This document shows, piece after piece, positions 1 through 64,000 of a DNA stretch of 64,000 bases; positions within the stretch are counted from its first letter, which is position 1, and every line of letters begins with the position of its first letter. Location of the stretch: positions 35,960,001 through 36,024,000 of the forward strand of contig CM022670.1 of NCBI GenBank assembly GCA_012295275.1, given 5' to 3'. The position numbers and the translations under genes are program-made. The notes beneath the pieces are model-generated. The model made no database searches. It was not told the DNA's origin and saw only the letters and a list, made by a program, of their open reading frames with translations. This DNA is from Chrysomallon squamiferum. Lineage: Eukaryota; Animalia; Mollusca.

Positions 1-189
1 GAAGTGACACTTTTATAACTGAAAATCAAAAAAACCACCGACGACGTTTTAAAGTGTAGCTTTCGTAATACTAAGTAATAAACAATCATATTTTGCAAAC
101 TTCCAAGTTCGTTTTTTTTTTTTTTTATTTTATTGTGGGTCCCGTACGAATATAATCGATAACGAAACGAAACGTAATAAAACAAAAAG

Positions 190-290
190 AGTCATGACGT
201 CACTGCGAACAGGACAGGCCGATTTACACCAATTTTCACAAGACAACAAAAACCTACCAATCCACCACGTACGCGATGACGTCATAACCC
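190..290. promoter_or_regulatory. Promoter-like cluster: two palindromic CRE sites and a CCAAT box
   Basis: TGACGTCA at 195-202 and 277-284, CCAAT at 257-261, in a locally CpG-richer patch. Target gene unknown. Confidence 0.3.
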
Positions 291-444
291 AAGGGGTAAA
301 ATGGCGGTATTCATATTTTTTTTGTGGAAGTCTTATTTTGCTATCATACTTTGTTAGAGCGATGGTAAGTGGCCCAAAGCTATAAAACAGTGCCGCGAAA
401 GTATATAGTATATTATTCCTACTATAAAACAACCATATAAGCCA

Positions 445-475
<31 letters not shown>

Positions 476-1100
476 TATAGTAATAATAATAATAATAATT
501 CAAGTGTTTTTTACTCCATCACTGTGTGTGTGTTGTTTGAGATGTTTGTTTGTTGGGTGTGTAATGTATTGTGTGATGTGTTTGTGTAGCTAATGTTGTT
601 TGAGATGTTTAATTTTGTTGGGACTGCAAATAGAAAACAATTAATCAGTGAATTTTATTTTTGAATATAAACAAACTTAGTTTTTAGCAATTTTAAATAA
701 GATGGCTGTGTTCCGTATATATGTACTTATGCATGCATCTGTGTGCCTATATATGTATGCGAATGTACATAAGTGTGTGTGTGTGTGTGTGTGTGTGTGG
801 TATGAAAAAGGGATATTTAATACTTAATATTTCATTTTTATTGTTCATTTAAATATTGTAAAATGGATTGGATGTCTTTTTTTTTTTCTTCTCTTGTTTT
901 TATTTTTTGTGTGAGTATATGTATGCGTTTGGGGAGGAAATGCCAACATAAATCAGACTTTAAAAACACCTTTCTTTAGTTAGCACCATTATCGTATTTT
1001 AAATAGTTTTATCTTGTCGTAATATATCTTCTTATGCAGCTGATATTTTTCAGTTTATAGGCGGTAGGCTTAATCTGTGTGAATGTATGGGTGGGTATAC

Positions 1101-1138
<38 letters not shown>

Positions 1139-1310
1139 GTCTATATGTCAATCAGTGATGGATATAAATAAACTGAAAGAGGAAAAGTAAAAAGAAAATT
1201 TAAATAACACTTTTACTTTCGATGTTATTAGTTTTTTTTTGTGTTTGTTTATTTACTGAAGGTTTCAAGTACTGTCTTTTCAAAACGTAATACTGAAAAC
1301 AAATACTTTT

Positions 1311-1342
<32 letters not shown>

Positions 1343-1994
1343 TGTATGGATATTTTTATGTATATTTCTGAATATAACAAAATTGTTATTACAGATATAT
1401 GACGTTCCTAATCTTATGTAATGTACAATTAAGACTAATAATAATAACAATAACAACAACAAAAGCAATGAAAATAATTTAAAATACAGCTAACTACTGC
1501 TCCTGCTATTACAACAACAACAACAACACCAAAGATAATAATAATATTAATAATAATTATAATAATCATGACGACAACAACCACAACAACAACAATAACA
1601 AAAATAATAACACGCAAATAAGTTTATTTTCTTATTATTTTTATTTTTTTCATTTATTTATTTTTTTATTTTTTTTAAAAGAAAGTTACGGCAAATGTAA
1701 TCTAATCTACACAAAATCTCCAACATTTTTATTTTTTTTTTTTTTATTTTATTTTTTTTATAGTTATCGGTCCTCATAAATCTGGCAAATATCTTTTGTT
1801 AATTTTGTTTAAAATCTACTGTGTAAGGCAACTATGCGAGTGTTTGACTAGTCCACACGTCTATCGCAGTTTAATGCAGTTTATCTGACAAGACCAGGAT
1901 TTGGGGCCGTTGTATATAATCAGACTCGGCTCGTTATTAGACTCCAGTCGTTACGGAGGCCGTTGACATGGGTCTGAAACTAGAGTCGTGAAAA

Positions 1995-2944
1995 ATGAAA
2001 GGTTTGGAAAGACCAGCGATGGAGAAAGAAAGCAGATTAAAAGAAGGAAGGTAAATGAAGTTAAATTTTTAAACATTGATTGATAAGTATATTTGAAAAG
2101 ACGTTAAGTGACGCTGTTTGAGCGTTTTCTTAAAAAAAAAAAAAAGGGGGTAAAAAAGAAACAGTTGTTTTGTTATGTTGGAGTGTGTTTGTTGTTGTTG
2201 TTATTTTAAAATAAAGCACCGGGTAATTCTAGAGAATTTGAAAATGAGAAGACAATTAATTTTAAATTAAAAAGTATAATAATAATAATAATAATACAAT
2301 AGCTAGATTTTTGTATGCAGTAATAAATATTAGACATTTTCTGTAAGTATTTAAAAAAACAAATCGATGACTTTGTTAAAATTATGTTAAATAATTATAT
2401 ATAAGTACGTACATAATTATGTATGTGTGTATATCTGTACCTATGTATTTATTTATGTACCTATCTAGCTATGTGCATATGTATCGATAGATAGATAGAC
2501 AGATAGATAGAGAGAGATAGATAGATAGATAGGTAGGTAGGTAGGTAGGTAGATAAGTAGATAGATATATAGATAGATGTGTATATTAGTCGATTTTTCA
2601 AGTATTCTGATCTTTATTTTCTAAAACGATAATAATTCACTTACGTTTTACCTCCGATTGGGCTACATTTCGGTAGCTGATTTCCATCGCAATTAATAAC
2701 CAAATGCATTTGGTAAAAAGAAATAATAATCTGCAATCCCTTTGAATCTTGAATAAATATTAATATTATTTGTTTCAGTAATTTTAGCTTTTCAAAGAAA
2801 AGACTCAGAGCAAGACAAAAATAAATTTTTAATCTGCAGTATCTTTAAATCATGAATGTATCTTATTTGTTTCAATAAGTTTAGCTTCTTGAGGATACGT
2901 CTTGAAGCTAGAAATAGTTCTTTAAATTTGTGCATGTAAACGTG

Positions 2945-3001
<57 letters not shown>

Positions 3002-3657
3002 CTAGGTATGTATGTATGTATGTGTGTATGTATGGTTTCGATTTACAGCATTAGTTTCTCCAGATTCCCCCTCTTTTTCCATCGACTAGATCCACATATT
3101 TGCTCGTGATATTAAACGCCATATGGTTCTAGGATATATATATGTTGTAGTCTGTTTGCACCGAATTGATTTATACTTCCAAGTTATCGTTTTATCGTTT
3201 TATGCGATCTGTCATCGCTTATAAAATAATACTGTTACAAAACATTTGAAAGCCGCCATTGTATCCCAAGACGAATGGATTTGTGACGTCACCTCGTACA
3301 TGACGCAATAACAGTTATATTTTTCTAACCAAACTAGAAGAAGATTAAGAGCAAATATTCTGCCCTGTTATTTATTTTATTTGTTTATTTATAATATATC
3401 AACAATAATAATTAAAAATTAATTATCTCTTACAGAACATAATATTTAGACTATTTTTCTTTTCGGACCGTCATAGGTACTCTTTAATAACACTTAAACC
3501 AATCTGATGTAATTATTTCACCATCATCATCATCATCACATTTTAATATATTTTAACTGTTATCAACATCACGATCGTTATTAGTTCTAACATATTCAGT
3601 ATCATTCATTATTATAACCATTGCCATCTACATTCTTCTTCTTTCTTCTTCTTCTTC

Positions 3658-3694
<37 letters not shown>

Positions 3695-3929
3695 TACTAC
3701 TACTACTACTACTACTTCTGTTCTTCTTCTTCTTCTTCTTCATGGTGTTGCTGATGACGATGTTGTTTTTGTTACTTCTAGTCTAAAGCTGCTGACGAGA
3801 CAGGTGTCACGTGTTTACCGTCAACGAACCAAATCCAGTTCTTCTTTCATCGTATCCGCCTCCGATGTTTCTGACGATTTAAATCGACAAGTAACGACAT
3901 CGGCGACAGCGTCAACATCAAACAAGACT
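1995..3929 (+). CDS. Candidate upstream coding exons of the + strand CNBD2-like gene
   Basis: Exon 1995-2050 (ATG, MKGLERPAMEKESRLKEG, AG|gtaaat, phase 2). Exon 3782-3929 (ctag| ... ACT|gtaagt, phase 2 to 0, SLKLLTRQVSRVYRQRTKSSSSFIV...SNKT). The phases fit each other and the phase-0 acceptor at 14537. No recognisable domain. Confidence 0.45.
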
Positions 3930-6329
3930 GTAAGTATCTGAAAACAGCTACAGTTTGCATTTGCATTAATACCGGAGTTGGGTACAGGTTTTGAAAAAAG
4001 AATGGCTACCATATTAGAAAGTTTCAGAGCAGCGTAACTAAGACTGCCAACGGTGTTAAGAATTGCTTTTTTGTAACTGTGTGCGGTGTTCAAAAGTTCT
4101 ATTTCAGATTAAATAATTTAATGTATTAGTCTGACTTATTTCTGAATTTATTACTGTTGGGTCAGGTGCCTAGAACTTAAGAAGACATAAAACGGTATGA
4201 GTGCTTTTTTTGTGGAAAATAACCTGAAATCAGTTCATTTATTGTAATATTCTCATTGAGTTGTTCATATAAAGTATACCTGCAAAACCCATCTCAAAAT
4301 GCAAGTCGCAGTATGTATGTGTACATGTATGTGTATGTATCTATGTATGTATGGATGTATGTGTGTATGTATGTATGCATATATGTATTACATCCAGTTG
4401 GGATATATATATCTAATAGAAGGTTTCTCTACTTTGGATGTTGTTTGCGATTTAGGTAATTTCAAAGACAAATACAAACAGAATTTAAAAACTAAATTCT
4501 TCTCACCTTCTTGAATACTATGGAATGTACATACTGTAGTAAATTCAATAACCAGCCCAAGATAATAACATAAAATGTAGGGAAATGCATGAATTTGATG
4601 AGCTTGTTTTTTTTATAAGAAGCATCTGTGCTGTGCAAAATGTGATAGATTTTGGTGAGTAGTATCTTGTTGTAGTTTGTTTTCAAGACATTTAACACAT
4701 CTTCACAAATTGAAAAAAAAAAAAAAATTAAATTAAATAAAACAAATCATTAAATTTTGTCTTTTGATTTATGTATTAAATTAAGTATTTTATTTTATTT
4801 TATTTTATTTTATTTTATTTTATTTTATTTTATTTTATTTTATTTTATTTTATTTTTATTATTTTGTTGTTGTTGCCATTTGTTTATTCATATATATATA
4901 TATATATTTTTTTTTTTTATTGTTCTTCCATTTAACAAATATTATTATTTAATGCTATTTCTGTATTTTTTGTAACCTTGTCATTTCTTTCACATGTGAA
5001 AAGGACTCATTTACGTTCGTTGTTATTTAAATGTAATTCAGTTTCACACTGAAAGGAAACAGAACACAAAATATAATAGTTTGAAAAAATATTGTAGAAG
5101 TGCTTGTACTTTAGATAAAACCAAATATTTCATACTGAATTACGTTACGATGCTGTATAAAAAAAATACACAAAAGCATTTTAATGAAGTTTCTTTTAAA
5201 GAATTAAATGGAAGAATTTTCTATTAACAACTTATATTTTTATTTTTAATGTGTTGTGACATTTTTCAAACTTACGACTAGCGAGTCGCATAGTGAGGTT
5301 CGTTTAAATACATTTCGTAATCATTAATTAGACAGAAATGTCAATGAGTTTGAGTGTTCGAGTGTCCGTGGATCCGTTCGTCCGTCGAGACGAAATGATT
5401 TCTACGTTTCACATTAACTTCAACGTTGCCACCATTTTTACTGGCACAAACAGACCACAAAACGTAGCATCATAAAAGAAAGTAACATTGCATTGATATT
5501 TCTCCTCGCAAAACAGAATCGAGACGCCTACCGAAGACAGCATTAGCGTTGGACTACTAACTTGTCGATCTTGTACCGTACACATAATTACAAACTACAA
5601 TGACTTTGTTGATGAAAATGGGTAAAATGAAATACTGTAAACTGCCACGATACAATTTAAACTAATTCCAAAACAAGAACACGATCCTCTGTCTCAAGGC
5701 TTAAATTCGAAGTAAAAAAAATAATAAAAAAATAATAATATAAGACTCCGAGGGTAGGGGTGAGTAAGATCTGTTATTTTATGCCCGTTCTATTCTGGGC
5801 GTATACGCTAACTCCACCTGAGGGGATTTGTACAAGATCTCGTCGTTAAGAATTTATTACCAACCACGACAGTTTGTTTCCATGGAGCAGAAAACCTCAG
5901 TAATTACGTGAAGAAATAGACCACTCCAGTGATAAGTGGTTTTCGCTGTCACATCTCGAGTGCACTGTAAACTATTACAGTATTCTCCATATCATCACAC
6001 ACTTGGGGTTTTTGTTAGTTGTACTGCACGTCATTTAGTCATTTGGAAACGTTCGTTGTAAAACAGTCTGAAATCGCATAGATTTACATGACGCGAAGAC
6101 TGGATCATATTTGAACTGTTCTTATAGCAGATAAATAAATAGATACAAACAGAAAAGCAAACAGAAAAGACACAGCCATGTAAATGGTTTACGAATATTT
6201 ATGTAGATAGGTAAAGTGTACACGTAGTTTCGTAGATGTACATGTGATCCGTAACAGTTACGTAGAGAAACACGTAAACAGTGCAGTTAGTTACGAGAAT
6301 GGACAAGCTATCAGTGTACGTAATCTACA

Positions 6330-7235
6330 GACTTACGACTTACAGTTACGGACTGTACAGATAGTTATGTTGACATTCTAAGAAACAGTACACGTAGTTT
6401 TGTAAATGTAGTTTCGTAATTTTGTAGATATTTATGTAGATACACAAGTAAACTATACAAATTGTTATATAGATAGATAGATAAACTGTATAGATAGTAA
6501 TATAGACAAGTAACCTGTACAGATGTTTATGTTGACAGTTCATAGATAGACAAGTAACCTGTACAGATAGTTATATAGATAGAAAAGTAAACTATACAAC
6601 TACTTATATAGATAGACAAGTACACTATACAAATAGTTATATAGATAGACAGGTAAACTGTATAGATAGTTATATAGATAGACAAGTAAACTGTACAGAG
6701 TTATATAGATAGACAAGTAACCTGTATAGATAGTAATATAGATATATAAGTAAACTGTACAGATAGTTATATAGATGGACAAGTAACCTGTACAAATAGT
6801 TATATAGATAGATAGATAAACTGTACAGAGTTATATAGACAAGTAAACTGTACAGAATTATATAGATAATCAAGTAAACTGTACAGATTGTTATATAGAT
6901 AGACAAGTTAACTATATACAGTTATATAGATAGACAAATGAACTGTTACATATAGTTATATAGATAGACAAGTAAACTGTACAGATAGTTTTACAGATAG
7001 ACAAGTAAACCATACAGACAGTTATATAGATAGACAAGTAAACTGTACAGAGTTACATAGACAGACAAGTAAACCATACAGACAGTTATATAGATAGACA
7101 AGCAAACTTTACAGACAGTTATATAGATATACAAGTAAACTGTACAAATAGTTATGCAGATGAGAATATGTAGACGGTTTAAATAGTTATGTTGATGGAC
7201 ATGTAGACTGTGCAGACAGTCATATATAAGTATAT
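6330..7235. repeat. Minisatellite, ~30-33 bp unit (ATAGATAGACAAGTAAACTGTACAGATAGTTAT)
   Basis: More than 20 head-to-tail degenerate copies, best conserved 6430-7160, no unique spacers. Confidence 0.9.
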
Positions 7236-7509
7236 TCAATTAAAACAGAGTAAACAATGGAAGCGATAATAGATAGCTTTCAGAAACTGATATTGTTTCA
7301 CACACTTGCTACTTTACCGATATACTACCGAAAAAATGAATGACTAACAAAATCTAGTCACATTTTAATGTGTATACGTTTCTCTTGTATGACGATGATA
7401 TAATTAATTCGTTTGATAAACATACACACACTCGCACACAATTACACACGTAAATATATAAAGAAATAGATAAACCTTGAACACTCATAATCGTGATAAA
7501 CATACAAGA

Positions 7510-8320
7510 AAAACACGTCTATATATGTATGTGTCTATGTGTGTTATATGCATACATACATACGTACACACACACATACACACATACATACATACATACA
7601 TACACACATGTATATATGTATGCATATATGTATGTATGTATGTATGCATGTATATATGTATGAATATATGTATTATGTATATATGTATGTTTATGTATGT
7701 ATATATGCAAGTATTATGTATGTTTATGTATGTATATATTACATTATAAGCGTGATATTGTATATTTGCCAAAGTTTTGCTATTAATATTACAGTGATAA
7801 TTATATGTAACTCGGAACCTGACACCCCACAAAAGGTAAATTTTTTCAGACTCACAGTACAACGCGATCCCATAAAACAGTGATCTGATATCATTTTCAA
7901 AATTTAAACTTGGCTATTTAATGCTAATAGATATAATAAAAATAAATAAAAACATCAAATAGTGTAATGACTTTAATAACATTTATTTTTCGTTCATTCG
8001 ATGTTTTGTTTTTTTTGTTGTTTTTTGTTTGTTTGATTGTTTGTTTATTTGTGTTTATTTTGTTTGTTATCTTCTTGTTTTATTGTTTAAATACTTGGTT
8101 TGTGTATGTGTGTATGTATGTATGTACTTACGTTTGTATGTATCTACTTATGTAAGCACGTATATATGCATGTATATATGCAATATATGTATGTATGATA
8201 CTGATACCTGGAAGTACGAATCCACGTATTTAAATAATGTGTGTGCGTTTGTCTGTATATATGTATGTGTGTGTGTGTATGTATATGTGTATATACGTAT
8301 ATGTATATATATAATCGCAT
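7510..8320. repeat. (TACA/TATG)n and (TA/TG)n compound microsatellites
   Basis: Direct reading; accounts for the spurious MYVC/HTYI ORFs in the track. Confidence 0.85.
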
Positions 8321-11253
8321 TAAAGTAATACTGCACATTAAGCTGTCAGTTAAAACATTTTTTTTTTCTTCTTCTATGGAATTACGCAATTAATTATTTC
8401 TAAGTTTTTGTTTAGGAGACTCGAAGCTGAACTGGAAAACTCAACAGAAAATACATCAAAGCGACAAGCTCAATATAACTGATATACATAACTGTACACA
8501 TTAAATTTATATAGTACTTAAAATCCACATAGATAGCAGAAAATGGCAGTGAATAATTGCTTGTTTGTAACTAGTAATATTTTAACGTCAGTTAAAGTTG
8601 ATAATTATAAGAATTAAAAAAAGATTTATGGTACTGGTATTAACCTCTGTTTATGAACAAAATAAGATAACAGCAACAAAAAAAATATTATAAAAGTAAA
8701 AAATGAAATGAAAAAAAAGAAAGAAAGAAAGAAAGAAATAACAATAAAATATAAATAATACATTTTTTTTAAGAAGTAGCAAAAGTAGTTGGATATATGT
8801 GTTTGTAAAGTAAATGATAATTTAAATTCTTGCAGAGGTAGTCGTCAGAATGTTTTATTTTTACTACAATATTATTATAGTCCGAGGATTCCTTCTTATC
8901 TTTTTCTTACATGGGTGCAGGGGAGTGGGTTCTTTTGTTTGTTGTTGTTGTTTGTTTTTTTTTTTTTTTTTTTTTTTTAATATCACCAAGTCCAGGCAGT
9001 TTAGTGATATTTATTACTATCGATTTTCAAGAGAAAAAAATTTGGTAATTCTACAATTTAGATCTAAAACTTACCAGCACAAAATTTTAATGAACCTCTC
9101 ACTTGCACCTGTTGTTTAAGATCTCGTTCAGTATCGCGAGAATATCGCGTTGCCAGGCGGTATTTCTGAACAAGCCCGAGTACATTCAGTGTATTTATGC
9201 TCGCATAATGAACAAAACTATAAAGTGTCATTTTAAAAAAAACTTTTAAAATTAGTAGTTTAACAAATGCATGAGAAATGTAGAAAATATCCCCCGCATT
9301 GAGGGCCAATATAATAGATTACAGGAAACTTTATCAGTTTCATAATTTACATATAAATAAATCGCTGGAAATTAATAAATGTGTTTCACCTAAAATGTAC
9401 CTTTTTCTATCACAGCATTCGCACGTCCAATTAATTTTTGTGCTTTATTCACACATTTGGATGAATATTAAAATACAAAAAGGTGCCTTTAATTTATTTT
9501 TATATATTATTTTATTTATATTAATATTTATTTTCATTATTAATTTTATCTTTTTTTTTTTTTTTTTTTCTTTTTTTTTTCTTCTTTATTTTATTATTAT
9601 TATTTTTTTAATAATAAATTATATTCAGTTTCTTTGTGAAACATGTAAAATTGATTTTATGTATAATAATGTCTTCTCGTATAATTTTATAGCCATACTT
9701 TATTTCAACAGTCAGGCATAAATCTGATCATGATGATGATAAAATTAAAAGTGTTTATAAATATATGCGCGTGTGTGTGTGTGTGTGTGTGTTTGAAAAG
9801 TAGAAACTGATCTTAAAAACAGTCTAGACCTATAAAGATATATATTATTATGATTTATGTATTTGTATTTGTATGTATGTATGCATGTGTCAAATAATGC
9901 TATGCTAATATTAGGAACGGGTCGGTATAATAAATGTCAGGAAAGGATCGAATTACAATATAATGCAATTTGAAATTATTTTATGTAATATAAAGAATGG
10001 ATCCCTAAGCTTGTTTTACAGCCGTTATAAATACACTCGTTACAACAAATTAAACAATAAAATTTAAACTAAACTAACAATCAAAAGAGGAGTAAATACA
10101 CCGGTACATTTACAAGCTTTTTTATTTTATTTTATTTTATTTTATTTTATTTATTTATTTATTTTTTTAATGTGTGTATTTAGTGCCTAACATTGGCGTA
10201 TTAAAACTCTAAATCAAATTTCCCAGTTGTTGTTCAGTTTAGTATGTAACTAGTTGTTTTTTTGTATATCAATTACTGTCGGTATTGTTGTTGTGTTTCC
10301 GTTCTGTGCACTTAGTTAACTCTAAGATTATTCCGCGGTTACAAATAAATGCTGGTTATTCAGAAATATTGTGTAAGTGCGATGTCTTTACCCATCAACG
10401 AATGCATTTACACTTTAACTCAGTCAGCAACGACTGAATATTAAATACTCAAAAATGACAGGACATCATATCTAGAAATATGTCTTTCTGGCCGAATTTC
10501 CGGAATGCGCAATTCACCCATTGAAAGTGACCAGTTGGCGCATCGTCTGCTTCTCAGGCCGCTAATGGTCTGTGTACGTGTAACAAAAATTTAACATGGG
10601 ACATTTACATGATGTGATTATAATCACAACTCGCGAATTTGCTGTTTGTACATTTAGCTTGCGTTACAGTTTTTTTATTTTTTATTCGATGTTTTGTTTT
10701 TACCCGCTTTATGAATTTGTTCAGAGAAAGAAAACAAATAATTCCAACCCCGCCCCCCTCGTTATTTTATTACCGTAGTTATTTATTTAAATGCAAACAG
10801 TTGTTATAATGTATTACAAAAAAAAAAAAAATTAAAAAAAATTAATGACTGGTTAATTATAACTGTCGACATTTAATTAAAATTGTCAGATATCTGCTTG
10901 TTCGGTGAAATTTAAATCTTGTAATTTTCAGAGTCTGGCCTGAATTTTTATTTTTATTTTTATTTATTTATTTAGTATTATTGTTATTTTTATTATCATT
11001 GTTATTATTCTTCTTATGATTATTATTATTATTATTATTATGTTGGGTTTTTTGGGGGTTGGTTATTATAGCGTGAATGATATATACATTTAATTAATTT
11101 CATTTTTTTTTTTTTTTTTTGAAATTAACTGCTAAATTACATCAACATCCATTGAATGATTATTTTTACATTTAATTAATTTCACTGAAAGTTTGTGTTA
11201 TTATTAAAAATGAAACGGATTATTTTTGCTGTTGTTGGATTTTGTTGTTGTTG

Positions 11254-11284
<31 letters not shown>

Positions 11285-12108
11285 TGTTGTTGTTGTTATT
11301 GTTGTTGTTTGTGTTGTGTTGTTGTTGTTGTAATGATGCCTGATTAAAATATTTTAAAGATTTTTAGGTTTTATTATTATTATAACTTTTTAATTATTAC
11401 TATTACTAATGCTATTGTTATCGTTGTTGTTGTTGTTGTAGTAGTTGTTGTCATTATTATTGTTGTTATCATTACTGTTGTTGTTATTTTTATTATTATC
11501 GTTATTGTCGTTGTTGTTGTTGTTGTTTTTGTTGTACTTTTAAAATGAGCGGTATATACTTGTTAAACAAAAAAAAAATTGGGGAGTTTTATTTGACACG
11601 AAAGATTCAGTTTTCCATTTAATGTTTTCTGTCTCAGTGTTGATAATTTTATGTTCACATGAACAAATAAAACTACCATTGAAATATAACGTTACCCTAC
11701 TAATTTTCAGTTTTTCTTTTTCTATTCGGTTGCTTTATATATATTAAAACTCAGCTCACTTTCTTGTGATAATAGAGAAGAAACTGGTTATGACACAAGT
11801 CCTTGGGTTACTCTGTCTGATTAGCAAGAAGGGATATTTTGTATGTACCTTCCTATAGACAGAGAATCACAAAGAATTAAAAAAGATTAAAAAATATATA
11901 TCATGTTGTCACGTCGTTTAGTAGGAGTAATCAAACCATGTTGCCAGTCACACCAAAGGCTAGAAGTTTACCACGGTGCTACTTATTTGAAGGAATAAGC
12001 TGGAACGGGAAAAGCTGACAGAAATCAAGATATATAATATATATTAATATTTATTAATTATTATTAATAAAAATGATTTTGTGATTTAAATAATAGAAAT
12101 ACAATTAG

Positions 12109-12181
<73 letters not shown>

Positions 12182-13179
12182 TATTATTTAATTATTATTT
12201 ATTATATCATCATCATCAGTGATTATTATTGTTATCATTTAATTAAAAATTGGCTGGTTTGGTGTATTAGCAAAAACTTAAAAATAGAAAGAACTCAAAT
12301 ATAATAACAGTCATACTTAATATTATATTATCACACCATTTTTCTTACCCCCAACCCTTGAAATGTATTCTTTATTTCAACCTAGATCACACAGTTACAA
12401 TATTGTTGTTGATCATTCCTGTATTAGCGTTTTAAATGTAAATAACCTTTCACTATTGAACTTTACTTTTCGTAAGTGTCTGTAAATGGCACCCAGATAT
12501 AAAAGCAGGCGAACACGACTGAATACAAACGAAATTCTTTATATTCGAATCTTTTGCAAAATACTCCAGCCAAAGATCGCCAGCAAAATGACTTTATATG
12601 ATTCTTTGTGACAAACGAGTCTCCGCTGGTAGACGTGTTTCGCCTATGTACGATCGCTGAAAAGAATAAACTGTATCGCGGGACACTGTTTGCTTGTTGT
12701 CAAAAGAAACTGTTAACTGGGCTCTTAGCTTTATTATAAACTGCAACTGTGTCCTTTTTATTTCTCTATACATATATATTTTTTATTATTATTATTATTG
12801 TTATTATCGTTATTGATACTGTACCGTCACATTGTGAATCAAAAAAACAAACAGAACAGTTTTGTTGGATGAAGGTAGAGCAGAGATCGGTCAGAATTTC
12901 TTTTTCCCATAAAAGTGTTCGATTCATACGTGAGTTTATGTAAGGAATCCTGAACTTGTAGTTTCATCAAACAGGTTAATGGACGTACGTTTTGTTTAGG
13001 AGGTCGTGCTGGATACATTAATATTGTAGCGTCTGAATCGTTTGGCTGTTGCGAAATTCTGTTCTGTGAAACACGAACTGTGAAATCGTCAGCTTGTTCT
13101 GTGACTTTTCCATTCCGCCACGTGGCTTTGATTCGGCAGGGCAGGACTAGTGATAAGACCTGAATTTTTTTTTTTCTTC

Positions 13180-13610
13180 TAAATGATCCAAATACGATCT
13201 AAGGTTTTTCTAATTAATCTAAATAAGATCTGAGCTTTTTTTATAATTTATCTAAATAAGATCGGAGGTTTTTTATTACTAATCTAAATAAGATCGGATT
13301 TTTGATAATAATTAATCTAAAAAAGATCTGAGATTTTTATAATTAATTCTAATAAAATATATGAGGTTTTTATAATTAATCTAAATGAGATCTATTTTGG
13401 GTTTTTTTATATAATTAATCTAATTAAGATGTTGGAGTTTCTAATTAAACTAAATAAGATTTAAGGCTTTTATAATTAATCTAAATAAGATCTGAGGTTT
13501 TTATAATTAATTTAAATAAAATCTGAGGTTTCTTATAATAAAATAAGATGAAAGATTTTTAAAAATAATTAATCTAAATAAGATCTGAGGTTCTAATTAA
13601 TCTAATTAAT
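13180..13610. repeat. Minisatellite, ~31-33 bp unit (ATAATTAATCTAAATAAGATCTGAGGTTTTT)
   Basis: About 13 degenerate tandem copies just upstream of the large CNBD exon. Confidence 0.9.
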
Positions 13611-13778
13611 AAAAAAACAAAGTATTGATGACTGTTTGTACTATTACAAAAACGTTGACTGTTCTTGTTTGTAAACTGTATAAACATTTAACTAATAATG
13701 TAAATATTTGTTAATACTAAACCAAAATATCACCTCCCTCAAAAAAAAAAAATTTTTTTTTTTTTAAAAATCAGTGAA

Positions 13779-13834
<56 letters not shown>

Positions 13835-13856
13835 CAATAATAATAATAATAATAAA

Positions 13857-16666
13857 ATGGAAAAATTCAGAACAATGGGGAAAATAATTGTAATACTGTC
13901 AAAAGACGGTCGGAGAAGAGGCGCGAACTTGCAGTGTCTGGATAACAACGCGAACGTCAACGGGAAACACAACACCAGACAATGCAAGATAAAAAGTCTC
14001 CAAGGAGCCGGCCCTACCAGACAAGAAGTCATGGAGGCGTTTCTCGTCATGCCGGACATTAACGAAGACAGGCCGTACGACTGTCGAAAGCGAAAATCAA
14101 AAACTACGAAAGCGAAACTACACAGGACTCGATCAGATGACAAAGACGCGATAGACAGCTCTAAGCTGATGGTATCAAGAGCCTTCTCTAAAGGAAGCGA
14201 GCTCGACGACCTTCTAATAAATCTGCCGGACGAGGCAAAAGCAGAGCTGATACGGTCGATCTCTAAAAAGGACCTTCTTGAGGATGTCCTGTTGGATGAA
14301 GTGCTCAATGATTCGCCAAGGCCGTGGATGGTAGACTTGAATGACTCGCTGAAGAAAAGTATGAGCTCTGAGTTCTTCCAGCAAGAGTTACAAAAAGTTA
14401 TCTATGCATACAGAGAAGAAAGAGTGAGTACTTTGTTGTGTGTAGTAGATATGTACATCTGTGCATCAATAGAAACAGCTCATTTGTATGAATTCCAGTC
14501 CGTGTGTTGTTAATGATTGTCTTATGCGTTTTGCAGGTAGTGGATCGATTTAAAAAGAAGGCCAAAACTGTTATTAATATGCTGAGATTAGTTTCCACTC
14601 TGCGGTAATTACTTTTTTGTATTATACATCTTATATATCCGTCAATGTATGTATGAATGTATCTTTGTATATATGTATGCATATAACGTATGTAAATTTG
14701 TACGAATGTATATTTGTATGAATATATGTTTGTATATATGTATGTATACAACGTATGTAAGTTTGTACGAATGTATATTAGTATGTATGTATGAATGTGT
14801 ATATGTATATATGTATGTATAATATGTGTATGAGTAATCTATGAATATCTATGTATATTTGTCGTGCGTAAGTATTTTTGTATCTGTGTCACTATGTACG
14901 TGCGTATCAATGCAGATGCATATTAGTTAACTATCAGAAATGAATCTAATAAAATACTGTGACTTCAGACAAAGGCAGCGTCCGGTGGAGAAAAACTGGA
15001 AGTTTTTACCGTGGACACTCTTGTACGATCACCTGGGCTTGCACAGAAGAGAATACGAAAACCTTGGCCTGACCTTTGACCCTACCGAATTCAAACTGAA
15101 CAGAGAGGTATGCAAGGATTTCGTAAAGTTGTATCTGCATATTCACTGAATTAAAACTTTACCTTCTAATTCGGCTATTGCTTTTATATATATATATAAT
15201 ACTTTTATCTTCAAATTAAATTGTTACTAATTATCATACGTTACTTTGTCTTTAAACTGGATGGTTACCAATAACATTTAAGCTATTTACCTTCACAAGC
15301 GACTATTATTAATAATTTGTGTAATATTTTACCTCAAAATTCGTTTTGAATTCAGAGTCGTATAAGTAACGAAGCTAAGAAGATTCTTTGCATGGAACCG
15401 ACTGAACGGTCTGAAGAAGACCGCCATGTCGCCATGACATCATTGCAGCAGACAGTGGAAGCGTTCTGTGAATTCCCCCTGAAGATGCAGGAATCGTTAG
15501 TTAGAGTCGGCTGGTATGAACAGTAAGTAAAATTCAGATGTTTGCTGACGTAACATAAATATTCCATTCCAAAAAGCTCATCACTGTGCGTGGGAAAGTA
15601 CATTTTAAGTACTGCTAAGACAAACGACACACCACACAAACACACATACACACACATATATTATTACGTTTGTACATTTAGATATCTGTGTGCGTATGTG
15701 TGTGAGAGAGAGAGAGTTTATAAATATATGTATTTAGGTATAATGTACATACGAGTAAAAATACATACACTTATATGAAAATATTTGGTATAGTTTTTTA
15801 TATTTAATTCGTTTTTTCAAAGTGGTACCATGTAATACCTGAAATAGAATGATGATAAAAAAATGAATGGCTGATGGAATTATTAAGTTATATATATCTA
15901 AATATAGGATTGTTCTTCATTAATTAAATATTTTATTTTGAAAATTGAATGGTTTACAAATAAACAAATAATAAATAAATGAAATAACGTTGTGACGCAA
16001 AACCATCGGAATGTCTTCCTGGTATCAAATTATCAAGTATCTGCCTTAAACTCACAGATTATCAGAACTGACTCATGTGTGTTATGTGGATCTTCGGTTT
16101 AGAGTTATTTTATTTGTTTAGATTTGAAGGAGGCCGAGTTATCATTCGTCAAGGACATATCGCTGACAACTTTTACATGATTTTATCAGGGACAGGTAAG
16201 TGTTTTATCCCGAGAGAAGGCTTACCTTGAATTTTTGTGTTGATTTTATTTACCACTGCATTAGGATATACCGTTAAATACGCATATTCGTGCTGTTAAA
16301 TCTGCAAACAGAATGAATAACGTTATGCTTCAAATGAGGCTTTATTTTGAGACAAAATAAAATAATTATTAATCTTAATAAAGCGCTTTGTCTTGCCCAT
16401 CATTTTTAAAACGCGGTGTGCAGTCATTGTGGTGAAACACAGTTTTTACAATGTAACGGGCTTAATGACAATGAAAACAAGCACAGATCAGCGAAATGTA
16501 AGGAAATAAATATGTGTATGCTTCAGCTATTTCTGCTAAGATTTTTTGATGTTGTTGTTAATGATTTTAGCTGTTGTCACGATACTGAACACTGACAAAG
16601 TGACCGGTGAACAATACGTGCACACTGCAAATATCCTAGAGAAGGGATACTGCTTTGGGGTAATTA

Positions 16667-16748
<82 letters not shown>

Positions 16749-17008
16749 GACTTCTTTCTTTTTGTTACTCGTTTTCTCTCTCTGTCTCCCTCTTTTCCTT
16801 TTTCTGTGTCTCTTTCTATTTCTCTCAGTTTTAATATTATCATCTATTAAACAAGTCATGTTTTTTTTTAACTTCTACCTATAAAGCATTCATATAAATT
16901 TATTTTCTTTTTTAATATTTATCTTGTTCTTTTGTTTTCTTTTGTTTTTATTTGTTTGTTTATTTCGTTTTATTTTTTTTTTCTTGTTTTATTATTATTA
17001 TTATTATG

Positions 17009-17047
<39 letters not shown>

Positions 17048-17730
17048 AGTATTCGTATTATTTCGTTTTGTCTTGTTGTTTGGATGTTATTATTATTATT
17101 ATTATAATTTACCTGTGTTATCAGGAACTGGCTCTGATGCACCAAGCTAAGCGGAGTGCTACGGTCACGTGTCGAGGAAGCGTGGAGCTACTAGCTGTAG
17201 GCAGAGAGGATTTCATTGATATATTCATGAAAGCCGAACAAGGCAAAATTCCAGAACATCTGCTCTTTTTACGCAATTTGGAAATTTTGCGTGGCTGGCC
17301 GACAGAAATTGTACCTCATAACAATCCCAAAGCTTGTATTTTTCTGTATGTAAGGTAAACCGATCCACATTTGAGCGTGTGTTTTTTTTGTATAAGAGAA
17401 AGAGATGTACACGTTTTCCAATAGCGGACCTATATTTTGGTGGGCCCTGAAGCTTGAAATGTTATGGGGTCCTTTACAAGCACTTTTAGCTTATTCAGTG
17501 GCTTGTTTCATGACAGATAACCATAATTTGTTTTTTAATTTTACCTTGGTATCTCAGTTTTGCATTAAAATGTTTAAGCTTCTGGAGTTTCTGTGGGTTT
17601 AGGAATCCTCAGTGTCAGACACACACACACACACACACACACGCACGCACGCACGCACGCACGCACGCGCTTATATATATATATACACATTCATATATGT
17701 ATACGTATACGTTTATATACATACATATAT

Positions 17731-17812
<82 letters not shown>

Positions 17813-20800
17813 TGTTATTTGCACTATCAAACCAAAATACAGTAATAACTACTACGTTAAATAAATATCATATTACGTTGACCGTAATATTGTTAATTAG
17901 ATATCTTTTTATTAATCATTTTGTGAAATATGATTCTGAATAATGTTCTTTAATGAAATAGGATTTGGAAAAGACAAAATTAATAAAATTATATTAACTA
18001 TTATTCATTGTTATAAGACACTATAAACGTATTCAGTATTGAAAAAGTCATTATTATTGACCAATTTATTAATGTTATTAACCTCTAGCTAACAAACAAT
18101 GATTTCAGCACACCGAAGTAAATTTGGTCTAATTCGTCAAGAATTACGTTGATCTGTTATTTTTTTTTTTTTTTTACAGACGTGACTATGTGCTATGCAA
18201 AGACAGTAACGATTCAGACTGGATTTACTTCATCATGACTGGATCATGTCGCGTTCTCAAGTCTCTACATTCGGTTAAACCATCCATTCGCAAATCAAAG
18301 TCCTTCCAGTCCAGATCTACTTCATCAAGTTGGTGTAAACTTATTAAATTAACTAAAAACAATAATGAGAATAATATTATAAAAATGATAACGAAGAGAA
18401 ATTTCCTGTAGTATTTCTCAGAAATTAGAGTACTTTATTTCCGTCTCTGTGTAACTAAGTATGAATGGTCTGGAGATTGCTGATAGAGCTATAGCCTGAG
18501 AAGGTATTGGACGCTGGATCAATCCTTCTCAAAGCTCCGACTCATGTATTTCTCGTTCCAGTCAAATCTCGAATAGTGTTTTTTCTGTTTGCGGGAAGAT
18601 ACATAAAAGATTCCTTGCTTTTATTAATCAGTGATACGAGTCCAAAGAGTTGCAGTTTCCTCTCTCATAAAACAGCTATGAACATTCTTAATATCTCATG
18701 TTTAAGATATAATAACTATTAAAATTATGTTGAATTGTCGCATCTTCTTTAACTGCAGTTGTGTCTTTAAACCTGTTTGTTTTATGACTTTGGATGTCGT
18801 TTATAGATTCTTTTAGAAAGGTTTAAAACACTGAACTTGTCATATATAAAGTTTCAGGAACGCGATTAAGTGATGTCGACTCAAACACAACATCACAAAG
18901 TTCTAGTCCAACGACGTTAACGTATCAGATACCGAAAAAAGCACGACGTCATGGCATTGTGATATCGGTACCTGTGACGACAGAGATAAAACGATCTCGG
19001 TCTATTCCTGTAGTTAAAATGCGAACAGAAGAAGAACGTGAGTATTAGCTTCTTTGACACTGAAAAGAATCAGGAGACAGTATAAATAAATTAGACGTGT
19101 ATTAGCTTTAGATGTCCTATTAATTCTGAAACAATTTGAATTCAGTAAATTCCATTACTGATTGTCTATTAATTGTTGAAAAAAAAAACAAAAAAAAACA
19201 ACAAACCTAAAACAATCTGAATGTATGGAAATTTCTCTGATAACACCATTTCACTCTCATGTTTTCAATGAAATTTTCTTTCTCATTTAGTGCGTCTTGA
19301 AGTTCAGGAACATTATGAAAAACTGAACAATGTCCATAACAGACTGCATCCCAAACTGTCGACGGTGGATCACAAGAAAGTTCTGGACGCTGTGTTCGAC
19401 GAGAGACGACTTCTTCCTCCAGTAAGTGGACGTCAGGTATGTATGACCAAGACGTGTTGCGACTCTGTCATCACGAAACTACTGTGTCCTACAAACAGAC
19501 GTTGTATCATTTCAAAAATTTCTTCTGAATTAGTTAATGGATCTTGTGTAACGACTGAGTTCTTTGACCCTCAGATGTAAGCACTGTAAACAGTTTATAC
19601 ATTTAGACAGGTTCAAATAAATCTAACTGATACGAGTTGACGTTAGCATATTTGTGGTAGAGACAGACAGAAACCTTCTAAACATAACCAACGGATAACT
19701 AGAGTTTTTACAAATACAATGAGAAGTTGTATCCGTAACCACAGTTCTTTGGCTCATCTTAAAGAATATAGTATGTTCGTCAATAAATGACCCAGAAACA
19801 GAAACATAATATTATTATTTCTGTTCGTTTTGTCAGTCCATGTGTTCAAGTTACTGCATTCTTGTTGTAGCCAAAAATTGCTCTGCCAGAACTCAAAATC
19901 CCATACATTAGTCTCATTAAATCTCATTCTGTTACGATTTCAACCAGTGAGGTCTAACGCACAGAACTTTATTTCTGAAATATTTAATATTAATGTTTTA
20001 AAATTTAAAAGTAACACTGATGTCACGGTGACTAGCCTAAGTAGCATAAATCCCTAAAATTTTGGGCTGTCCTGTCTAAAGGGCGGCAGACTATAATGGC
20101 GTCACGTGACAAGGTGTTAATGATCTGAGACAGCTTAAACTACTAAATGACTATTCTGTATCCACTAGAGAACCGTAACGCAAACAAAAATTGTATATAG
20201 GTAATTGTTTTTTATATAAATATTTCACATAAATTAACCATCATTGGTAACATATAATGTAATCGTACGATTCGACGATACACTATAAAAGCAATTAGCG
20301 TTGATTGATAATACTAAACTAATTAAGGCCAATTGGTTACCTTAACTTTCTAACTTATCTTTTAGTTATTAATATACGTTATCTTAGTTTTTAAGCGTAA
20401 GTACGTACCACAGAATAACACAATAAAGTATCCAACAGTAGTATCAATCAGCATATATGTTACATACAAAAACAATTTAAACCATAATTACCATTGCCTC
20501 AGTGATCCTTTGTCTTGCGCAGACGGCCCTCAGACAACGTGTCGGAAGAAGGCGCACCAATCAAACGATCTCGTTTAAAACGCCTCTGCAGACAGCCTGT
20601 CTGAATTTACTTTGCAACTTTAATTTTGAGTTTGTTAATCCCAGTGTTTCTTAGTTGATAAAATTCCCCTAATTATGTAATACAGCTTCTAAACAGCCCA
20701 TGGACGTCTGCATACACTCTGCTATTTAGCTTTTGTGTATTTATCCCCATTTTCTGACATTAATTAGGTAAACATTTAATAACTGTAAAAAATATGAATT

Positions 20801-21679
20801 ATAAACATGATTTACACGATAGCTGATTACATATTAAGGTAATATATTTAATATAAACTGTAGCGGACATTCTTCTTTAAATGGGCATATAAAAATAAGG
20901 TTTTTTGTGTGAATATCATATAATTCACTACATAGAAATCAAAATTATGAATAAAAACAAGCCTGTCAAAGAGGCACTAATGAGGTTCCGTCACAACTAC
21001 TAAAGTTGATAGCCCAATACAGTTAAATATGACTGACATTATCAGACCATTCACGCAGTGGTATCTATCACTTCTATATTCATTTCTTATTTCACTATAT
21101 CCTTCTTGTTTGTTTGTTTATTCTGTTGTTTATTTATGTTTTGTTGTTGTTGTTGTTGTTTTTTTACTTTCACTAAAGTAATCATTTTTATTTCAGACAC
21201 AACAATATGATTCCACACTGCAAAGGCGAATTAAATATAAAGACAATGAAGAAACTAACCCAGATATTTTCATAGAAGTAGCAAAGCTGGGACCAGGTGA
21301 TGTATACGTGAGTATGGCGTGAGCAAAACTTTCTTTTTTTTTTTTTCTTTAAATAACAATACTGACTGACAGTAATAACTGACAAATTACTTTTATTATC
21401 AGGGAAGATATATCTATCATATTATTTTTTTATTTTTATAATTATATGAATTTCTTTTTTTCTTCTTATTTTTTTTATTTTTTTTTCAATTTTTTATTAT
21501 TTTTTTTAAACAGTTTTGAGGGATGACGATTATTTTATATCGAAACATGCTGACGTACAGATAATATTAAAAAACAAATTATTTATTTACTTACTTATTT
21601 ATTTATATATTCTCTAATTATTGTTTTCTTTGTTATTGCACTGTGTTGCTGACGTCGTTCTGTTTTTATTTATTTGTAT

Positions 21680-21752
<73 letters not shown>

Positions 21753-22728
21753 AAAATTTCTTTTTAATTCTTTTTTCATGGATGGTTTAAAATAAATGTC
21801 GTTTAAGTTTGTGTTAAATATACAAATTTAATTCAGGGTTTGGAACAGGTGATAATGAATGGAATTCGAGAAACGACAAGCACCAGTCTCATATCTGACG
21901 GATCTGAATGTATTCTCCTCAACAGAAAATTCTTCAGAAAACACCTTTCAGAAGATGTTGCAAAACGAATGAGGACTGAGGTATGTTATTTCCTCTTTAT
22001 TCTCTATTATATTTATTAATTTGTGCATTTAAAACATAGAACACATTTTATATATTTTGTCTTACTTTTATCTAGTCTTTGCTAATAATAAAGTACAAAA
22101 ATAAAATAACAGACCCAACGAGAATAATATAGACAGATATTTGACGTCATTAGTGTCTATAGTCGAGATGATGATAAAGATGATATAAAAGATAGTAGTA
22201 TACGTAGTAACAGAAGTAGTAGTAGCAGCAGAGTCAATGTAGTAGTAATAACAGTGGTAGTTGTAGCAGCTATAGAAGTAGTAGTAGATGGAGTTAAAGA
22301 GGCAGTGGTGATGGTAATGGTAGTAATAGAAGTAGTAGTAGCAGTAGAAGTAGCAGAAATAGTAGTTGTAGCGGTAGTAGTAGTAGTAGTATAGTAGTAG
22401 TAGTAGTAGTAGAAGTGGCTGTTACGTTAATACAGTGGATCAGTAGTATTAATAACAGTTCGTATTAAAAAAATAAAAACAACAAAACGACAAACAAAGA
22501 AACAAAGAAAATAAATAAAACAAAACAAAACACAAAAACATAAAAATACTGATACGTAGTTGTAAATTGAACATCATAATGTCATTTCAGGTTCAGCCAC
22601 TGCCTTCTGAAGACGTGTTGCAGCGAAAGCTACAAAACCAGATAGACTGGGAAGCCTTCAGACACATGACCGTTAGCGAGCAGGTTGCGTACAAACAGCA
22701 CGTTGAAAGAACTATTCTGAAATACTGA
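13857..22728 (+). CDS. CNBD2: Cyclic nucleotide-binding domain-containing protein 2-like, paralog A (~733 aa, 13 exons)
   Basis: GT-AG exons with consistent phases: 13857-14423, 14537-14604, 14969-15107, 15356-15522, 16122-16195, 16571-16659, 17125-17354, 18180-18328, 18858-19037, 19291-19436, 21197-21307, 21837-21980, 22591-22728 (TGA); total 2202 nt. Motifs: LTFDPTEFK, RVIIRQGHIADNFYMILSG, phosphate-binding cassette FGELALMHQAKRSATV, a second degenerate CNB domain (DSDWIYFIMTGSC ... KLGPGDVYG ... SLISDGSECILL) and C-terminal LQNQIDWEAFR. The symbol denotes family likeness only; the true start may lie upstream. Confidence 0.88.
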
Positions 22729-22936
22729 AGGATTTTTCAATATGGAACAGTTACAGCGTGTGCTAAACATAAAAACCATGGATGAAGGAATATTTGCTTG
22801 GCGAACAGTGAGTCTTCTGTCACTATATGGACAAAGAAATGAAAAAGACACATACTGTCGTTTCACAAGATATGTTTCATGAGTCCTAACTTTTTTGTTG
22901 AGTATATTAATCCAGATGTCAGTTCCTGCTACTTAA

Positions 22937-22980
<44 letters not shown>

Positions 22981-23186
22981 GTATACTGGTTTTAAAGGTA
23001 ATATAAATTCCTAATGATCAGATGATTATTAAACGTGATCTGAATTTTTAGTATGAAAGCCAAGACATTTTATATTATATTTATAACGGTAAAAATAAAA
23101 AAAGAGATATTGTTTCCAAAATAGACGAGCATGAACGTAAATAATATATTTTCTTAGTACAAAAGGGTATTTTGTCTCAGAATATC

Positions 23187-23221
<35 letters not shown>

Positions 23222-23549
23222 AAGGCTTATTTGCATTATTTCAGTATTCAAAAAGGAATTTTTTTTCAAACTTTACTACAAAAAAAGTCCAGTGAATTAT
23301 ATTTTTCTTCATTTCTTGCTATTGCGAAACCTACTTACACATTCTCATTACCCCTTTGACTAAACGTGTATTGAACAAGTGTCATTTTTCACGTACCCAA
23401 CTGAAAAGCCATTTTAGCATGACACGTTAACAATGCCATGATTTACTAGCATAAAAAGAAAAAGAAAATAGAACAAAAAAACAAAAAAACAAAAAAAAAA
23501 CAAGAAAGAAAACGGAAAAAGACGAATACTCTGTAGGTAAATTCATTTA

Positions 23550-24064
23550 CTGTAAGTCCTCGATTTAACGGATCCCTATTTCACGCGATGCCCCCCCCCA
23601 TTCGTCATACTAAGTGACGTCGTGGGGTGGGGATGCAATACATCCTCATATTCCTTAATATTTTACAATACATAATAAAATTTAATATCTTCTGTTTGCT
23701 TTATAGCTTTTTGATCATAAACTGTCAACATTTTTTTTTTTTTTTTAATTTAATGTTTCATACTGCATATTAAATGTTTTTCTTTTTTTTTTTTTCTTTC
23801 TTAAATAACAGTTTTATAATATTAAAATATTATCTTTTTAAAACATTTATGGGACAAAAATGTGATCGAAATCAAGAGCTTAAATTCCTCTGAACCGAAG
23901 GAGGCCATCCGTATTTCATGATATCCTGTCCTGTAGGTCATATTAGAAGTAAATACCGTGGGGTGGGGATGAATTACATCCTCATATTCATCAATATTAT
24001 ACAATATATCATAAAATGTATATCTTCTGTTTGCTTTTTTGTATACTGATCATAACTGTCAACA

Positions 24065-24095
<31 letters not shown>

Positions 24096-24233
24096 GTGTT
24101 TCATACTGCATATTAAATGTTTGTTGTTGTATTTTGTGGCTTTTTTTTTTGCTTTTTTTTATGTCCCTTTTAAAATATTTTACACTGGATATTCCTTCAC
24201 GACTGTTAGTTCCGTTAAATCGAGGTTTCACTG
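23550..24233. mobile_element. Tc1/mariner-pogo (Tigger-like) MITE
   Basis: TIRs CTGTAAGTCCTCGATTTAACGGA (23550) and reverse complement CAGTGAAACCTCGATTTAACGGA (ends 24233), 19/23 identical, TA on both flanks. Internal ~170 bp duplication (about 23620-23790 vs 23957-24120). Confidence 0.8.
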
Positions 24234-24979
24234 TATGTCAACATACATCATTAACGTTTCTGGTAAGATTACTTAAAACTATTCGACATTTCGTTTTACT
24301 GTTTCGGATATACACGTAAGTCAGTGGAATTTTATTTTGTTATCTTTTTCTTTTTTTATGATAATAATAAAGGTTTTATTATTATTAGTTGTTTATTTTG
24401 TTTTGTTTTATTTTATTTTATTTATTTATTCATTTTATTTTATTTTATTTATTCATTCATTCATTCATTCATTCATTTTATTTTATTTATTTATTTTATT
24501 TTATTTATTTATGTGTCTGTCTGTCTGTTTGTTTGTTTGTTATTTTTATTTGCTTATTTAATTCTTTTTTTTTTTACTTTATATTTCCAAACGGTTTGCT
24601 TTTCTTTTTCATCTGTTGTTTGATTTTTTCTTATGGAAATACCCGACAACTGAGGCAGTATAAAATGTCCGAACATTCCAGAAAAACTACACAAACGAGG
24701 CCTGACGTTTTAAGCTAATTTCTTCACACTTAGCCTGAAAGGAAATATCCATAATTCATTGTCAGCCACTGTAAACACACCATAAATATTCAGTCTAAAA
24801 GGGTACAAAAAGAAATAAAATAAGAAATAACAACCAAAAAAAATATTTTAAATATTTTCACCACGATATATATATTATTATTTTTTTTTTTTTTTTTTTT
24901 TTTTTTTTGAGTTACATTCTAAAATTTCGTATACAATTATTAACAAAACCAAGGTTTCGACACCATTCGTTCTCAAGTG

Positions 24980-25015
<36 letters not shown>

Positions 25016-26189
25016 TTAAAAAAACAAACAAAAAAACACCATATTATGTATAGTTTTAAATTACCTTACATAAACATATATTTATAAAGGAATGGAAACA
25101 AGAATAACTGCAATTTAACGGCAGAGTGACTATGTATATATATATACTAATGTCGCAATTCAAACATAAGAAACGGAAATACTACTTATCTATTGTGTGA
25201 CGTCATTTCCTTGACATAAATAACTTGACAACAGTAACAACGGTCATTTCAGTTCCAGACACCGAGGTGTAAAAATCTCAGTCACCAACAGTTTGCAGCT
25301 GAAGTTCTCGACCAAAACTGAGCAGCGTTTAAAAGTTTAGAAATTATTAACAAGGAGACTGCGTTGATTATTGCTTCAAATATTGTAACTTTTCAACAAT
25401 TGTACAAATTCACAGACTTGCGTTATTCGGTATGGAAACTGAAACAGAATCGTTTCCACAGAAACATCGTTCCTCAAACTGTGTCCACGCAGAAATAAGA
25501 CAGGTGACTAGTACACTGGGGACATTTGTAAGAGTACCTGGAATGTGAAGAAAAGCAAGGAAGCGGCAAAAGTAACAGATCTTATGGAGCCCACGTTTTG
25601 AAAAGAACAACCAGAATGTTATTTACGATCGGAATCACGCAAACCCACTTTACCAACATCTTGTCTTGAACTCCATAATGCATTTCACAGCACACACACA
25701 TATGTAATATATGAATGTATATATGTATATGTATATATGTATGTGTGTGTTTATATATATGGATGTATGTTTGTGTATGTGTCTGTGCATATATTTATGT
25801 ATGGATATAAATATAAATACACACACACACACATATATATATATACATTTAGTATCTGTGTTATCTGTGTGTGTTTGTGTGCGTTTATACACACACAGAT
25901 AGATTACTATTTATATTCACGCACATAAACATACAGACAAAAACAAATTTAAACATGTATACATACACAAATATATATATATATATATAAACTTTCATAT
26001 GATTAAAAACATACATAAATATACAAACACACATTCATACACAGACAAAAACATACACATACGTACATACAAACAGAAACACACACATAGTTTTAGACAT
26101 ACAAACACAAGCGTGTATATACAAAGAAACAAACATTCCCACATACATACATTATATTTGACAGGAGGTTATCATTTGTACCCCATCTA

Positions 26190-26587
26190 AAATAAGTTAA
26201 AAACAAGACCCAGATACCCTCAGTATTTTAAAAGTTATTGGCAATAAAGACTCCGGCTTTATGGATTTTTGATAAGATCTAAACTGGATTATAGATGCAT
26301 TGTGCATGGGTCTTATTTACAGATCTTGGATCCTATAAGTCAACCAGGATCTTAAACTTTGTCATGCAGCATTTAGTACTTCAGTCGTCGATATTTTCTA
26401 CAATGATGCGTATGAAGCTTATCTCTGCAGTATGCTGCCACGATATAAAATCATTACCAGAACATTCTGCATGTAACTCGATGTTTGATAACAAAAATGT
26501 GAACTTGTTTGATTCGAGGCTAAATGCCATACGTACTTTTGGCCTTGATATCAGACACTTTTTATTTGGTTCCAGCATTTTGAAAAC

Positions 26588-26635
<48 letters not shown>

Positions 26636-27420
26636 TTTATATATTTTTACCACCGAAGATTATATTGGATTTAGTGCAGTTGAAATAAGACTTACAGATG
26701 CATCTATGTATCAGCAGCTTTTCAAAGAAATTCAAGATAGGTACCGTGACTACATTGCTTTCTATATACGAGATGGGAAGTCTGTGGCTTTTGCTGCAGC
26801 TTTCCCATCAAACACAGACGAAATTTGGGTAATCTTTAAAACCATGGATGAAATAGAAAAGAGCTCTTCATCCAAGTACATTATTTGTACATAATCACTT
26901 TCGTGACTCCAAGCTTTACAATATATGGAGCTCGATCGATCATCCCTTAATTGTGGGATATTGCAAATAAGGACATTACTTTTTGCTGGATATCCATCCA
27001 TATTGTCATAAAGAGTAATGCCAAGCCAGACTCTGCTGTGTGTTAAAGTTGGTAGCATCCAGTCACTTTTTTTTTTTTTTTAAACAACTTAACAGCCATA
27101 ATATCGTTTCCTCTTGACAAAATGACTGGAATGTGAAGCCTGCCCTGGGAGATTGGCAGTCCTCATACAAGCAGTGCTGGAAGACGAAACTGTCTTGTGT
27201 TGTGTCTGCATTGATTCATTTGTATATTTTAAAGAAAGACCCTCTACCTCAGTGCGAACGCTGTCGGTGAACTTTTTATAGTTTCCCATATTTTGGAAGA
27301 ATGTAGTCATCTTGGTTAAGTTGATGAGTCAAGGAATGATATATATTATGTCGATATGGTATAAACCTTTTATAAACTTTTTAAAGAAAACTTCTTTTTA
27401 TAATAAATTTTAAAATTTCA
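26190..27420 (+). mobile_element. Decayed non-LTR retrotransposon 3' fragment (I/Nimb-like; RT C-terminus, RNase H, CCHC knuckle)
   Basis: Frameshifted remnants SKLDYRCIVHGS..LDPI..NQDLKLCHAAFSTS, RYRDYIAFY..DGK.VAFAA, KYIICT*SLS*LQAL, and KKDPLPQCERC. Interrupted by a (CA)n tract and stop codons. Confidence 0.8.
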
Positions 27421-27924
27421 GTCGAATATGATATTTATATCTTGCACAGCTCTTTACACTATGGTTTATAAAGGTTTATTTTGATATTTATATACGATTT
27501 TACTGTTTAATTTTATATAAATCATTTTCACTTTCATACTTCTGTCTGACACCCAAAAGACGATATGATTCATTCATTCATCTCAAGATAAATATTTGTT
27601 TCCATTAATGTTAACAATCAGTGATAACGATTTGTTATTTGAATTTAGATTAAAGTTGATATAAGCACGAAAGACCTTACTACCAAACAGAAGTACTAGC
27701 GCCGTACCAGATATAGGCATAAGTTAAACAGTTAAGGGGCCTCCAAAAAAAAAAATAGTATTAAATTCAGTATAAAAATTTTGGAATATGAAGGTACATT
27801 TGTTTAACAGGCGAAAAATAATAATAATAAAAATAAAATAAATAAAACATTCCCATTTCGTTTTATTTTAATTAGGAATTTATTATTATTACTGTCTTCT
27901 TGATTTTTAAATGAATGTTGCTAA

Positions 27925-27959
<35 letters not shown>

Positions 27960-28332
27960 CACATTAAAACAAAAACCCTTCGTCAGTGGATACATTTTAT
28001 TTCATTTTTATGATAACAAGTTCTATCAAGAAACAAAATATACAAGATCTCCTGAGTGGTGACAATGTTTTTCGACAAGTAAATAATTATAACCTGTAAG
28101 AAGTCCTATTTAAAATTGTCTTGTTCTTAGAAACTTCAGTTACAATTAGCATTAATCTGCTCGGATGTATTTAACAGCAAAATTACAAATTTTAGCTCAC
28201 CGGGATTACTGAAATTTATAACTGCGTCGATCATGCAAAGGCTGTTAACATTAATGTATTACTACTATTAATAATTGCTACGTGAAACCGGAAGTAAATA
28301 AACCATAAAAATTAGGAATGTCGCAAAGGTTT

Positions 28333-39724
<11,392 letters not shown>

Positions 39725-41125
39725 GATTATATTTCTGAAAATAACAATTTAAAAAAAAAGATAATAATTCAGTTAAAACAAACACTTTCTATAATAATAC
39801 TACTACTGTGGTTTAATTATTACTGTCTCAGTATCTGTAACATTATTATTGTTGTTTTCGTTGTTGTTGTTGTTGTTGTTTCGTCAGTGTAATTTCCAGT
39901 TCCAACCTGTGATTAACAGCGTTTATATTAAAAGCCGTGGTTTATATGTTCCAGTGTACGGTGCAGTTTGTATAAAAGAAAAATTCCTGTTGATCGGTAA
40001 AGTTTGATATGTAATGACAGTTAATAATAAAATGTCATTAGTCATGTATTTTATTTTATTTTATAATTTTATTATTACAATTATTATTATTGTTGTTGTT
40101 GTTGTTGTTGTTGTTATCGTTGTTGTTGTTGTTATTATTATTATTATTGTTGTTGTTCTTGCTGTTGTTATTGTTATTGTTGTTATCGTTGTTGTTGTTG
40201 TTGTTATCGTTATCGTTGTTGTTACACTAGTGTGCATTAGGCCTTTAAGAGTTAATTACATGAATTACCGCAATAAAGACTTTAAAATTTTATGAATAAT
40301 TTTATAAACAATTTACCCTTAAAGTCAGAAAGAAACTGCACACAATCTCACACAGCGCACATTTAAACACTGTTTTCTTTTGATAGCATTTAGGCTAATT
40401 TTCAGCAATTTATATTCCGTAGTTACGTACGATTAGTGAAAAGTCAGTAATATTTCGGTAACACTATAATCCGTTGAACTCTTGATAAGCTTACTTAGCT
40501 TCTAAATTCACGTGTAAGAATTACTTTTAACTAAACGTTAGCTGTGGTTAGAATTAATCTACACATACACGTAAATAAACAAAGAAAGAAAAGAAAAACG
40601 AACGATATTAATGTTGTATTAAAGTGAATGTTTCACCATTTTGAATTTCCTGTTTTCAGTTTAGCTAAATAAATTACCCATCTGTATTAATAACAATGTA
40701 ACGTGAAAGTGTAAAAATATTTAACATATTTATTCTACATTTTTCGAAATGGTGTTTACATTTAAAATTTTGAAATCATCTTTTGATACTGGTAGACCAC
40801 ACCAGTAAAAACATCGCAGACACAACCATACGGAAACTGAAAATTTATATTAAAATATAATTTTTACATAAAACCTGATTAACCAAACGATTCACAACTT
40901 TGCTAATTTATATATAGATGATGAATACATACTGGTAAGAATTAGTGAAGGATTGGCAAAAATGGTTGAATCATTTATCACATCTTATGTATTTTTACAT
41001 TATTATTTTGGGGTACCGTTTTCATTTTACGCTCATATTATATTTTATTATCAGCAAAGTGTTGTTTCTTAAATACAACTATCAGCTGAATGGATGTTCT
41101 AATGTATATTTTTTTAATATATATA

Positions 41126-41161
<36 letters not shown>

Positions 41162-42456
41162 TGTATGTATATATGCATGTATTAAATTCATATATCATTT
41201 AATTCTGATCGTAGTTGTCGATTTTTAGTATGCAAAACAGATGTTGTTTTGTTGTTTTAATTGTAATGATTCAGTTTTGCTTTCGCATTTATAATCTTAT
41301 TATATTATGCATATTTAACTGAACGTCTTAAAGAATAGGAAAAAAACTACAGTGGGAATTTAGTGTAGAAATAAAAACGATTAGAACACAAACAGTGAAA
41401 ACTAACAAAACTTACTGTCCAAACGATATCCTTATGCTGCCAAATTTTTGTGGAGAAATAACAAGTGCTGTATGAGTGGGTATGCAATACAGTCGGTGAC
41501 TTACTGACGTTATGTAACTTGGATAGTATGTCTCGATTGCATTGGACAAGTTTTCCAGGCTTGTTGCCGTGCAATTCCTTAAAATGACAGGTGTTGGTTA
41601 CGGCCTCAATCGATGTTACACAGAAGATTAATTTGTAAGCGGATTTTCTCCAAGTGACGATTAATGTGATTGGCGATTGTTGTGTGTTTGACTGTCAGAA
41701 ACAAGCTGGTCAGACGATCGCACAAGAATGAACGTTGAACTCAAAACAGAAGCGAAATAGAGAAATTACCAAATAATCTTCCTTTCATTTATCTTAGAAT
41801 ATATTTACAGTTTGGTTCGTTTTCAGTCATTCTGACGTAGGAGGCATGAACGACCAAAGGCCAGTAGAAATCTTAAAGAATTTAAAACTTAAAATATGTG
41901 TAACAGATATTAACACAATAACACATCTTTGGTTAACTTACTTTAACCACACATCACTCAGATAATCTATTTATTGTTGAGTGAAATGAATATTCATAAA
42001 TAAACACATTCCTTCTATTAGCTAAATATATTTTTCTCTTCTTTTTTTTTTTTTTGACACTGAATTAAAAACAAAGCGATTTCTGCTGGCCTCAGTGTGT
42101 AGCCAACAAGTGATAAAAAAAAAAACAACCTATTATTTCTTACCATTTGCGCATTTACAATAAACAAATTAGATCATTCAACTTTTAAATGGTAACTTCA
42201 AAAACTGCTTTTAGGATTATTGTATTAACATTTCTTTTTTCCTCCCATAAAAAAATATCTAATTATTTCCCTTCCCAAACTGAATTAGATATCTTCAGTT
42301 TGGGATTATTTTTTATTTTTCAATAAATCATGTATCTGTTTACAATAATTTTCCCAGGTATCTGATTATGCTAGTTTCCTGTTACAGTTTTTGGCCCATC
42401 TAGAAAAACAGATGGATGCTTAATTCACTGTCATTGTTTGGGAACAGATTTAAAAA

Positions 42457-42494
<38 letters not shown>

Positions 42495-42722
42495 ATATTT
42501 TATCATTCTAAATGGCCTACATTTATAAAATATTTTGAGACAAAATAAATCCATTTCACATTTTAGTACATTCACAAATAAGATCAAAATGAATCCCTTG
42601 CCACACACAAATAAAATCATTTCATTAGTTACACAAACTGAACCTCATTTTACAATTTAAAAAAAAATAAAAAAAAAAAAAATTTAACCTTCATCCCATT
42701 TTGATAAAAATCACTTTAATAA

Positions 42723-45700
42723 TTAGTTAACAGCTTTAGAGTTTTGAACTATTTTTCTCGCAATTGCCATATTGACCGCAGCCTGGATTCCCATTTGAGG
42801 TTTTCTCTCTTGTCCTTCCACAAGATTTTTCACCTGAAAATAATTTTAAAATAAAATTTATTTTGGTATGCAGTTAAAGAGATATATATATTTTTTTTTC
42901 CTTCCATTTGCCATTGTTATACCTGCATTTTCAATCACCAGCTGGACTATGTGAATAATATGAATAATGTTTAATTCAATGAATAACATGAGTATTGTGT
43001 AGCTTGATAAATAGCTCTGTATAACAAGAATATTGTTTAATAAGATGAATAATATGAATATTGTTTAATAAGATGAATAATATGAATATTGTTTAACTAG
43101 ATGAATAATATGAATATTGTTTAACTAGATGAATAATATGAATAATGTTTAATTCAATGAATAATATGAATATTGTGTAGCTTGATAAATAGCATGAACT
43201 CTTCTAAGCTCTGTATAACATGAATATTGTTTAACAATATGGATATGAATATTGCTTAACTACATGAATAACATGAATATTGTTTAACTAGATGAATAAC
43301 ATGAATATTGTTTAACTAGATGAATAACATCAAAATTGTTTAACTAGATGAATAATATGAATATTGTTTAGATGAATAACAAGAATATAGTTTAACTGGA
43401 TGAATAAAAATGAATATTACTCAACTCACTGAACAACATAAATACTGATTAACTTAATAAATAACATTATCGTAAACCAGAGGAGTAAAATGAATATTGA
43501 CTAACTTAATGAATAGTATGAAAATGACTCAGTGAATAATGAATACTGTTGATCTTGATGGATAACATAAATTTTGCTCAACTCAAGGATCAAAATGAAT
43601 ATGACTCAGTGAATAACATGAATATTGTTTAACTTGATGAATAACAAATATTGCTTATGACCTCTATAAACAACATGAATTTTGCTTAACTTAATCAGTC
43701 AGATTTTTTATTACTGCTATATTCATTTTTACATCTTAACACTCATTTCTTAAACATATTTTTCTTACAGAGATTTTTTCTGGTTTATTTTATTCTTTAT
43801 TTTATCATTCATTTATTTGTCATCCTTTATTATAAGGAAAGTCTGGTCATACTGTACAATTAATTAATTTCTTATTTTAAAAATGAAATATATTTAACAA
43901 ACAAATCAAAGAAAAGTTAATTTAAAAGAAATTAATACCTTTAAATAAATTAAAATAAAATAAAATAAAATTTAAAAAAATAAAATATAAAATAAAATAA
44001 ATTAAAACTTGTTTTTTGGTTGTTGTTTTTTTAAATTGGAAAAAAATATAAAATTTAAAAAAAATAAGACCCTGACCTCATTTGACTGAGCTATGACAAT
44101 TCCATTCTTGAGAAGATTTTCTGACATTTGTTCCATCCCTTCGTGAGTGACACCACGACTAGCATCTTCAATGAAAACTGTTCGGAAACCATGCTCCACT
44201 GAATGCAGAGCAGTAAAACCTTAATAAAATAATACAAATAAAAAAGACATCATTTACAAACAATTCAGAGTACACAATGAACACTAACACAAGCAGCATC
44301 ATTATTATCTAAAATGGACTCAAAGAAGAGGGTAATTTCCAGACAGTTGTTCAGAAACCATGCTCTACTGAACACAGAGCTGCAGATATCCATATATTAT
44401 AAAAACAAACAAATCAGAACGCACAATAAACAAGATCAACAGTAACATTAATATCTAAATTTAACTTAAAGGAGGTAATTTTGAAACTGTTACAGACATT
44501 TGTAAAAAAAATACAAAAGTGACAATGTGATTTCATTGCAGTGTGATTATAGAATGCTAGGCACACTAACTCAAAATGAATAAACATTAATTTTTTAAAT
44601 AAAACGTTTACTGACTTACCAACACATACATCATAAGCCAAGCCACAAACATACACATCAGTGACATGATGCTTTGAAAGCAGTTTCACTAACTCTGTTT
44701 TTTGTAATTTGCAGTTGTCCCAGAATGCTGAGTAACTGTCAACTTCAGGGTTAGTGCCTTTATTTACTATGTGAGCTCTGTCTGTGATCTTAAAAATACA
44801 AAATAATCAGGAGAAATGTACTAACAATAATTTTAATATAAATTTCACAAACATAATTTCAGATTTCCATGTATTAAATGAAATTTATTTGAATGATTAT
44901 CATTCTTATTTATTAACTGAATTTTCTACCTGTCAGATGACATTTACAGGCATTAACTGAAATTATGCTACATCTCTAAAGATTTTTAATATAAACTTAC
45001 AACAAAGTACCAGCAACGACATTGAGTTTCGTTCTATTTGTATGACGGAATCAAGTCTGATCAAGCATTTTGTGTCCTGTGTTAAAAGAAAGGCCACTCT
45101 GATCTATTTTTAATAACCCTTTCCTTGCTATAAGCAGATATATCCACACAAAATGTTATTACTGTTGGCTATGGAAAGCAGATTTACCCAACAGCCTTAA
45201 AAAACTGTTCATTAAGCTGTAATAAATGAACACACCCACTGTCAGCTCAATATGTGCTGCCATCTGTGAGGCATTAGAGCAAATACTGGTCTTGTTGATT
45301 TTGCTGAGAGCTACTTTTAATTACTATAATCATTTTAACTTAAATCAAACATAAACCCATTAATGATGATAATAAAGAAAATAATAATAATAATAATTAT
45401 AATTATTGTTGTTGGTGTTGTTGGTGTTGTTGGTGTTGGTGTTGGTGTTGTTGTTGTTGTTGTTGTTGCTGTTGCTGTTGCTGTTGTTGTTGTTGTTGTT
45501 TGTGGTGGTGGTGGTGTTGTTGTTGTTGTTGTTGTTGTTGTTTGTTGTTGGTGGTGGTGTTATTGTTGTTGCTGTTGTTGTCACCATCATCATGATCATC
45601 ATAAAAGAATGATAGTTTTTAAGTGGTTTGCTGCTATGTAATTGTATAATCAAACATATAGCTTGAATATAAATAATGCCTAAACTGATGAAATCTGATC

Positions 45701-48700
45701 TTAATACTTTCGTTCTTAATGTGTAAGAACAGTGTGCCGAGGTACACGTATGTTTAAATTATTACTTCAAGATCAGGGTGTAGTTCTGCTCCTGCAGAAT
45801 TCTGAACACAGTGAGTTGGCCACAATCTCTGTTCGGTAAGAGGAGGTCCTTTAAACACCACAGTATCTCCAATGTTAAAACCATTACTGGATACCTGAAA
45901 AGCAAAAAAGATATATACCGTATATACTTGTGTTATTATGGTATGTTCGTGCAAGTTACAGCTCGTGCAAGTTATGTTATAGTAGGTGTATAATGTAGGC
46001 CTTCGTGGCACTGTCACACTGGTCTAAAGATAGTGACAGTGCCTGGAATCTACAGTCGACTTATACACAAGTAATACCTTAAATGACGCAATTTTTGGTC
46101 TTAAAATACACATTGACTTATACATAAGGTCGCCTTGTACACAAGTATATATGGTATATATAAAAAGAAGATAATAGAAAAAAGTTCTCTTTTTGTCAGT
46201 GAGTAAAATATATTTCTATTTAAGTATATTATGTGCATGATAAAATGCAATCAAATAATGCCATATGTGATAAATTTAAACTATCATTCGGGGTTTGTTT
46301 ACTTTCTGTTTGATTGAACAGAAGATTGTACAAAGTTGTTGAAAAGAAATCAGAGATAATATTTGATAATGCAGAAATTCATGGTTTTGAATTAAATTAA
46401 TTTTAGTATAAATAATTTAATTTTACTGGAATATACATACATGTATATTATCATCAGTATCAAAAAGTTCTTAATATTAAAATATATCTTTATGCTAGAC
46501 AATCCAGTATATATAAAAATAAAATTTGTATTTAATATTACTCACAATACAACATTAACAATCTAAAAGAGTTGTAGAGATAATTTATAATTAGTTATAT
46601 ATTAACTGCATTAATCTTAAAATTTAAATGGCTTTTTCATTTGTTCTAACTATAACAAAGTAGTTGCTTGGGTGTTCTTTTTTCAACACATGATTATTAA
46701 CAACTGACAAAAAGTAATAAATATTCAGAAATAATGTTAATCTAATTCAAGCATAACATTTAAGTAAATGTGAGGTGAAATATTTTGAGGAATTAACATA
46801 TGTAAATAATAAATCTCAAAATAGTCCATTAAATATTAATACCAAACATTAAATTTACTTTCTATTTCCAATAACTACAGATAAAATGAACGAGAAGCAT
46901 GTTGGTCTACCATGTTGCTTAATTATTAACTGAATTTTGTGCTAAGGTAAACATATAGTTTAATTTTTTTTTTTCATCAGTTTAAAATTAACTTCCACAA
47001 ACCTTTGACGTTTGGTCTAGTAGTCTTAAATTTACATTTTCTATAAATGAAATATGGTTACTTCCACAAACCTTTGACGTTTGGTCTAGTGGTCTTAAAT
47101 TTACATTTTCTATAAATGAAATATGGTTCTGAGGATGCCAGTCCTTTGAATAAACCACCACATCAAATGGAATTTCTTCCAGCATTTTGTTAATGACTGG
47201 AACCACGTCATAACCATCATGCCCTGCTGGGTAATCTTTAAGAGCAAGACTTCCACTAATGAAGTCGTTTTGAACGTCCACTATCAGCAGAGCTGTGATG
47301 GGATTCAGAACCTGAGGAACAGATAAATGTGCTCAAAACTGAAATCATAAATCAAACTAAATCTATACCAAATCAACAACAATACACAAAATACATTTCT
47401 GAATAAAAACACAAGTTAAATGTATGCATGAAAAGAGAAAGGCAGAAGAAGGAAGAATGAAAAGCAACAGTACCTGATCTACTGACATGGTTAAAAATTC
47501 TCTGGACTGAATTATGTGGAAATATAAAAATTAAATACTAATTTTGATGACAGCCAGACAATCAATAAAAAGATCAGAACAAGATATATTAAGAAAATCT
47601 ACATTAAATTTGTATTTTACTTGTAAATTTATAGACCATTTCATTACAGTCATTGTGTTATTTATTGTACAGTATCTACTACAGTTTAAAAAAAAAAATA
47701 AACATTATTCAATAACAAATGGTCTTTTTCACATGACAATCAGCTAGGACAATTATTATAAAAAAGATTATCCATAAAAAATAAAATAAATTATCACCAT
47801 ATGATCCACTACTAGGAGGCAACCATTTTACAATAGGGCCTTTTTTCCTGTTATAATACAAGTCAGTTTAAAACTAAGAATACAAAGATAAAGTAAAACC
47901 ATACATATTTCAGCCAGTACTTCCATGACTTGCTGAATTCTGAACTGCTCAGTTTGCTATCCTGAAAAAGAGTTTTAAAAAATTAATAAATAAACAATAA
48001 AAAAAAAACAATTCATATTGTACTAAAATAAAATAACTTATTATGAAAAATCAGGCTATTAATGTTTAATTTTTGATGACAAAAACTTAGAAACTTTGAC
48101 TGAGTTATGGAGGGAAAATATCTTTATTTGCTTGTATATAAAGAATCAGTTATGGAAAGTGAAAAGCAGATAACTTAGAAACAAAAGACTGGCATAAAAC
48201 GGTTATTTTTTAATTTTAACATTAATTATGTGTGGTTATGGGTGTATTTATTTATTGGTATTAATAGGTACTGAATATGGTCTGTCCTAAGAAATTATTA
48301 TTTGTCTTTCAGTATTGTTCTCAACAAGGTTAAAATTATCTGCCTGTTTACACTGGTCTAGCTTTGTAATGAGAGCAACCTTTGATAAGAAAATAAAAGG
48401 AAAAAATAATTTCAAGAGTATTTGTATGGGGCAGGCAGTTTTACAGTTAAAATGTAAATTACTAAATGAGAATGCTGTTCTTTAAAAATGTATTACAAAT
48501 TCCATGCTAGTACCATTTAATTGAGTTTCAGGTACAGAATTTGATAGAAGATACAATTCCATGTCTCTATAAGTTACAAAATATTAAACTGTGTGACAGA
48601 ATAAGTTGCTCTGACCATTCTATTAAAAGTATAATCGATAAAATATGTTTTGCCAAATAAAAAAATGTTATAAAATCAAATACTGGATAATCAGCTATTC

Positions 48701-49850
48701 AGTGTTATTTGGCGGTAAAGGCCAATTTCATTAAGTTAAAATTTAATAATAAATAATAATACATCTCTTTTAGCATCAGTTACCAAATTATATGCTTTTA
48801 AGTACAAAATGGTGTTATTTATCAAATTAATAAAATAAATAAAATTGTAACACATTTTTCTTTTTTTTAAATATTAAAAAATATAATAATAATAAAAAAA
48901 TGGTTTTAAAATGAACCTGGTCTTCATCAAGCTGTTTCAAAATAGCTTCTGTTGTTTCATAGCAAATGTTGTTTGTGTTACCAAATACATCTTGAAGGAA
49001 CACATGGAATTCTTGTATATCAAGGAAACCATCTCTAAAAGGTAAAAGAAAGACTTTTTAACAATTTTAAAGATTGAGGAATGCTACAGTTTTTATTCTT
49101 CTCCTATTTTTTTTTTTTTTTTTATAATTTATTAAAAGGTTATACAAATTTTGGCAGACATTATTGTAAATTATTCAATTTATATCAGTAAATTTACTTG
49201 TTTGTTTTGTTAGTGAAAACTTTTCAAAAATTAAAAAAAATGTATATATAGTGATAAATGCTACTTCTGGTATGTTTTGAAGGAGTTTGGAGATGTTAGG
49301 AGGGTTAAGGTTTTTTGTTGGTTTAATAAATATTACTTCATTTCAAATGATAGGAAAACATGTCTAAATAATTTCATTTTATCATCAGTATCAAATACTG
49401 TTACCTCAATACAAAGCAATAACAATAATATAGCGACTGGCAGTAATAACATAATAGTATTTTTTTTACACGTGTGTGTGTGTGTGTGTGTGTGTCCGCG
49501 GGCGCGTTAAGAAATGGAAGAATACAAGTTTCTTCATGTTTAGATTTTTAGTTACGCTTAATTTTGTACTCCAATACAGCGATTTTTTTTTTCGCTTTAT
49601 AACTTATTACGCATATTGTGGCAGTGCCTGTACATATTAAAATTATTATGTGTCTTCACTATTATGCGGTTTGTGTACTGTATTAACTATTATCTGTACA
49701 CGATAACACTATTACTTATTAGTATTATTAATACTATTAACAGTCGAATTAATTGAACCACCTGTTTTTATCGTAATGAAGAAAACAATTATCTATAACA
49801 TTTCTATCAAAACTAAACTTTCTTTTTATAAATTTATCTATATAATTCAT
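42723..49850 (-). CDS. Naam: Nicotinamidase (pyrazinamidase/nicotinamidase, isochorismatase family) with N-terminal EF-hand pair (~351 aa, 8 exons)
   Basis: Exons 49850-49762, 49034-48917, 47961-47905, 47311-47072, 45894-45766, 44788-44620, 44219-44077, 42833-42723 (TAA); total 1056 nt. Motifs ALLIVDVQNDFISGSL, DWHPQNHISF, LWPTHCVQNSAGAELHPDL, KGTNPEVDSYSAFWDN, VYVCGLAYDVCVGFTA (Asp/Lys/Cys triad and metal ligands intact). EF loops DKNRDGFLDIQE and DEDQDSKLSSSE. Confidence 0.95.
42950..43690. repeat. Minisatellite, ~28 bp unit (ATGAATAATATGAATATTGTTTAACTAG)
   Basis: About 20 or more degenerate tandem copies in the last nicotinamidase intron. Confidence 0.9.
45918..46154. mobile_element. Tc1/mariner (Tc2/pogo-like) MITE
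   Basis: TIRs CCGTATATACTTGTGT and reverse complement CCATATATACTTGTGT, TA flanks, internal GACTTATAC repeats. Sits about 24 nt from a nicotinamidase exon start. Confidence 0.7.
46991..47128. repeat. 69-bp tandem duplication across a nicotinamidase exon/intron junction
   Basis: 46991-47059 and 47060-47128 differ at one base. Confidence 0.95.
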
Positions 49851-49855
49851 AACGA

Positions 49856-50283
49856 TTATTTCTTTTTTATATTTAAATGCACTTGATTTACGATTAAAAT
49901 ATGTTAATCTTTTGTTGGCAACAAAATTATTTTCATCACGTGATCTCTGTCCCTACACAAGTCTCGATTTTCAGACCCTGCTGTTGTTTCTATTTGTATT
50001 AGAGGGTTTTGCAGTGAGAACTGCGAAGCGAAAGTAGAAATCTTTACGTTCCATTTAATTCTTCAAATTTTTACAGTAAAAATATATATATGATTATTAA
50101 TTATTATCATGTAGTACATCAACATTTTGTTTCTAGTAAGAATAAATGCATGGTGTTAAAGGAGTTATGACTGTGTGACTTTGAAAGCAGGAATTCTGAA
50201 TATTTAACTAATATATATCTTTTTCTATTTAAACCCATCTTATAAGTATACTTTTTTTGGTTGATACTTTATTATTTCCAAAA
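49856..50283. repeat. Left copy of a long direct repeat; overlaps the nicotinamidase 5' region and the shared promoter
   Basis: Colinear with 62058-62525 (e.g. TTTTCATCACGTGATCTCTGTC, GAACTGCGAAGCGAAAGTAGAAATCTTTACGTTCCATTTAATTCTTCAAAT). Contains the E-box TCACGTGA. Confidence 0.9.
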
Positions 50284-51824
50284 TTTCTTTACATATGTCT
50301 ACTTTGTAATCAGAATAAAACTACACAGGGAATCATCTCCCGGAGCCCATCACTGGCGATGTAAGAGACTGTATCCGAAACTATTTCTTAATGTGGGCAC
50401 GTACAAAGAGTTCGCATACCCATACACACAGAGAGGAAATTACAACAGAAGTTAAACATTTCTAAGAACTTTCACAATGTGAAAATAGAAAAAATTTCCT
50501 TGAAATAAAAGTAATAGTTTGAAAAATATTTTCGATTTGTATTGATATTTCCAAAAATATTTCAGACTAAGGTTTATAATATTTTAAAGATATGTTAAAC
50601 AAACATATGGTTTATTGTTGACATATGATAAATGATATTATGTTTATTATAAATTTGGTTCTTTAGTATAGTTACAAGAAGCAGTGTGCACAATAGTTTA
50701 ATTTACATATAATGTCAAGATTAAATATCTATAATTATATACATATATTATTCCTTTTAATTCTTTCGCAAAATTAAAAATATATGGCATTAATTAACAT
50801 TTCTGTTAAAAATTATATGTAGGCTGGTATGTGCACTTGTACATTGAGTAATGGCAATCTCTACACAAGAATAAATAAATAGAAGTTATCAAGAATTATA
50901 TATAAAATAATCAGTTAATAATCATAATACTAATATTGATTTGATATACGAGCAAACTGAGTTACTAGTTCGGTCACGGAAAGAATTAAACTCGTAAGTC
51001 GTCACCACTGCACACACGCACACGCACACACACACACACACACATATTAAATTTCTTTTTCTGCTAATTCAAAGAAAGTAGCTCTGTAAGTATGATGACA
51101 ACAGCTTTCTCATTTTATCCAGCCTTCTATTTTTACAGTCATTACAGACCATTACAGATTATTACTGAACATTTTTATTTTTAAATTTTTAAATTTTAGA
51201 TATTCCATGACAGATCGTAGGTTTGAATTGTTCTCTTTTGCAGGGCTGCCAAAAGTTATCTAGATAGACAGGTCTTTGTATTTCTTTACATTATTCCTTT
51301 GTTACATTCATTATTGTTTCCCACATCATTATTGCTTTTTAGTTTAATTTCATTTAAAATATATCAGCTTTACTATTGTTTGTTTTCTTTATATAAAACC
51401 ATAAGCTTCGTAGAATGTTATAGTTTTGTATCTATTATAATACAAAATAATTTTTTTGGTTTCATACTAGATTTAATAACATTCTTTTTAACTTCCACAT
51501 GTGAGTGATATCTAGACAGGGATGAAAATCACAGTTTCTCTCCATATTTAATTTATTTGTGTAATTATTTCTTTATATAATTCTGTGTATGATATGATGT
51601 CATGAACAATAATAAACTATCGGCTTGCATTTTCAAGAGCTTCTAATTTTGTTGATAAACTTTATTATGTGCAAAGATTCATCTGAGTAAAAAATTAAAA
51701 ATACAAAAAACAAAAATCAGTCATTTGGAAGAATACAAACTATATGAAGTTTATATATATATGTATATATATAATACCTCTGATTTTAAAAAATAGTTTC
51801 TTGTATTTCCATTGTAGAATTAAT

Positions 51825-52969
51825 ATGGCTGTGTCCAAACAAAGATGTGTGATTCTGAGTGAAGAGCTTGAACAGGAGCTTACTTGCACTGTGTGTTTTG
51901 AATTCTTTGAAAACCCTGTACTTCTACCTTGTAGTCACAGCTTCTGCAAAAAGTGTATTGATGTAAGATTTTAGCTTTTTTTAAGTATGTGTGTCTGTCT
52001 GTCAGTGTATGTGTATACATGTACATGGATGAAAATCACTGGGACCTCTAAAGATTCAGTGAAAAATTATTTCTTTTACTTTAATTTTATCTTTTTCATT
52101 TTGAAACCCAAACAGTCTATTAAATCTCAATGTGTCTGTGGTTGTACATGTGAGTGTAGCATCTACAACATGCACAGATACACAGCTTAGTTAACACGGC
52201 TTTTCTATGATTTATTTTTTGTATGTGAACATTAATGTATTGGTAGATAAGAGAATGAAATAAGAAAAAGAAGTTATTTAAAATGTTCAAGTTTAGTTCA
52301 AACCAAAAACAAGATGTAACTTTCAGCTGTTTATTTTATTATTCCTAGAGTGTTATAGAAAACTGTTCATCTCCTGTTCACTCATTTGACTGTCCATTGT
52401 GCAGAAAATTTATTAAAGTGAAAAGTCAGACAAAGGCTGATGACTTCCCCAAAAATCTTGCTCTGGGGAATCTTGTTAAGCTTCACACTGAAAAAGATGA
52501 CATGTTTCCAGATGAACTCTTCAAAGCTGACCTTCCGGATCTTGTTATTGACCGAAGTTGCCCAGAACATGGGAAACCCATGAGTATCTATTGCTATACA
52601 TGTGCTCATGCAGTGTGTGAAGAATGTTTGAAGGTGCAGCCTTGTTCAAAACACAAATCAAAAAAACTACAAGACTACTGCTCAATTCTGTTGGTGAGTT
52701 TTGATTAACCAGATTTAAAAAAATTAATGTATATATATAATATATATTGTTTTTGTGAGTTTATAAATAGTATTTCAGTATTTTTAGGTGTACTAGCAAC
52801 AAATGAGTTATTATATACTGAACCAGTAGTGTGATTTGTGAAACTTATTGAAGAATGTTTCAAACAGCTATTTATGTTCTTTAAGCAAACAGTACATACT
52901 ATTCCATTATTCATCAAAATAGCATTTAAAAAAAACAATAATAATAATAATAATAACAAAAAAAAAAAA

Positions 52970-53001
<32 letters not shown>

Positions 53002-53294
53002 AAAAAAGCACACACATTGCATCTGAGGAAAACATGAAAATAAATGTTAAGTCTTTACTTATAGCAGTGACAGAACCGAGTTACAACTGAATATCCAGAG
53101 TACTGTATCACATTATTATGATCTGGAGTCATATCTGCTTTAATCGAAATTCAGATTTGTACTGTTAAAATGACAATGATCACCGTGAAGATGTTAAGTG
53201 AAATTATTTATGTAATAAGGGTAATGTGTTAATGTGTTCTGAATGGGTAGGCTGGAAAAAGCATGCATCCAAACACAAATTCACACACACACAT

Positions 53295-53358
<64 letters not shown>

Positions 53359-54017
53359 TTAATATTATTATTATTATTGTTATTAATATTATTATATTAA
53401 TGATTTCAGAAACATATAATCACTGACATCCCTAAATTAAAAGATCTGTGTCATCGTCTGGAAGAAAATAATGGCATGCTGAATGTGTTTCTAAGTGATT
53501 TGGATGTAAGATGTTAATTTTTATTTTTTTTTTTTTTTACCGACTGAATAAATTGTTAATGTACAAGAGCACTGAAACAGTTATAATATTTTATTAATAG
53601 TAAAAATAGATCTCCCTCAATCACACTTTTATTTTAATACAGAGAACTAATTTCTTGTAACTTTTAACATTAAAATTATGTGTGTGTGTAAAATGGAAAT
53701 GTATAGAAAGATGGAAAGAAAGAAAAATAGATGGTAATTTTTCTTTTTCAGAAACATGAAGAACATCTGCAGGCTACTGTGAAATCTGAATTTGAAGCGC
53801 TTGTTACAGAGCTTAACAAGAAATGTGATCAAATGTCATCAGTAATCAAAATGAAATATGCAAGTCAAAGGCTTCATTGGAAAGAACAAAAAAAACGTTA
53901 CACACTCACTGTTTCAGAAATGAGAGATGTCACTGATGCTGTCAGAATGGCAATTAAAGAAGAAAAAGCAAGCTGTGTGTTAATGGTAGAAATCAATAAT
54001 ACTGCTTATGCAAGAAC

Positions 54018-54073
<56 letters not shown>

Positions 54074-54450
54074 ATGACTGCATATAATTAGTCTTAACAT
54101 AAATTAGATTGTGCTTTCTTTTTCATTGACAAATTATTTAAACTTTGTAATTTCACAATTTAAGAAAGCGCAAAAAGGTAGGAAAATGGATATTTTATAC
54201 AATAAATGTTTTAATTTTAAATGTTTTATAATTATTTTTATTATTTATTTTTTTATATTCATTGTTTTTTTTATTATTATTATCTGGGTTTTTTTGTTAA
54301 TCTTGCAGCTTCTAAAAAGTTGTCAAAAAAGAATGAAAGCCTTAAAGTCACCCCCCAAAAATAAAAATTATGAAAAAGTTCATGACATACCAAAATGGAA
54401 ATTACATCAGGAAGTCTATGCTGCTATCAAAGAAATCTCATTAAAAGAAG
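51825..54450 (+). CDS. TRIM RBCC module (C3HC4 RING, B-box2, coiled coil, COS-like linker)
   Basis: [28 protein letters not shown]...FDCPLCR; [11 protein letters not shown]; [23 protein letters not shown]...CSKH. The 96-nt and 234-nt phase-0 coiled-coil exons are the sizes typical of TRIM genes. No SPRY, NHL or FN3 domain follows. Confidence 0.93.
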
Positions 54451-57400
54451 GTCATTTTTATTATTATTTTGTTTTTTTTAGTTTTTATTTATTCTGTCTT
54501 CTCTTGAAATTTAATGCAGTTTTCAAATGCAATTTTTGAACTGTTGATGTTCTCTGATCTTATCTGAATAGTCCTTAACCAAATGCCTGCTACAGCATGG
54601 CCAGAACCTAAAATACATTCATTTCAGTTTATCATTAAATAAAGCCTTTCTTTCATTCATTCCTTTTTAAAATAATCAGCATGCATTACTTGAAAACTTC
54701 TTGTAATCTGAACTAAAGAGTGGAAGTAAAGCTGAAATAATTTTGTTGTATTTGTTCATTTTTGTTTTTGCTTGTATAATTAAAGAAAAATATTTATAAT
54801 CATAATATTATTTTTCAAACTGACTTCCTCCTCCCCGTTTCTTATTATTTAGTAAATAGTAGATTAATATATTTGAATTCCTGTGCATTCAGAAGACATG
54901 TATGATGAACCAGAGAAAAGAGCTCAGCAACTGCCAGATCTGTTTTTGGATCGAAAGCTCCTGGAGGTGGAAGTGAGTGTTTCAACACTGTATGAATACC
55001 TACTTTAGAAAAAACTTATCACAAACATTATTTATTTATTTATTTATTACATATATATTAAGTAATAATTTCTAAATCTCCTTTGTAAGATTAAAACAGT
55101 TATTAAAGTTACACGAGATGATGTTAACTAATAGTTGTATTTTTGTTTTGTTTTACAAGCAAATTTTTCTTTGTTTGTGAACATTTTAATTATTGCAATT
55201 ACTTGATGATTATTTTATGACTTTATAATCAGCTGTCCTTTCAATCTGTTTACATCAAAAACTCAGCTTATTTACATTTAATTAGGTTTTATTTAATTAT
55301 TTATTTATTTTATTTTATTGTTTATTTATTAAATCATTATTTAAACTGAAACTTTTGCACTTTTCATCAACGGGTACAGTGTACAGGTATAATTTAATTC
55401 CTTAATAAAGATAAATTTTACAGTATTCGTTATTGATGTTGTTTTAAATTAACTTCATGACTTTAATGTTTGACAGGTATCTGATTCTTTCCAGATAACC
55501 ATAATAATTTCATAAATATCATTTCTAAAACATTGTCTTTTAATTAGAGAAACATCAGACCTCTGAATCTAAATTTGGAATATTTAATGATCACACAGAA
55601 GTGATTTGCTTTTCTGATATTATTTAATGCAAGATTAAGCAAATATTTGCCAAACAGAAATATTTTTTAATTATTTCTCCTATGTACATGTGAATAAATC
55701 TGTTTTGTATAAAATGTTCTGCAATGACAAAGGTTGTTACACTTTTTCAGGTGCTTTTGGTACAAATAATATAAGTTGGTACTTATGTTAGAAGTATTTA
55801 AGTTTATTTTTCTATGTTTGCAGCAACATTTGGTTCTTCTACACCGTTTGGACAAAGTGAGTGAAACATCATAACCTCTTAATTAATGAGCTGAGGAATA
55901 CAAAATATATCAAGATGTAAAACAACTACTGCTGTCAAGTTTCTACCATCTTTCAGGACATAATGCACATAAATTGAGTACTAAAATATATATCTACATT
56001 CTTGATAATACCGAGGTCAGTTATAAACCACTAAAATAAATTGTTTTTGAGATTCACTACTGATTTACATTAAACAAAACACATTTATCTTTTTCTGTGT
56101 AAAGGCAGTAGTACATTTGGTGCAAAGCCAACTCCTGCATTTGGATCTTCGACTCCAGCCACAGGTGGATTGTTTGGCGCTTCCTCAACAGGTACAGGTG
56201 GATTGTTTGGTCAGACACAGACCACATCAACATTTGGCCAATCTTCCAACTTAAGTAAGGGAAATTGTTTATAGCGTACATTATGGATACTGATTATTAT
56301 ATGTATATGTATTATCTGCTCTTTGGTTGTTATATTTCATTACTTCATTAATCAAAAATTACATTTCTGACATTTGTCATGCATGGCTGTCTTTATAAAA
56401 AATAAAAAACAAAAAAGCCAAAAAATACTCCATAACTGGTAAGATTGGTCCAAAGAAAATATTATTTTCTTGTGGTCTGTAAATAAATGGAACTAAATTT
56501 ACTAATCCTGTTGTTTAACACTGTTTTGTTTCCAGCCCCTGTAATTTAGATGAATAAATTGTGATTATAACATGTAAATATCATTATAATGGTTTTGATT
56601 TTTGTTCTATATGGAATGAACAGTATTATTACTCACACAAATTCTTGTGAAATAAAAATTCATGGTTCAGTCAGTATTTTATTCTTATGTTTAAAGCGTT
56701 TTTGTGTTATTGTGAAAATACATATGGTTATTTTTTACATTTGCAGTATTTGAAAATAGTGTGTTAGAACTGTTGCTTTACTTTTATTGTATTTTCAGCA
56801 TTGAATTATTGTGATTGTATTGTTGATGAAATATTTCTTTATATTATCTTATTTCACTTGCAGCATTTGGAAGTACATGTAATAGAAGTATTACTTTGTT
56901 ATTTTATTAATATCATTATCAAATGGTTGTGATTATATTGCTGAGGAAGTATTTATATTATTTCACTTGTAGCATTTGGAAGTACACCAGCTAGTACTGC
57001 AGGAGGAAGTTTGTTTGGAACACAGACTCCTTCAGGAGGTTTGTTCTCAACTCCTGCCAGTTCTGCTTTTGGGTCAAAACCTGCTGGATTTGGAAGTGAG
57101 TGTTTCAACACAAAACATCTTTTTTTTTTTTTTTTTTTTTTATACAATGTGCCTACTTTTAAAAAATAACTTTACATAGATGTATTTTAAAAAAAAAAAA
57201 TTTTTTTTTTTTTTTTTTTTTTGATAAATTGTCTTGATTTATAAATATTCATAAAATATTTTTGGATACTTAACAAGTTGTTAATGCTACTCAAGAAGAA
57301 GTGAAATTTAGTATAAAATTAATAAATACATTTTATTTTTAATTCTTTTATGGTTGATATTTATTATATAAGATAAAATGTATTTTAATACAAAACTGAA

Positions 57401-60317
57401 AGTTATGATGTGTGGTTAAAAACGTAATAATTGCTTATTAACTTATTTCACCTTCATTTACTTTTTAGCAGGTTTTGGTATAGCAACATCCACAGCCTCT
57501 GGTGGACTTTTCAGTCAGACTCCAGCCCAGTCTACAGTATTTGGCCAGTCAAGACCAGGTATACCTGTAAAAAAATTCTTGTTTGTGAACATTTTAATTA
57601 TTCCAGTTACTTGATGATTATTTTAAGACATTTTAAATTAGATGTCCTTTAAATCTGTTTAGTTAAAAAACTCAGTCAGCTAGTAAGTTGTGTTCAATTT
57701 AGAATTTACTAGATTTAAATTCATAACACATAAACATGTTTCGTGTAATTTGGGTTTTATTTTTATTTTTTTATTTTTATTTATATCATTATTTTAACTG
57801 AATTTTTTGCATTGGTTCTCTGAATGACTTTTTATATATTTTGTTCCTAGTATTTGGAGCTGCTACAACACAGAATGGAACAACAGTCAAATTCAATCCC
57901 CCTCCTGGAGAAGACACAATGATGATAAATGGCAGCTCAACAAGCATACAAACAAGACATCAGTGTATTACTGCTATGAAAGAATATGAAAACAAAAGTT
58001 TAGAGGTAACTGTTTAATAGTAAATTTGTTCTTTAACCTCTTTTCAGATTTTTTACATTCTTATTTTAAGTAAATATGTAGTTACATAATGTAATTTTGT
58101 TATTAGGAACTTCGTGTGGAGGACTATTTATCCAACAGGAAAGGAAAACAAGATGGAACAGCAGGAGGTCTGTTTGGATCTACTTCAGCTTTCACTTTTG
58201 GTAGAGGTATAAAATGAATTACTTAATGAGTATTTACATGTAATTTGGGTTTTATTTATTTATTTATTTATTTTTAAAATCATTATTTAAACTGTATTTT
58301 TTGCATTGGTTCTATGGATGATTTTTTATGTATTTTGTTTCTAGTATTTGGAGATGCTACCACACAGAATATGTTAACTGTACATGTGAATAAATCTTGT
58401 TTTGTATAAAAATTTCTCAAATGATGAAGTCTGTTACACTTTTTCAGGTGCCCTTGGTACAAATACGTCTACTAGTACAGGTGGACCGTTTTGTCAGCCT
58501 GCCCAGACAGGGCAGACAGGTGGACTGTTTGGTTCAAGCAAGCCTCTGTTTGGCAACACCTCAACCAGTACAGGAACAGCCTTTGGATTTGGAGCCAGCA
58601 CAAGCCAGACAAGTTCTCTGTTTGGACAGACTCCTGCAGCAAAGGTAAAAATAACACATACTATTTATGATTTTATTTTTTTATTGAATTTTAAAATGAA
58701 GAAGCACTTCAAAGGTAAAATTAAAAGAAATTGTCATTGTTTATCATTTTAGTCTATTCACCTATATTGTTTTGTTGGTTGAAGTGTCATGCAGAATTTT
58801 AAACTTCTTTAATTACTTATTTTATTTTTTTCAATACTGTTTTTTTTTTTTTTGACAGTCTTTAATCAAACCCCATTGATAGATTAAAATAAATGTACAT
58901 ATTTACTAATGATATAATAAAATAAATTTACCTTTGTTCTTAGTAATTATTTTTTGATACAAAGTTGTTCAGTTGCCTTTAACCCAGGTAAATATTCATC
59001 TGTTTTCTGTTAAAGCCCTCACTGTTCGGTACCACACCAGCTGCTTCAACACAACCTTCTTTGTTTGGTACCAACACATCAACATTTGGCCAGTCAGGAG
59101 GATTTGGAACCACTGGGTTTGAAACCCAAAAAACTGTAAGTACACCTTTTAGCTAAATCAAATACTGTTTTGATATGATTTTTTTTTTACACTTAATGAT
59201 CACACAGAGATGAAAAAGATTTTCTGATATTATTATCATAAAGAAATTAAAGAAGAAGAAAAAATGTTCCAGTCTTTTCAGATGATTTTCTTATACTTTT
59301 ATTTAATTGTTTTTTCTTTTTCAGTCTGGTGATCTTTATGGAAGTAAACCTACTGGTTTTGACAAAGCCACGACAACAGCATCTACTGGATTTGGTTTTG
59401 GTACAGGCAGTAATTTGTTAGCTAAACTAGTGTCATCTACATCAACCTTAGGAATTGCAACTACTACTCCATCCTTTGGAGGTTAGTTAAAATAATTATT
59501 GTGATATCTTAGTGATGTAATAATCAAGATTATTAAATTATTAGAAATACCATAATCCAGACGTAATTGTCAAAAAATGTAATGCTGTTGCAGCTATGAG
59601 AAATAAATGATAATCATCTAACAAATAAATTTAAATAAAAAAAAGAATTAAGCAACTATTTGCCAAACAGAAATATTTGTACATGTGAATAAATCTGTTT
59701 TGTATGAATTTTTCTGCAGTGACATAAGTTGCTACACGTTTACAGGTGCTTTTGGTACAAATACTTCTACTAGTACAGGTGGACTGTTTGGTCAGCCTGC
59801 CCAGTCTGGGCAGACAGGTGGACTGTTTGGTTCAAGCAAGCCTCTGTTTGGCAACACCTCAACCAGTACAGGAACAGCCTTTGGATTTGGAGCCAGCACA
59901 AACCAGACAAGTTCTCTGTTTGGACAGACTCCTGCAGCAAAGGTAAAAATAACAAACTATATTACTGTTTCACATTTTATTTTTTTATTGAATTGTAAAA
60001 TGTAATATTTTTCTTAGTAATTATTTTTTTAATACACAATTGTGCAGTCGCCTTTAGCCGTGGTAAATATTCATCTGTTTTCTATTAAAGCCCTAACTGT
60101 TCAGTGCTATACCAGCTTCTTCAACACAACCTTCTAAATTAAATACTGTTTTGATATGACTTTTTTCGCATTTAATGATGCCACAGAAATGAAACAGCTT
60201 TTCTGATATTATTTAATGCAATATTAAGCGAATATGTTGTTAATAATTAAGAAATTAGAGAAGAAATAATAATAAAAATATCTGTATATTCTTCATCTTT
60301 TCAGATGATTTTCTTAT

Positions 60318-60362
<45 letters not shown>

Positions 60363-61690
60363 GTATTTGTTTATCCAAAATAGGTAGGTTTTTGCATGCT
60401 TGATATCTTGTGAATGAATCTTAAACTTTACTTGCACACACAGAAAAATGACAAAATCTAAATACATATTTCTCAAAATTTATATCAGAATTTAAGATTT
60501 AAACTAAATTAAAAACTTTTTATATTATGTATCAAACAGAGTTGTATATTAATTTCAATTCTATAATTCATTGATTTAAAATGATGTTGACCCCTTTTTG
60601 TATATAACATTTAAACAATACTGTTGATGTTTTCAAAAAATATTTACAAAATATCAATAATTTAATCATCTTTCAGGTTGTTTTCTTAAGAATATTCAAC
60701 TCGGTTGAAAGGCCTGAGAATAGAAACTGTAGTAGTTAACCTGACAATACTCTAATGCATTTAACCTTATCATAGGACATGTTATATTTCTTCTAATTTT
60801 TCAGAAAGTGCATATTAAAGTTTTATCATCCGTTTGGCCTTCAACCATATAAAGTAGATATGACACCATTTAACTAGCTTAAAGATGTGTTTTTACTAAG
60901 GAAAATGTTTTTTTATTTTTTTAACTACATTTTTAGTTTTGATAAAACTGTTACTTTGTCTCCTATCTTTATCAGCAAGACCTCAAATCCAAGACTGGAA
61001 TTAGAACTACTTCATCAACAAGTAAGGTATGTGATGAATGGTATTTTGTGTATGTAGAAATATTTTCAAAGGACTGAAACATCAGTACAAAATACACATT
61101 GACCCTTAATGTATGTATGAGCGATTTTTTCTGTGTGATATATATATATGGAAACTGACTGTTAGAGGGATCATCAGAAAATAAAATTATTTAAAGTAGA
61201 AAATAAAATGAATTAAAGCTGAAAATATTTGATCAGTTGCAAAATATCTGAGTTAATCCAGAATTGTTGTTTATTGAACTTATGATATAGTAATGGTGGA
61301 TGCTGTTTTAAATTGTAGGAAATATTTACATTTATTTTAATTTGCAATACAACTAAAAAAACCATTTTTATTAGATTCAAAGTTCAGTCTTAATATAAAT
61401 AACAAATAATTATACATTTTAATCAAATCTTGTTTTAGGTATGTCCAACCAGTATGTTACCATTTGCTTCAGCAGTGACTGCTACTACTACTACTACTAC
61501 TACTCCTGCTACTACTATTACTACTACTACTACTACTACTACTACAAACTTTGTAAAAATAGATCCGTTTGATTCCTCATCAGACACTTCAGTAAGTTCA
61601 GAGGAGAATGGTCAATCAGCAAACCCAGAAATATGTCCTACTTCAAACAGATCGAAATCAAATTCAGATACTGATGATGAAGAATGGTAG
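51825..61690 (+). CDS. Chimeric TRIM (RING-Bbox2-coiled coil) / Nup98-derived FG-GLEBS protein (~859 aa in the model that skips exon 54893-54972)
   Basis: Exons 51825-51962, 52349-52693, 53410-53505, 53752-53985, 54309-54450 (phase 1), then 55824-55856, 56105-56254, 56973-57095, 57469-57558, 57851-58005, 58107-58206, 58448-58644, 59016-59135, 59325-59481, 59746-59942, 60976-61026, 61439-61690 (TAG). Total 2580 nt, all GT-AG, no internal stops. Probable non-coding 5' exons end at about 50993 (C|gtaagt) and span about 51244-51271. Joining the two halves in one mRNA is inferred. Confidence 0.72.
55824..59942 (+). CDS. NUP98: Nup98-derived FG/GLFG repeat exons with GLEBS motif (partial Nup98 copy)
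   Basis: About 35 FG dipeptides (6 GLFG) in S/T/G/A/Q spacers. GLEBS at 57851-58005 plus 58107-58206: [55 protein letters not shown], closely matching the Nup98 GLEBS consensus. No native Nup98 start exon, autoproteolytic domain or Nup96 seen. Confidence 0.92.
60091..60140 (+). pseudogene. Decayed duplicate of FG exon 59016-59135
   Basis: Same acceptor context (taaag|CCC), but TCA>TAA at codon 2 and the 3' half including the donor is deleted. Confidence 0.8.
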
Positions 61691-61847
61691 AAATGGTCAT
61701 TGAAGTCACATCAGTTTTCCAGTTTTCAGACTCAAAGACTTCAAAATCAAGAGATAATCCTGAGATAACTGCTGTATCATTAGAGAAACTAAAGTCCTGA
61801 TGTGACAACAACTAATACAAGTTTGGTTGTCAGAGCTTGAAAATCAG

Positions 61848-61888
<41 letters not shown>

Positions 61889-62057
61889 TACACATACACA
61901 CACACACAGATATTTAGTTTGTATGATGTACTTATAATAATAGAAAAAAAGAACTAGAACAATCTTTTTAAAAAAAAATTCCTCAAAAAGTGATTGCAAT
62001 TACTTTAATTCAGTTTACGTTTTTGGCAACAACATGATGTATATATGCTATATGCGG

Positions 62058-62525
62058 GTTATTTCTTTTTTATATTTAAATGTACTTGATTTTACGACGA
62101 AAGCTATCTTAATCTTTTGTTGACAAAAATTATTTTCATCACGTGATCTCTGTCTCTACACAAGTCTTGATTTTCAGACCCTGCTGTTGTTTCTATTTGT
62201 GTTAGAGGATATTGTAGTTTGAACTGCGAAGCGAAAGTAGAAATCTTTACGTTCCATTTAATTCTTCAAATGTTTTACAGTACAAGTATATATATATATA
62301 TATATATATATATGTGATTATTAATTATTATCATGTAGTACATCAACATTTTGTTTCTACTAAGAATAAATGCATGGTATTAAAGGAGTTATGACTGAGT
62401 GACTTTGAAAGCAGAAATTTTGAAGTAAATTTAACTAATATTTATCTTTTTCTATTTAAACCGTCTTATAAATATACTTTTTTTTTTTTTTTTTTTTTGT
62501 GTTGTTGAAACTTTGTTATTTCCAA
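62058..62525. repeat. Right copy of the long direct repeat of 49856-50283
   Basis: Colinear alignment by eye with scattered substitutions and expanded (TA)n and T tracts. Confidence 0.9.
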
Positions 62526-62799
62526 GTTTTATGTGTTTTATCTTGAGAGAGTCTCTTTCAGATATTATTGTTTTGTGCTGAAGGATTTCCCTCAACTATC
62601 TTTACAAGAACGTTAATCTTTCATTGACTCTGTCACAGGGAGTTATGCCCCCTGAAAAAAGACGTCCATTCCTTTGGCTAATTTGACTCTCCTTTTAACA
62701 TGGTTATAAGCCTTTCATACATTAGTCACATAAATATATTTTTATGTTTTCGTTATATTTTCTTCAAGTAATTCAGTGTGGATATGTGTATTTGATTCT

Positions 62800-63453
62800 A
62801 GGGAAAAAAAGTATCAGGAAAAAGTCAGAGAACAAAATAACAGAAGACAAAAGGCACAGCGAAAAAGTTACAATTTTTAATTAAGGTAACAAATGGAAGA
62901 TAGATTAAACAGATTTTGTCAGAGGTTTTTGTTAATGTTCTTTGTTTTTAATTTGAGTGCATTAGGCAGATGTTCCACTCAATACCACGATGAAATCTGA
63001 CAATTACAACTAGATCTTTTGCATGTTTGTTATACATGAACCCCTCATAAAATATTTTGTTACCACCCTTACTGCTATGAATAACTTCCTTATTAAACAT
63101 ACTTCTGATACTAGAGGAAACTGGAGAATATACAGTGAAACACATTTTAACCTGGGACATTTTATAAATCTTTTACAATAGGAAGCCCTTAGTTTAAATC
63201 TATCCTAATCAGTAAGCAAGAGCTAATCCTGCCAAACTGATCCTAATTAATAAGTGTAGCAAGTCGCCATCCCTGCACAATATGAAGCCCCTTTCTTCAG
63301 TCTAGCCTAATCAATAAGTTTAACAATTACCCCATGCATACTATGATGCTACATTCAATACTCTACAAACCCATAGATAATGACTTTTTTCCTGTGATTT
63401 ATTTTCCTATACTAAATTGTGACTTTTTTCTGTGACTTTTTTCCCAGCCACCG
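62800..63453 (-). mobile_element. Non-autonomous Mutator-like (MULE) remnant with FLYWCH fragment
   Basis: Minus-strand VIHSSKGGNKIFYEGFMYNKH resembles a FLYWCH N-terminus. Inverted GGAAAAAAGTCACA-type subterminal repeats at about 62800-62875 and 63381-63453. Confidence 0.65.
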
Positions 63454-64000
63454 TTTATTCCTGAAATATGTTTGTAGGTCAAAGAAGTTCTAATCAACTG
63501 CTATACCGTGTAATTTGCATACTGCTGTAAATATTTTACGTAGTTGATATATGGTGGATATACAAAGAGACGAAGCAAGGGCGGGGTGAGGGAGCAGTTA
63601 TTCTCGGGTGCAGGTATAAAGAAGTGCAATATTTTTTTATTTTTTTTTTTTTTTTTTTAAATGCCTGTTAAAATTATGTTCACTTTTCTATCATACGTAA
63701 CATCCTTGTTTCTGGGCGCGATGATAATGGACTTTAATTTTGGCCAGGTAGAAATGGTAATTGATTGTTATTTCAGAGAATAAACTTACAAAATATATAT
63801 AATAAAACATTCCACGGATAAGTCAAGTGGGTACGCCAAAATTGTATTCGCCCAAGGACGCCAAGAACCCAATCTATACCTTGAATATATTATATATAAT
63901 ATAGTGTGGAAGCAAAAAACAAACAACAAAAAAACGACCTGAACTTTATCAGCTCATTTCACAAAAAAGCATTTTAAAGTTTCTAAAAATGTACATAAAG

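Follow-up and report, generated by a model that had tools for sequence, protein, structure and literature searches.

A predicted gastropod gene joining a TRIM ubiquitin-ligase scaffold to Nup98-type FG-repeat and Rae1-binding exons

In a stretch of 64,000 nucleotides from contig CM022670.1 of the snail Chrysomallon squamiferum, here called the window, exons predicted to encode a complete TRIM ubiquitin-ligase scaffold are followed on the same strand by exons for an FG-repeat and Rae1-binding part of the nucleoporin Nup98. This arrangement raised the question whether the two sets of exons belong to one gene and, if so, what a pore-protein part would do for a ligase. We favour, with a probability of roughly 0.7, the reading that the locus is one gene, an RBCC TRIM ligase with a DNA-level copy of the Nup98 FG/GLEBS region as its C-terminal, recruiting domain.

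Layout of the exon chain

Which parts make up the chain and how they are arranged could be established, including strand, splice phases, and the open frame (Table 1). Its 17 GT-AG exons add up to 2577 nt, or 858 codons followed by a single stop at the end. The protein therefore has 858 residues and not about 859 as given in an earlier note on this DNA, but the layout described there, a fusion of TRIM to Nup98, was borne out by exons, domains, phases, and open chain.

Table 1. Features of the TRIM-Nup98 locus and its neighbour in the window; identities are to G. aegis Nup98-96 (P0004) unless another protein is named.
Feature	Position	Strand	Phase	Remarks
Nicotinamidase gene, neighbouring	42729..49850	-		8 exons, head-to-head with the TRIM gene; synteny anchor
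TRIM exon 1	51825..51962	+		start codon, first half of C3HC4 RING; 63% identity to residues 1-46 of P0196
TRIM exon 2	52349..52693	+		last RING cysteine pair and B-box; 54% identity to residues 49-162 of P0196
TRIM exon 3	53410..53505	+	0 to 0	GT-AG; 32 codons, helical (coiled-coil) region begins; aligns without gaps with 32 residues of P0196
TRIM exon 4	53752..53985	+		coiled-coil, 78 codons; equal in length to residues 195-272 of P0196 (tblastn E 1e-7)
TRIM exon 5	54309..54450	+	ends in 1	coiled-coil end and linker; weak donor AAG/GTCATT
Degenerate debris in long intron	54893..55790	+		direct repeats D3, D6, D8, D10
Nup98-type micro-exon	55824..55856	+	1 to 1	canonical residues about 16-27; 9/10 aligned residues match G. 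aegis Nup98
FG exon	56105..56254	+	1 to 1	43/48 identical
FG exon	56973..57095	+	1 to 1	36/41 identical
FG exon	57472..57558	+	1 to 1	25/29 identical; alternative acceptor at 57469, 3 nt upstream
GLEBS exon	57851..58005	+	1 to 0	45/52 identical
GLEBS end (ELRVEDY..RKGK) and FG stretch	58107..58206	+	0 to 1	24/33 identical
FG exon	58448..58644	+	1 to 0	older-looking member of duplicated pair
FG exon	59016..59135	+	0 to 0	33/40 identical
FG exon	59325..59481	+	0 to 1	33/52 identical
FG exon	59746..59942	+	1 to 0	well-kept duplicate of 58448-58644; 84% identity to residues 241-306
Tail exon, putative	60976..61026	+	0 to 0	GT-AG; not Nup98-like
Last exon, predicted	61439..61690	+		Thr-rich, acidic Ser-rich tail with stop codon

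The five TRIM exons have AG acceptors and GT donors throughout. They sum to 955 nt, which are 318 codons and 1 nt, and the last one therefore ends in phase 1. The start codon has A at -3 and G at +4, a good context. When exons were searched singly, exon 1 matched Pfam zf-RING_UBOX (E 1.2e-9) and exon 2 zf-B_box (30.2 bits, cut-off 24.1), the latter showing also weak matches to TRIM2/TRIM3 in the PDB. For exon 4, AlphaFold2 predicted from the single sequence two long helices, residues 2-49 and 54-76, with a mean pLDDT of 88. Domain matches, the helical exon, and the length sum thus agree with the complete RING/B-box/coiled-coil ending in phase 1 that had been proposed.

Between 54450 and 55824 the TRIM and Nup98 parts are separated by 1373 nt, in accordance with the 1.4 kb claimed before. 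Phases match at both non-homologous joints, since phase 1 at 54450 meets phase-1 FG exons and phase 0 at 59942 meets phase 0 at 60976. Exon 5 would be spliced from 54450 to 55824, or else to 56105, with the chain continuing to the stop at 61690. Among the 16 donors, the one at 54450 (GTCATT) is the weakest and the only one with C at +3.

The tail exons differ in base composition from the sequence upstream. The GC content of 60976-61026, a weak candidate for a tail exon, is 0.37 versus 0.23 upstream, and that of the last exon with its open frame of 83 codons is 0.37 versus 0.18 upstream. Compared with residues 760-1030 of P0196, the Gigantopelta aegis protein described below, the window tail obtained a Smith-Waterman score of 78 versus 55.4 +/- 7.6, which was reached by 2 of 300 shuffles.

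Position 54893 had been listed as another possible splice target for the TRIM part. As a clean exon it was rejected: the piece is degenerate, its FG frame is interrupted by stops, and the homologous donor gives phase 0. It belongs to debris in which exon 56973-57095 is represented by its end and donor, exon 58448/59746 by its start, and two introns are copied as well; blastn identities are 79-88%. No significant likeness of this debris to residues 316-480 of P0196 was detected, the observed score being reached by 82 of 200 shuffles.

The Nup98-derived exons

On the TRIM strand, the ten Nup98-type exons (55824-59942) specify 440 residues with 35 FG motifs and without any stop. When joined, they give a translation that follows G. 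aegis Nup98-96 colinearly from residue 16 to about residue 396, and the canonical sequence is rebuilt over nearly all junctions. Identity to the G. aegis canonical Nup98 amounts to 81% for all FG exons (299 of 370 residues) and to 88% in exons 55824-58005. GLEBS is intact; its exon, searched singly, reached 64.8 bits with Pfam Nup98_GLEBS (E 7.5e-18, cut-off 27) and matched the Nup98 chains of the Rae1 complexes 3mmy, 4owr, and 7vpg with E values of about 1e-17. FG exon 56105-56254 obtained 19.2 bits with Nucleoporin_FG, which is under the Pfam cut-off. The FG count and the GLEBS score confirm what had been reported for these phase-1 exons, about 35 FG motifs and GLEBS.

In 59943-64000, tblastn detected nothing similar to Nup96, the autoproteolytic domain, or any part of Nup98 past residue about 396, consistent with the earlier claim that the first two are missing. 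Likewise, no similarity to the canonical first coding exon of Nup98 was detected in 47400-55823. The earlier note had described the FG exons as lacking a start exon. This does not hold in the strict sense, since an in-frame ATG is present at 55814, 10 nt before the 55824 acceptor, and translation from it would begin with M-F. The context of this ATG, with T at both -3 and +4, is poor, and the ATG lies inside a typical polypyrimidine acceptor tract. At least nine introns are kept in the captured part, which therefore arose by DNA duplication, as had been concluded before.

Comparisons within the array gave a mixed picture. The duplicated exons 58448-58644 and 59746-59942 differ at 8 of 197 nt, whereas agreement between their flanking introns is limited to 69 of 94 and 44 of 62 columns. 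This conservation of exons over introns counts for constraint on the fused gene. Between the two exons, pN (0.042) and pS (0.039) are about equal, both resting on tiny counts. In exons 55824-58005, six changes are specific to the copy versus eight on the canonical branch, which also counts for constraint. For exons 58448 and 59325 these numbers are 21 and 6, so that part of the FG array is decaying or skipped. Exon 58448-58644 alone has 10 copy-specific changes versus none on the G. aegis branch and contains the FG-breaking changes ALG and PFC, and in exon 59325-59481 several FG motifs are lost (LYG, FD, LL, LGIA). Of 37 Phe residues that are conserved between two canonical Nup98s, five are missing; all five fall in these two exons, four of them in 59325-59481.

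An orthologue in Gigantopelta aegis

The RefSeq proteins XP_041359531-538 of G. aegis, a related vent snail, are computed models (P0196, P0216, P0217) in three isoforms, X1-X3, and carry the automatic and unrelated name 'nuclear pore complex protein DDB_G0274915-like'. P0196 (XP_041359532/533/535/536, isoforms X1 and X3, 1030 aa) stood out among 20 representatives with E <= 0.001 for TRIM exon 2 by an E value of 1.3e-31. Over the RBCC, 136 of 318 residues are identical (43%), and the alignment needs just one gap, of one residue, close to the N-terminus. The end of exon 5, ..ISLKE, aligns with ..ITLKKE of P0196, and here, at the same point as the window chain, P0196 passes from the RBCC into its Nup98-derived region. 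Both proteins share, in the same order, RING, B-box, helical region, a Nup98-derived region with GLEBS or its remnant, and a Ser/Thr-rich acidic tail. In the Pfam search, P0196 showed RING and Nup98_GLEBS (28.3 bits, cut-off 27) but neither the S59 (autoproteolytic) nor the Nup96 domain, which are missing from the window gene as well.

The Nup98-derived region of P0196 is degenerate. Only the C-terminal, Rae1-binding arm of GLEBS is recognisable, with a Smith-Waterman score of 87 versus 22 +/- 4 that none of 300 shuffles reached. FG motifs number 7 in about 710 residues, versus 35 in about 540 residues of the window protein, and FG repeats are therefore not a conserved requirement of the fusion gene. 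The G. aegis protein is also about 170 residues longer and contains a tandem Thr-rich repeat.

Gene order gave a second line of evidence. The G. aegis nicotinamidase-like protein P0121 (XP_041359539) is the next accession after XP_041359531-538 on the same contig of 102,884,749 nt. With tblastn, residues 1-353 of its 354 are covered in the window, and 280 of 377 aligned columns are identical (74%). Synteny and RBCC alignment thus identify the G. aegis gene as the orthologue, while a separate full-length Nup98-96 (XP_041359202/203) is a different gene. Because the same arrangement is seen in this RefSeq protein, it is very likely that the fusion is real and predates the divergence of the two snails. 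Of the earlier interpretation, one RBCC-FG/GLEBS fusion gene with its introns kept can be upheld, now with an orthologue; this agreement does not extend to the function suggested.

Alternative readings, related systems and possible role

The fused gene could be real and its Nup98 part a mere disordered Ser/Thr-rich tail as in G. aegis, without a Nup98-like role; it would look canonical in C. squamiferum because the canonical Nup98 gene of the same chromosome had recently converted it or been copied into it again. We consider this unlikely, but it is the alternative to be taken most seriously. The FG-poor G. aegis orthologue with its partial GLEBS, the richness of the locus in internal duplications and debris, and the motif decay in two exons all speak for it. 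In addition, identity to G. aegis is higher for the FG exons with canonical Nup98 (81%) than for nicotinamidase (74%) or the RBCC (43%) with their own orthologues, which fits a reset clock, and gene conversion instead of selection could account for the near-canonical FG state. On the other hand, the duplicated exon pair is much better kept than its introns, and frame and splice sites are intact in all ten FG exons over 440 codons. Despite its strong divergence, the G. aegis protein still has the GLEBS arm, which argues for selection on that motif.

It is rather improbable that the locus consists of two units, an RBCC-only TRIM stopping at 54537-54539 and a truncated Nup98 paralogue, either silent or started at the 55814 ATG, although the 54450 donor is weak and the ATG would provide a start like that of canonical Nup98. 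Read-through of exon 5 adds 29 mostly hydrophobic codons before the stop, ATTAAA follows at 54634, and such a tail would resemble the transmembrane-anchored TRIM13/TRIM59 class. The read-through, however, has an intron-like GC content of 0.19, every exon having at least 0.30, the ATG is poorly placed, and a G. aegis-like tail exon is accessible in frame only by the phase shift from 1 to 0 within the FG array. Moreover, where the same RBCC ends in the G. aegis protein, Nup98-derived sequence follows directly. Highly improbable is that the only, canonical Nup98-96 gene of the species has these FG exons as its 5' part and continues past the window. The window does stop 4 kb after the last FG exon, and exons 55824-58005 evolved no faster than G. 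aegis canonical Nup98, but the canonical first exon and the later Nup98-96 exons are absent from the searched regions on either side, the array shows duplications and lost FG motifs, and in G. aegis it is the TRIM fusion that adjoins nicotinamidase. A collapsed or chimeric assembly join that set a Nup98 fragment behind a TRIM gene might be imagined in a region so repeat-rich, AT-rich, and internally duplicated, yet gene order and fusion recur in an independent assembly of another species, leaving this just as improbable. A single fusion gene is therefore preferred.

No natural TRIM-Nup98 gene and no study of XP_041359531-538 were found in the literature searched. The earlier statement that none is described thus holds for this literature, but the G. 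aegis protein is deposited in RefSeq under its automatic name. In TRIMCyp (TRIM5-cyclophilin A, owl monkey and macaques), the usual C-terminal recognition domain of a TRIM scaffold is likewise replaced by a captured host protein. TRIMCyp originated by retrotransposition of an intronless cDNA, whereas introns are kept in the captured part of the window fusion, and it acquired a folded domain, whereas the FG/GLEBS region is disordered. The protein captured in TRIMCyp is one that viruses bind (PMC4936896). In engineered Trim-NUP153C, the rhesus Trim5alpha RBCC carries the FG domain of NUP153; this construct restricted HIV-1, its FG motifs recognising lentiviral capsid (Matreyek et al. 2013, PMC3795039), as correctly stated in the earlier note. 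Trim-NUP153C also links RBCC to a nucleoporin FG domain, but it is man-made, with NUP153 FxFG motifs and without GLEBS, while the window gene is natural and combines Nup98 GLFG-type repeats with a Rae1-binding motif. In human leukaemia, NUP98 oncofusions (e.g. NUP98-HOXA9) place the N-terminal FG and GLEBS region on an oligomerising or binding module and form condensates. The same Nup98 piece, without the autoproteolytic domain, is found on a foreign module in the window gene. The oncofusions, however, are somatic translocations with Nup98 N-terminal and a chromatin/DNA-binding partner; the window fusion is germ-line and conserved, with Nup98 C-terminal and an E3-ligase partner. Human TRIM34 has SPRY-type architecture. 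It associates with RAE1 and transport factors (PMC13189347) and is thus also a TRIM protein tied to Rae1 and the nuclear transport machinery. TRIM34 binds non-covalently, whereas in the window gene a predicted Rae1-binding motif is built into the TRIM.

In the proposed fusion protein, the coiled coil would cause dimerisation, the RING would serve as E3 ligase, and the Nup98 module would be the recruiting end. GLEBS would bind the mRNA-export factor Rae1/Gle2, and the cohesive GLFG repeats would both partition into FG phases and bind transport receptors. By these contacts the ligase would find its targets of ubiquitination among Rae1-Nup98-type complexes or the host or viral factors that bind them. 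It appears likely that the ligase uses its pore-protein part in this way to catch partners or targets. Since only the Rae1-binding arm is kept in both orthologues, Rae1 recruitment is taken as the probable core function, and the FG domain in C. squamiferum would be an addition, maintained or refreshed. A decoy pore trapping capsids is a putative function resting on the FG repeats; as G. aegis lost most of these but kept the Rae1-binding GLEBS arm, Rae1 is more likely than a capsid to be the conserved partner.

Structure of the TRIM and Nup98 parts

The five exons of the TRIM half have a total length of 955 nt and are in phase 0 throughout, with one extra base at the end. An N-terminal C3HC4 RING finger was recognized by Pfam RING models in exon 1 (E 1.2e-9 to 3.8e-8, single-exon scan), and according to the sequence its last Cys pair is located in exon 2. 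Behind the RING follow a B-box zinc finger (PF00643, residues 69-95 of exon 2, 30.2 bits at a cut-off of 24.1) and a coiled-coil region in exon 4, which was predicted as two helices (2-49 and 54-76, mean pLDDT 88) in a single-sequence model of the monomer. The complete RING/B-box/coiled-coil (RBCC) ending in phase 1, as described in the earlier note, was thus confirmed. The start codon is preceded by A at -3 and followed by G at +4. Among 16 donors, the one at 54450 (GTCATT) is the only one with C at +3. A second TRIM copy was not found elsewhere in the window.

Ten exons between 55824 and 59942 specify 440 residues with 35 FG and no stop. Once joined, they translate into a sequence that is colinear with the canonical Nup98-96 of Gigantopelta aegis from residue 16 to about residue 396, and since the canonical sequence is rebuilt at nearly every exon joint, the splice sites are validated. 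In this FG/GLEBS part, 299 of 370 aligned residues are identical to G. aegis Nup98 (81%), and 88% in the first five exons. Single FG exons remained below the Pfam cut-off, with matches in four of seven scanned and a best score of 27.2 bits versus 32.2. The exon carrying the GLEBS, the Rae1/Gle2-binding sequence of Nup98, reached 64.8 bits with Nup98_GLEBS (PF21240), shares 86% identity with Nup98-Nup96 of G. aegis (P0004), and matches the Nup98 chains of the solved Rae1 complexes 3mmy, 4owr and 7vpg with E values of about 1e-17. The phase-1 Nup98-type exons with about 35 FG and a GLEBS, as read from the DNA before, are therefore present. No other FG exons were found elsewhere in the window.

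Two predicted tail exons complete the open chain, which then spans 2577 nt with 858 codons and a single stop at its end; the frame had been given as 859 aa and is corrected to 858 aa. At both joints between unrelated parts the phases match: TRIM exon 5 closes in phase 1, matching the first four FG exons (phase 1 to 1), and the FG array closes in phase 0, in which both tail exons open. The piece beginning at 54893 had been named among the possible splice partners of 54450; it is no usable FG exon, the region consisting of degenerate remnants of exons and introns that lie further downstream. Its non-FG frame was also tried as a match to the G. aegis protein ahead of the GLEBS and rejected, since 82 of 200 shuffles reached the score.

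Features of the window and their coordinates
Feature	Position	Strand	Remarks
Open frame	13704-14513	+	269 codons
Open frame	39029-39748	-	239 codons
Nicotinamidase gene, complete	42729-49850	-	8 exons
Direct repeat of ~430 nt, left copy	49856-50258		abuts nicotinamidase start codon
TRIM exons	51825-51962, 52349-52693, 53410-53505, 53752-53985, 54309-54450	+	AG acceptors, GT donors
Debris	54893-55790		in intron between TRIM exon 5 and first FG exon
ATG	55814-55816		in polypyrimidine tract, 10 nt ahead of 55824 acceptor, in frame; T at -3 and +4; would begin a stand-alone FG/GLEBS protein with M-F like canonical Nup98
Tandem degenerate copies of exon 56973 acceptor region	56728-56986		72% identical; pseudo-acceptors then 'CATTTGGAAGTACA'
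GLEBS exon	57851-58005	+	
Duplicated block, first copy	58360-58698		
Duplicated block, second copy	59663-60002		
Predicted tail exons	60976-61026, 61439-61690	+	
Direct repeat of ~430 nt, right copy	62059-62484		

The pseudo-acceptors ahead of exon 56973 could serve as decoys in splicing. GC content in the AT-rich window is 0.24-0.35 per 2 kb and the GT-AG introns are short, so that the DNA is eukaryotic. By its best named hits it belongs to a gastropod related to the vent snail G. aegis but distinct from it, since none of the hits is identical and the G. aegis genome has a GC content of 37.2% (PMC7895826). The two open frames listed resemble exons of other genes.

Comparison with Gigantopelta aegis

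TRIM exon 2 was compared with 1.84 billion representative proteins in a full HMMER scan, yielding 20 proteins at E <= 0.001. While 19 of these hits were weak (E >= 6.7e-7), one protein of 1030 aa (P0196) stood out with 54% identity and an E value of 1.3e-31 over its residues 49-162, the same location as in the window model. This protein is XP_041359532/533/535/536 of G. aegis, named 'nuclear pore complex protein DDB_G0274915-like isoform X2'; isoforms X1 (XP_041359531, 1043 aa) and X3 (XP_041359538, 1027 aa) belong to the same cluster. The RefSeq name reflects just the low-complexity tail and conceals the TRIM nature of the protein. Pfam detected a RING (E 3.4e-9) and, at 404-422, Nup98_GLEBS (28.3 bits, cut-off 27), and neither the autoproteolytic S59 domain nor the Nup96 domain (PF12110). 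A word-index protein search with exon 2 was blank, a false negative in view of the 54%-identical orthologue recovered by HMMER; when the query is as short as one exon, a blank result of this kind is no sign of absence. Of 402 proteins matching the GLEBS exon (E <= 0.001), the best 120 contained no RING or B-box by Pfam, and the G. aegis fusion protein was not among these 120.

The whole RBCC can be aligned between the window and P0196 with 136 of 318 residues identical and one single-residue gap near the N-terminus. Window exons 3 and 4 have counterparts in P0196 of exactly the same lengths, 32 and 78 residues, and the end of exon 5 (..ISLKE) aligns at ..ITLKKE, from where the G. aegis protein runs into Nup98-derived sequence. 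The GLEBS remnant (KEYENKSFEELRHEDY..RKGK) scored 87 compared to 22 +/- 4 for shuffled sequences, and none of 300 shuffles reached 87. For the tail exons and the C-terminal part of the G. aegis protein, the score was 78 versus 55.4 +/- 7.6 (reached by 2 of 300 shuffles). Residues 320-396 showed a weak colinear likeness to the first FG exons (22/300), and in the comparison of residues 430-760 with the later FG exons 21 of 300 shuffles reached the score.

Upstream of the fused gene, the nicotinamidase gene is 74% identical to its G. aegis counterpart (P0121) over 377 aligned columns. Its start on the minus strand (49850) and the TRIM start are head-to-head at a distance of 1975 nt, so that a bidirectional promoter region in common is possible. 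Nicotinamidase orthologues bear isochorismatase and EF-hand domains. A single G. aegis contig of 102,884,749 nt holds the fusion, the nicotinamidase-like gene (XP_041359539) and the canonical Nup98-96 gene (XP_041359202/203). The accession number XP_041359539 directly follows those of the fusion isoforms, and the two genes are presumably adjacent. From the RBCC alignment, the GLEBS remnant, the tail likeness and the synteny it follows that the two loci are orthologous, and hence that the fusion predates the split of the two snails.

One fused TRIM-Nup98 gene is, as a prediction from these comparisons, well supported. That the FG exons are instead the 5' end of canonical Nup98 has hardly any probability left, and this identity was rejected: tblastn gave no match to the canonical first coding exon in 47400-55823 and none to the S59 domain, Nup96 or any part of Nup98 past residue about 396 in 59943-64000, and in G. 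aegis the separate full-length Nup98-96 locus, whose existence the earlier note had made a point to check, is a gene distinct from the fusion. The S59 domain at its C-terminus anchors Nup98 to the pore. Neither this domain nor Nup96 was matched by tblastn in the window, in line with the earlier note. Because the S59 domain is absent here and in the G. aegis orthologue, the fused module is a derivative of the Nup98 N-terminus and not a Nup98 orthologue. Two separate units, a TRIM gene with read-through as far as 54539 and an FG gene that is either separate or silent, would be quite improbable. Here the claim that the FG exons have no start of their own stood in part: a canonical first exon was not found, but an in-frame ATG in poor context is present at 55814. 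Misassembly appears very remote. The predicted fused gene is present in at least two snail genera.

History and upkeep of the FG array

The block beginning at 58360 is duplicated with 88% identity over 346 columns. The duplicated 197-nt exons differ at eight positions, and the flanking introns match in just 69 of 94 and 44 of 62 columns. As the exons are far closer than their introns, at least one exon copy was kept by selection or conversion. All five amino acid differences fall in the duplicated exon pair, with the FG-breaking states in the first copy (58448). In the second block copy, the only intact exon is the first one (59746-59942); at 60025-60320, exon 59016 is represented by a shortened copy (60091-60135) and exon 59325 is lost to a (TA)n microsatellite.

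Branch-specific changes were counted with Haliotis as outgroup. In exons 55824-58005, six changes are specific to the copy and eight to canonical G. aegis Nup98, and therefore these exons are not accelerated. For exons 58448 and 59325 the numbers are 21 and six, and all conserved Phe lost (5 of 37) are located there, indicating that part of the array is decaying or skipped. The first FG block and the GLEBS are kept as well as in an essential nucleoporin. Identity to G. aegis is highest for the FG/GLEBS part versus canonical Nup98 (81%), followed by the nicotinamidase neighbour (74%) and the RBCC of the same gene (43%). The orthologous Nup98-derived part of G. aegis is almost erased, with 7 FG and 5% Gly versus 15%. 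The asymmetry could result either from strong selection here with drift in G. aegis, or from refreshment of the module here, with the canonical gene of the same chromosome as donor for conversion or re-copying. The TRIM-Nup98 gene as a whole is flanked by the two direct repeat copies, each about 430 nt long (87% identical by blastn, 91% by columns), which may represent a dispersed element or mark a past segmental event.

Possible role of the captured module

Beyond the TRIM-Nup98 architecture and its conservation, which are observed, the proposed mechanism follows the behaviour of the families involved. The RBCC would provide dimerization and E3 ubiquitin-ligase activity as in other TRIM proteins, Rae1/Gle2 would be bound through the GLEBS in the way known from the solved complexes, and the GLFG repeats may bind transport receptors and join FG phases. 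Rae1 recruitment is taken as the conserved core, because only the C-terminal arm of the GLEBS is common to both orthologues; the FG domain would be a species-specific addition, maintained or refreshed.

A lineage-specific germ-line immune TRIM of vent-snail relatives, with the near-canonical GLFG/GLEBS module as bait, is a tentative reading. The module together with Rae1 would mimic the Rae1-Nup98 site and the nuclear-pore FG phase, and the ligase could ubiquitinate docking nucleus-bound capsids, retroelement particles, or proteins of the VSV-M/ORF6 type attacking Rae1-Nup98. VSV M and SARS-CoV-2 ORF6 are among the viral proteins targeting Rae1-Nup98 (cited in PMC13189347), and a man-made Trim5-NUP153 FG fusion restricts HIV-1 via FG-capsid contacts (PMC3795039). 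A guard or decoy role would therefore be plausible, at a low probability. A real fusion in which the Nup98 part is merely a disordered tail seems rather unlikely.

Judged from sequence, the locus is a TRIM that carries a captured C-terminal module of a new kind, with a putative function. The specificity of TRIM ligases lies in exchangeable C-terminal domains, and TRIMCyp-type factors bind viral capsid and restrict infection. As in TRIMCyp, the C-terminal domain following the RBCC is replaced by a captured host protein according to the gene model and the orthologue. TRIMCyp arose by intronless cDNA retrotransposition, whereas the captured part consists here of ten exons with GT-AG introns, a difference already recognized in the earlier note. 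Neither a natural TRIM-Nup98 gene, of which that note knew none, nor a TRIM-GLEBS gene was found in the papers covered by full-text search.

Other proteins with GLEBS motifs were noticed. Two proteins predicted from the genome of the land snail Bradybaena similaris (P0002/P0195, BFZ20336.1/BFZ20335.1, 893 and 923 aa) combine two full GLEBS motifs (136 bits together) with a helical stretch and, at the C-terminus, a C1q domain; in these predicted proteins a gastropod would have reused the GLEBS of Nup98 in another, independent case and coupled it to a domain of immune type. A short 'Nup98-Nup96-like' protein of Clarias gariepinus (P0001, 245 aa) contains two GLEBS motifs along with a stretch of FG; it is probably a truncated paralogue, or else the model is partial.

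To our knowledge, no natural example other than TRIMCyp is well known in which a captured host cofactor serves as bait. The locus would be a second, independent kind of captured bait, with a nucleoporin FG/GLEBS end taken by DNA duplication, and, if the immune reading is true, a natural parallel to both TRIMCyp and the engineered Trim-NUP153C. It offers a test case for whether FG domains can act as recognition modules outside the pore, for whether a dedicated ligase guards Rae1-Nup98, a frequent target of viral proteins, and for the evolution of a disordered captured domain, which is close to canonical in one species while little of it is left in the other.

What the first reader, a model, noticed from the sequence alone, without database searches (positions are those of the whole stretch)
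54893..54972. Chimeric junction exon is one base short of joining the TRIM and Nup98 frames
Seen: an 80-nt exon (cattcag| ... GGAA|gtgagt). Its 5' half continues the TRIM frame (EDMYDEPEK). Its 3' half plus donor, 54924-54988, is 54/65 identical to the end of Nup98 exon 56973-57095 and reads [16 protein letters not shown] in the Nup98 frame. One extra A in the AAAA run at 54916-54919 gives a clean 81-nt phase 1-1 exon, [27 protein letters not shown]. As assembled, inclusion frameshifts to a stop at 56254, and donor read-through gives a short RBCC-only protein ending LYEYLL*. Inference: this is the physical fusion breakpoint, and the missing base is a homopolymer error, a null allele, or a splice switch between full-length and truncated TRIM.
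Basis: partly seen in the sequence, partly recalled or inferred. Interest (0 to 1): 0.72.

Follow-up and report, generated by a model that had tools for sequence, protein, structure and literature searches.

The report
Leftover exon fragment in TRIM–Nup98 gene
This genome carries a TRIM-type ubiquitin-ligase gene joined to a partial copy of the nuclear-pore gene Nup98, and the "one base short" junction exon is most likely a decayed fragment of a duplicated exon that the working transcript would skip, so no missing base is needed to make the fusion protein.

Summary
54893-54972 is an 80-nt AG...GT segment. Its last 49 nt plus 16 intron nt copy the end of FG exon 56973-57095 (54/65 identical). 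Inclusion gives a stop at 56252-56254.

The RBCC exon ending at 54450 (phase 1) joins the FG exon starting at 55824 (phase 1) directly. Skipping the 80-nt segment gives an uninterrupted 858-codon frame over 17 canonical-splice exons: RING, B-box, coiled-coil region, FG repeats, GLEBS, more FG repeats and a Ser/Thr-acidic tail. A Gigantopelta aegis protein model (XP_041359532, 1030 aa) has the same RBCC-GLEBS layout and no equivalent of this segment.

The Nup98-like half of the segment is one of at least five partial exon copies in the locus. It lies at the head of a collinear decayed block (54923-55768) and shows a neutral-looking substitution pattern. Its "TRIM-frame" half is no more open than chance (44 of 81 neighbouring AG sites do as well), and AAAA runs are common.

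Best reading: a frame-breaking pseudo-exon, predicted to be skipped. If included, it is predicted to trigger nonsense-mediated mRNA decay (NMD). No read or cDNA data could be obtained, so inclusion and the A4/A5 question remain untested.

The parts
51825..51962 (+). E1: start codon and first half of the RING finger (phase 0 end)
   Evidence: Pfam RING families, best 1.2e-09; tblastn with P0001 gives 63% identity; boundaries
52349..52693 (+). E2: second half of the RING finger plus the B-box
   Evidence: Pfam zf-B_box 4.9e-07; 54% identical to Gigantopelta P0001, E 2e-31
53410..53505 (+). E3: start of the coiled-coil region
   Evidence: Canonical ag|..|gtaaga sites, phase 0-0; collinear with P0001 in blastp
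53752..53985 (+). E4: coiled-coil region
   Evidence: tblastn with P0001 residues 195-272, 29.5% identity, E 1e-07
54309..54450 (+). E5: last RBCC exon. It ends in phase 1 with the weak donor AAG|gtcatt
   Evidence: homology to P0001 runs to its last codon; leave-one-out donor score 2.4
54893..54972 (+). The finding: an 80-nt frame-breaking pseudo-exon. 54893-54922 is unique sequence; 54923-54972 is a copy of the 3' end of exon X3
   Evidence: Acceptor score is 2.6, in the low range of the real ones; donor score is 9.0
54923..55768 (+). Decayed, collinear partial duplicate of 57046-59763 (X3 end plus donor, intron pieces, first 18 nt of the X7/X10 exon)
   Evidence: blastn segments at 79-88% identity in collinear order; families D6, D12, D17, D19
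55814..55816 (+). ATG in frame with X1, 9 nt upstream of its acceptor. It is a possible internal start for a 543-aa FG/GLEBS-only product
   Evidence: the only MF..FG peptide in six frames of the window
55824..55856 (+). X1: 33-nt FG exon, phase 1-1. It is the predicted partner of E5
   Evidence: by eye 9 of 11 residues match P0025 residues 16-26 (sequence)
56105..56254 (+). X2: FG exon, phase 1-1
   Evidence: tblastn with P0025 residues 26-78, 78% identity; boundaries
56973..57095 (+). X3: FG exon, phase 1-1. It is the source of the copied half of the finding
   Evidence: 82% identity to P0025 residues 72-116
57472..57558 (+). X4: FG exon, phase 1-1
   Evidence: 83% identity to P0025 residues 117-145
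57851..58005 (+). X5: GLEBS exon
   Evidence: Pfam Nup98_GLEBS 7.5e-18, 64.8 bits; PDB Nup98 GLEBS chains at about 2e-17; 86.5% identity to P0025
58107..58206 (+). X6: end of GLEBS plus an FG motif
58448..58644 (+). X7: FG exon (one motif degenerate, GGPFCQ)
   Evidence: 189/197 identical to X10
59016..59135 (+). X8: FG exon
59325..59481 (+). X9: FG-derived exon with several lost FG motifs
   Evidence: compared with the P0025 sequence
59746..59942 (+). X10: tandem duplicate of X7
   Evidence: (family D3)
60080..60135 (+). Decayed copy of X8 with an immediate stop codon
60976..61026 (+). X11: putative 51-nt exon, the least certain of the model
   Evidence: Canonical sites, phase 0-0; no homology support
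61439..61690 (+). X12: putative last exon, a Thr-rich and acidic Ser-rich tail ending in a stop
   Evidence: low-complexity similarity to the P0001 tail
56864..56880 (+). Partial copy of the X3 acceptor and its first 14 nt
58344..58370 (+). Partial copy of the X5 acceptor and its first 26 nt
   Evidence: (family D7)

Best explanation
The 80-nt segment 54893-54972 is a chimeric pseudo-exon whose last 50 nt and donor are a decayed copy of the end of FG exon 56973-57095, and it is likely skipped in the productive mRNA. The last RBCC exon (ending at 54450) joins the FG exon at 55824 in frame without it, giving a predicted 858-aa RING/B-box/coiled-coil-FG-GLEBS-FG protein. Shown: the copy relationship; the phases; the open 17-exon frame; the stop at 56252-56254 on inclusion; and the same domain order in a Gigantopelta protein model. 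Inferred: the segment arose as part of a secondary partial duplication of the Nup98-derived block into the E5-X1 intron. It evolves neutrally. If the splicing machinery does include it (its splice signals are usable), the transcript would carry a premature stop more than 50 nt upstream of later junctions and would be an NMD substrate. No extra A is needed.
For: (1) Frame arithmetic: E5 ends in phase 1 and X1-X4 are all phase 1-1. E1-E5 plus X1-X12 gives 858 codons with no stop. Adding the segment gives a stop after 405 residues, at 56252-56254.
(2) Homologue: window exon E2 has one close relative among 1.84 billion representatives, Gigantopelta P0001 (E 6e-32). P0001 carries RING plus Nup98_GLEBS. 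The spliced model aligns with it collinearly over 1-832, at 30% identity and E 4e-94. Its three isoforms do not differ at the RBCC/Nup98 junction. Its Nup98-derived part aligns from the start of the X3 equivalent, with nothing like EDMYDEPEK.
(3) The copied half belongs to a collinear decayed block, 54923-55768, matching 57046-59763. It is one of at least five partial exon copies in the locus.
(4) There is no sign of selection on the copy. All 11 differences fall in 49 exonic nt (78% identity), against 16/16 in the intron part. Seven of 16 codons change residue, and the final FG motif is lost (counted by hand).
(5) The 5' half and the A-run are chance-level features.
(6) The Nup98-derived part is a truncated paralogue. 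It matches Gigantopelta canonical Nup98-96 (P0025) only over residues about 16-401, and no later canonical exon was found in the window; canonical exon 1 (15 residues, probably too short for tblastn) was sought only by the peptide scan.
Against: Splice signals do not exclude use. The acceptor score of 2.6 lies within the range of the 16 model acceptors (-0.5 to 13.5; 4 of 16 score 2.7 or less), and the donor is as strong as X3's. The 16/16 identity of the donor flank could mean the donor is kept by selection. E5's own donor is weak (gtcatt). The model exons X11 and X12 and the E5-X1 junction are predictions. P0001 is, from its XP_ accession (my knowledge of NCBI naming), a computed model whose transcript support I could not see. 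The phase match at the E5-X1 junction alone has a one-in-three chance expectation.
Confidence: 0.58

Rival explanations
1. The segment is a used, regulated poison or switch exon. Inclusion or donor read-through would give an RBCC-only product or an NMD-degraded transcript. Skipping would give the full RBCC-FG-GLEBS protein, so the exon would tune the amount of fusion protein.
For: Usable acceptor and strong donor. Perfect conservation of 16 intron bases after the donor while the exon part has diverged. Inclusion gives a premature stop well upstream of later junctions. Read-through ends at 55008, with ATTAAA at 55090 and 55102.
Against: There is no transcript evidence. The Gigantopelta isoforms show no alternative event at this junction. 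73 AG sites in the locus score at least as well as this acceptor. Sixteen identical bases in a young duplicate is weak evidence of selection. Poly(A)-like hexamers are expected by chance in 29% G+C DNA.
Confidence: 0.14
2. There is no fusion protein here. The TRIM gene would end at or near the segment as an RBCC-only gene or a dying gene. The FG/GLEBS exons would be a separate gene starting at ATG 55814 (543 codons), or an untranscribed partial Nup98 duplicate.
For: The in-frame ATG at 55814 is the only MF..FG start in the window. E5 has a weak donor. FG motifs are degenerate in X7-X9, and X8 has a dead copy. The frame break is real if the segment is constitutively included.
Against: The closest relative of the RBCC part is itself an RBCC-GLEBS protein with the same order. 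About 540 codons of Nup98-derived sequence at roughly 15-25% protein divergence from canonical keep every splice site and have no stop or frameshift. No canonical Nup98 first exon was found by the peptide scan (it is too short for the tblastn). Only 1.4 kb separates E5 from X1, and the phases match.
Confidence: 0.14
3. The assembly, or this allele, lacks one A. The true sequence would have five A at 54916-54919, and the segment would be a genuine 81-nt phase 1-1 coding exon.
For: Arithmetic only: one extra base would put the TRIM-frame half and the FG-frame half in one frame.
Against: A junction formed at random is out of frame two times in three, so being 'one short' needs no explanation. AAAA runs are in 27% of 30-nt bins. 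The copied half shows no coding constraint. The homologue has no such exon. The fusion is in frame without it. Four-base homopolymers are (from my general knowledge) rarely miscalled in polished assemblies.
Confidence: 0.07

Closest known systems
Gigantopelta aegis XP_041359532 and its isoforms, named 'nuclear pore complex protein DDB_G0274915-like' (P0001-P0003)
   Same: RING, B-box, coiled-coil region, then Nup98-derived sequence with a GLEBS motif, then a Ser/Thr-rich tail. It aligns collinearly with the window's model and is the only close relative found.
   Different: Its Nup98-derived part is far more diverged: GLEBS scores 28 bits against 65 bits here, and almost no FG motifs remain. 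It seems to start at the X3 equivalent, without X1 or X2. It has no counterpart of the 80-nt segment. The RBCC is only 30-63% identical per exon. Whether it is an orthologue or a paralogue is unknown.
Canonical Nup98-Nup96 precursor (for example Gigantopelta P0025, 1819 aa)
   Same: Exons X1-X9 match residues about 16-401 at 62-87% identity per exon, including GLFG-type repeats and GLEBS.
   Different: There is no first coding exon, no autoproteolytic domain and no Nup96 part in the window. Several FG motifs are lost in X7-X9. An internal tandem duplication is present (X7/X10). RBCC exons lie upstream.
TRIM5-cyclophilin A (TRIMCyp) of owl monkeys and macaques (recalled; papers seen only as listings and abstracts)
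   Same: An RBCC ubiquitin-ligase scaffold whose usual C-terminal recognition domain is replaced by a captured piece of a host protein that viruses bind.
   Different: CypA entered by retrotransposition, so it has no introns. Here the Nup98 part keeps its introns, so the capture was a DNA-level segmental duplication. Antiviral function here is a conjecture.
Somatic NUP98 fusion oncoproteins in leukaemia (abstracts)
   Same: They use the same N-terminal FG/GLEBS portion of Nup98 as a module.
   Different: In those fusions Nup98 is the N-terminal partner and the event is somatic. Here it is C-terminal to an RBCC and in the germline.
Poison exons and pseudo-exons (frame-breaking cassette exons coupled to NMD; general knowledge)
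   Same: A short segment with AG and GT signals whose inclusion shifts the frame and gives a premature stop upstream of later junctions.
   Different: Neither inclusion nor regulation has been shown. The origin here is a partial exon duplication.

Membership tests
TRIM / RBCC proteins | N-terminal RING finger | tested here: met
   Pfam RING families match E1 (best 1.2e-09), with the remaining ligands in E2. The Cys/His pattern reads intact in the translation.
TRIM / RBCC proteins | B-box zinc finger after the RING | tested here: met
   Pfam zf-B_box 4.9e-07, 30.2 bits against a cut-off of 24.1, on E2.
TRIM / RBCC proteins | Coiled-coil region after the B-box | not tested
   No coiled-coil predictor was run. 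E3-E5 align with the corresponding region of P0001.
Nup98-Nup96 precursor | FG/GLFG repeats flanking a GLEBS motif | tested here: met
   Pfam Nup98_GLEBS 7.5e-18 on X5. GLFG/FG motifs are read directly in X1-X10.
Nup98-Nup96 precursor | C-terminal autoproteolytic (peptidase S59) domain and Nup96 | tested here: not met
   tblastn of P0025 (1819 aa) finds nothing beyond residue about 401 in the 64-kb window at E < 0.01. Sequence beyond 64000 was not available.
Nup98-Nup96 precursor | Own first coding exon with the conserved MF...FG start | tested here: inconclusive
   There is no match to the P0025 N-terminal 15 residues. The only MF..FG peptide is the ATG at 55814, abutting the X1 acceptor.
TRIMCyp-like captured-domain restriction factor | RBCC fused in one reading frame to a captured host-protein module | tested here: met
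   858-codon open frame across E1-E5 and X1-X12. The same order is seen in P0001. Transcript not seen.
TRIMCyp-like captured-domain restriction factor | Capture by retrotransposition (intronless insert) | tested here: not met
   The Nup98-derived part is split into at least 10 exons with canonical introns.
TRIMCyp-like captured-domain restriction factor | Restricts a virus through the captured module | not testable with these tools
   This needs infection or binding assays.
Poison (NMD-coupled) cassette exon | Length not divisible by 3, with a premature stop more than 50 nt upstream of a later exon junction | tested here: met
   The segment is 80 nt. The stop at 56252-56254 lies at the end of X2, with 10 model exons downstream.
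Poison (NMD-coupled) cassette exon | Observed alternative inclusion in transcripts | not testable with these tools

The most novel reading that the evidence does not exclude
The locus encodes a germline TRIMCyp-like 'bait' restriction factor. An RBCC E3 ligase would display a copy of the Nup98 FG/GLEBS surface that many viruses dock on, so that a virus reaching for the nuclear pore/Rae1 site is caught and ubiquitinated. The bait would be repeatedly renewed by partial duplications of Nup98-derived exons. The 80-nt segment would be a relic of that turnover, co-opted as a poison exon that sets the ratio of full-length to RBCC-only product.
Probability: 0.1. Interest if true: 0.8.

Novelty: new variant of a known kind. 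Interest (0 to 1): 0.4.

Why it matters
The junction exon itself turns out to be ordinary: a decayed partial exon duplicate, with no need for a sequencing error or a null allele. What remains of interest is the gene around it. It is an intact-looking RBCC ubiquitin ligase whose C-terminal module is a captured N-terminal part of Nup98 (FG repeats plus a well-kept GLEBS motif). It has one diverged counterpart in another gastropod, and no description in four literature searches.

From memory, solved complexes of viral proteins with Rae1 and the Nup98 GLEBS exist; one search lists such chains, but gives only the Nup98 names. If so, a TRIM carrying this module is a natural candidate for a decoy-type antiviral factor outside vertebrates. 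The locus also shows how exon-phase symmetry (all phase 1-1) lets duplicated FG exons be added, lost or skipped without breaking the frame.

Tried and rejected
No whole genome is held for the window.
(2) An independent copy of the segment with four or five A: a metagenome-contig scan found 0 matches.
(3) Alternative acceptors inside the segment (exon starts at 54916 or 54928) would restore the frame as 57- or 45-nt exons. Their acceptor scores are -10.6 and -3.2, so I rejected them as unlikely.
(4) More RBCC-GLEBS fusions:
- The HMMER search of 1.84 billion representatives gave 19 hits at E <= 0.001, and only P0001 is close.
- I scanned 10 of the other 18 with Pfam (those of 322 aa or more) and none has GLEBS. 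The eight shorter ones were not scanned.
- A word-index search with P0001 residues 1-470 returned only P0001 itself.
- The ESM Atlas gave only generic RING/B-box clusters.
(5) An earlier idea that ATG 55814 is the relic Nup98 start codon was weakened. Canonical P0025 has 15 further residues before the X1 equivalent, so the ATG may be a chance feature of the acceptor region. I kept it only as a possible internal start.
(6) The idea that the segment marks an ancestral mid-exon breakpoint shared with Gigantopelta was rejected. P0001 aligns from the start of the X3 equivalent (modest support, 6 of 300 shuffles).
(7) Earlier notes of this scan held nothing.
(8) Searches failed on wrong coordinates and were corrected.
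Full report
**What is there**

The window is AT-rich eukaryotic DNA, 24-35% G+C in 2-kb steps. At 54893-54972 there is an 80-nt stretch bounded by cattcag| and |gtgagt.
- Read in the frame handed on by the preceding exon, it gives (E)[12 protein letters not shown]....
- Read one base over, its 3' half gives [17 protein letters not shown].
- 54924-54988 is 54/65 identical to 57047-57111, the end of an FG-repeat exon plus the first 16 bases of its intron. The repeat finder reports the same pair (family D17, 83%).
- All 11 differences lie in the 49 exonic bases; the 16 intronic bases are identical.
- AAAA is at 54916-54919.
- With the stretch included, the first stop is at 56252-56254. Read-through of its donor ends at 55008 with ...LYEYLL*.

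**The gene around it**

Stop-to-stop frames, splice-site reading and comparison with relatives give a + strand model.
- E1 51825-51962, E2 52349-52693, E3 53410-53505, E4 53752-53985 and E5 54309-54450 encode a RING, a B-box and a coiled-coil-type region. Pfam gives RING at 1e-09 and B-box at 5e-07.
- X1 55824-55856, X2 56105-56254, X3 56973-57095 and X4 57472-57558 are FG-repeat exons, all phase 1-1.
- X5 57851-58005 with X6 58107-58206 carries a GLEBS motif. Pfam Nup98_GLEBS scores 7.5e-18, and PDB Nup98 GLEBS chains match at about 2e-17.
- X7-X10 (58448-59942) are further FG exons.
- X11 60976-61026 and X12 61439-61690 are a tentative Ser/Thr-rich, acidic end.
- All 16 introns have AG/GT ends.

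E5 ends in phase 1 and X1 begins in phase 1. Leaving the 80-nt stretch out therefore gives one uninterrupted frame of 858 codons across 17 exons. The two halves of the gene do not need the stretch, or an extra base, to be joined.

**Relatives**

- E2 has exactly one close relative in both large protein searches: Gigantopelta aegis XP_041359532, here P0001, 1030 aa. Identity is 54%, with E 2e-31 and 6e-32. In one search, 19 proteins had E <= 0.001 and only this one had E <= 1e-10.
- P0001 itself has RING plus Nup98_GLEBS. It aligns collinearly with the spliced model over residues 1-832 (30% identity, E 4e-94). So the RBCC-then-Nup98 order is not peculiar to this window.
- The three listed isoforms of that protein differ at the N-terminus and in two later cassettes, not at the RBCC/Nup98 junction.
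- After the last RBCC residues, its sequence aligns with canonical Nup98 from about residue 75-79, the start of the X3 equivalent. Only 6 of 300 shuffles reach the score, so support is modest. Nothing in it resembles EDMYDEPEK.
- Of the other 18 hits, I scanned the 10 longest with Pfam; none has GLEBS.
- The ESM Atlas gave only generic RING/B-box clusters.

**The Nup98-derived half is a truncated paralogue**

- The GLEBS exon finds canonical Nup98-Nup96 proteins: 412 with E <= 0.01 among 444 candidates.
- The best full-length one is Gigantopelta P0025 (1819 aa, 86% identity). It is listed with the same longest-contig length as P0001.
- tblastn of P0025 on the window matches X2-X10 to residues 26 to about 401, at 62-87% identity per exon. 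It finds nothing beyond that.
- X1 matches residues 16-26 by eye.
- The canonical first 15 residues have no counterpart. The only MF..FG peptide in six frames is an ATG at 55814, in frame and 9 nt upstream of the X1 acceptor.
- Several FG motifs are lost in X7-X9, compared with P0025.
- About 540 codons nevertheless keep every splice site and have no stop. This argues that the frame is maintained.

**What the 80-nt stretch is**

- blastn of 54600-56100 against the downstream gene shows a collinear mosaic. 54923-54988, 55171-55266, 55269-55359, 55582-55646 and 55634-55768 match, in the same order, 57046-57111, 57579-57675, 57756-57811 (and 58231-58305), 60170-60235 (and 59193-59234), and 59647-59763 (and 58379-58465). 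Identities are 73-88%.
- So the copied half of the stretch is the head of a decayed partial duplicate of the FG/GLEBS block, lying in the E5-X1 intron.
- The locus holds further partial exon copies:
  - the X3 acceptor plus 14 nt at 56864;
  - the X5 acceptor plus 26 nt at 58344;
  - the X7/X10 acceptor plus 18 nt at 55751;
  - a dead X8 copy at 60080;
  - the intact duplicate pair X7/X10 (189/197 identical).
- The copy in the stretch shows no coding constraint. Identity is 38/49 in the exon part, seven of 16 codons change residue, and the last FG becomes GG.
- It keeps ...KAPG..., as canonical P0025 does, where X3 now has ...KPAG.... It was therefore copied before X3 changed.
- The unique 5' half has no match elsewhere in the window apart from a 35-nt low-value hit.
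- Its nine open codons are unremarkable: 44 of 81 AG sites in the neighbouring introns do as well.
- An AAAA run occurs in 573 of 2133 30-nt bins.
- A junction made at random is out of frame two times in three, so 'one base short' calls for no special cause.

**Can it be spliced in?**

A weight matrix built from the model's own 16 acceptors and 16 donors gives the following.
- The stretch's acceptor scores 2.6. The real acceptors, scored leave-one-out, range from -0.5 to 13.5, and four of 16 score 2.7 or less.
- Its donor scores 9.0. It is the same nine bases as X3's donor, which is in the training set.
- 73 AG sites in the locus score at least as well as this acceptor.

The signals therefore neither single it out nor exclude it. 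If it is included, the stop at the end of X2 lies far upstream of later junctions. By the usual 50-nt rule (general knowledge), this predicts nonsense-mediated decay. Internal acceptors at 54916 or 54928 would restore the frame but score -10.6 and -3.2.

**Verdict**

- The most likely account (about 0.58) is a frame-breaking pseudo-exon left by a partial duplication. It would be skipped in the productive E5>X1 transcript and harmless or NMD-bound when included.
- The rivals are a used, regulated poison or switch exon (0.14); separate TRIM and FG/GLEBS genes, or a dying fusion (0.14); and a missing A in the assembly or allele (0.07).
- None of these could be settled.

**Comparison and novelty**

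- The gene works like a TRIM whose recognition domain has been replaced by a captured host module, as in TRIM5-CypA. That comparison is recalled from memory; one search showed only listings and abstracts. Here the captured part keeps its introns, so it came by DNA-level duplication, not retrotransposition.
- It is not a Nup98-Nup96 precursor. The autoproteolytic domain and Nup96 are absent from the window.
- Four literature searches (listings and abstracts only) showed no description of a natural TRIM-Nup98 gene.
- The Gigantopelta counterpart exists only as a database model under a nucleoporin-like name.
- I rate the junction stretch itself as ordinary, and the gene as a new variant of a known kind.

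Noticed in passing
window 46988-47332 (- strand): An isochorismatase/nicotinamidase-like exon (family named from the look of the translation; not tested with Pfam) ends in a tandem repeat of a 23-residue stretch, NHISFIENVNLR(P/L)LDQTSKVCGS, twice. This is another partial exon-end duplication, so such micro-duplications may be common in this genome.
   Followed up: no
window 55814-55856: An ATG lies in frame 9 nt upstream of the X1 acceptor. It would start a 543-codon FG/GLEBS-only product (MFAATFG...), a possible internal-promoter isoform or a chance feature of the acceptor region.
   Followed up: partly
window 58380-59240 and 59647-60235: A tandem duplication of about 1.3 kb inside the gene. 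X7 and X10 are 189/197 identical, with 2 synonymous differences against 6 differences in residue-changing codons. The second X8 copy has an immediate stop.
   Followed up: partly
P0023 (Bradybaena similaris hypothetical protein, 893 aa): A land-snail protein model with two GLEBS-containing Nup98-like repeats followed by a coiled-coil-like region and a C1q domain (precomputed Pfam PF21240 plus PF00386). It may be another capture of the Nup98 N-terminal module in a gastropod, or an annotation chimera.
   Followed up: no
P0001 and P0025 (Gigantopelta aegis): The RBCC-GLEBS fusion protein and the canonical Nup98-Nup96 are both listed with the same longest-contig length (102,884,749 bases). They may lie on one chromosome; their distance apart is unknown.
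   Followed up: no
window 13704-19580 (+ strand) and 39029-39748 (- strand): Long open frames of 269 and 239 residues, and several shorter exon-like frames of other genes. Many microsatellites are present, (GA)n, (CA)n and (TA)n, including inside introns of the TRIM-Nup98 gene (53270-53370, 54022-54070). None was examined.
   Followed up: no

What the first reader, a model, noticed from the sequence alone, without database searches (positions are those of the whole stretch)
57851..58206. Intact GLEBS could tether Rae1, a hub hijacked by viruses, to a RING E3
Seen: [23 protein letters not shown] with the EE pair preserved across a phase-0 intron. Established: GLEBS binds Rae1/Gle2, and the Rae1-Nup98 complex is targeted by VSV M, SARS-CoV ORF6 and gammaherpesvirus ORF10 to block mRNA export. 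Inference: an integrated-decoy or guard design in which viral export inhibitors binding TRIM-held Rae1 are ubiquitinated or trigger signalling. Alternatively it regulates Rae1 levels.
Basis: partly seen in the sequence, partly recalled or inferred. Interest (0 to 1): 0.7.

Follow-up and report, generated by a model that had tools for sequence, protein, structure and literature searches.

The report
Snail TRIM ligase with Rae1-docking motif
A snail ubiquitin-ligase gene carries a genuine copy of the nuclear-pore motif that holds the mRNA-export factor Rae1, and the same gene in a related snail has kept just the core of that motif, so the ligase likely docks on Rae1; binding is untested, an antiviral role is only a guess, and in this genome's own sequence the motif lies out of frame with the ligase.

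Summary
The GLEBS is real: two exons joined at a phase-0 intron inside the EE pair, Pfam 64.8 bits, 34 of 35 highly conserved positions kept. It lies in a partial copy of the Nup98 5' exons, downstream of a spliced RING-B-box-coiled-coil gene of a gastropod related to Gigantopelta aegis. As written, the window's 80-nt linker exon puts the GLEBS out of frame. Contig arithmetic in four runs hints that other individuals have a 78-nt, in-frame exon, but that joint was not seen directly. Intactness here is weak evidence of selection, because the copy is nearly identical to parent-type transcripts. The stronger evidence is the G. aegis ortholog (42% identical TRIM part): it keeps a 16-residue GLEBS core, 14/16 identical to Nup98, in otherwise unrecognisable flanks. 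Bivalve relatives lack it. Best reading: a TRIM with a likely selected Rae1-docking tail (0.5). Rivals: young, decaying copy (0.25); antiviral decoy (0.15). Ten paper searches found no such fusion. This scan noted GLEBS grafts before on other DNA (a shark TRIM, a HECT ligase, fungal Mx-like GTPases).

The parts
51825..51962 (+). TRIM exon 1: start codon and first six RING zinc ligands (C21, C24, C36, H38, C41, C44)
   Evidence: Pfam RING E 1.2e-9; spliced to exon 2 in 3 of 3 RNA runs
52349..52693 (+). TRIM exon 2: end of RING (C61, C64), linker, B-box 2
   Evidence: Pfam zf-B_box E 4.9e-7; 54% identical to G. aegis P0122
53410..53505 (+). TRIM exon 3, coiled coil
   Evidence: GT-AG ends, phase 0-0; 97 letters lie between exons 2 and 4 in X3 record 15
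53752..53985 (+). TRIM exon 4, coiled coil
   Evidence: heptad pattern; joint to exon 5 in 3 of 3 RNA runs
54309..54450 (+). TRIM exon 5, end of RBCC, ends in phase 1
   Evidence: joint 54450>54893 in 3 of 3 RNA runs
54893..54972 (+). Chimeric linker exon 6; its 3' part is a copy of the end of FG exon 56973-57095. It is 80 nt here (out of frame) and probably 78 nt (in frame) in other individuals
   Evidence: 83% over 66 nt to 57046-57111; frame test; length arithmetic
55824..55856 (+). Nup98-derived FG exon F1
   Evidence: 9/10 identical to G. aegis Nup98; spliced to F2 in 3 of 3 RNA runs
56105..56254 (+). FG exon F2
   Evidence: 43/48 identical; RNA pieces with 0 differing letters
56973..57095 (+). 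FG exon F3
   Evidence: 36/41 identical; F2>F3 joint in 2 of 3 RNA runs
57472..57558 (+). FG exon F4 (the acceptor at 57469 is also in frame)
   Evidence: 25/29 identical; joint in 2 of 3 RNA runs
57851..58005 (+). GLEBS exon 1, ends on the first Glu of the EE pair
   Evidence: Pfam PF21240 64.8 bits; 45/52 identical to G. aegis Nup98
58107..58206 (+). GLEBS exon 2, starts on the second Glu
58345..58370 (+). Truncated second copy of the start of GLEBS exon 1, with its upstream intron
   Evidence: 92% over 26 nt; flank 88% over 135 nt
58448..59481 (+). Decaying FG exons F5 (58448-58644), F6 (59016-59135) and F7 (59325-59481)
   Evidence: 12 of 19 aligned FG motifs kept, against 16 of 16 in F1 to GLEBS exon 2; Fisher p 0.009
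59746..59942 (+). F8, tandem duplicate of F5 that keeps more FG motifs
   Evidence: 96% identical to F5; 5 nonsynonymous and 2 synonymous codon differences
60976..61690 (+). Predicted terminal exons 60976-61026 and 61439-61690 (Thr/Ser-rich, acidic end, stop codon)
   Evidence: phase-compatible in the gene model; not covered by the RNA lay

Best explanation
This is a spliced gastropod TRIM gene (RING, B-box, coiled coil) followed by a Nup98-derived GLEBS that likely serves as a selected docking tail for Rae1, so the ligase would be recruited to Rae1 and would ubiquitinate Rae1 or Rae1-bound clients. Shown: the domains, the motif, splicing of the TRIM, linker and 5' FG exons, and a GLEBS core in the G. 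aegis ortholog. Inferred: (1) the exon 6 to F1 joint is in frame in most individuals; (2) the TRIM-GLEBS link predates the split from G. aegis, or arose twice at the same gene; (3) this lineage overwrote or topped up its tail more than once from the Nup98 gene, leaving pieces 12-17% diverged beside a nearly unchanged FG-GLEBS cassette; (4) the coiled-coil dimer shows two GLEBS peptides and competes with Nup98 for Rae1.
For: The only strong TRIM homolog among 1.84 billion representatives is G. aegis XP_041359532.1 (E 1.3e-31; next best 6.7e-7). It carries Pfam GLEBS above cut-off at residues 404-422. Its 16-residue core is 14/16 identical to G. aegis Nup98, and shuffles reach at most 7/16. The flanks score no better than shuffled downstream (119 and 253 of 500 shuffles reach the score) and only marginally better upstream (25 of 500). 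This core maps to human 193-208, inside the 192-221 stretch needed for Rae1 binding, and includes the E201/E202 salt-bridge pair (PMC2133102, PMC3783196 passages). 0 of the other 19 TRIM hits has a GLEBS; 9 of them are 380 aa or longer. Window and ortholog are sisters at 92/84 support. The FG frame of exon 6 aligns weakly to the ortholog's linker (64 of 2000 shuffles), while the window's own frame does not (1916 of 2000). Precedent: PHR RING ligases bind Rae1 (PMC4806438).
Against: The window's own exon 6 is out of frame. The exon 6>F1 joint is not among the 15 joint rows shown (9 hidden), and the 78-nt form is inferred from lengths, not read. One RNA contig (X3, depth 13.7) changes the first RING cysteine to leucine. 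The 3' FG exons are decaying. The ortholog is a predicted RefSeq model, lacks the N-terminal half of the GLEBS and may not bind. The sister-pair support is below the tool's starred level. All RNA runs are contigs from one study.
Confidence: 0.5

Rival explanations
1. Young, unselected cassette on a gene that is drifting or dying in this species: the GLEBS is intact only because it was copied recently from Nup98.
For: F2 and F3 RNA pieces differ from the window at 0-1 letters, although an X3 contig shows a parent-type Nup98 first exon joined to F1. Other signs are the frameshift in the window, a RING Cys-to-Leu version in X3, 9 nonsynonymous against 6 synonymous codon differences in the TRIM rows shown, FG loss in F5-F7, truncated exon remnants, and Lys to Ile at a 94%-conserved GLEBS position.
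Against: It does not explain the selectively kept core in the G. aegis ortholog. The gene is spliced in 3 of 3 RNA runs. The three FG-exon differences shown are all synonymous. The Lys-to-Ile site maps outside the 181-224 fragment that is sufficient for binding (PMC2133102).
Confidence: 0.25
2. Integrated decoy or guard: the TRIM holds Rae1 as bait, and a viral export inhibitor that binds Rae1 is ubiquitinated or triggers signalling.
For: Viral M, ORF6 and ORF10 bind a groove of the Rae1-Nup98 complex; ORF6's tail made no contact with the GLEBS, so GLEBS-held Rae1 could still be bait (PMC8790125, PMC7604486 passages). The TRIM part evolves fast (42% against 86-90% for the F1 to GLEBS exon 1 stretch of Nup98). 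TRIMs are listed among expanded immune families in G. aegis (PMC7895826 section 8). GLEBS is also grafted onto a RING (P0106), a kinase (P0009), a C1q protein (P0003) and a B-box-like/coiled-coil tail (P0007). Unchecked scan notes add fungal Mx-like GTPases.
Against: No mollusc virus targeting Rae1 appeared in the listing (15 of 916 papers listed; titles and abstract starts only). There are no induction or positive-selection data. Fast change fits relaxed selection equally well. The other grafts are single predicted records.
Confidence: 0.15
3. The motif docks the Rae1 paralog Bub3 (or both) and ties the ligase to the spindle checkpoint rather than to mRNA export.
For: The Bub1 GLEBS binds both Rae1 and Bub3 (PMC2172680 passage). 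The G. aegis ortholog keeps only the helix half and has Phe for Leu before the EE pair, as checkpoint-type motifs do (recalled, not tested).
Against: The same paper says Bub3 binds only checkpoint-protein GLEBS motifs. The window's copy is fully Nup98-type.
Confidence: 0.06
4. Assembly or gene-model artefact: Nup98 exons wrongly placed behind an unrelated TRIM, or two separate transcription units.
For: The region is repeat-rich, the window frame is broken, and the decisive joint was not displayed.
Against: The chimeric exon 6 is spliced to the TRIM in RNA and lies in one continuous piece (54774-55018) in the DNA-like run X5 of another study. The FG block lacks a start exon and everything after Nup98 residue 402. 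A second species has the same RBCC-GLEBS order.
Confidence: 0.04

Closest known systems
Nup98/Nup116 GLEBS-Rae1/Gle2 complex (Pfam PF21240; PDB 3MMY, 4OWR, 7VPG, 7BYF)
   Same: Same motif, EE pair and flanking FG exons, colinear with G. aegis Nup98 residues 17-402.
   Different: No start exon, autoprotease domain or Nup96 part. The motif sits behind an RBCC instead of in a pore-anchored nucleoporin.
TRIM/RBCC E3 ligases (TRIM2, TRIM21, TRIM28 as nearest solved structures)
   Same: C3HC4 RING, B-box 2 and a long coiled coil.
   Different: The C-terminal module is a GLEBS in a disordered tail, not SPRY, NHL, FN3 or PHD-bromo. The nearest bivalve relatives have a plain Ser/Thr tail without GLEBS.
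PHR ligases (MYCBP2/Highwire/RPM-1)
   Same: RING E3 that binds Rae1 through a small motif (PMC4806438 passages).
   Different: A giant RING-H2 protein with its own RAE-1 binding domain; not a TRIM and not described there as Nup98-derived.
TRIMCyp and plant NLR integrated decoys (recalled, no call)
   Same: A host protein piece is grafted onto an immune scaffold.
   Different: There the grafted piece binds the pathogen protein and function is proven. Here the graft would only hold the bait, and no pathogen is known.
NUP98 leukaemia fusions (search listing only, e.g. PMC11423334)
   Same: The Nup98 FG and GLEBS region is fused to a foreign domain.
   Different: Those are somatic, with Nup98 at the N-terminus and chromatin partners. 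This one is germline, with Nup98 pieces C-terminal to a ligase.

Membership tests
TRIM/RBCC ligase | N-terminal C3HC4 RING | tested here: met
   Pfam RING hits; eight ligands present; one RNA version loses C21
TRIM/RBCC ligase | B-box after the RING | tested here: met
   zf-B_box 30.2 bits, cut-off 24.1
TRIM/RBCC ligase | Long coiled coil after the B-box | tested here: met
   a/d hydrophobic fraction 0.62-0.75 over residues 151-290 (best register); the ortholog model has a continuous helix 154-273
TRIM/RBCC ligase | Ubiquitin ligase activity | not testable with these tools
   needs an in vitro assay
Nup98-type GLEBS | Sequence profile above the curated cut-off | tested here: met
   64.8 bits against 27; 124.6 bits on own profile
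Nup98-type GLEBS | EE pair that salt-bridges Rae1 arginines | tested here: met
   role from PMC3783196 passage
Nup98-type GLEBS | Binds Rae1 | not testable with these tools
TRIM-GLEBS fusion protein | GLEBS translated in one frame with the RING | tested here: inconclusive
   out of frame in the window; in frame if exon 6 is 78 nt or skipped; indirect length hints in four runs; in frame in the ortholog's RefSeq model
Nup98-Nup96 nucleoporin gene | Own start exon, autoprotease domain and Nup96 | tested here: not met
   tblastn of P0001 matches only residues 26-402 in the window
Integrated decoy | Grafted piece or its partner is the target of a pathogen of this host | not testable with these tools
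   no such mollusc virus in the listing
Integrated decoy | Adaptive evolution or induction on infection | tested here: inconclusive
   9 nonsynonymous against 6 synonymous codon differences in the TRIM rows shown, 40 of 160 rows visible; no induction data

The most novel reading that the evidence does not exclude
Animals have repeatedly bolted the Nup98 GLEBS onto ubiquitin ligases and other effectors to guard Rae1. In these snails a fast-evolving TRIM has kept, and in one lineage re-copied, that bait from the Nup98 gene, making it an animal integrated-decoy sensor for pathogen blockers of mRNA export.
Probability: 0.15. Interest if true: 0.85.

Novelty: new variant of a known kind. Interest (0 to 1): 0.58.

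Why it matters
A TRIM whose C-terminal module is a Nup98 GLEBS was not found in ten full-text searches (titles and abstract starts read). The two snails form a natural dissection: one keeps a 16-residue core, the other a fresh full copy. That predicts a minimal Rae1-binding peptide and a ligase that controls or exploits Rae1 away from the pore. Free GLEBS is known to pull Rae1 off the nuclear envelope and block mRNA export when overexpressed (PMC2133102), so keeping one on a dimeric ligase is unlikely to be harmless. If the decoy reading held, it would be an animal counterpart of plant integrated decoys, aimed at a hub attacked by three unrelated virus families.

Tried and rejected
No genome is held for this window, so the parent Nup98 gene, copy number and a true dN/dS could not be obtained. 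A word-index search with exon 2 found nothing at E 1e-5 among 34 candidates; the full HMMER search then found the ortholog. Atlas searches gave only generic RING/B-box clusters under 0.9 and no usable hit for the ortholog's GLEBS region. I first read the ortholog's Ser/Thr tail as decayed Nup98 FG repeats, but shuffles do not support that, and bivalve relatives have such tails without GLEBS. Contig depths fit one fusion transcript plus one parent transcript (X2: TRIM 10-12, F1-F3 25.7, F4 split into 10.8 and 14.1; X3: TRIM 13.7, F2-F4 35.1), but contig depth cannot rank transcripts, so this is not counted. Lack of cover in X1 over F3 to GLEBS exon 1 is no evidence. An exon 5>F1 skip would be in frame but is not among the joint rows shown. 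A 445-aa form skipping all FG exons is possible on paper and was not tested. The original Rae1-Nup98 structure paper could not be fetched. No supplements were read; those of PMC7895826 may list this TRIM. No look-alike notes by place or sequence.

Full report
Observation. The window is AT-rich, intron-containing animal DNA. Exons 57851-58005 and 58107-58206 have canonical ends and join in phase 0 between the two glutamates of the GLEBS. Pfam scores the first exon at 64.8 bits against a cut-off of 27. I built a 110-row GLEBS alignment from G. aegis Nup98 and the 109 of 120 listed hits that had one full-length motif; the window keeps 34 of the 35 columns that are at least 90% conserved. The one loss is Lys to Ile at G. 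aegis K171. By the +4 offset between that protein and the human chain (with the 157-213 construct named in PMC8790125) this is human K175, outside the 181-224 fragment that is sufficient for Rae1 binding (PMC2133102, passages). The motif is real and probably able to bind.

Anatomy. Upstream lie five exons of a TRIM gene: RING, B-box 2 and coiled coil. Then comes an 80-nt linker exon (54893-54972) whose 3' part is a copy of the end of a Nup98 FG exon (83% over 66 nt). Nine exons colinear with residues 17-402 of G. aegis Nup98-Nup96 follow (P0001, the single hit among 3297 candidates), then a duplicate FG exon and two predicted terminal exons. Nothing else of Nup98 is in the window, so this is a partial copy. 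It is a mosaic. Internal repeats are 79-88% identical and there are truncated exon remnants. FG motifs are kept 16 of 16 from F1 through the GLEBS but only 12 of 19 in F5-F7 (p 0.009). The organism is a gastropod related to G. aegis, judged from these homologs.

The frame problem. All FG exons before the GLEBS are phase 1-1. Exon 5 ends in phase 1, so exon 6 must be a multiple of three. In the window it is 80 nt, giving a stop at residue 405 in F2; two bases fewer give an open frame of 884 residues. I laid three RNA runs (one study) and one run of unrecorded kind that behaves like DNA (another study) on 50500-57950 (4 of the 5 runs listed). GT-AG joints exon 1>2, 4>5, 5>6 and F1>F2 appear in 3 of 3 RNA runs; F2>F3 and F3>F4 appear in 2 of 3. 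The exon 6>F1 joint is not among the 15 rows shown (9 hidden). Three indirect signs point to a 2-base shorter exon 6 in those individuals. X1 and X3 contigs stop fitting at 54914 with six letters left over, inside a short AG-rich run. An X5 piece spans 245 window bases with 243 letters. An X2 contig of 229 letters divides as 119 + 80 + 30, the last 30 being the usual contig overlap, while another X2 contig starts exactly at the first base of F1. The FG frame of exon 6 also aligns weakly to the ortholog's linker (64 of 2000 shuffles reach it) and the window's frame does not (1916 of 2000). I therefore infer an assembly slip or a minor allele in the window, but this was not read directly. RNA over the GLEBS core and the 3' exons was not examined.

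Is intactness selection? In this genome, not demonstrably. An X3 contig joins F1 to 204 foreign letters that read like the Nup98 first exon, so parent-type transcripts are in the pool, yet F2 and F3 pieces differ from the window at 0-1 letters. The 5' cassette is therefore very young or homogenised, and an intact GLEBS is expected either way. Among the 40 of 160 difference rows shown, TRIM exons differ at 9 nonsynonymous and 6 synonymous codons, including loss of the first RING cysteine in one X3 contig; the three FG-exon differences are synonymous.

The ortholog changes the picture. HMMER over 1.84 billion proteins gave 20 hits for exon 2, one of them strong: P0122, G. aegis XP_041359532.1, 1030 aa, E 1.3e-31. 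Its RBCC is 42% identical to the window's and groups with it at 92/84. AlphaFold2 gives RING, B-box and a helix at 154-273 with a disordered tail, and the nearest folds are TRIM21, TRIM28 and TRIM2. At 404-422 it has a GLEBS above the Pfam cut-off. The 16-residue core is 14/16 identical to its own Nup98 (shuffles at most 7/16), whereas the flanks are at chance level downstream and marginal upstream. The core corresponds to human 193-208, within the 192-221 stretch whose deletion abolishes Rae1 binding (PMC2133102), and holds the E201/E202 pair (PMC3783196). Keeping just that piece is what selection for binding would leave. The two G. aegis genes have the same longest-contig length, which suggests one chromosome. 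None of the other 19 TRIM hits, including the nearest bivalve group, has a GLEBS. Limits: P0122 is a predicted model, I could not see its introns, and a single versus double capture is open.

Recurrence. Among the best 120 of 229 GLEBS hits under 1000 aa, most are Nup98 or fragments. A few are grafts: two GLEBS plus a C-terminal RING (P0106, unnamed), two GLEBS plus a kinase (Dreissena P0009), two GLEBS plus C1q (Bradybaena P0003), and a Nup98 N-terminus on a weak B-box/coiled-coil tail (P0007). These are single predicted records. Earlier AI notes of this scan describe a shark TRIM, a HECT ligase, fungal Mx-like GTPases, a BTB protein and a giant-virus protein with GLEBS. They are unchecked leads; I could not test orthology with the shark family.

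Mechanism. Most likely the coiled coil dimerises the protein (established for TRIMs, recalled), each tail docks Rae1 through the GLEBS, and the RING ubiquitinates Rae1 or what Rae1 carries; the fresh FG repeats might add pore or condensate affinity in this species. PHR RING ligases already show that Rae1 partners with a ligase, acting downstream of it or stabilising it (PMC4806438, passages). The decoy version is structurally possible, because the viral proteins fill an RNA groove and ORF6's tail did not touch the GLEBS (PMC8790125, PMC7604486, passages), and TRIMs are listed as expanded immune families in G. aegis (PMC7895826, section 8). But the review section on viral factors (PMC12666860, passages; also PMC12458179, abstract) names VSV, sarbecovirus and gammaherpesvirus proteins, and the listing showed no mollusc example.

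What I saw of the papers: passages of PMC3783196, PMC4806438, PMC8790125, PMC7604486, PMC2133102, PMC2172680, PMC6761389 and PMC12666860; passages and section 8 of PMC7895826; abstract and outline of PMC12458179; search listings only for the rest. TRIMCyp, plant integrated decoys and the checkpoint-type Phe are recalled.

Verdict. Observation confirmed. A new domain variant of TRIM ligases with comparative evidence for a selected Rae1-docking core (0.5). A young decaying copy (0.25) and an antiviral decoy (0.15) remain open. Interest 0.58.

Noticed in passing
window 49856-50258 and 62059-62484: An 88%-identical direct repeat of about 400 bp flanks the whole TRIM gene on both sides, 12.2 kb apart; a mobile-element piece or the edge of a segmental duplication.
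   Followed up: no
window about 44000-49050, minus strand: Isochorismatase-family gene, probably nicotinamidase (Pfam; name inferred). An 82-bp tandem duplication at about 46990-47130 repeats the end of one exon.
   Followed up: partly
window 13700-22730 (+) and about 28300-39750 (-): Exons of a cyclic-nucleotide-binding-domain gene on the plus strand (weak Pfam hit at 17050-17355) and what looks like a converging paralog on the minus strand (similar exon peptides; no Pfam hit).
   Followed up: partly
window 51885-51886, run X3: An expressed version of the TRIM lacks the first RING cysteine; a second haplotype in X1, X2 and X5 has a cluster of amino-acid changes in the B-box (residues 141-147).
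   Followed up: partly
P0106 (Logan, 495 aa): Two GLEBS motifs, FG repeats and a C-terminal RING whose best solved match is the equine herpesvirus-1 RING: an independent GLEBS-RING arrangement in the reverse order.
   Followed up: partly
P0002, P0004, P0005, P0006, P0011, P0015, P0026: Multi-GLEBS proteins without the Nup98 autoprotease domain in catfish, acorn worm, ticks, lungfish and unnamed records.
   Followed up: no
window 61439-61690: The predicted last exon ends in a short acidic stretch with a terminal tryptophan, reminiscent of Arp2/3-binding acidic tails (recalled; not tested, not seen in the ortholog).
   Followed up: no
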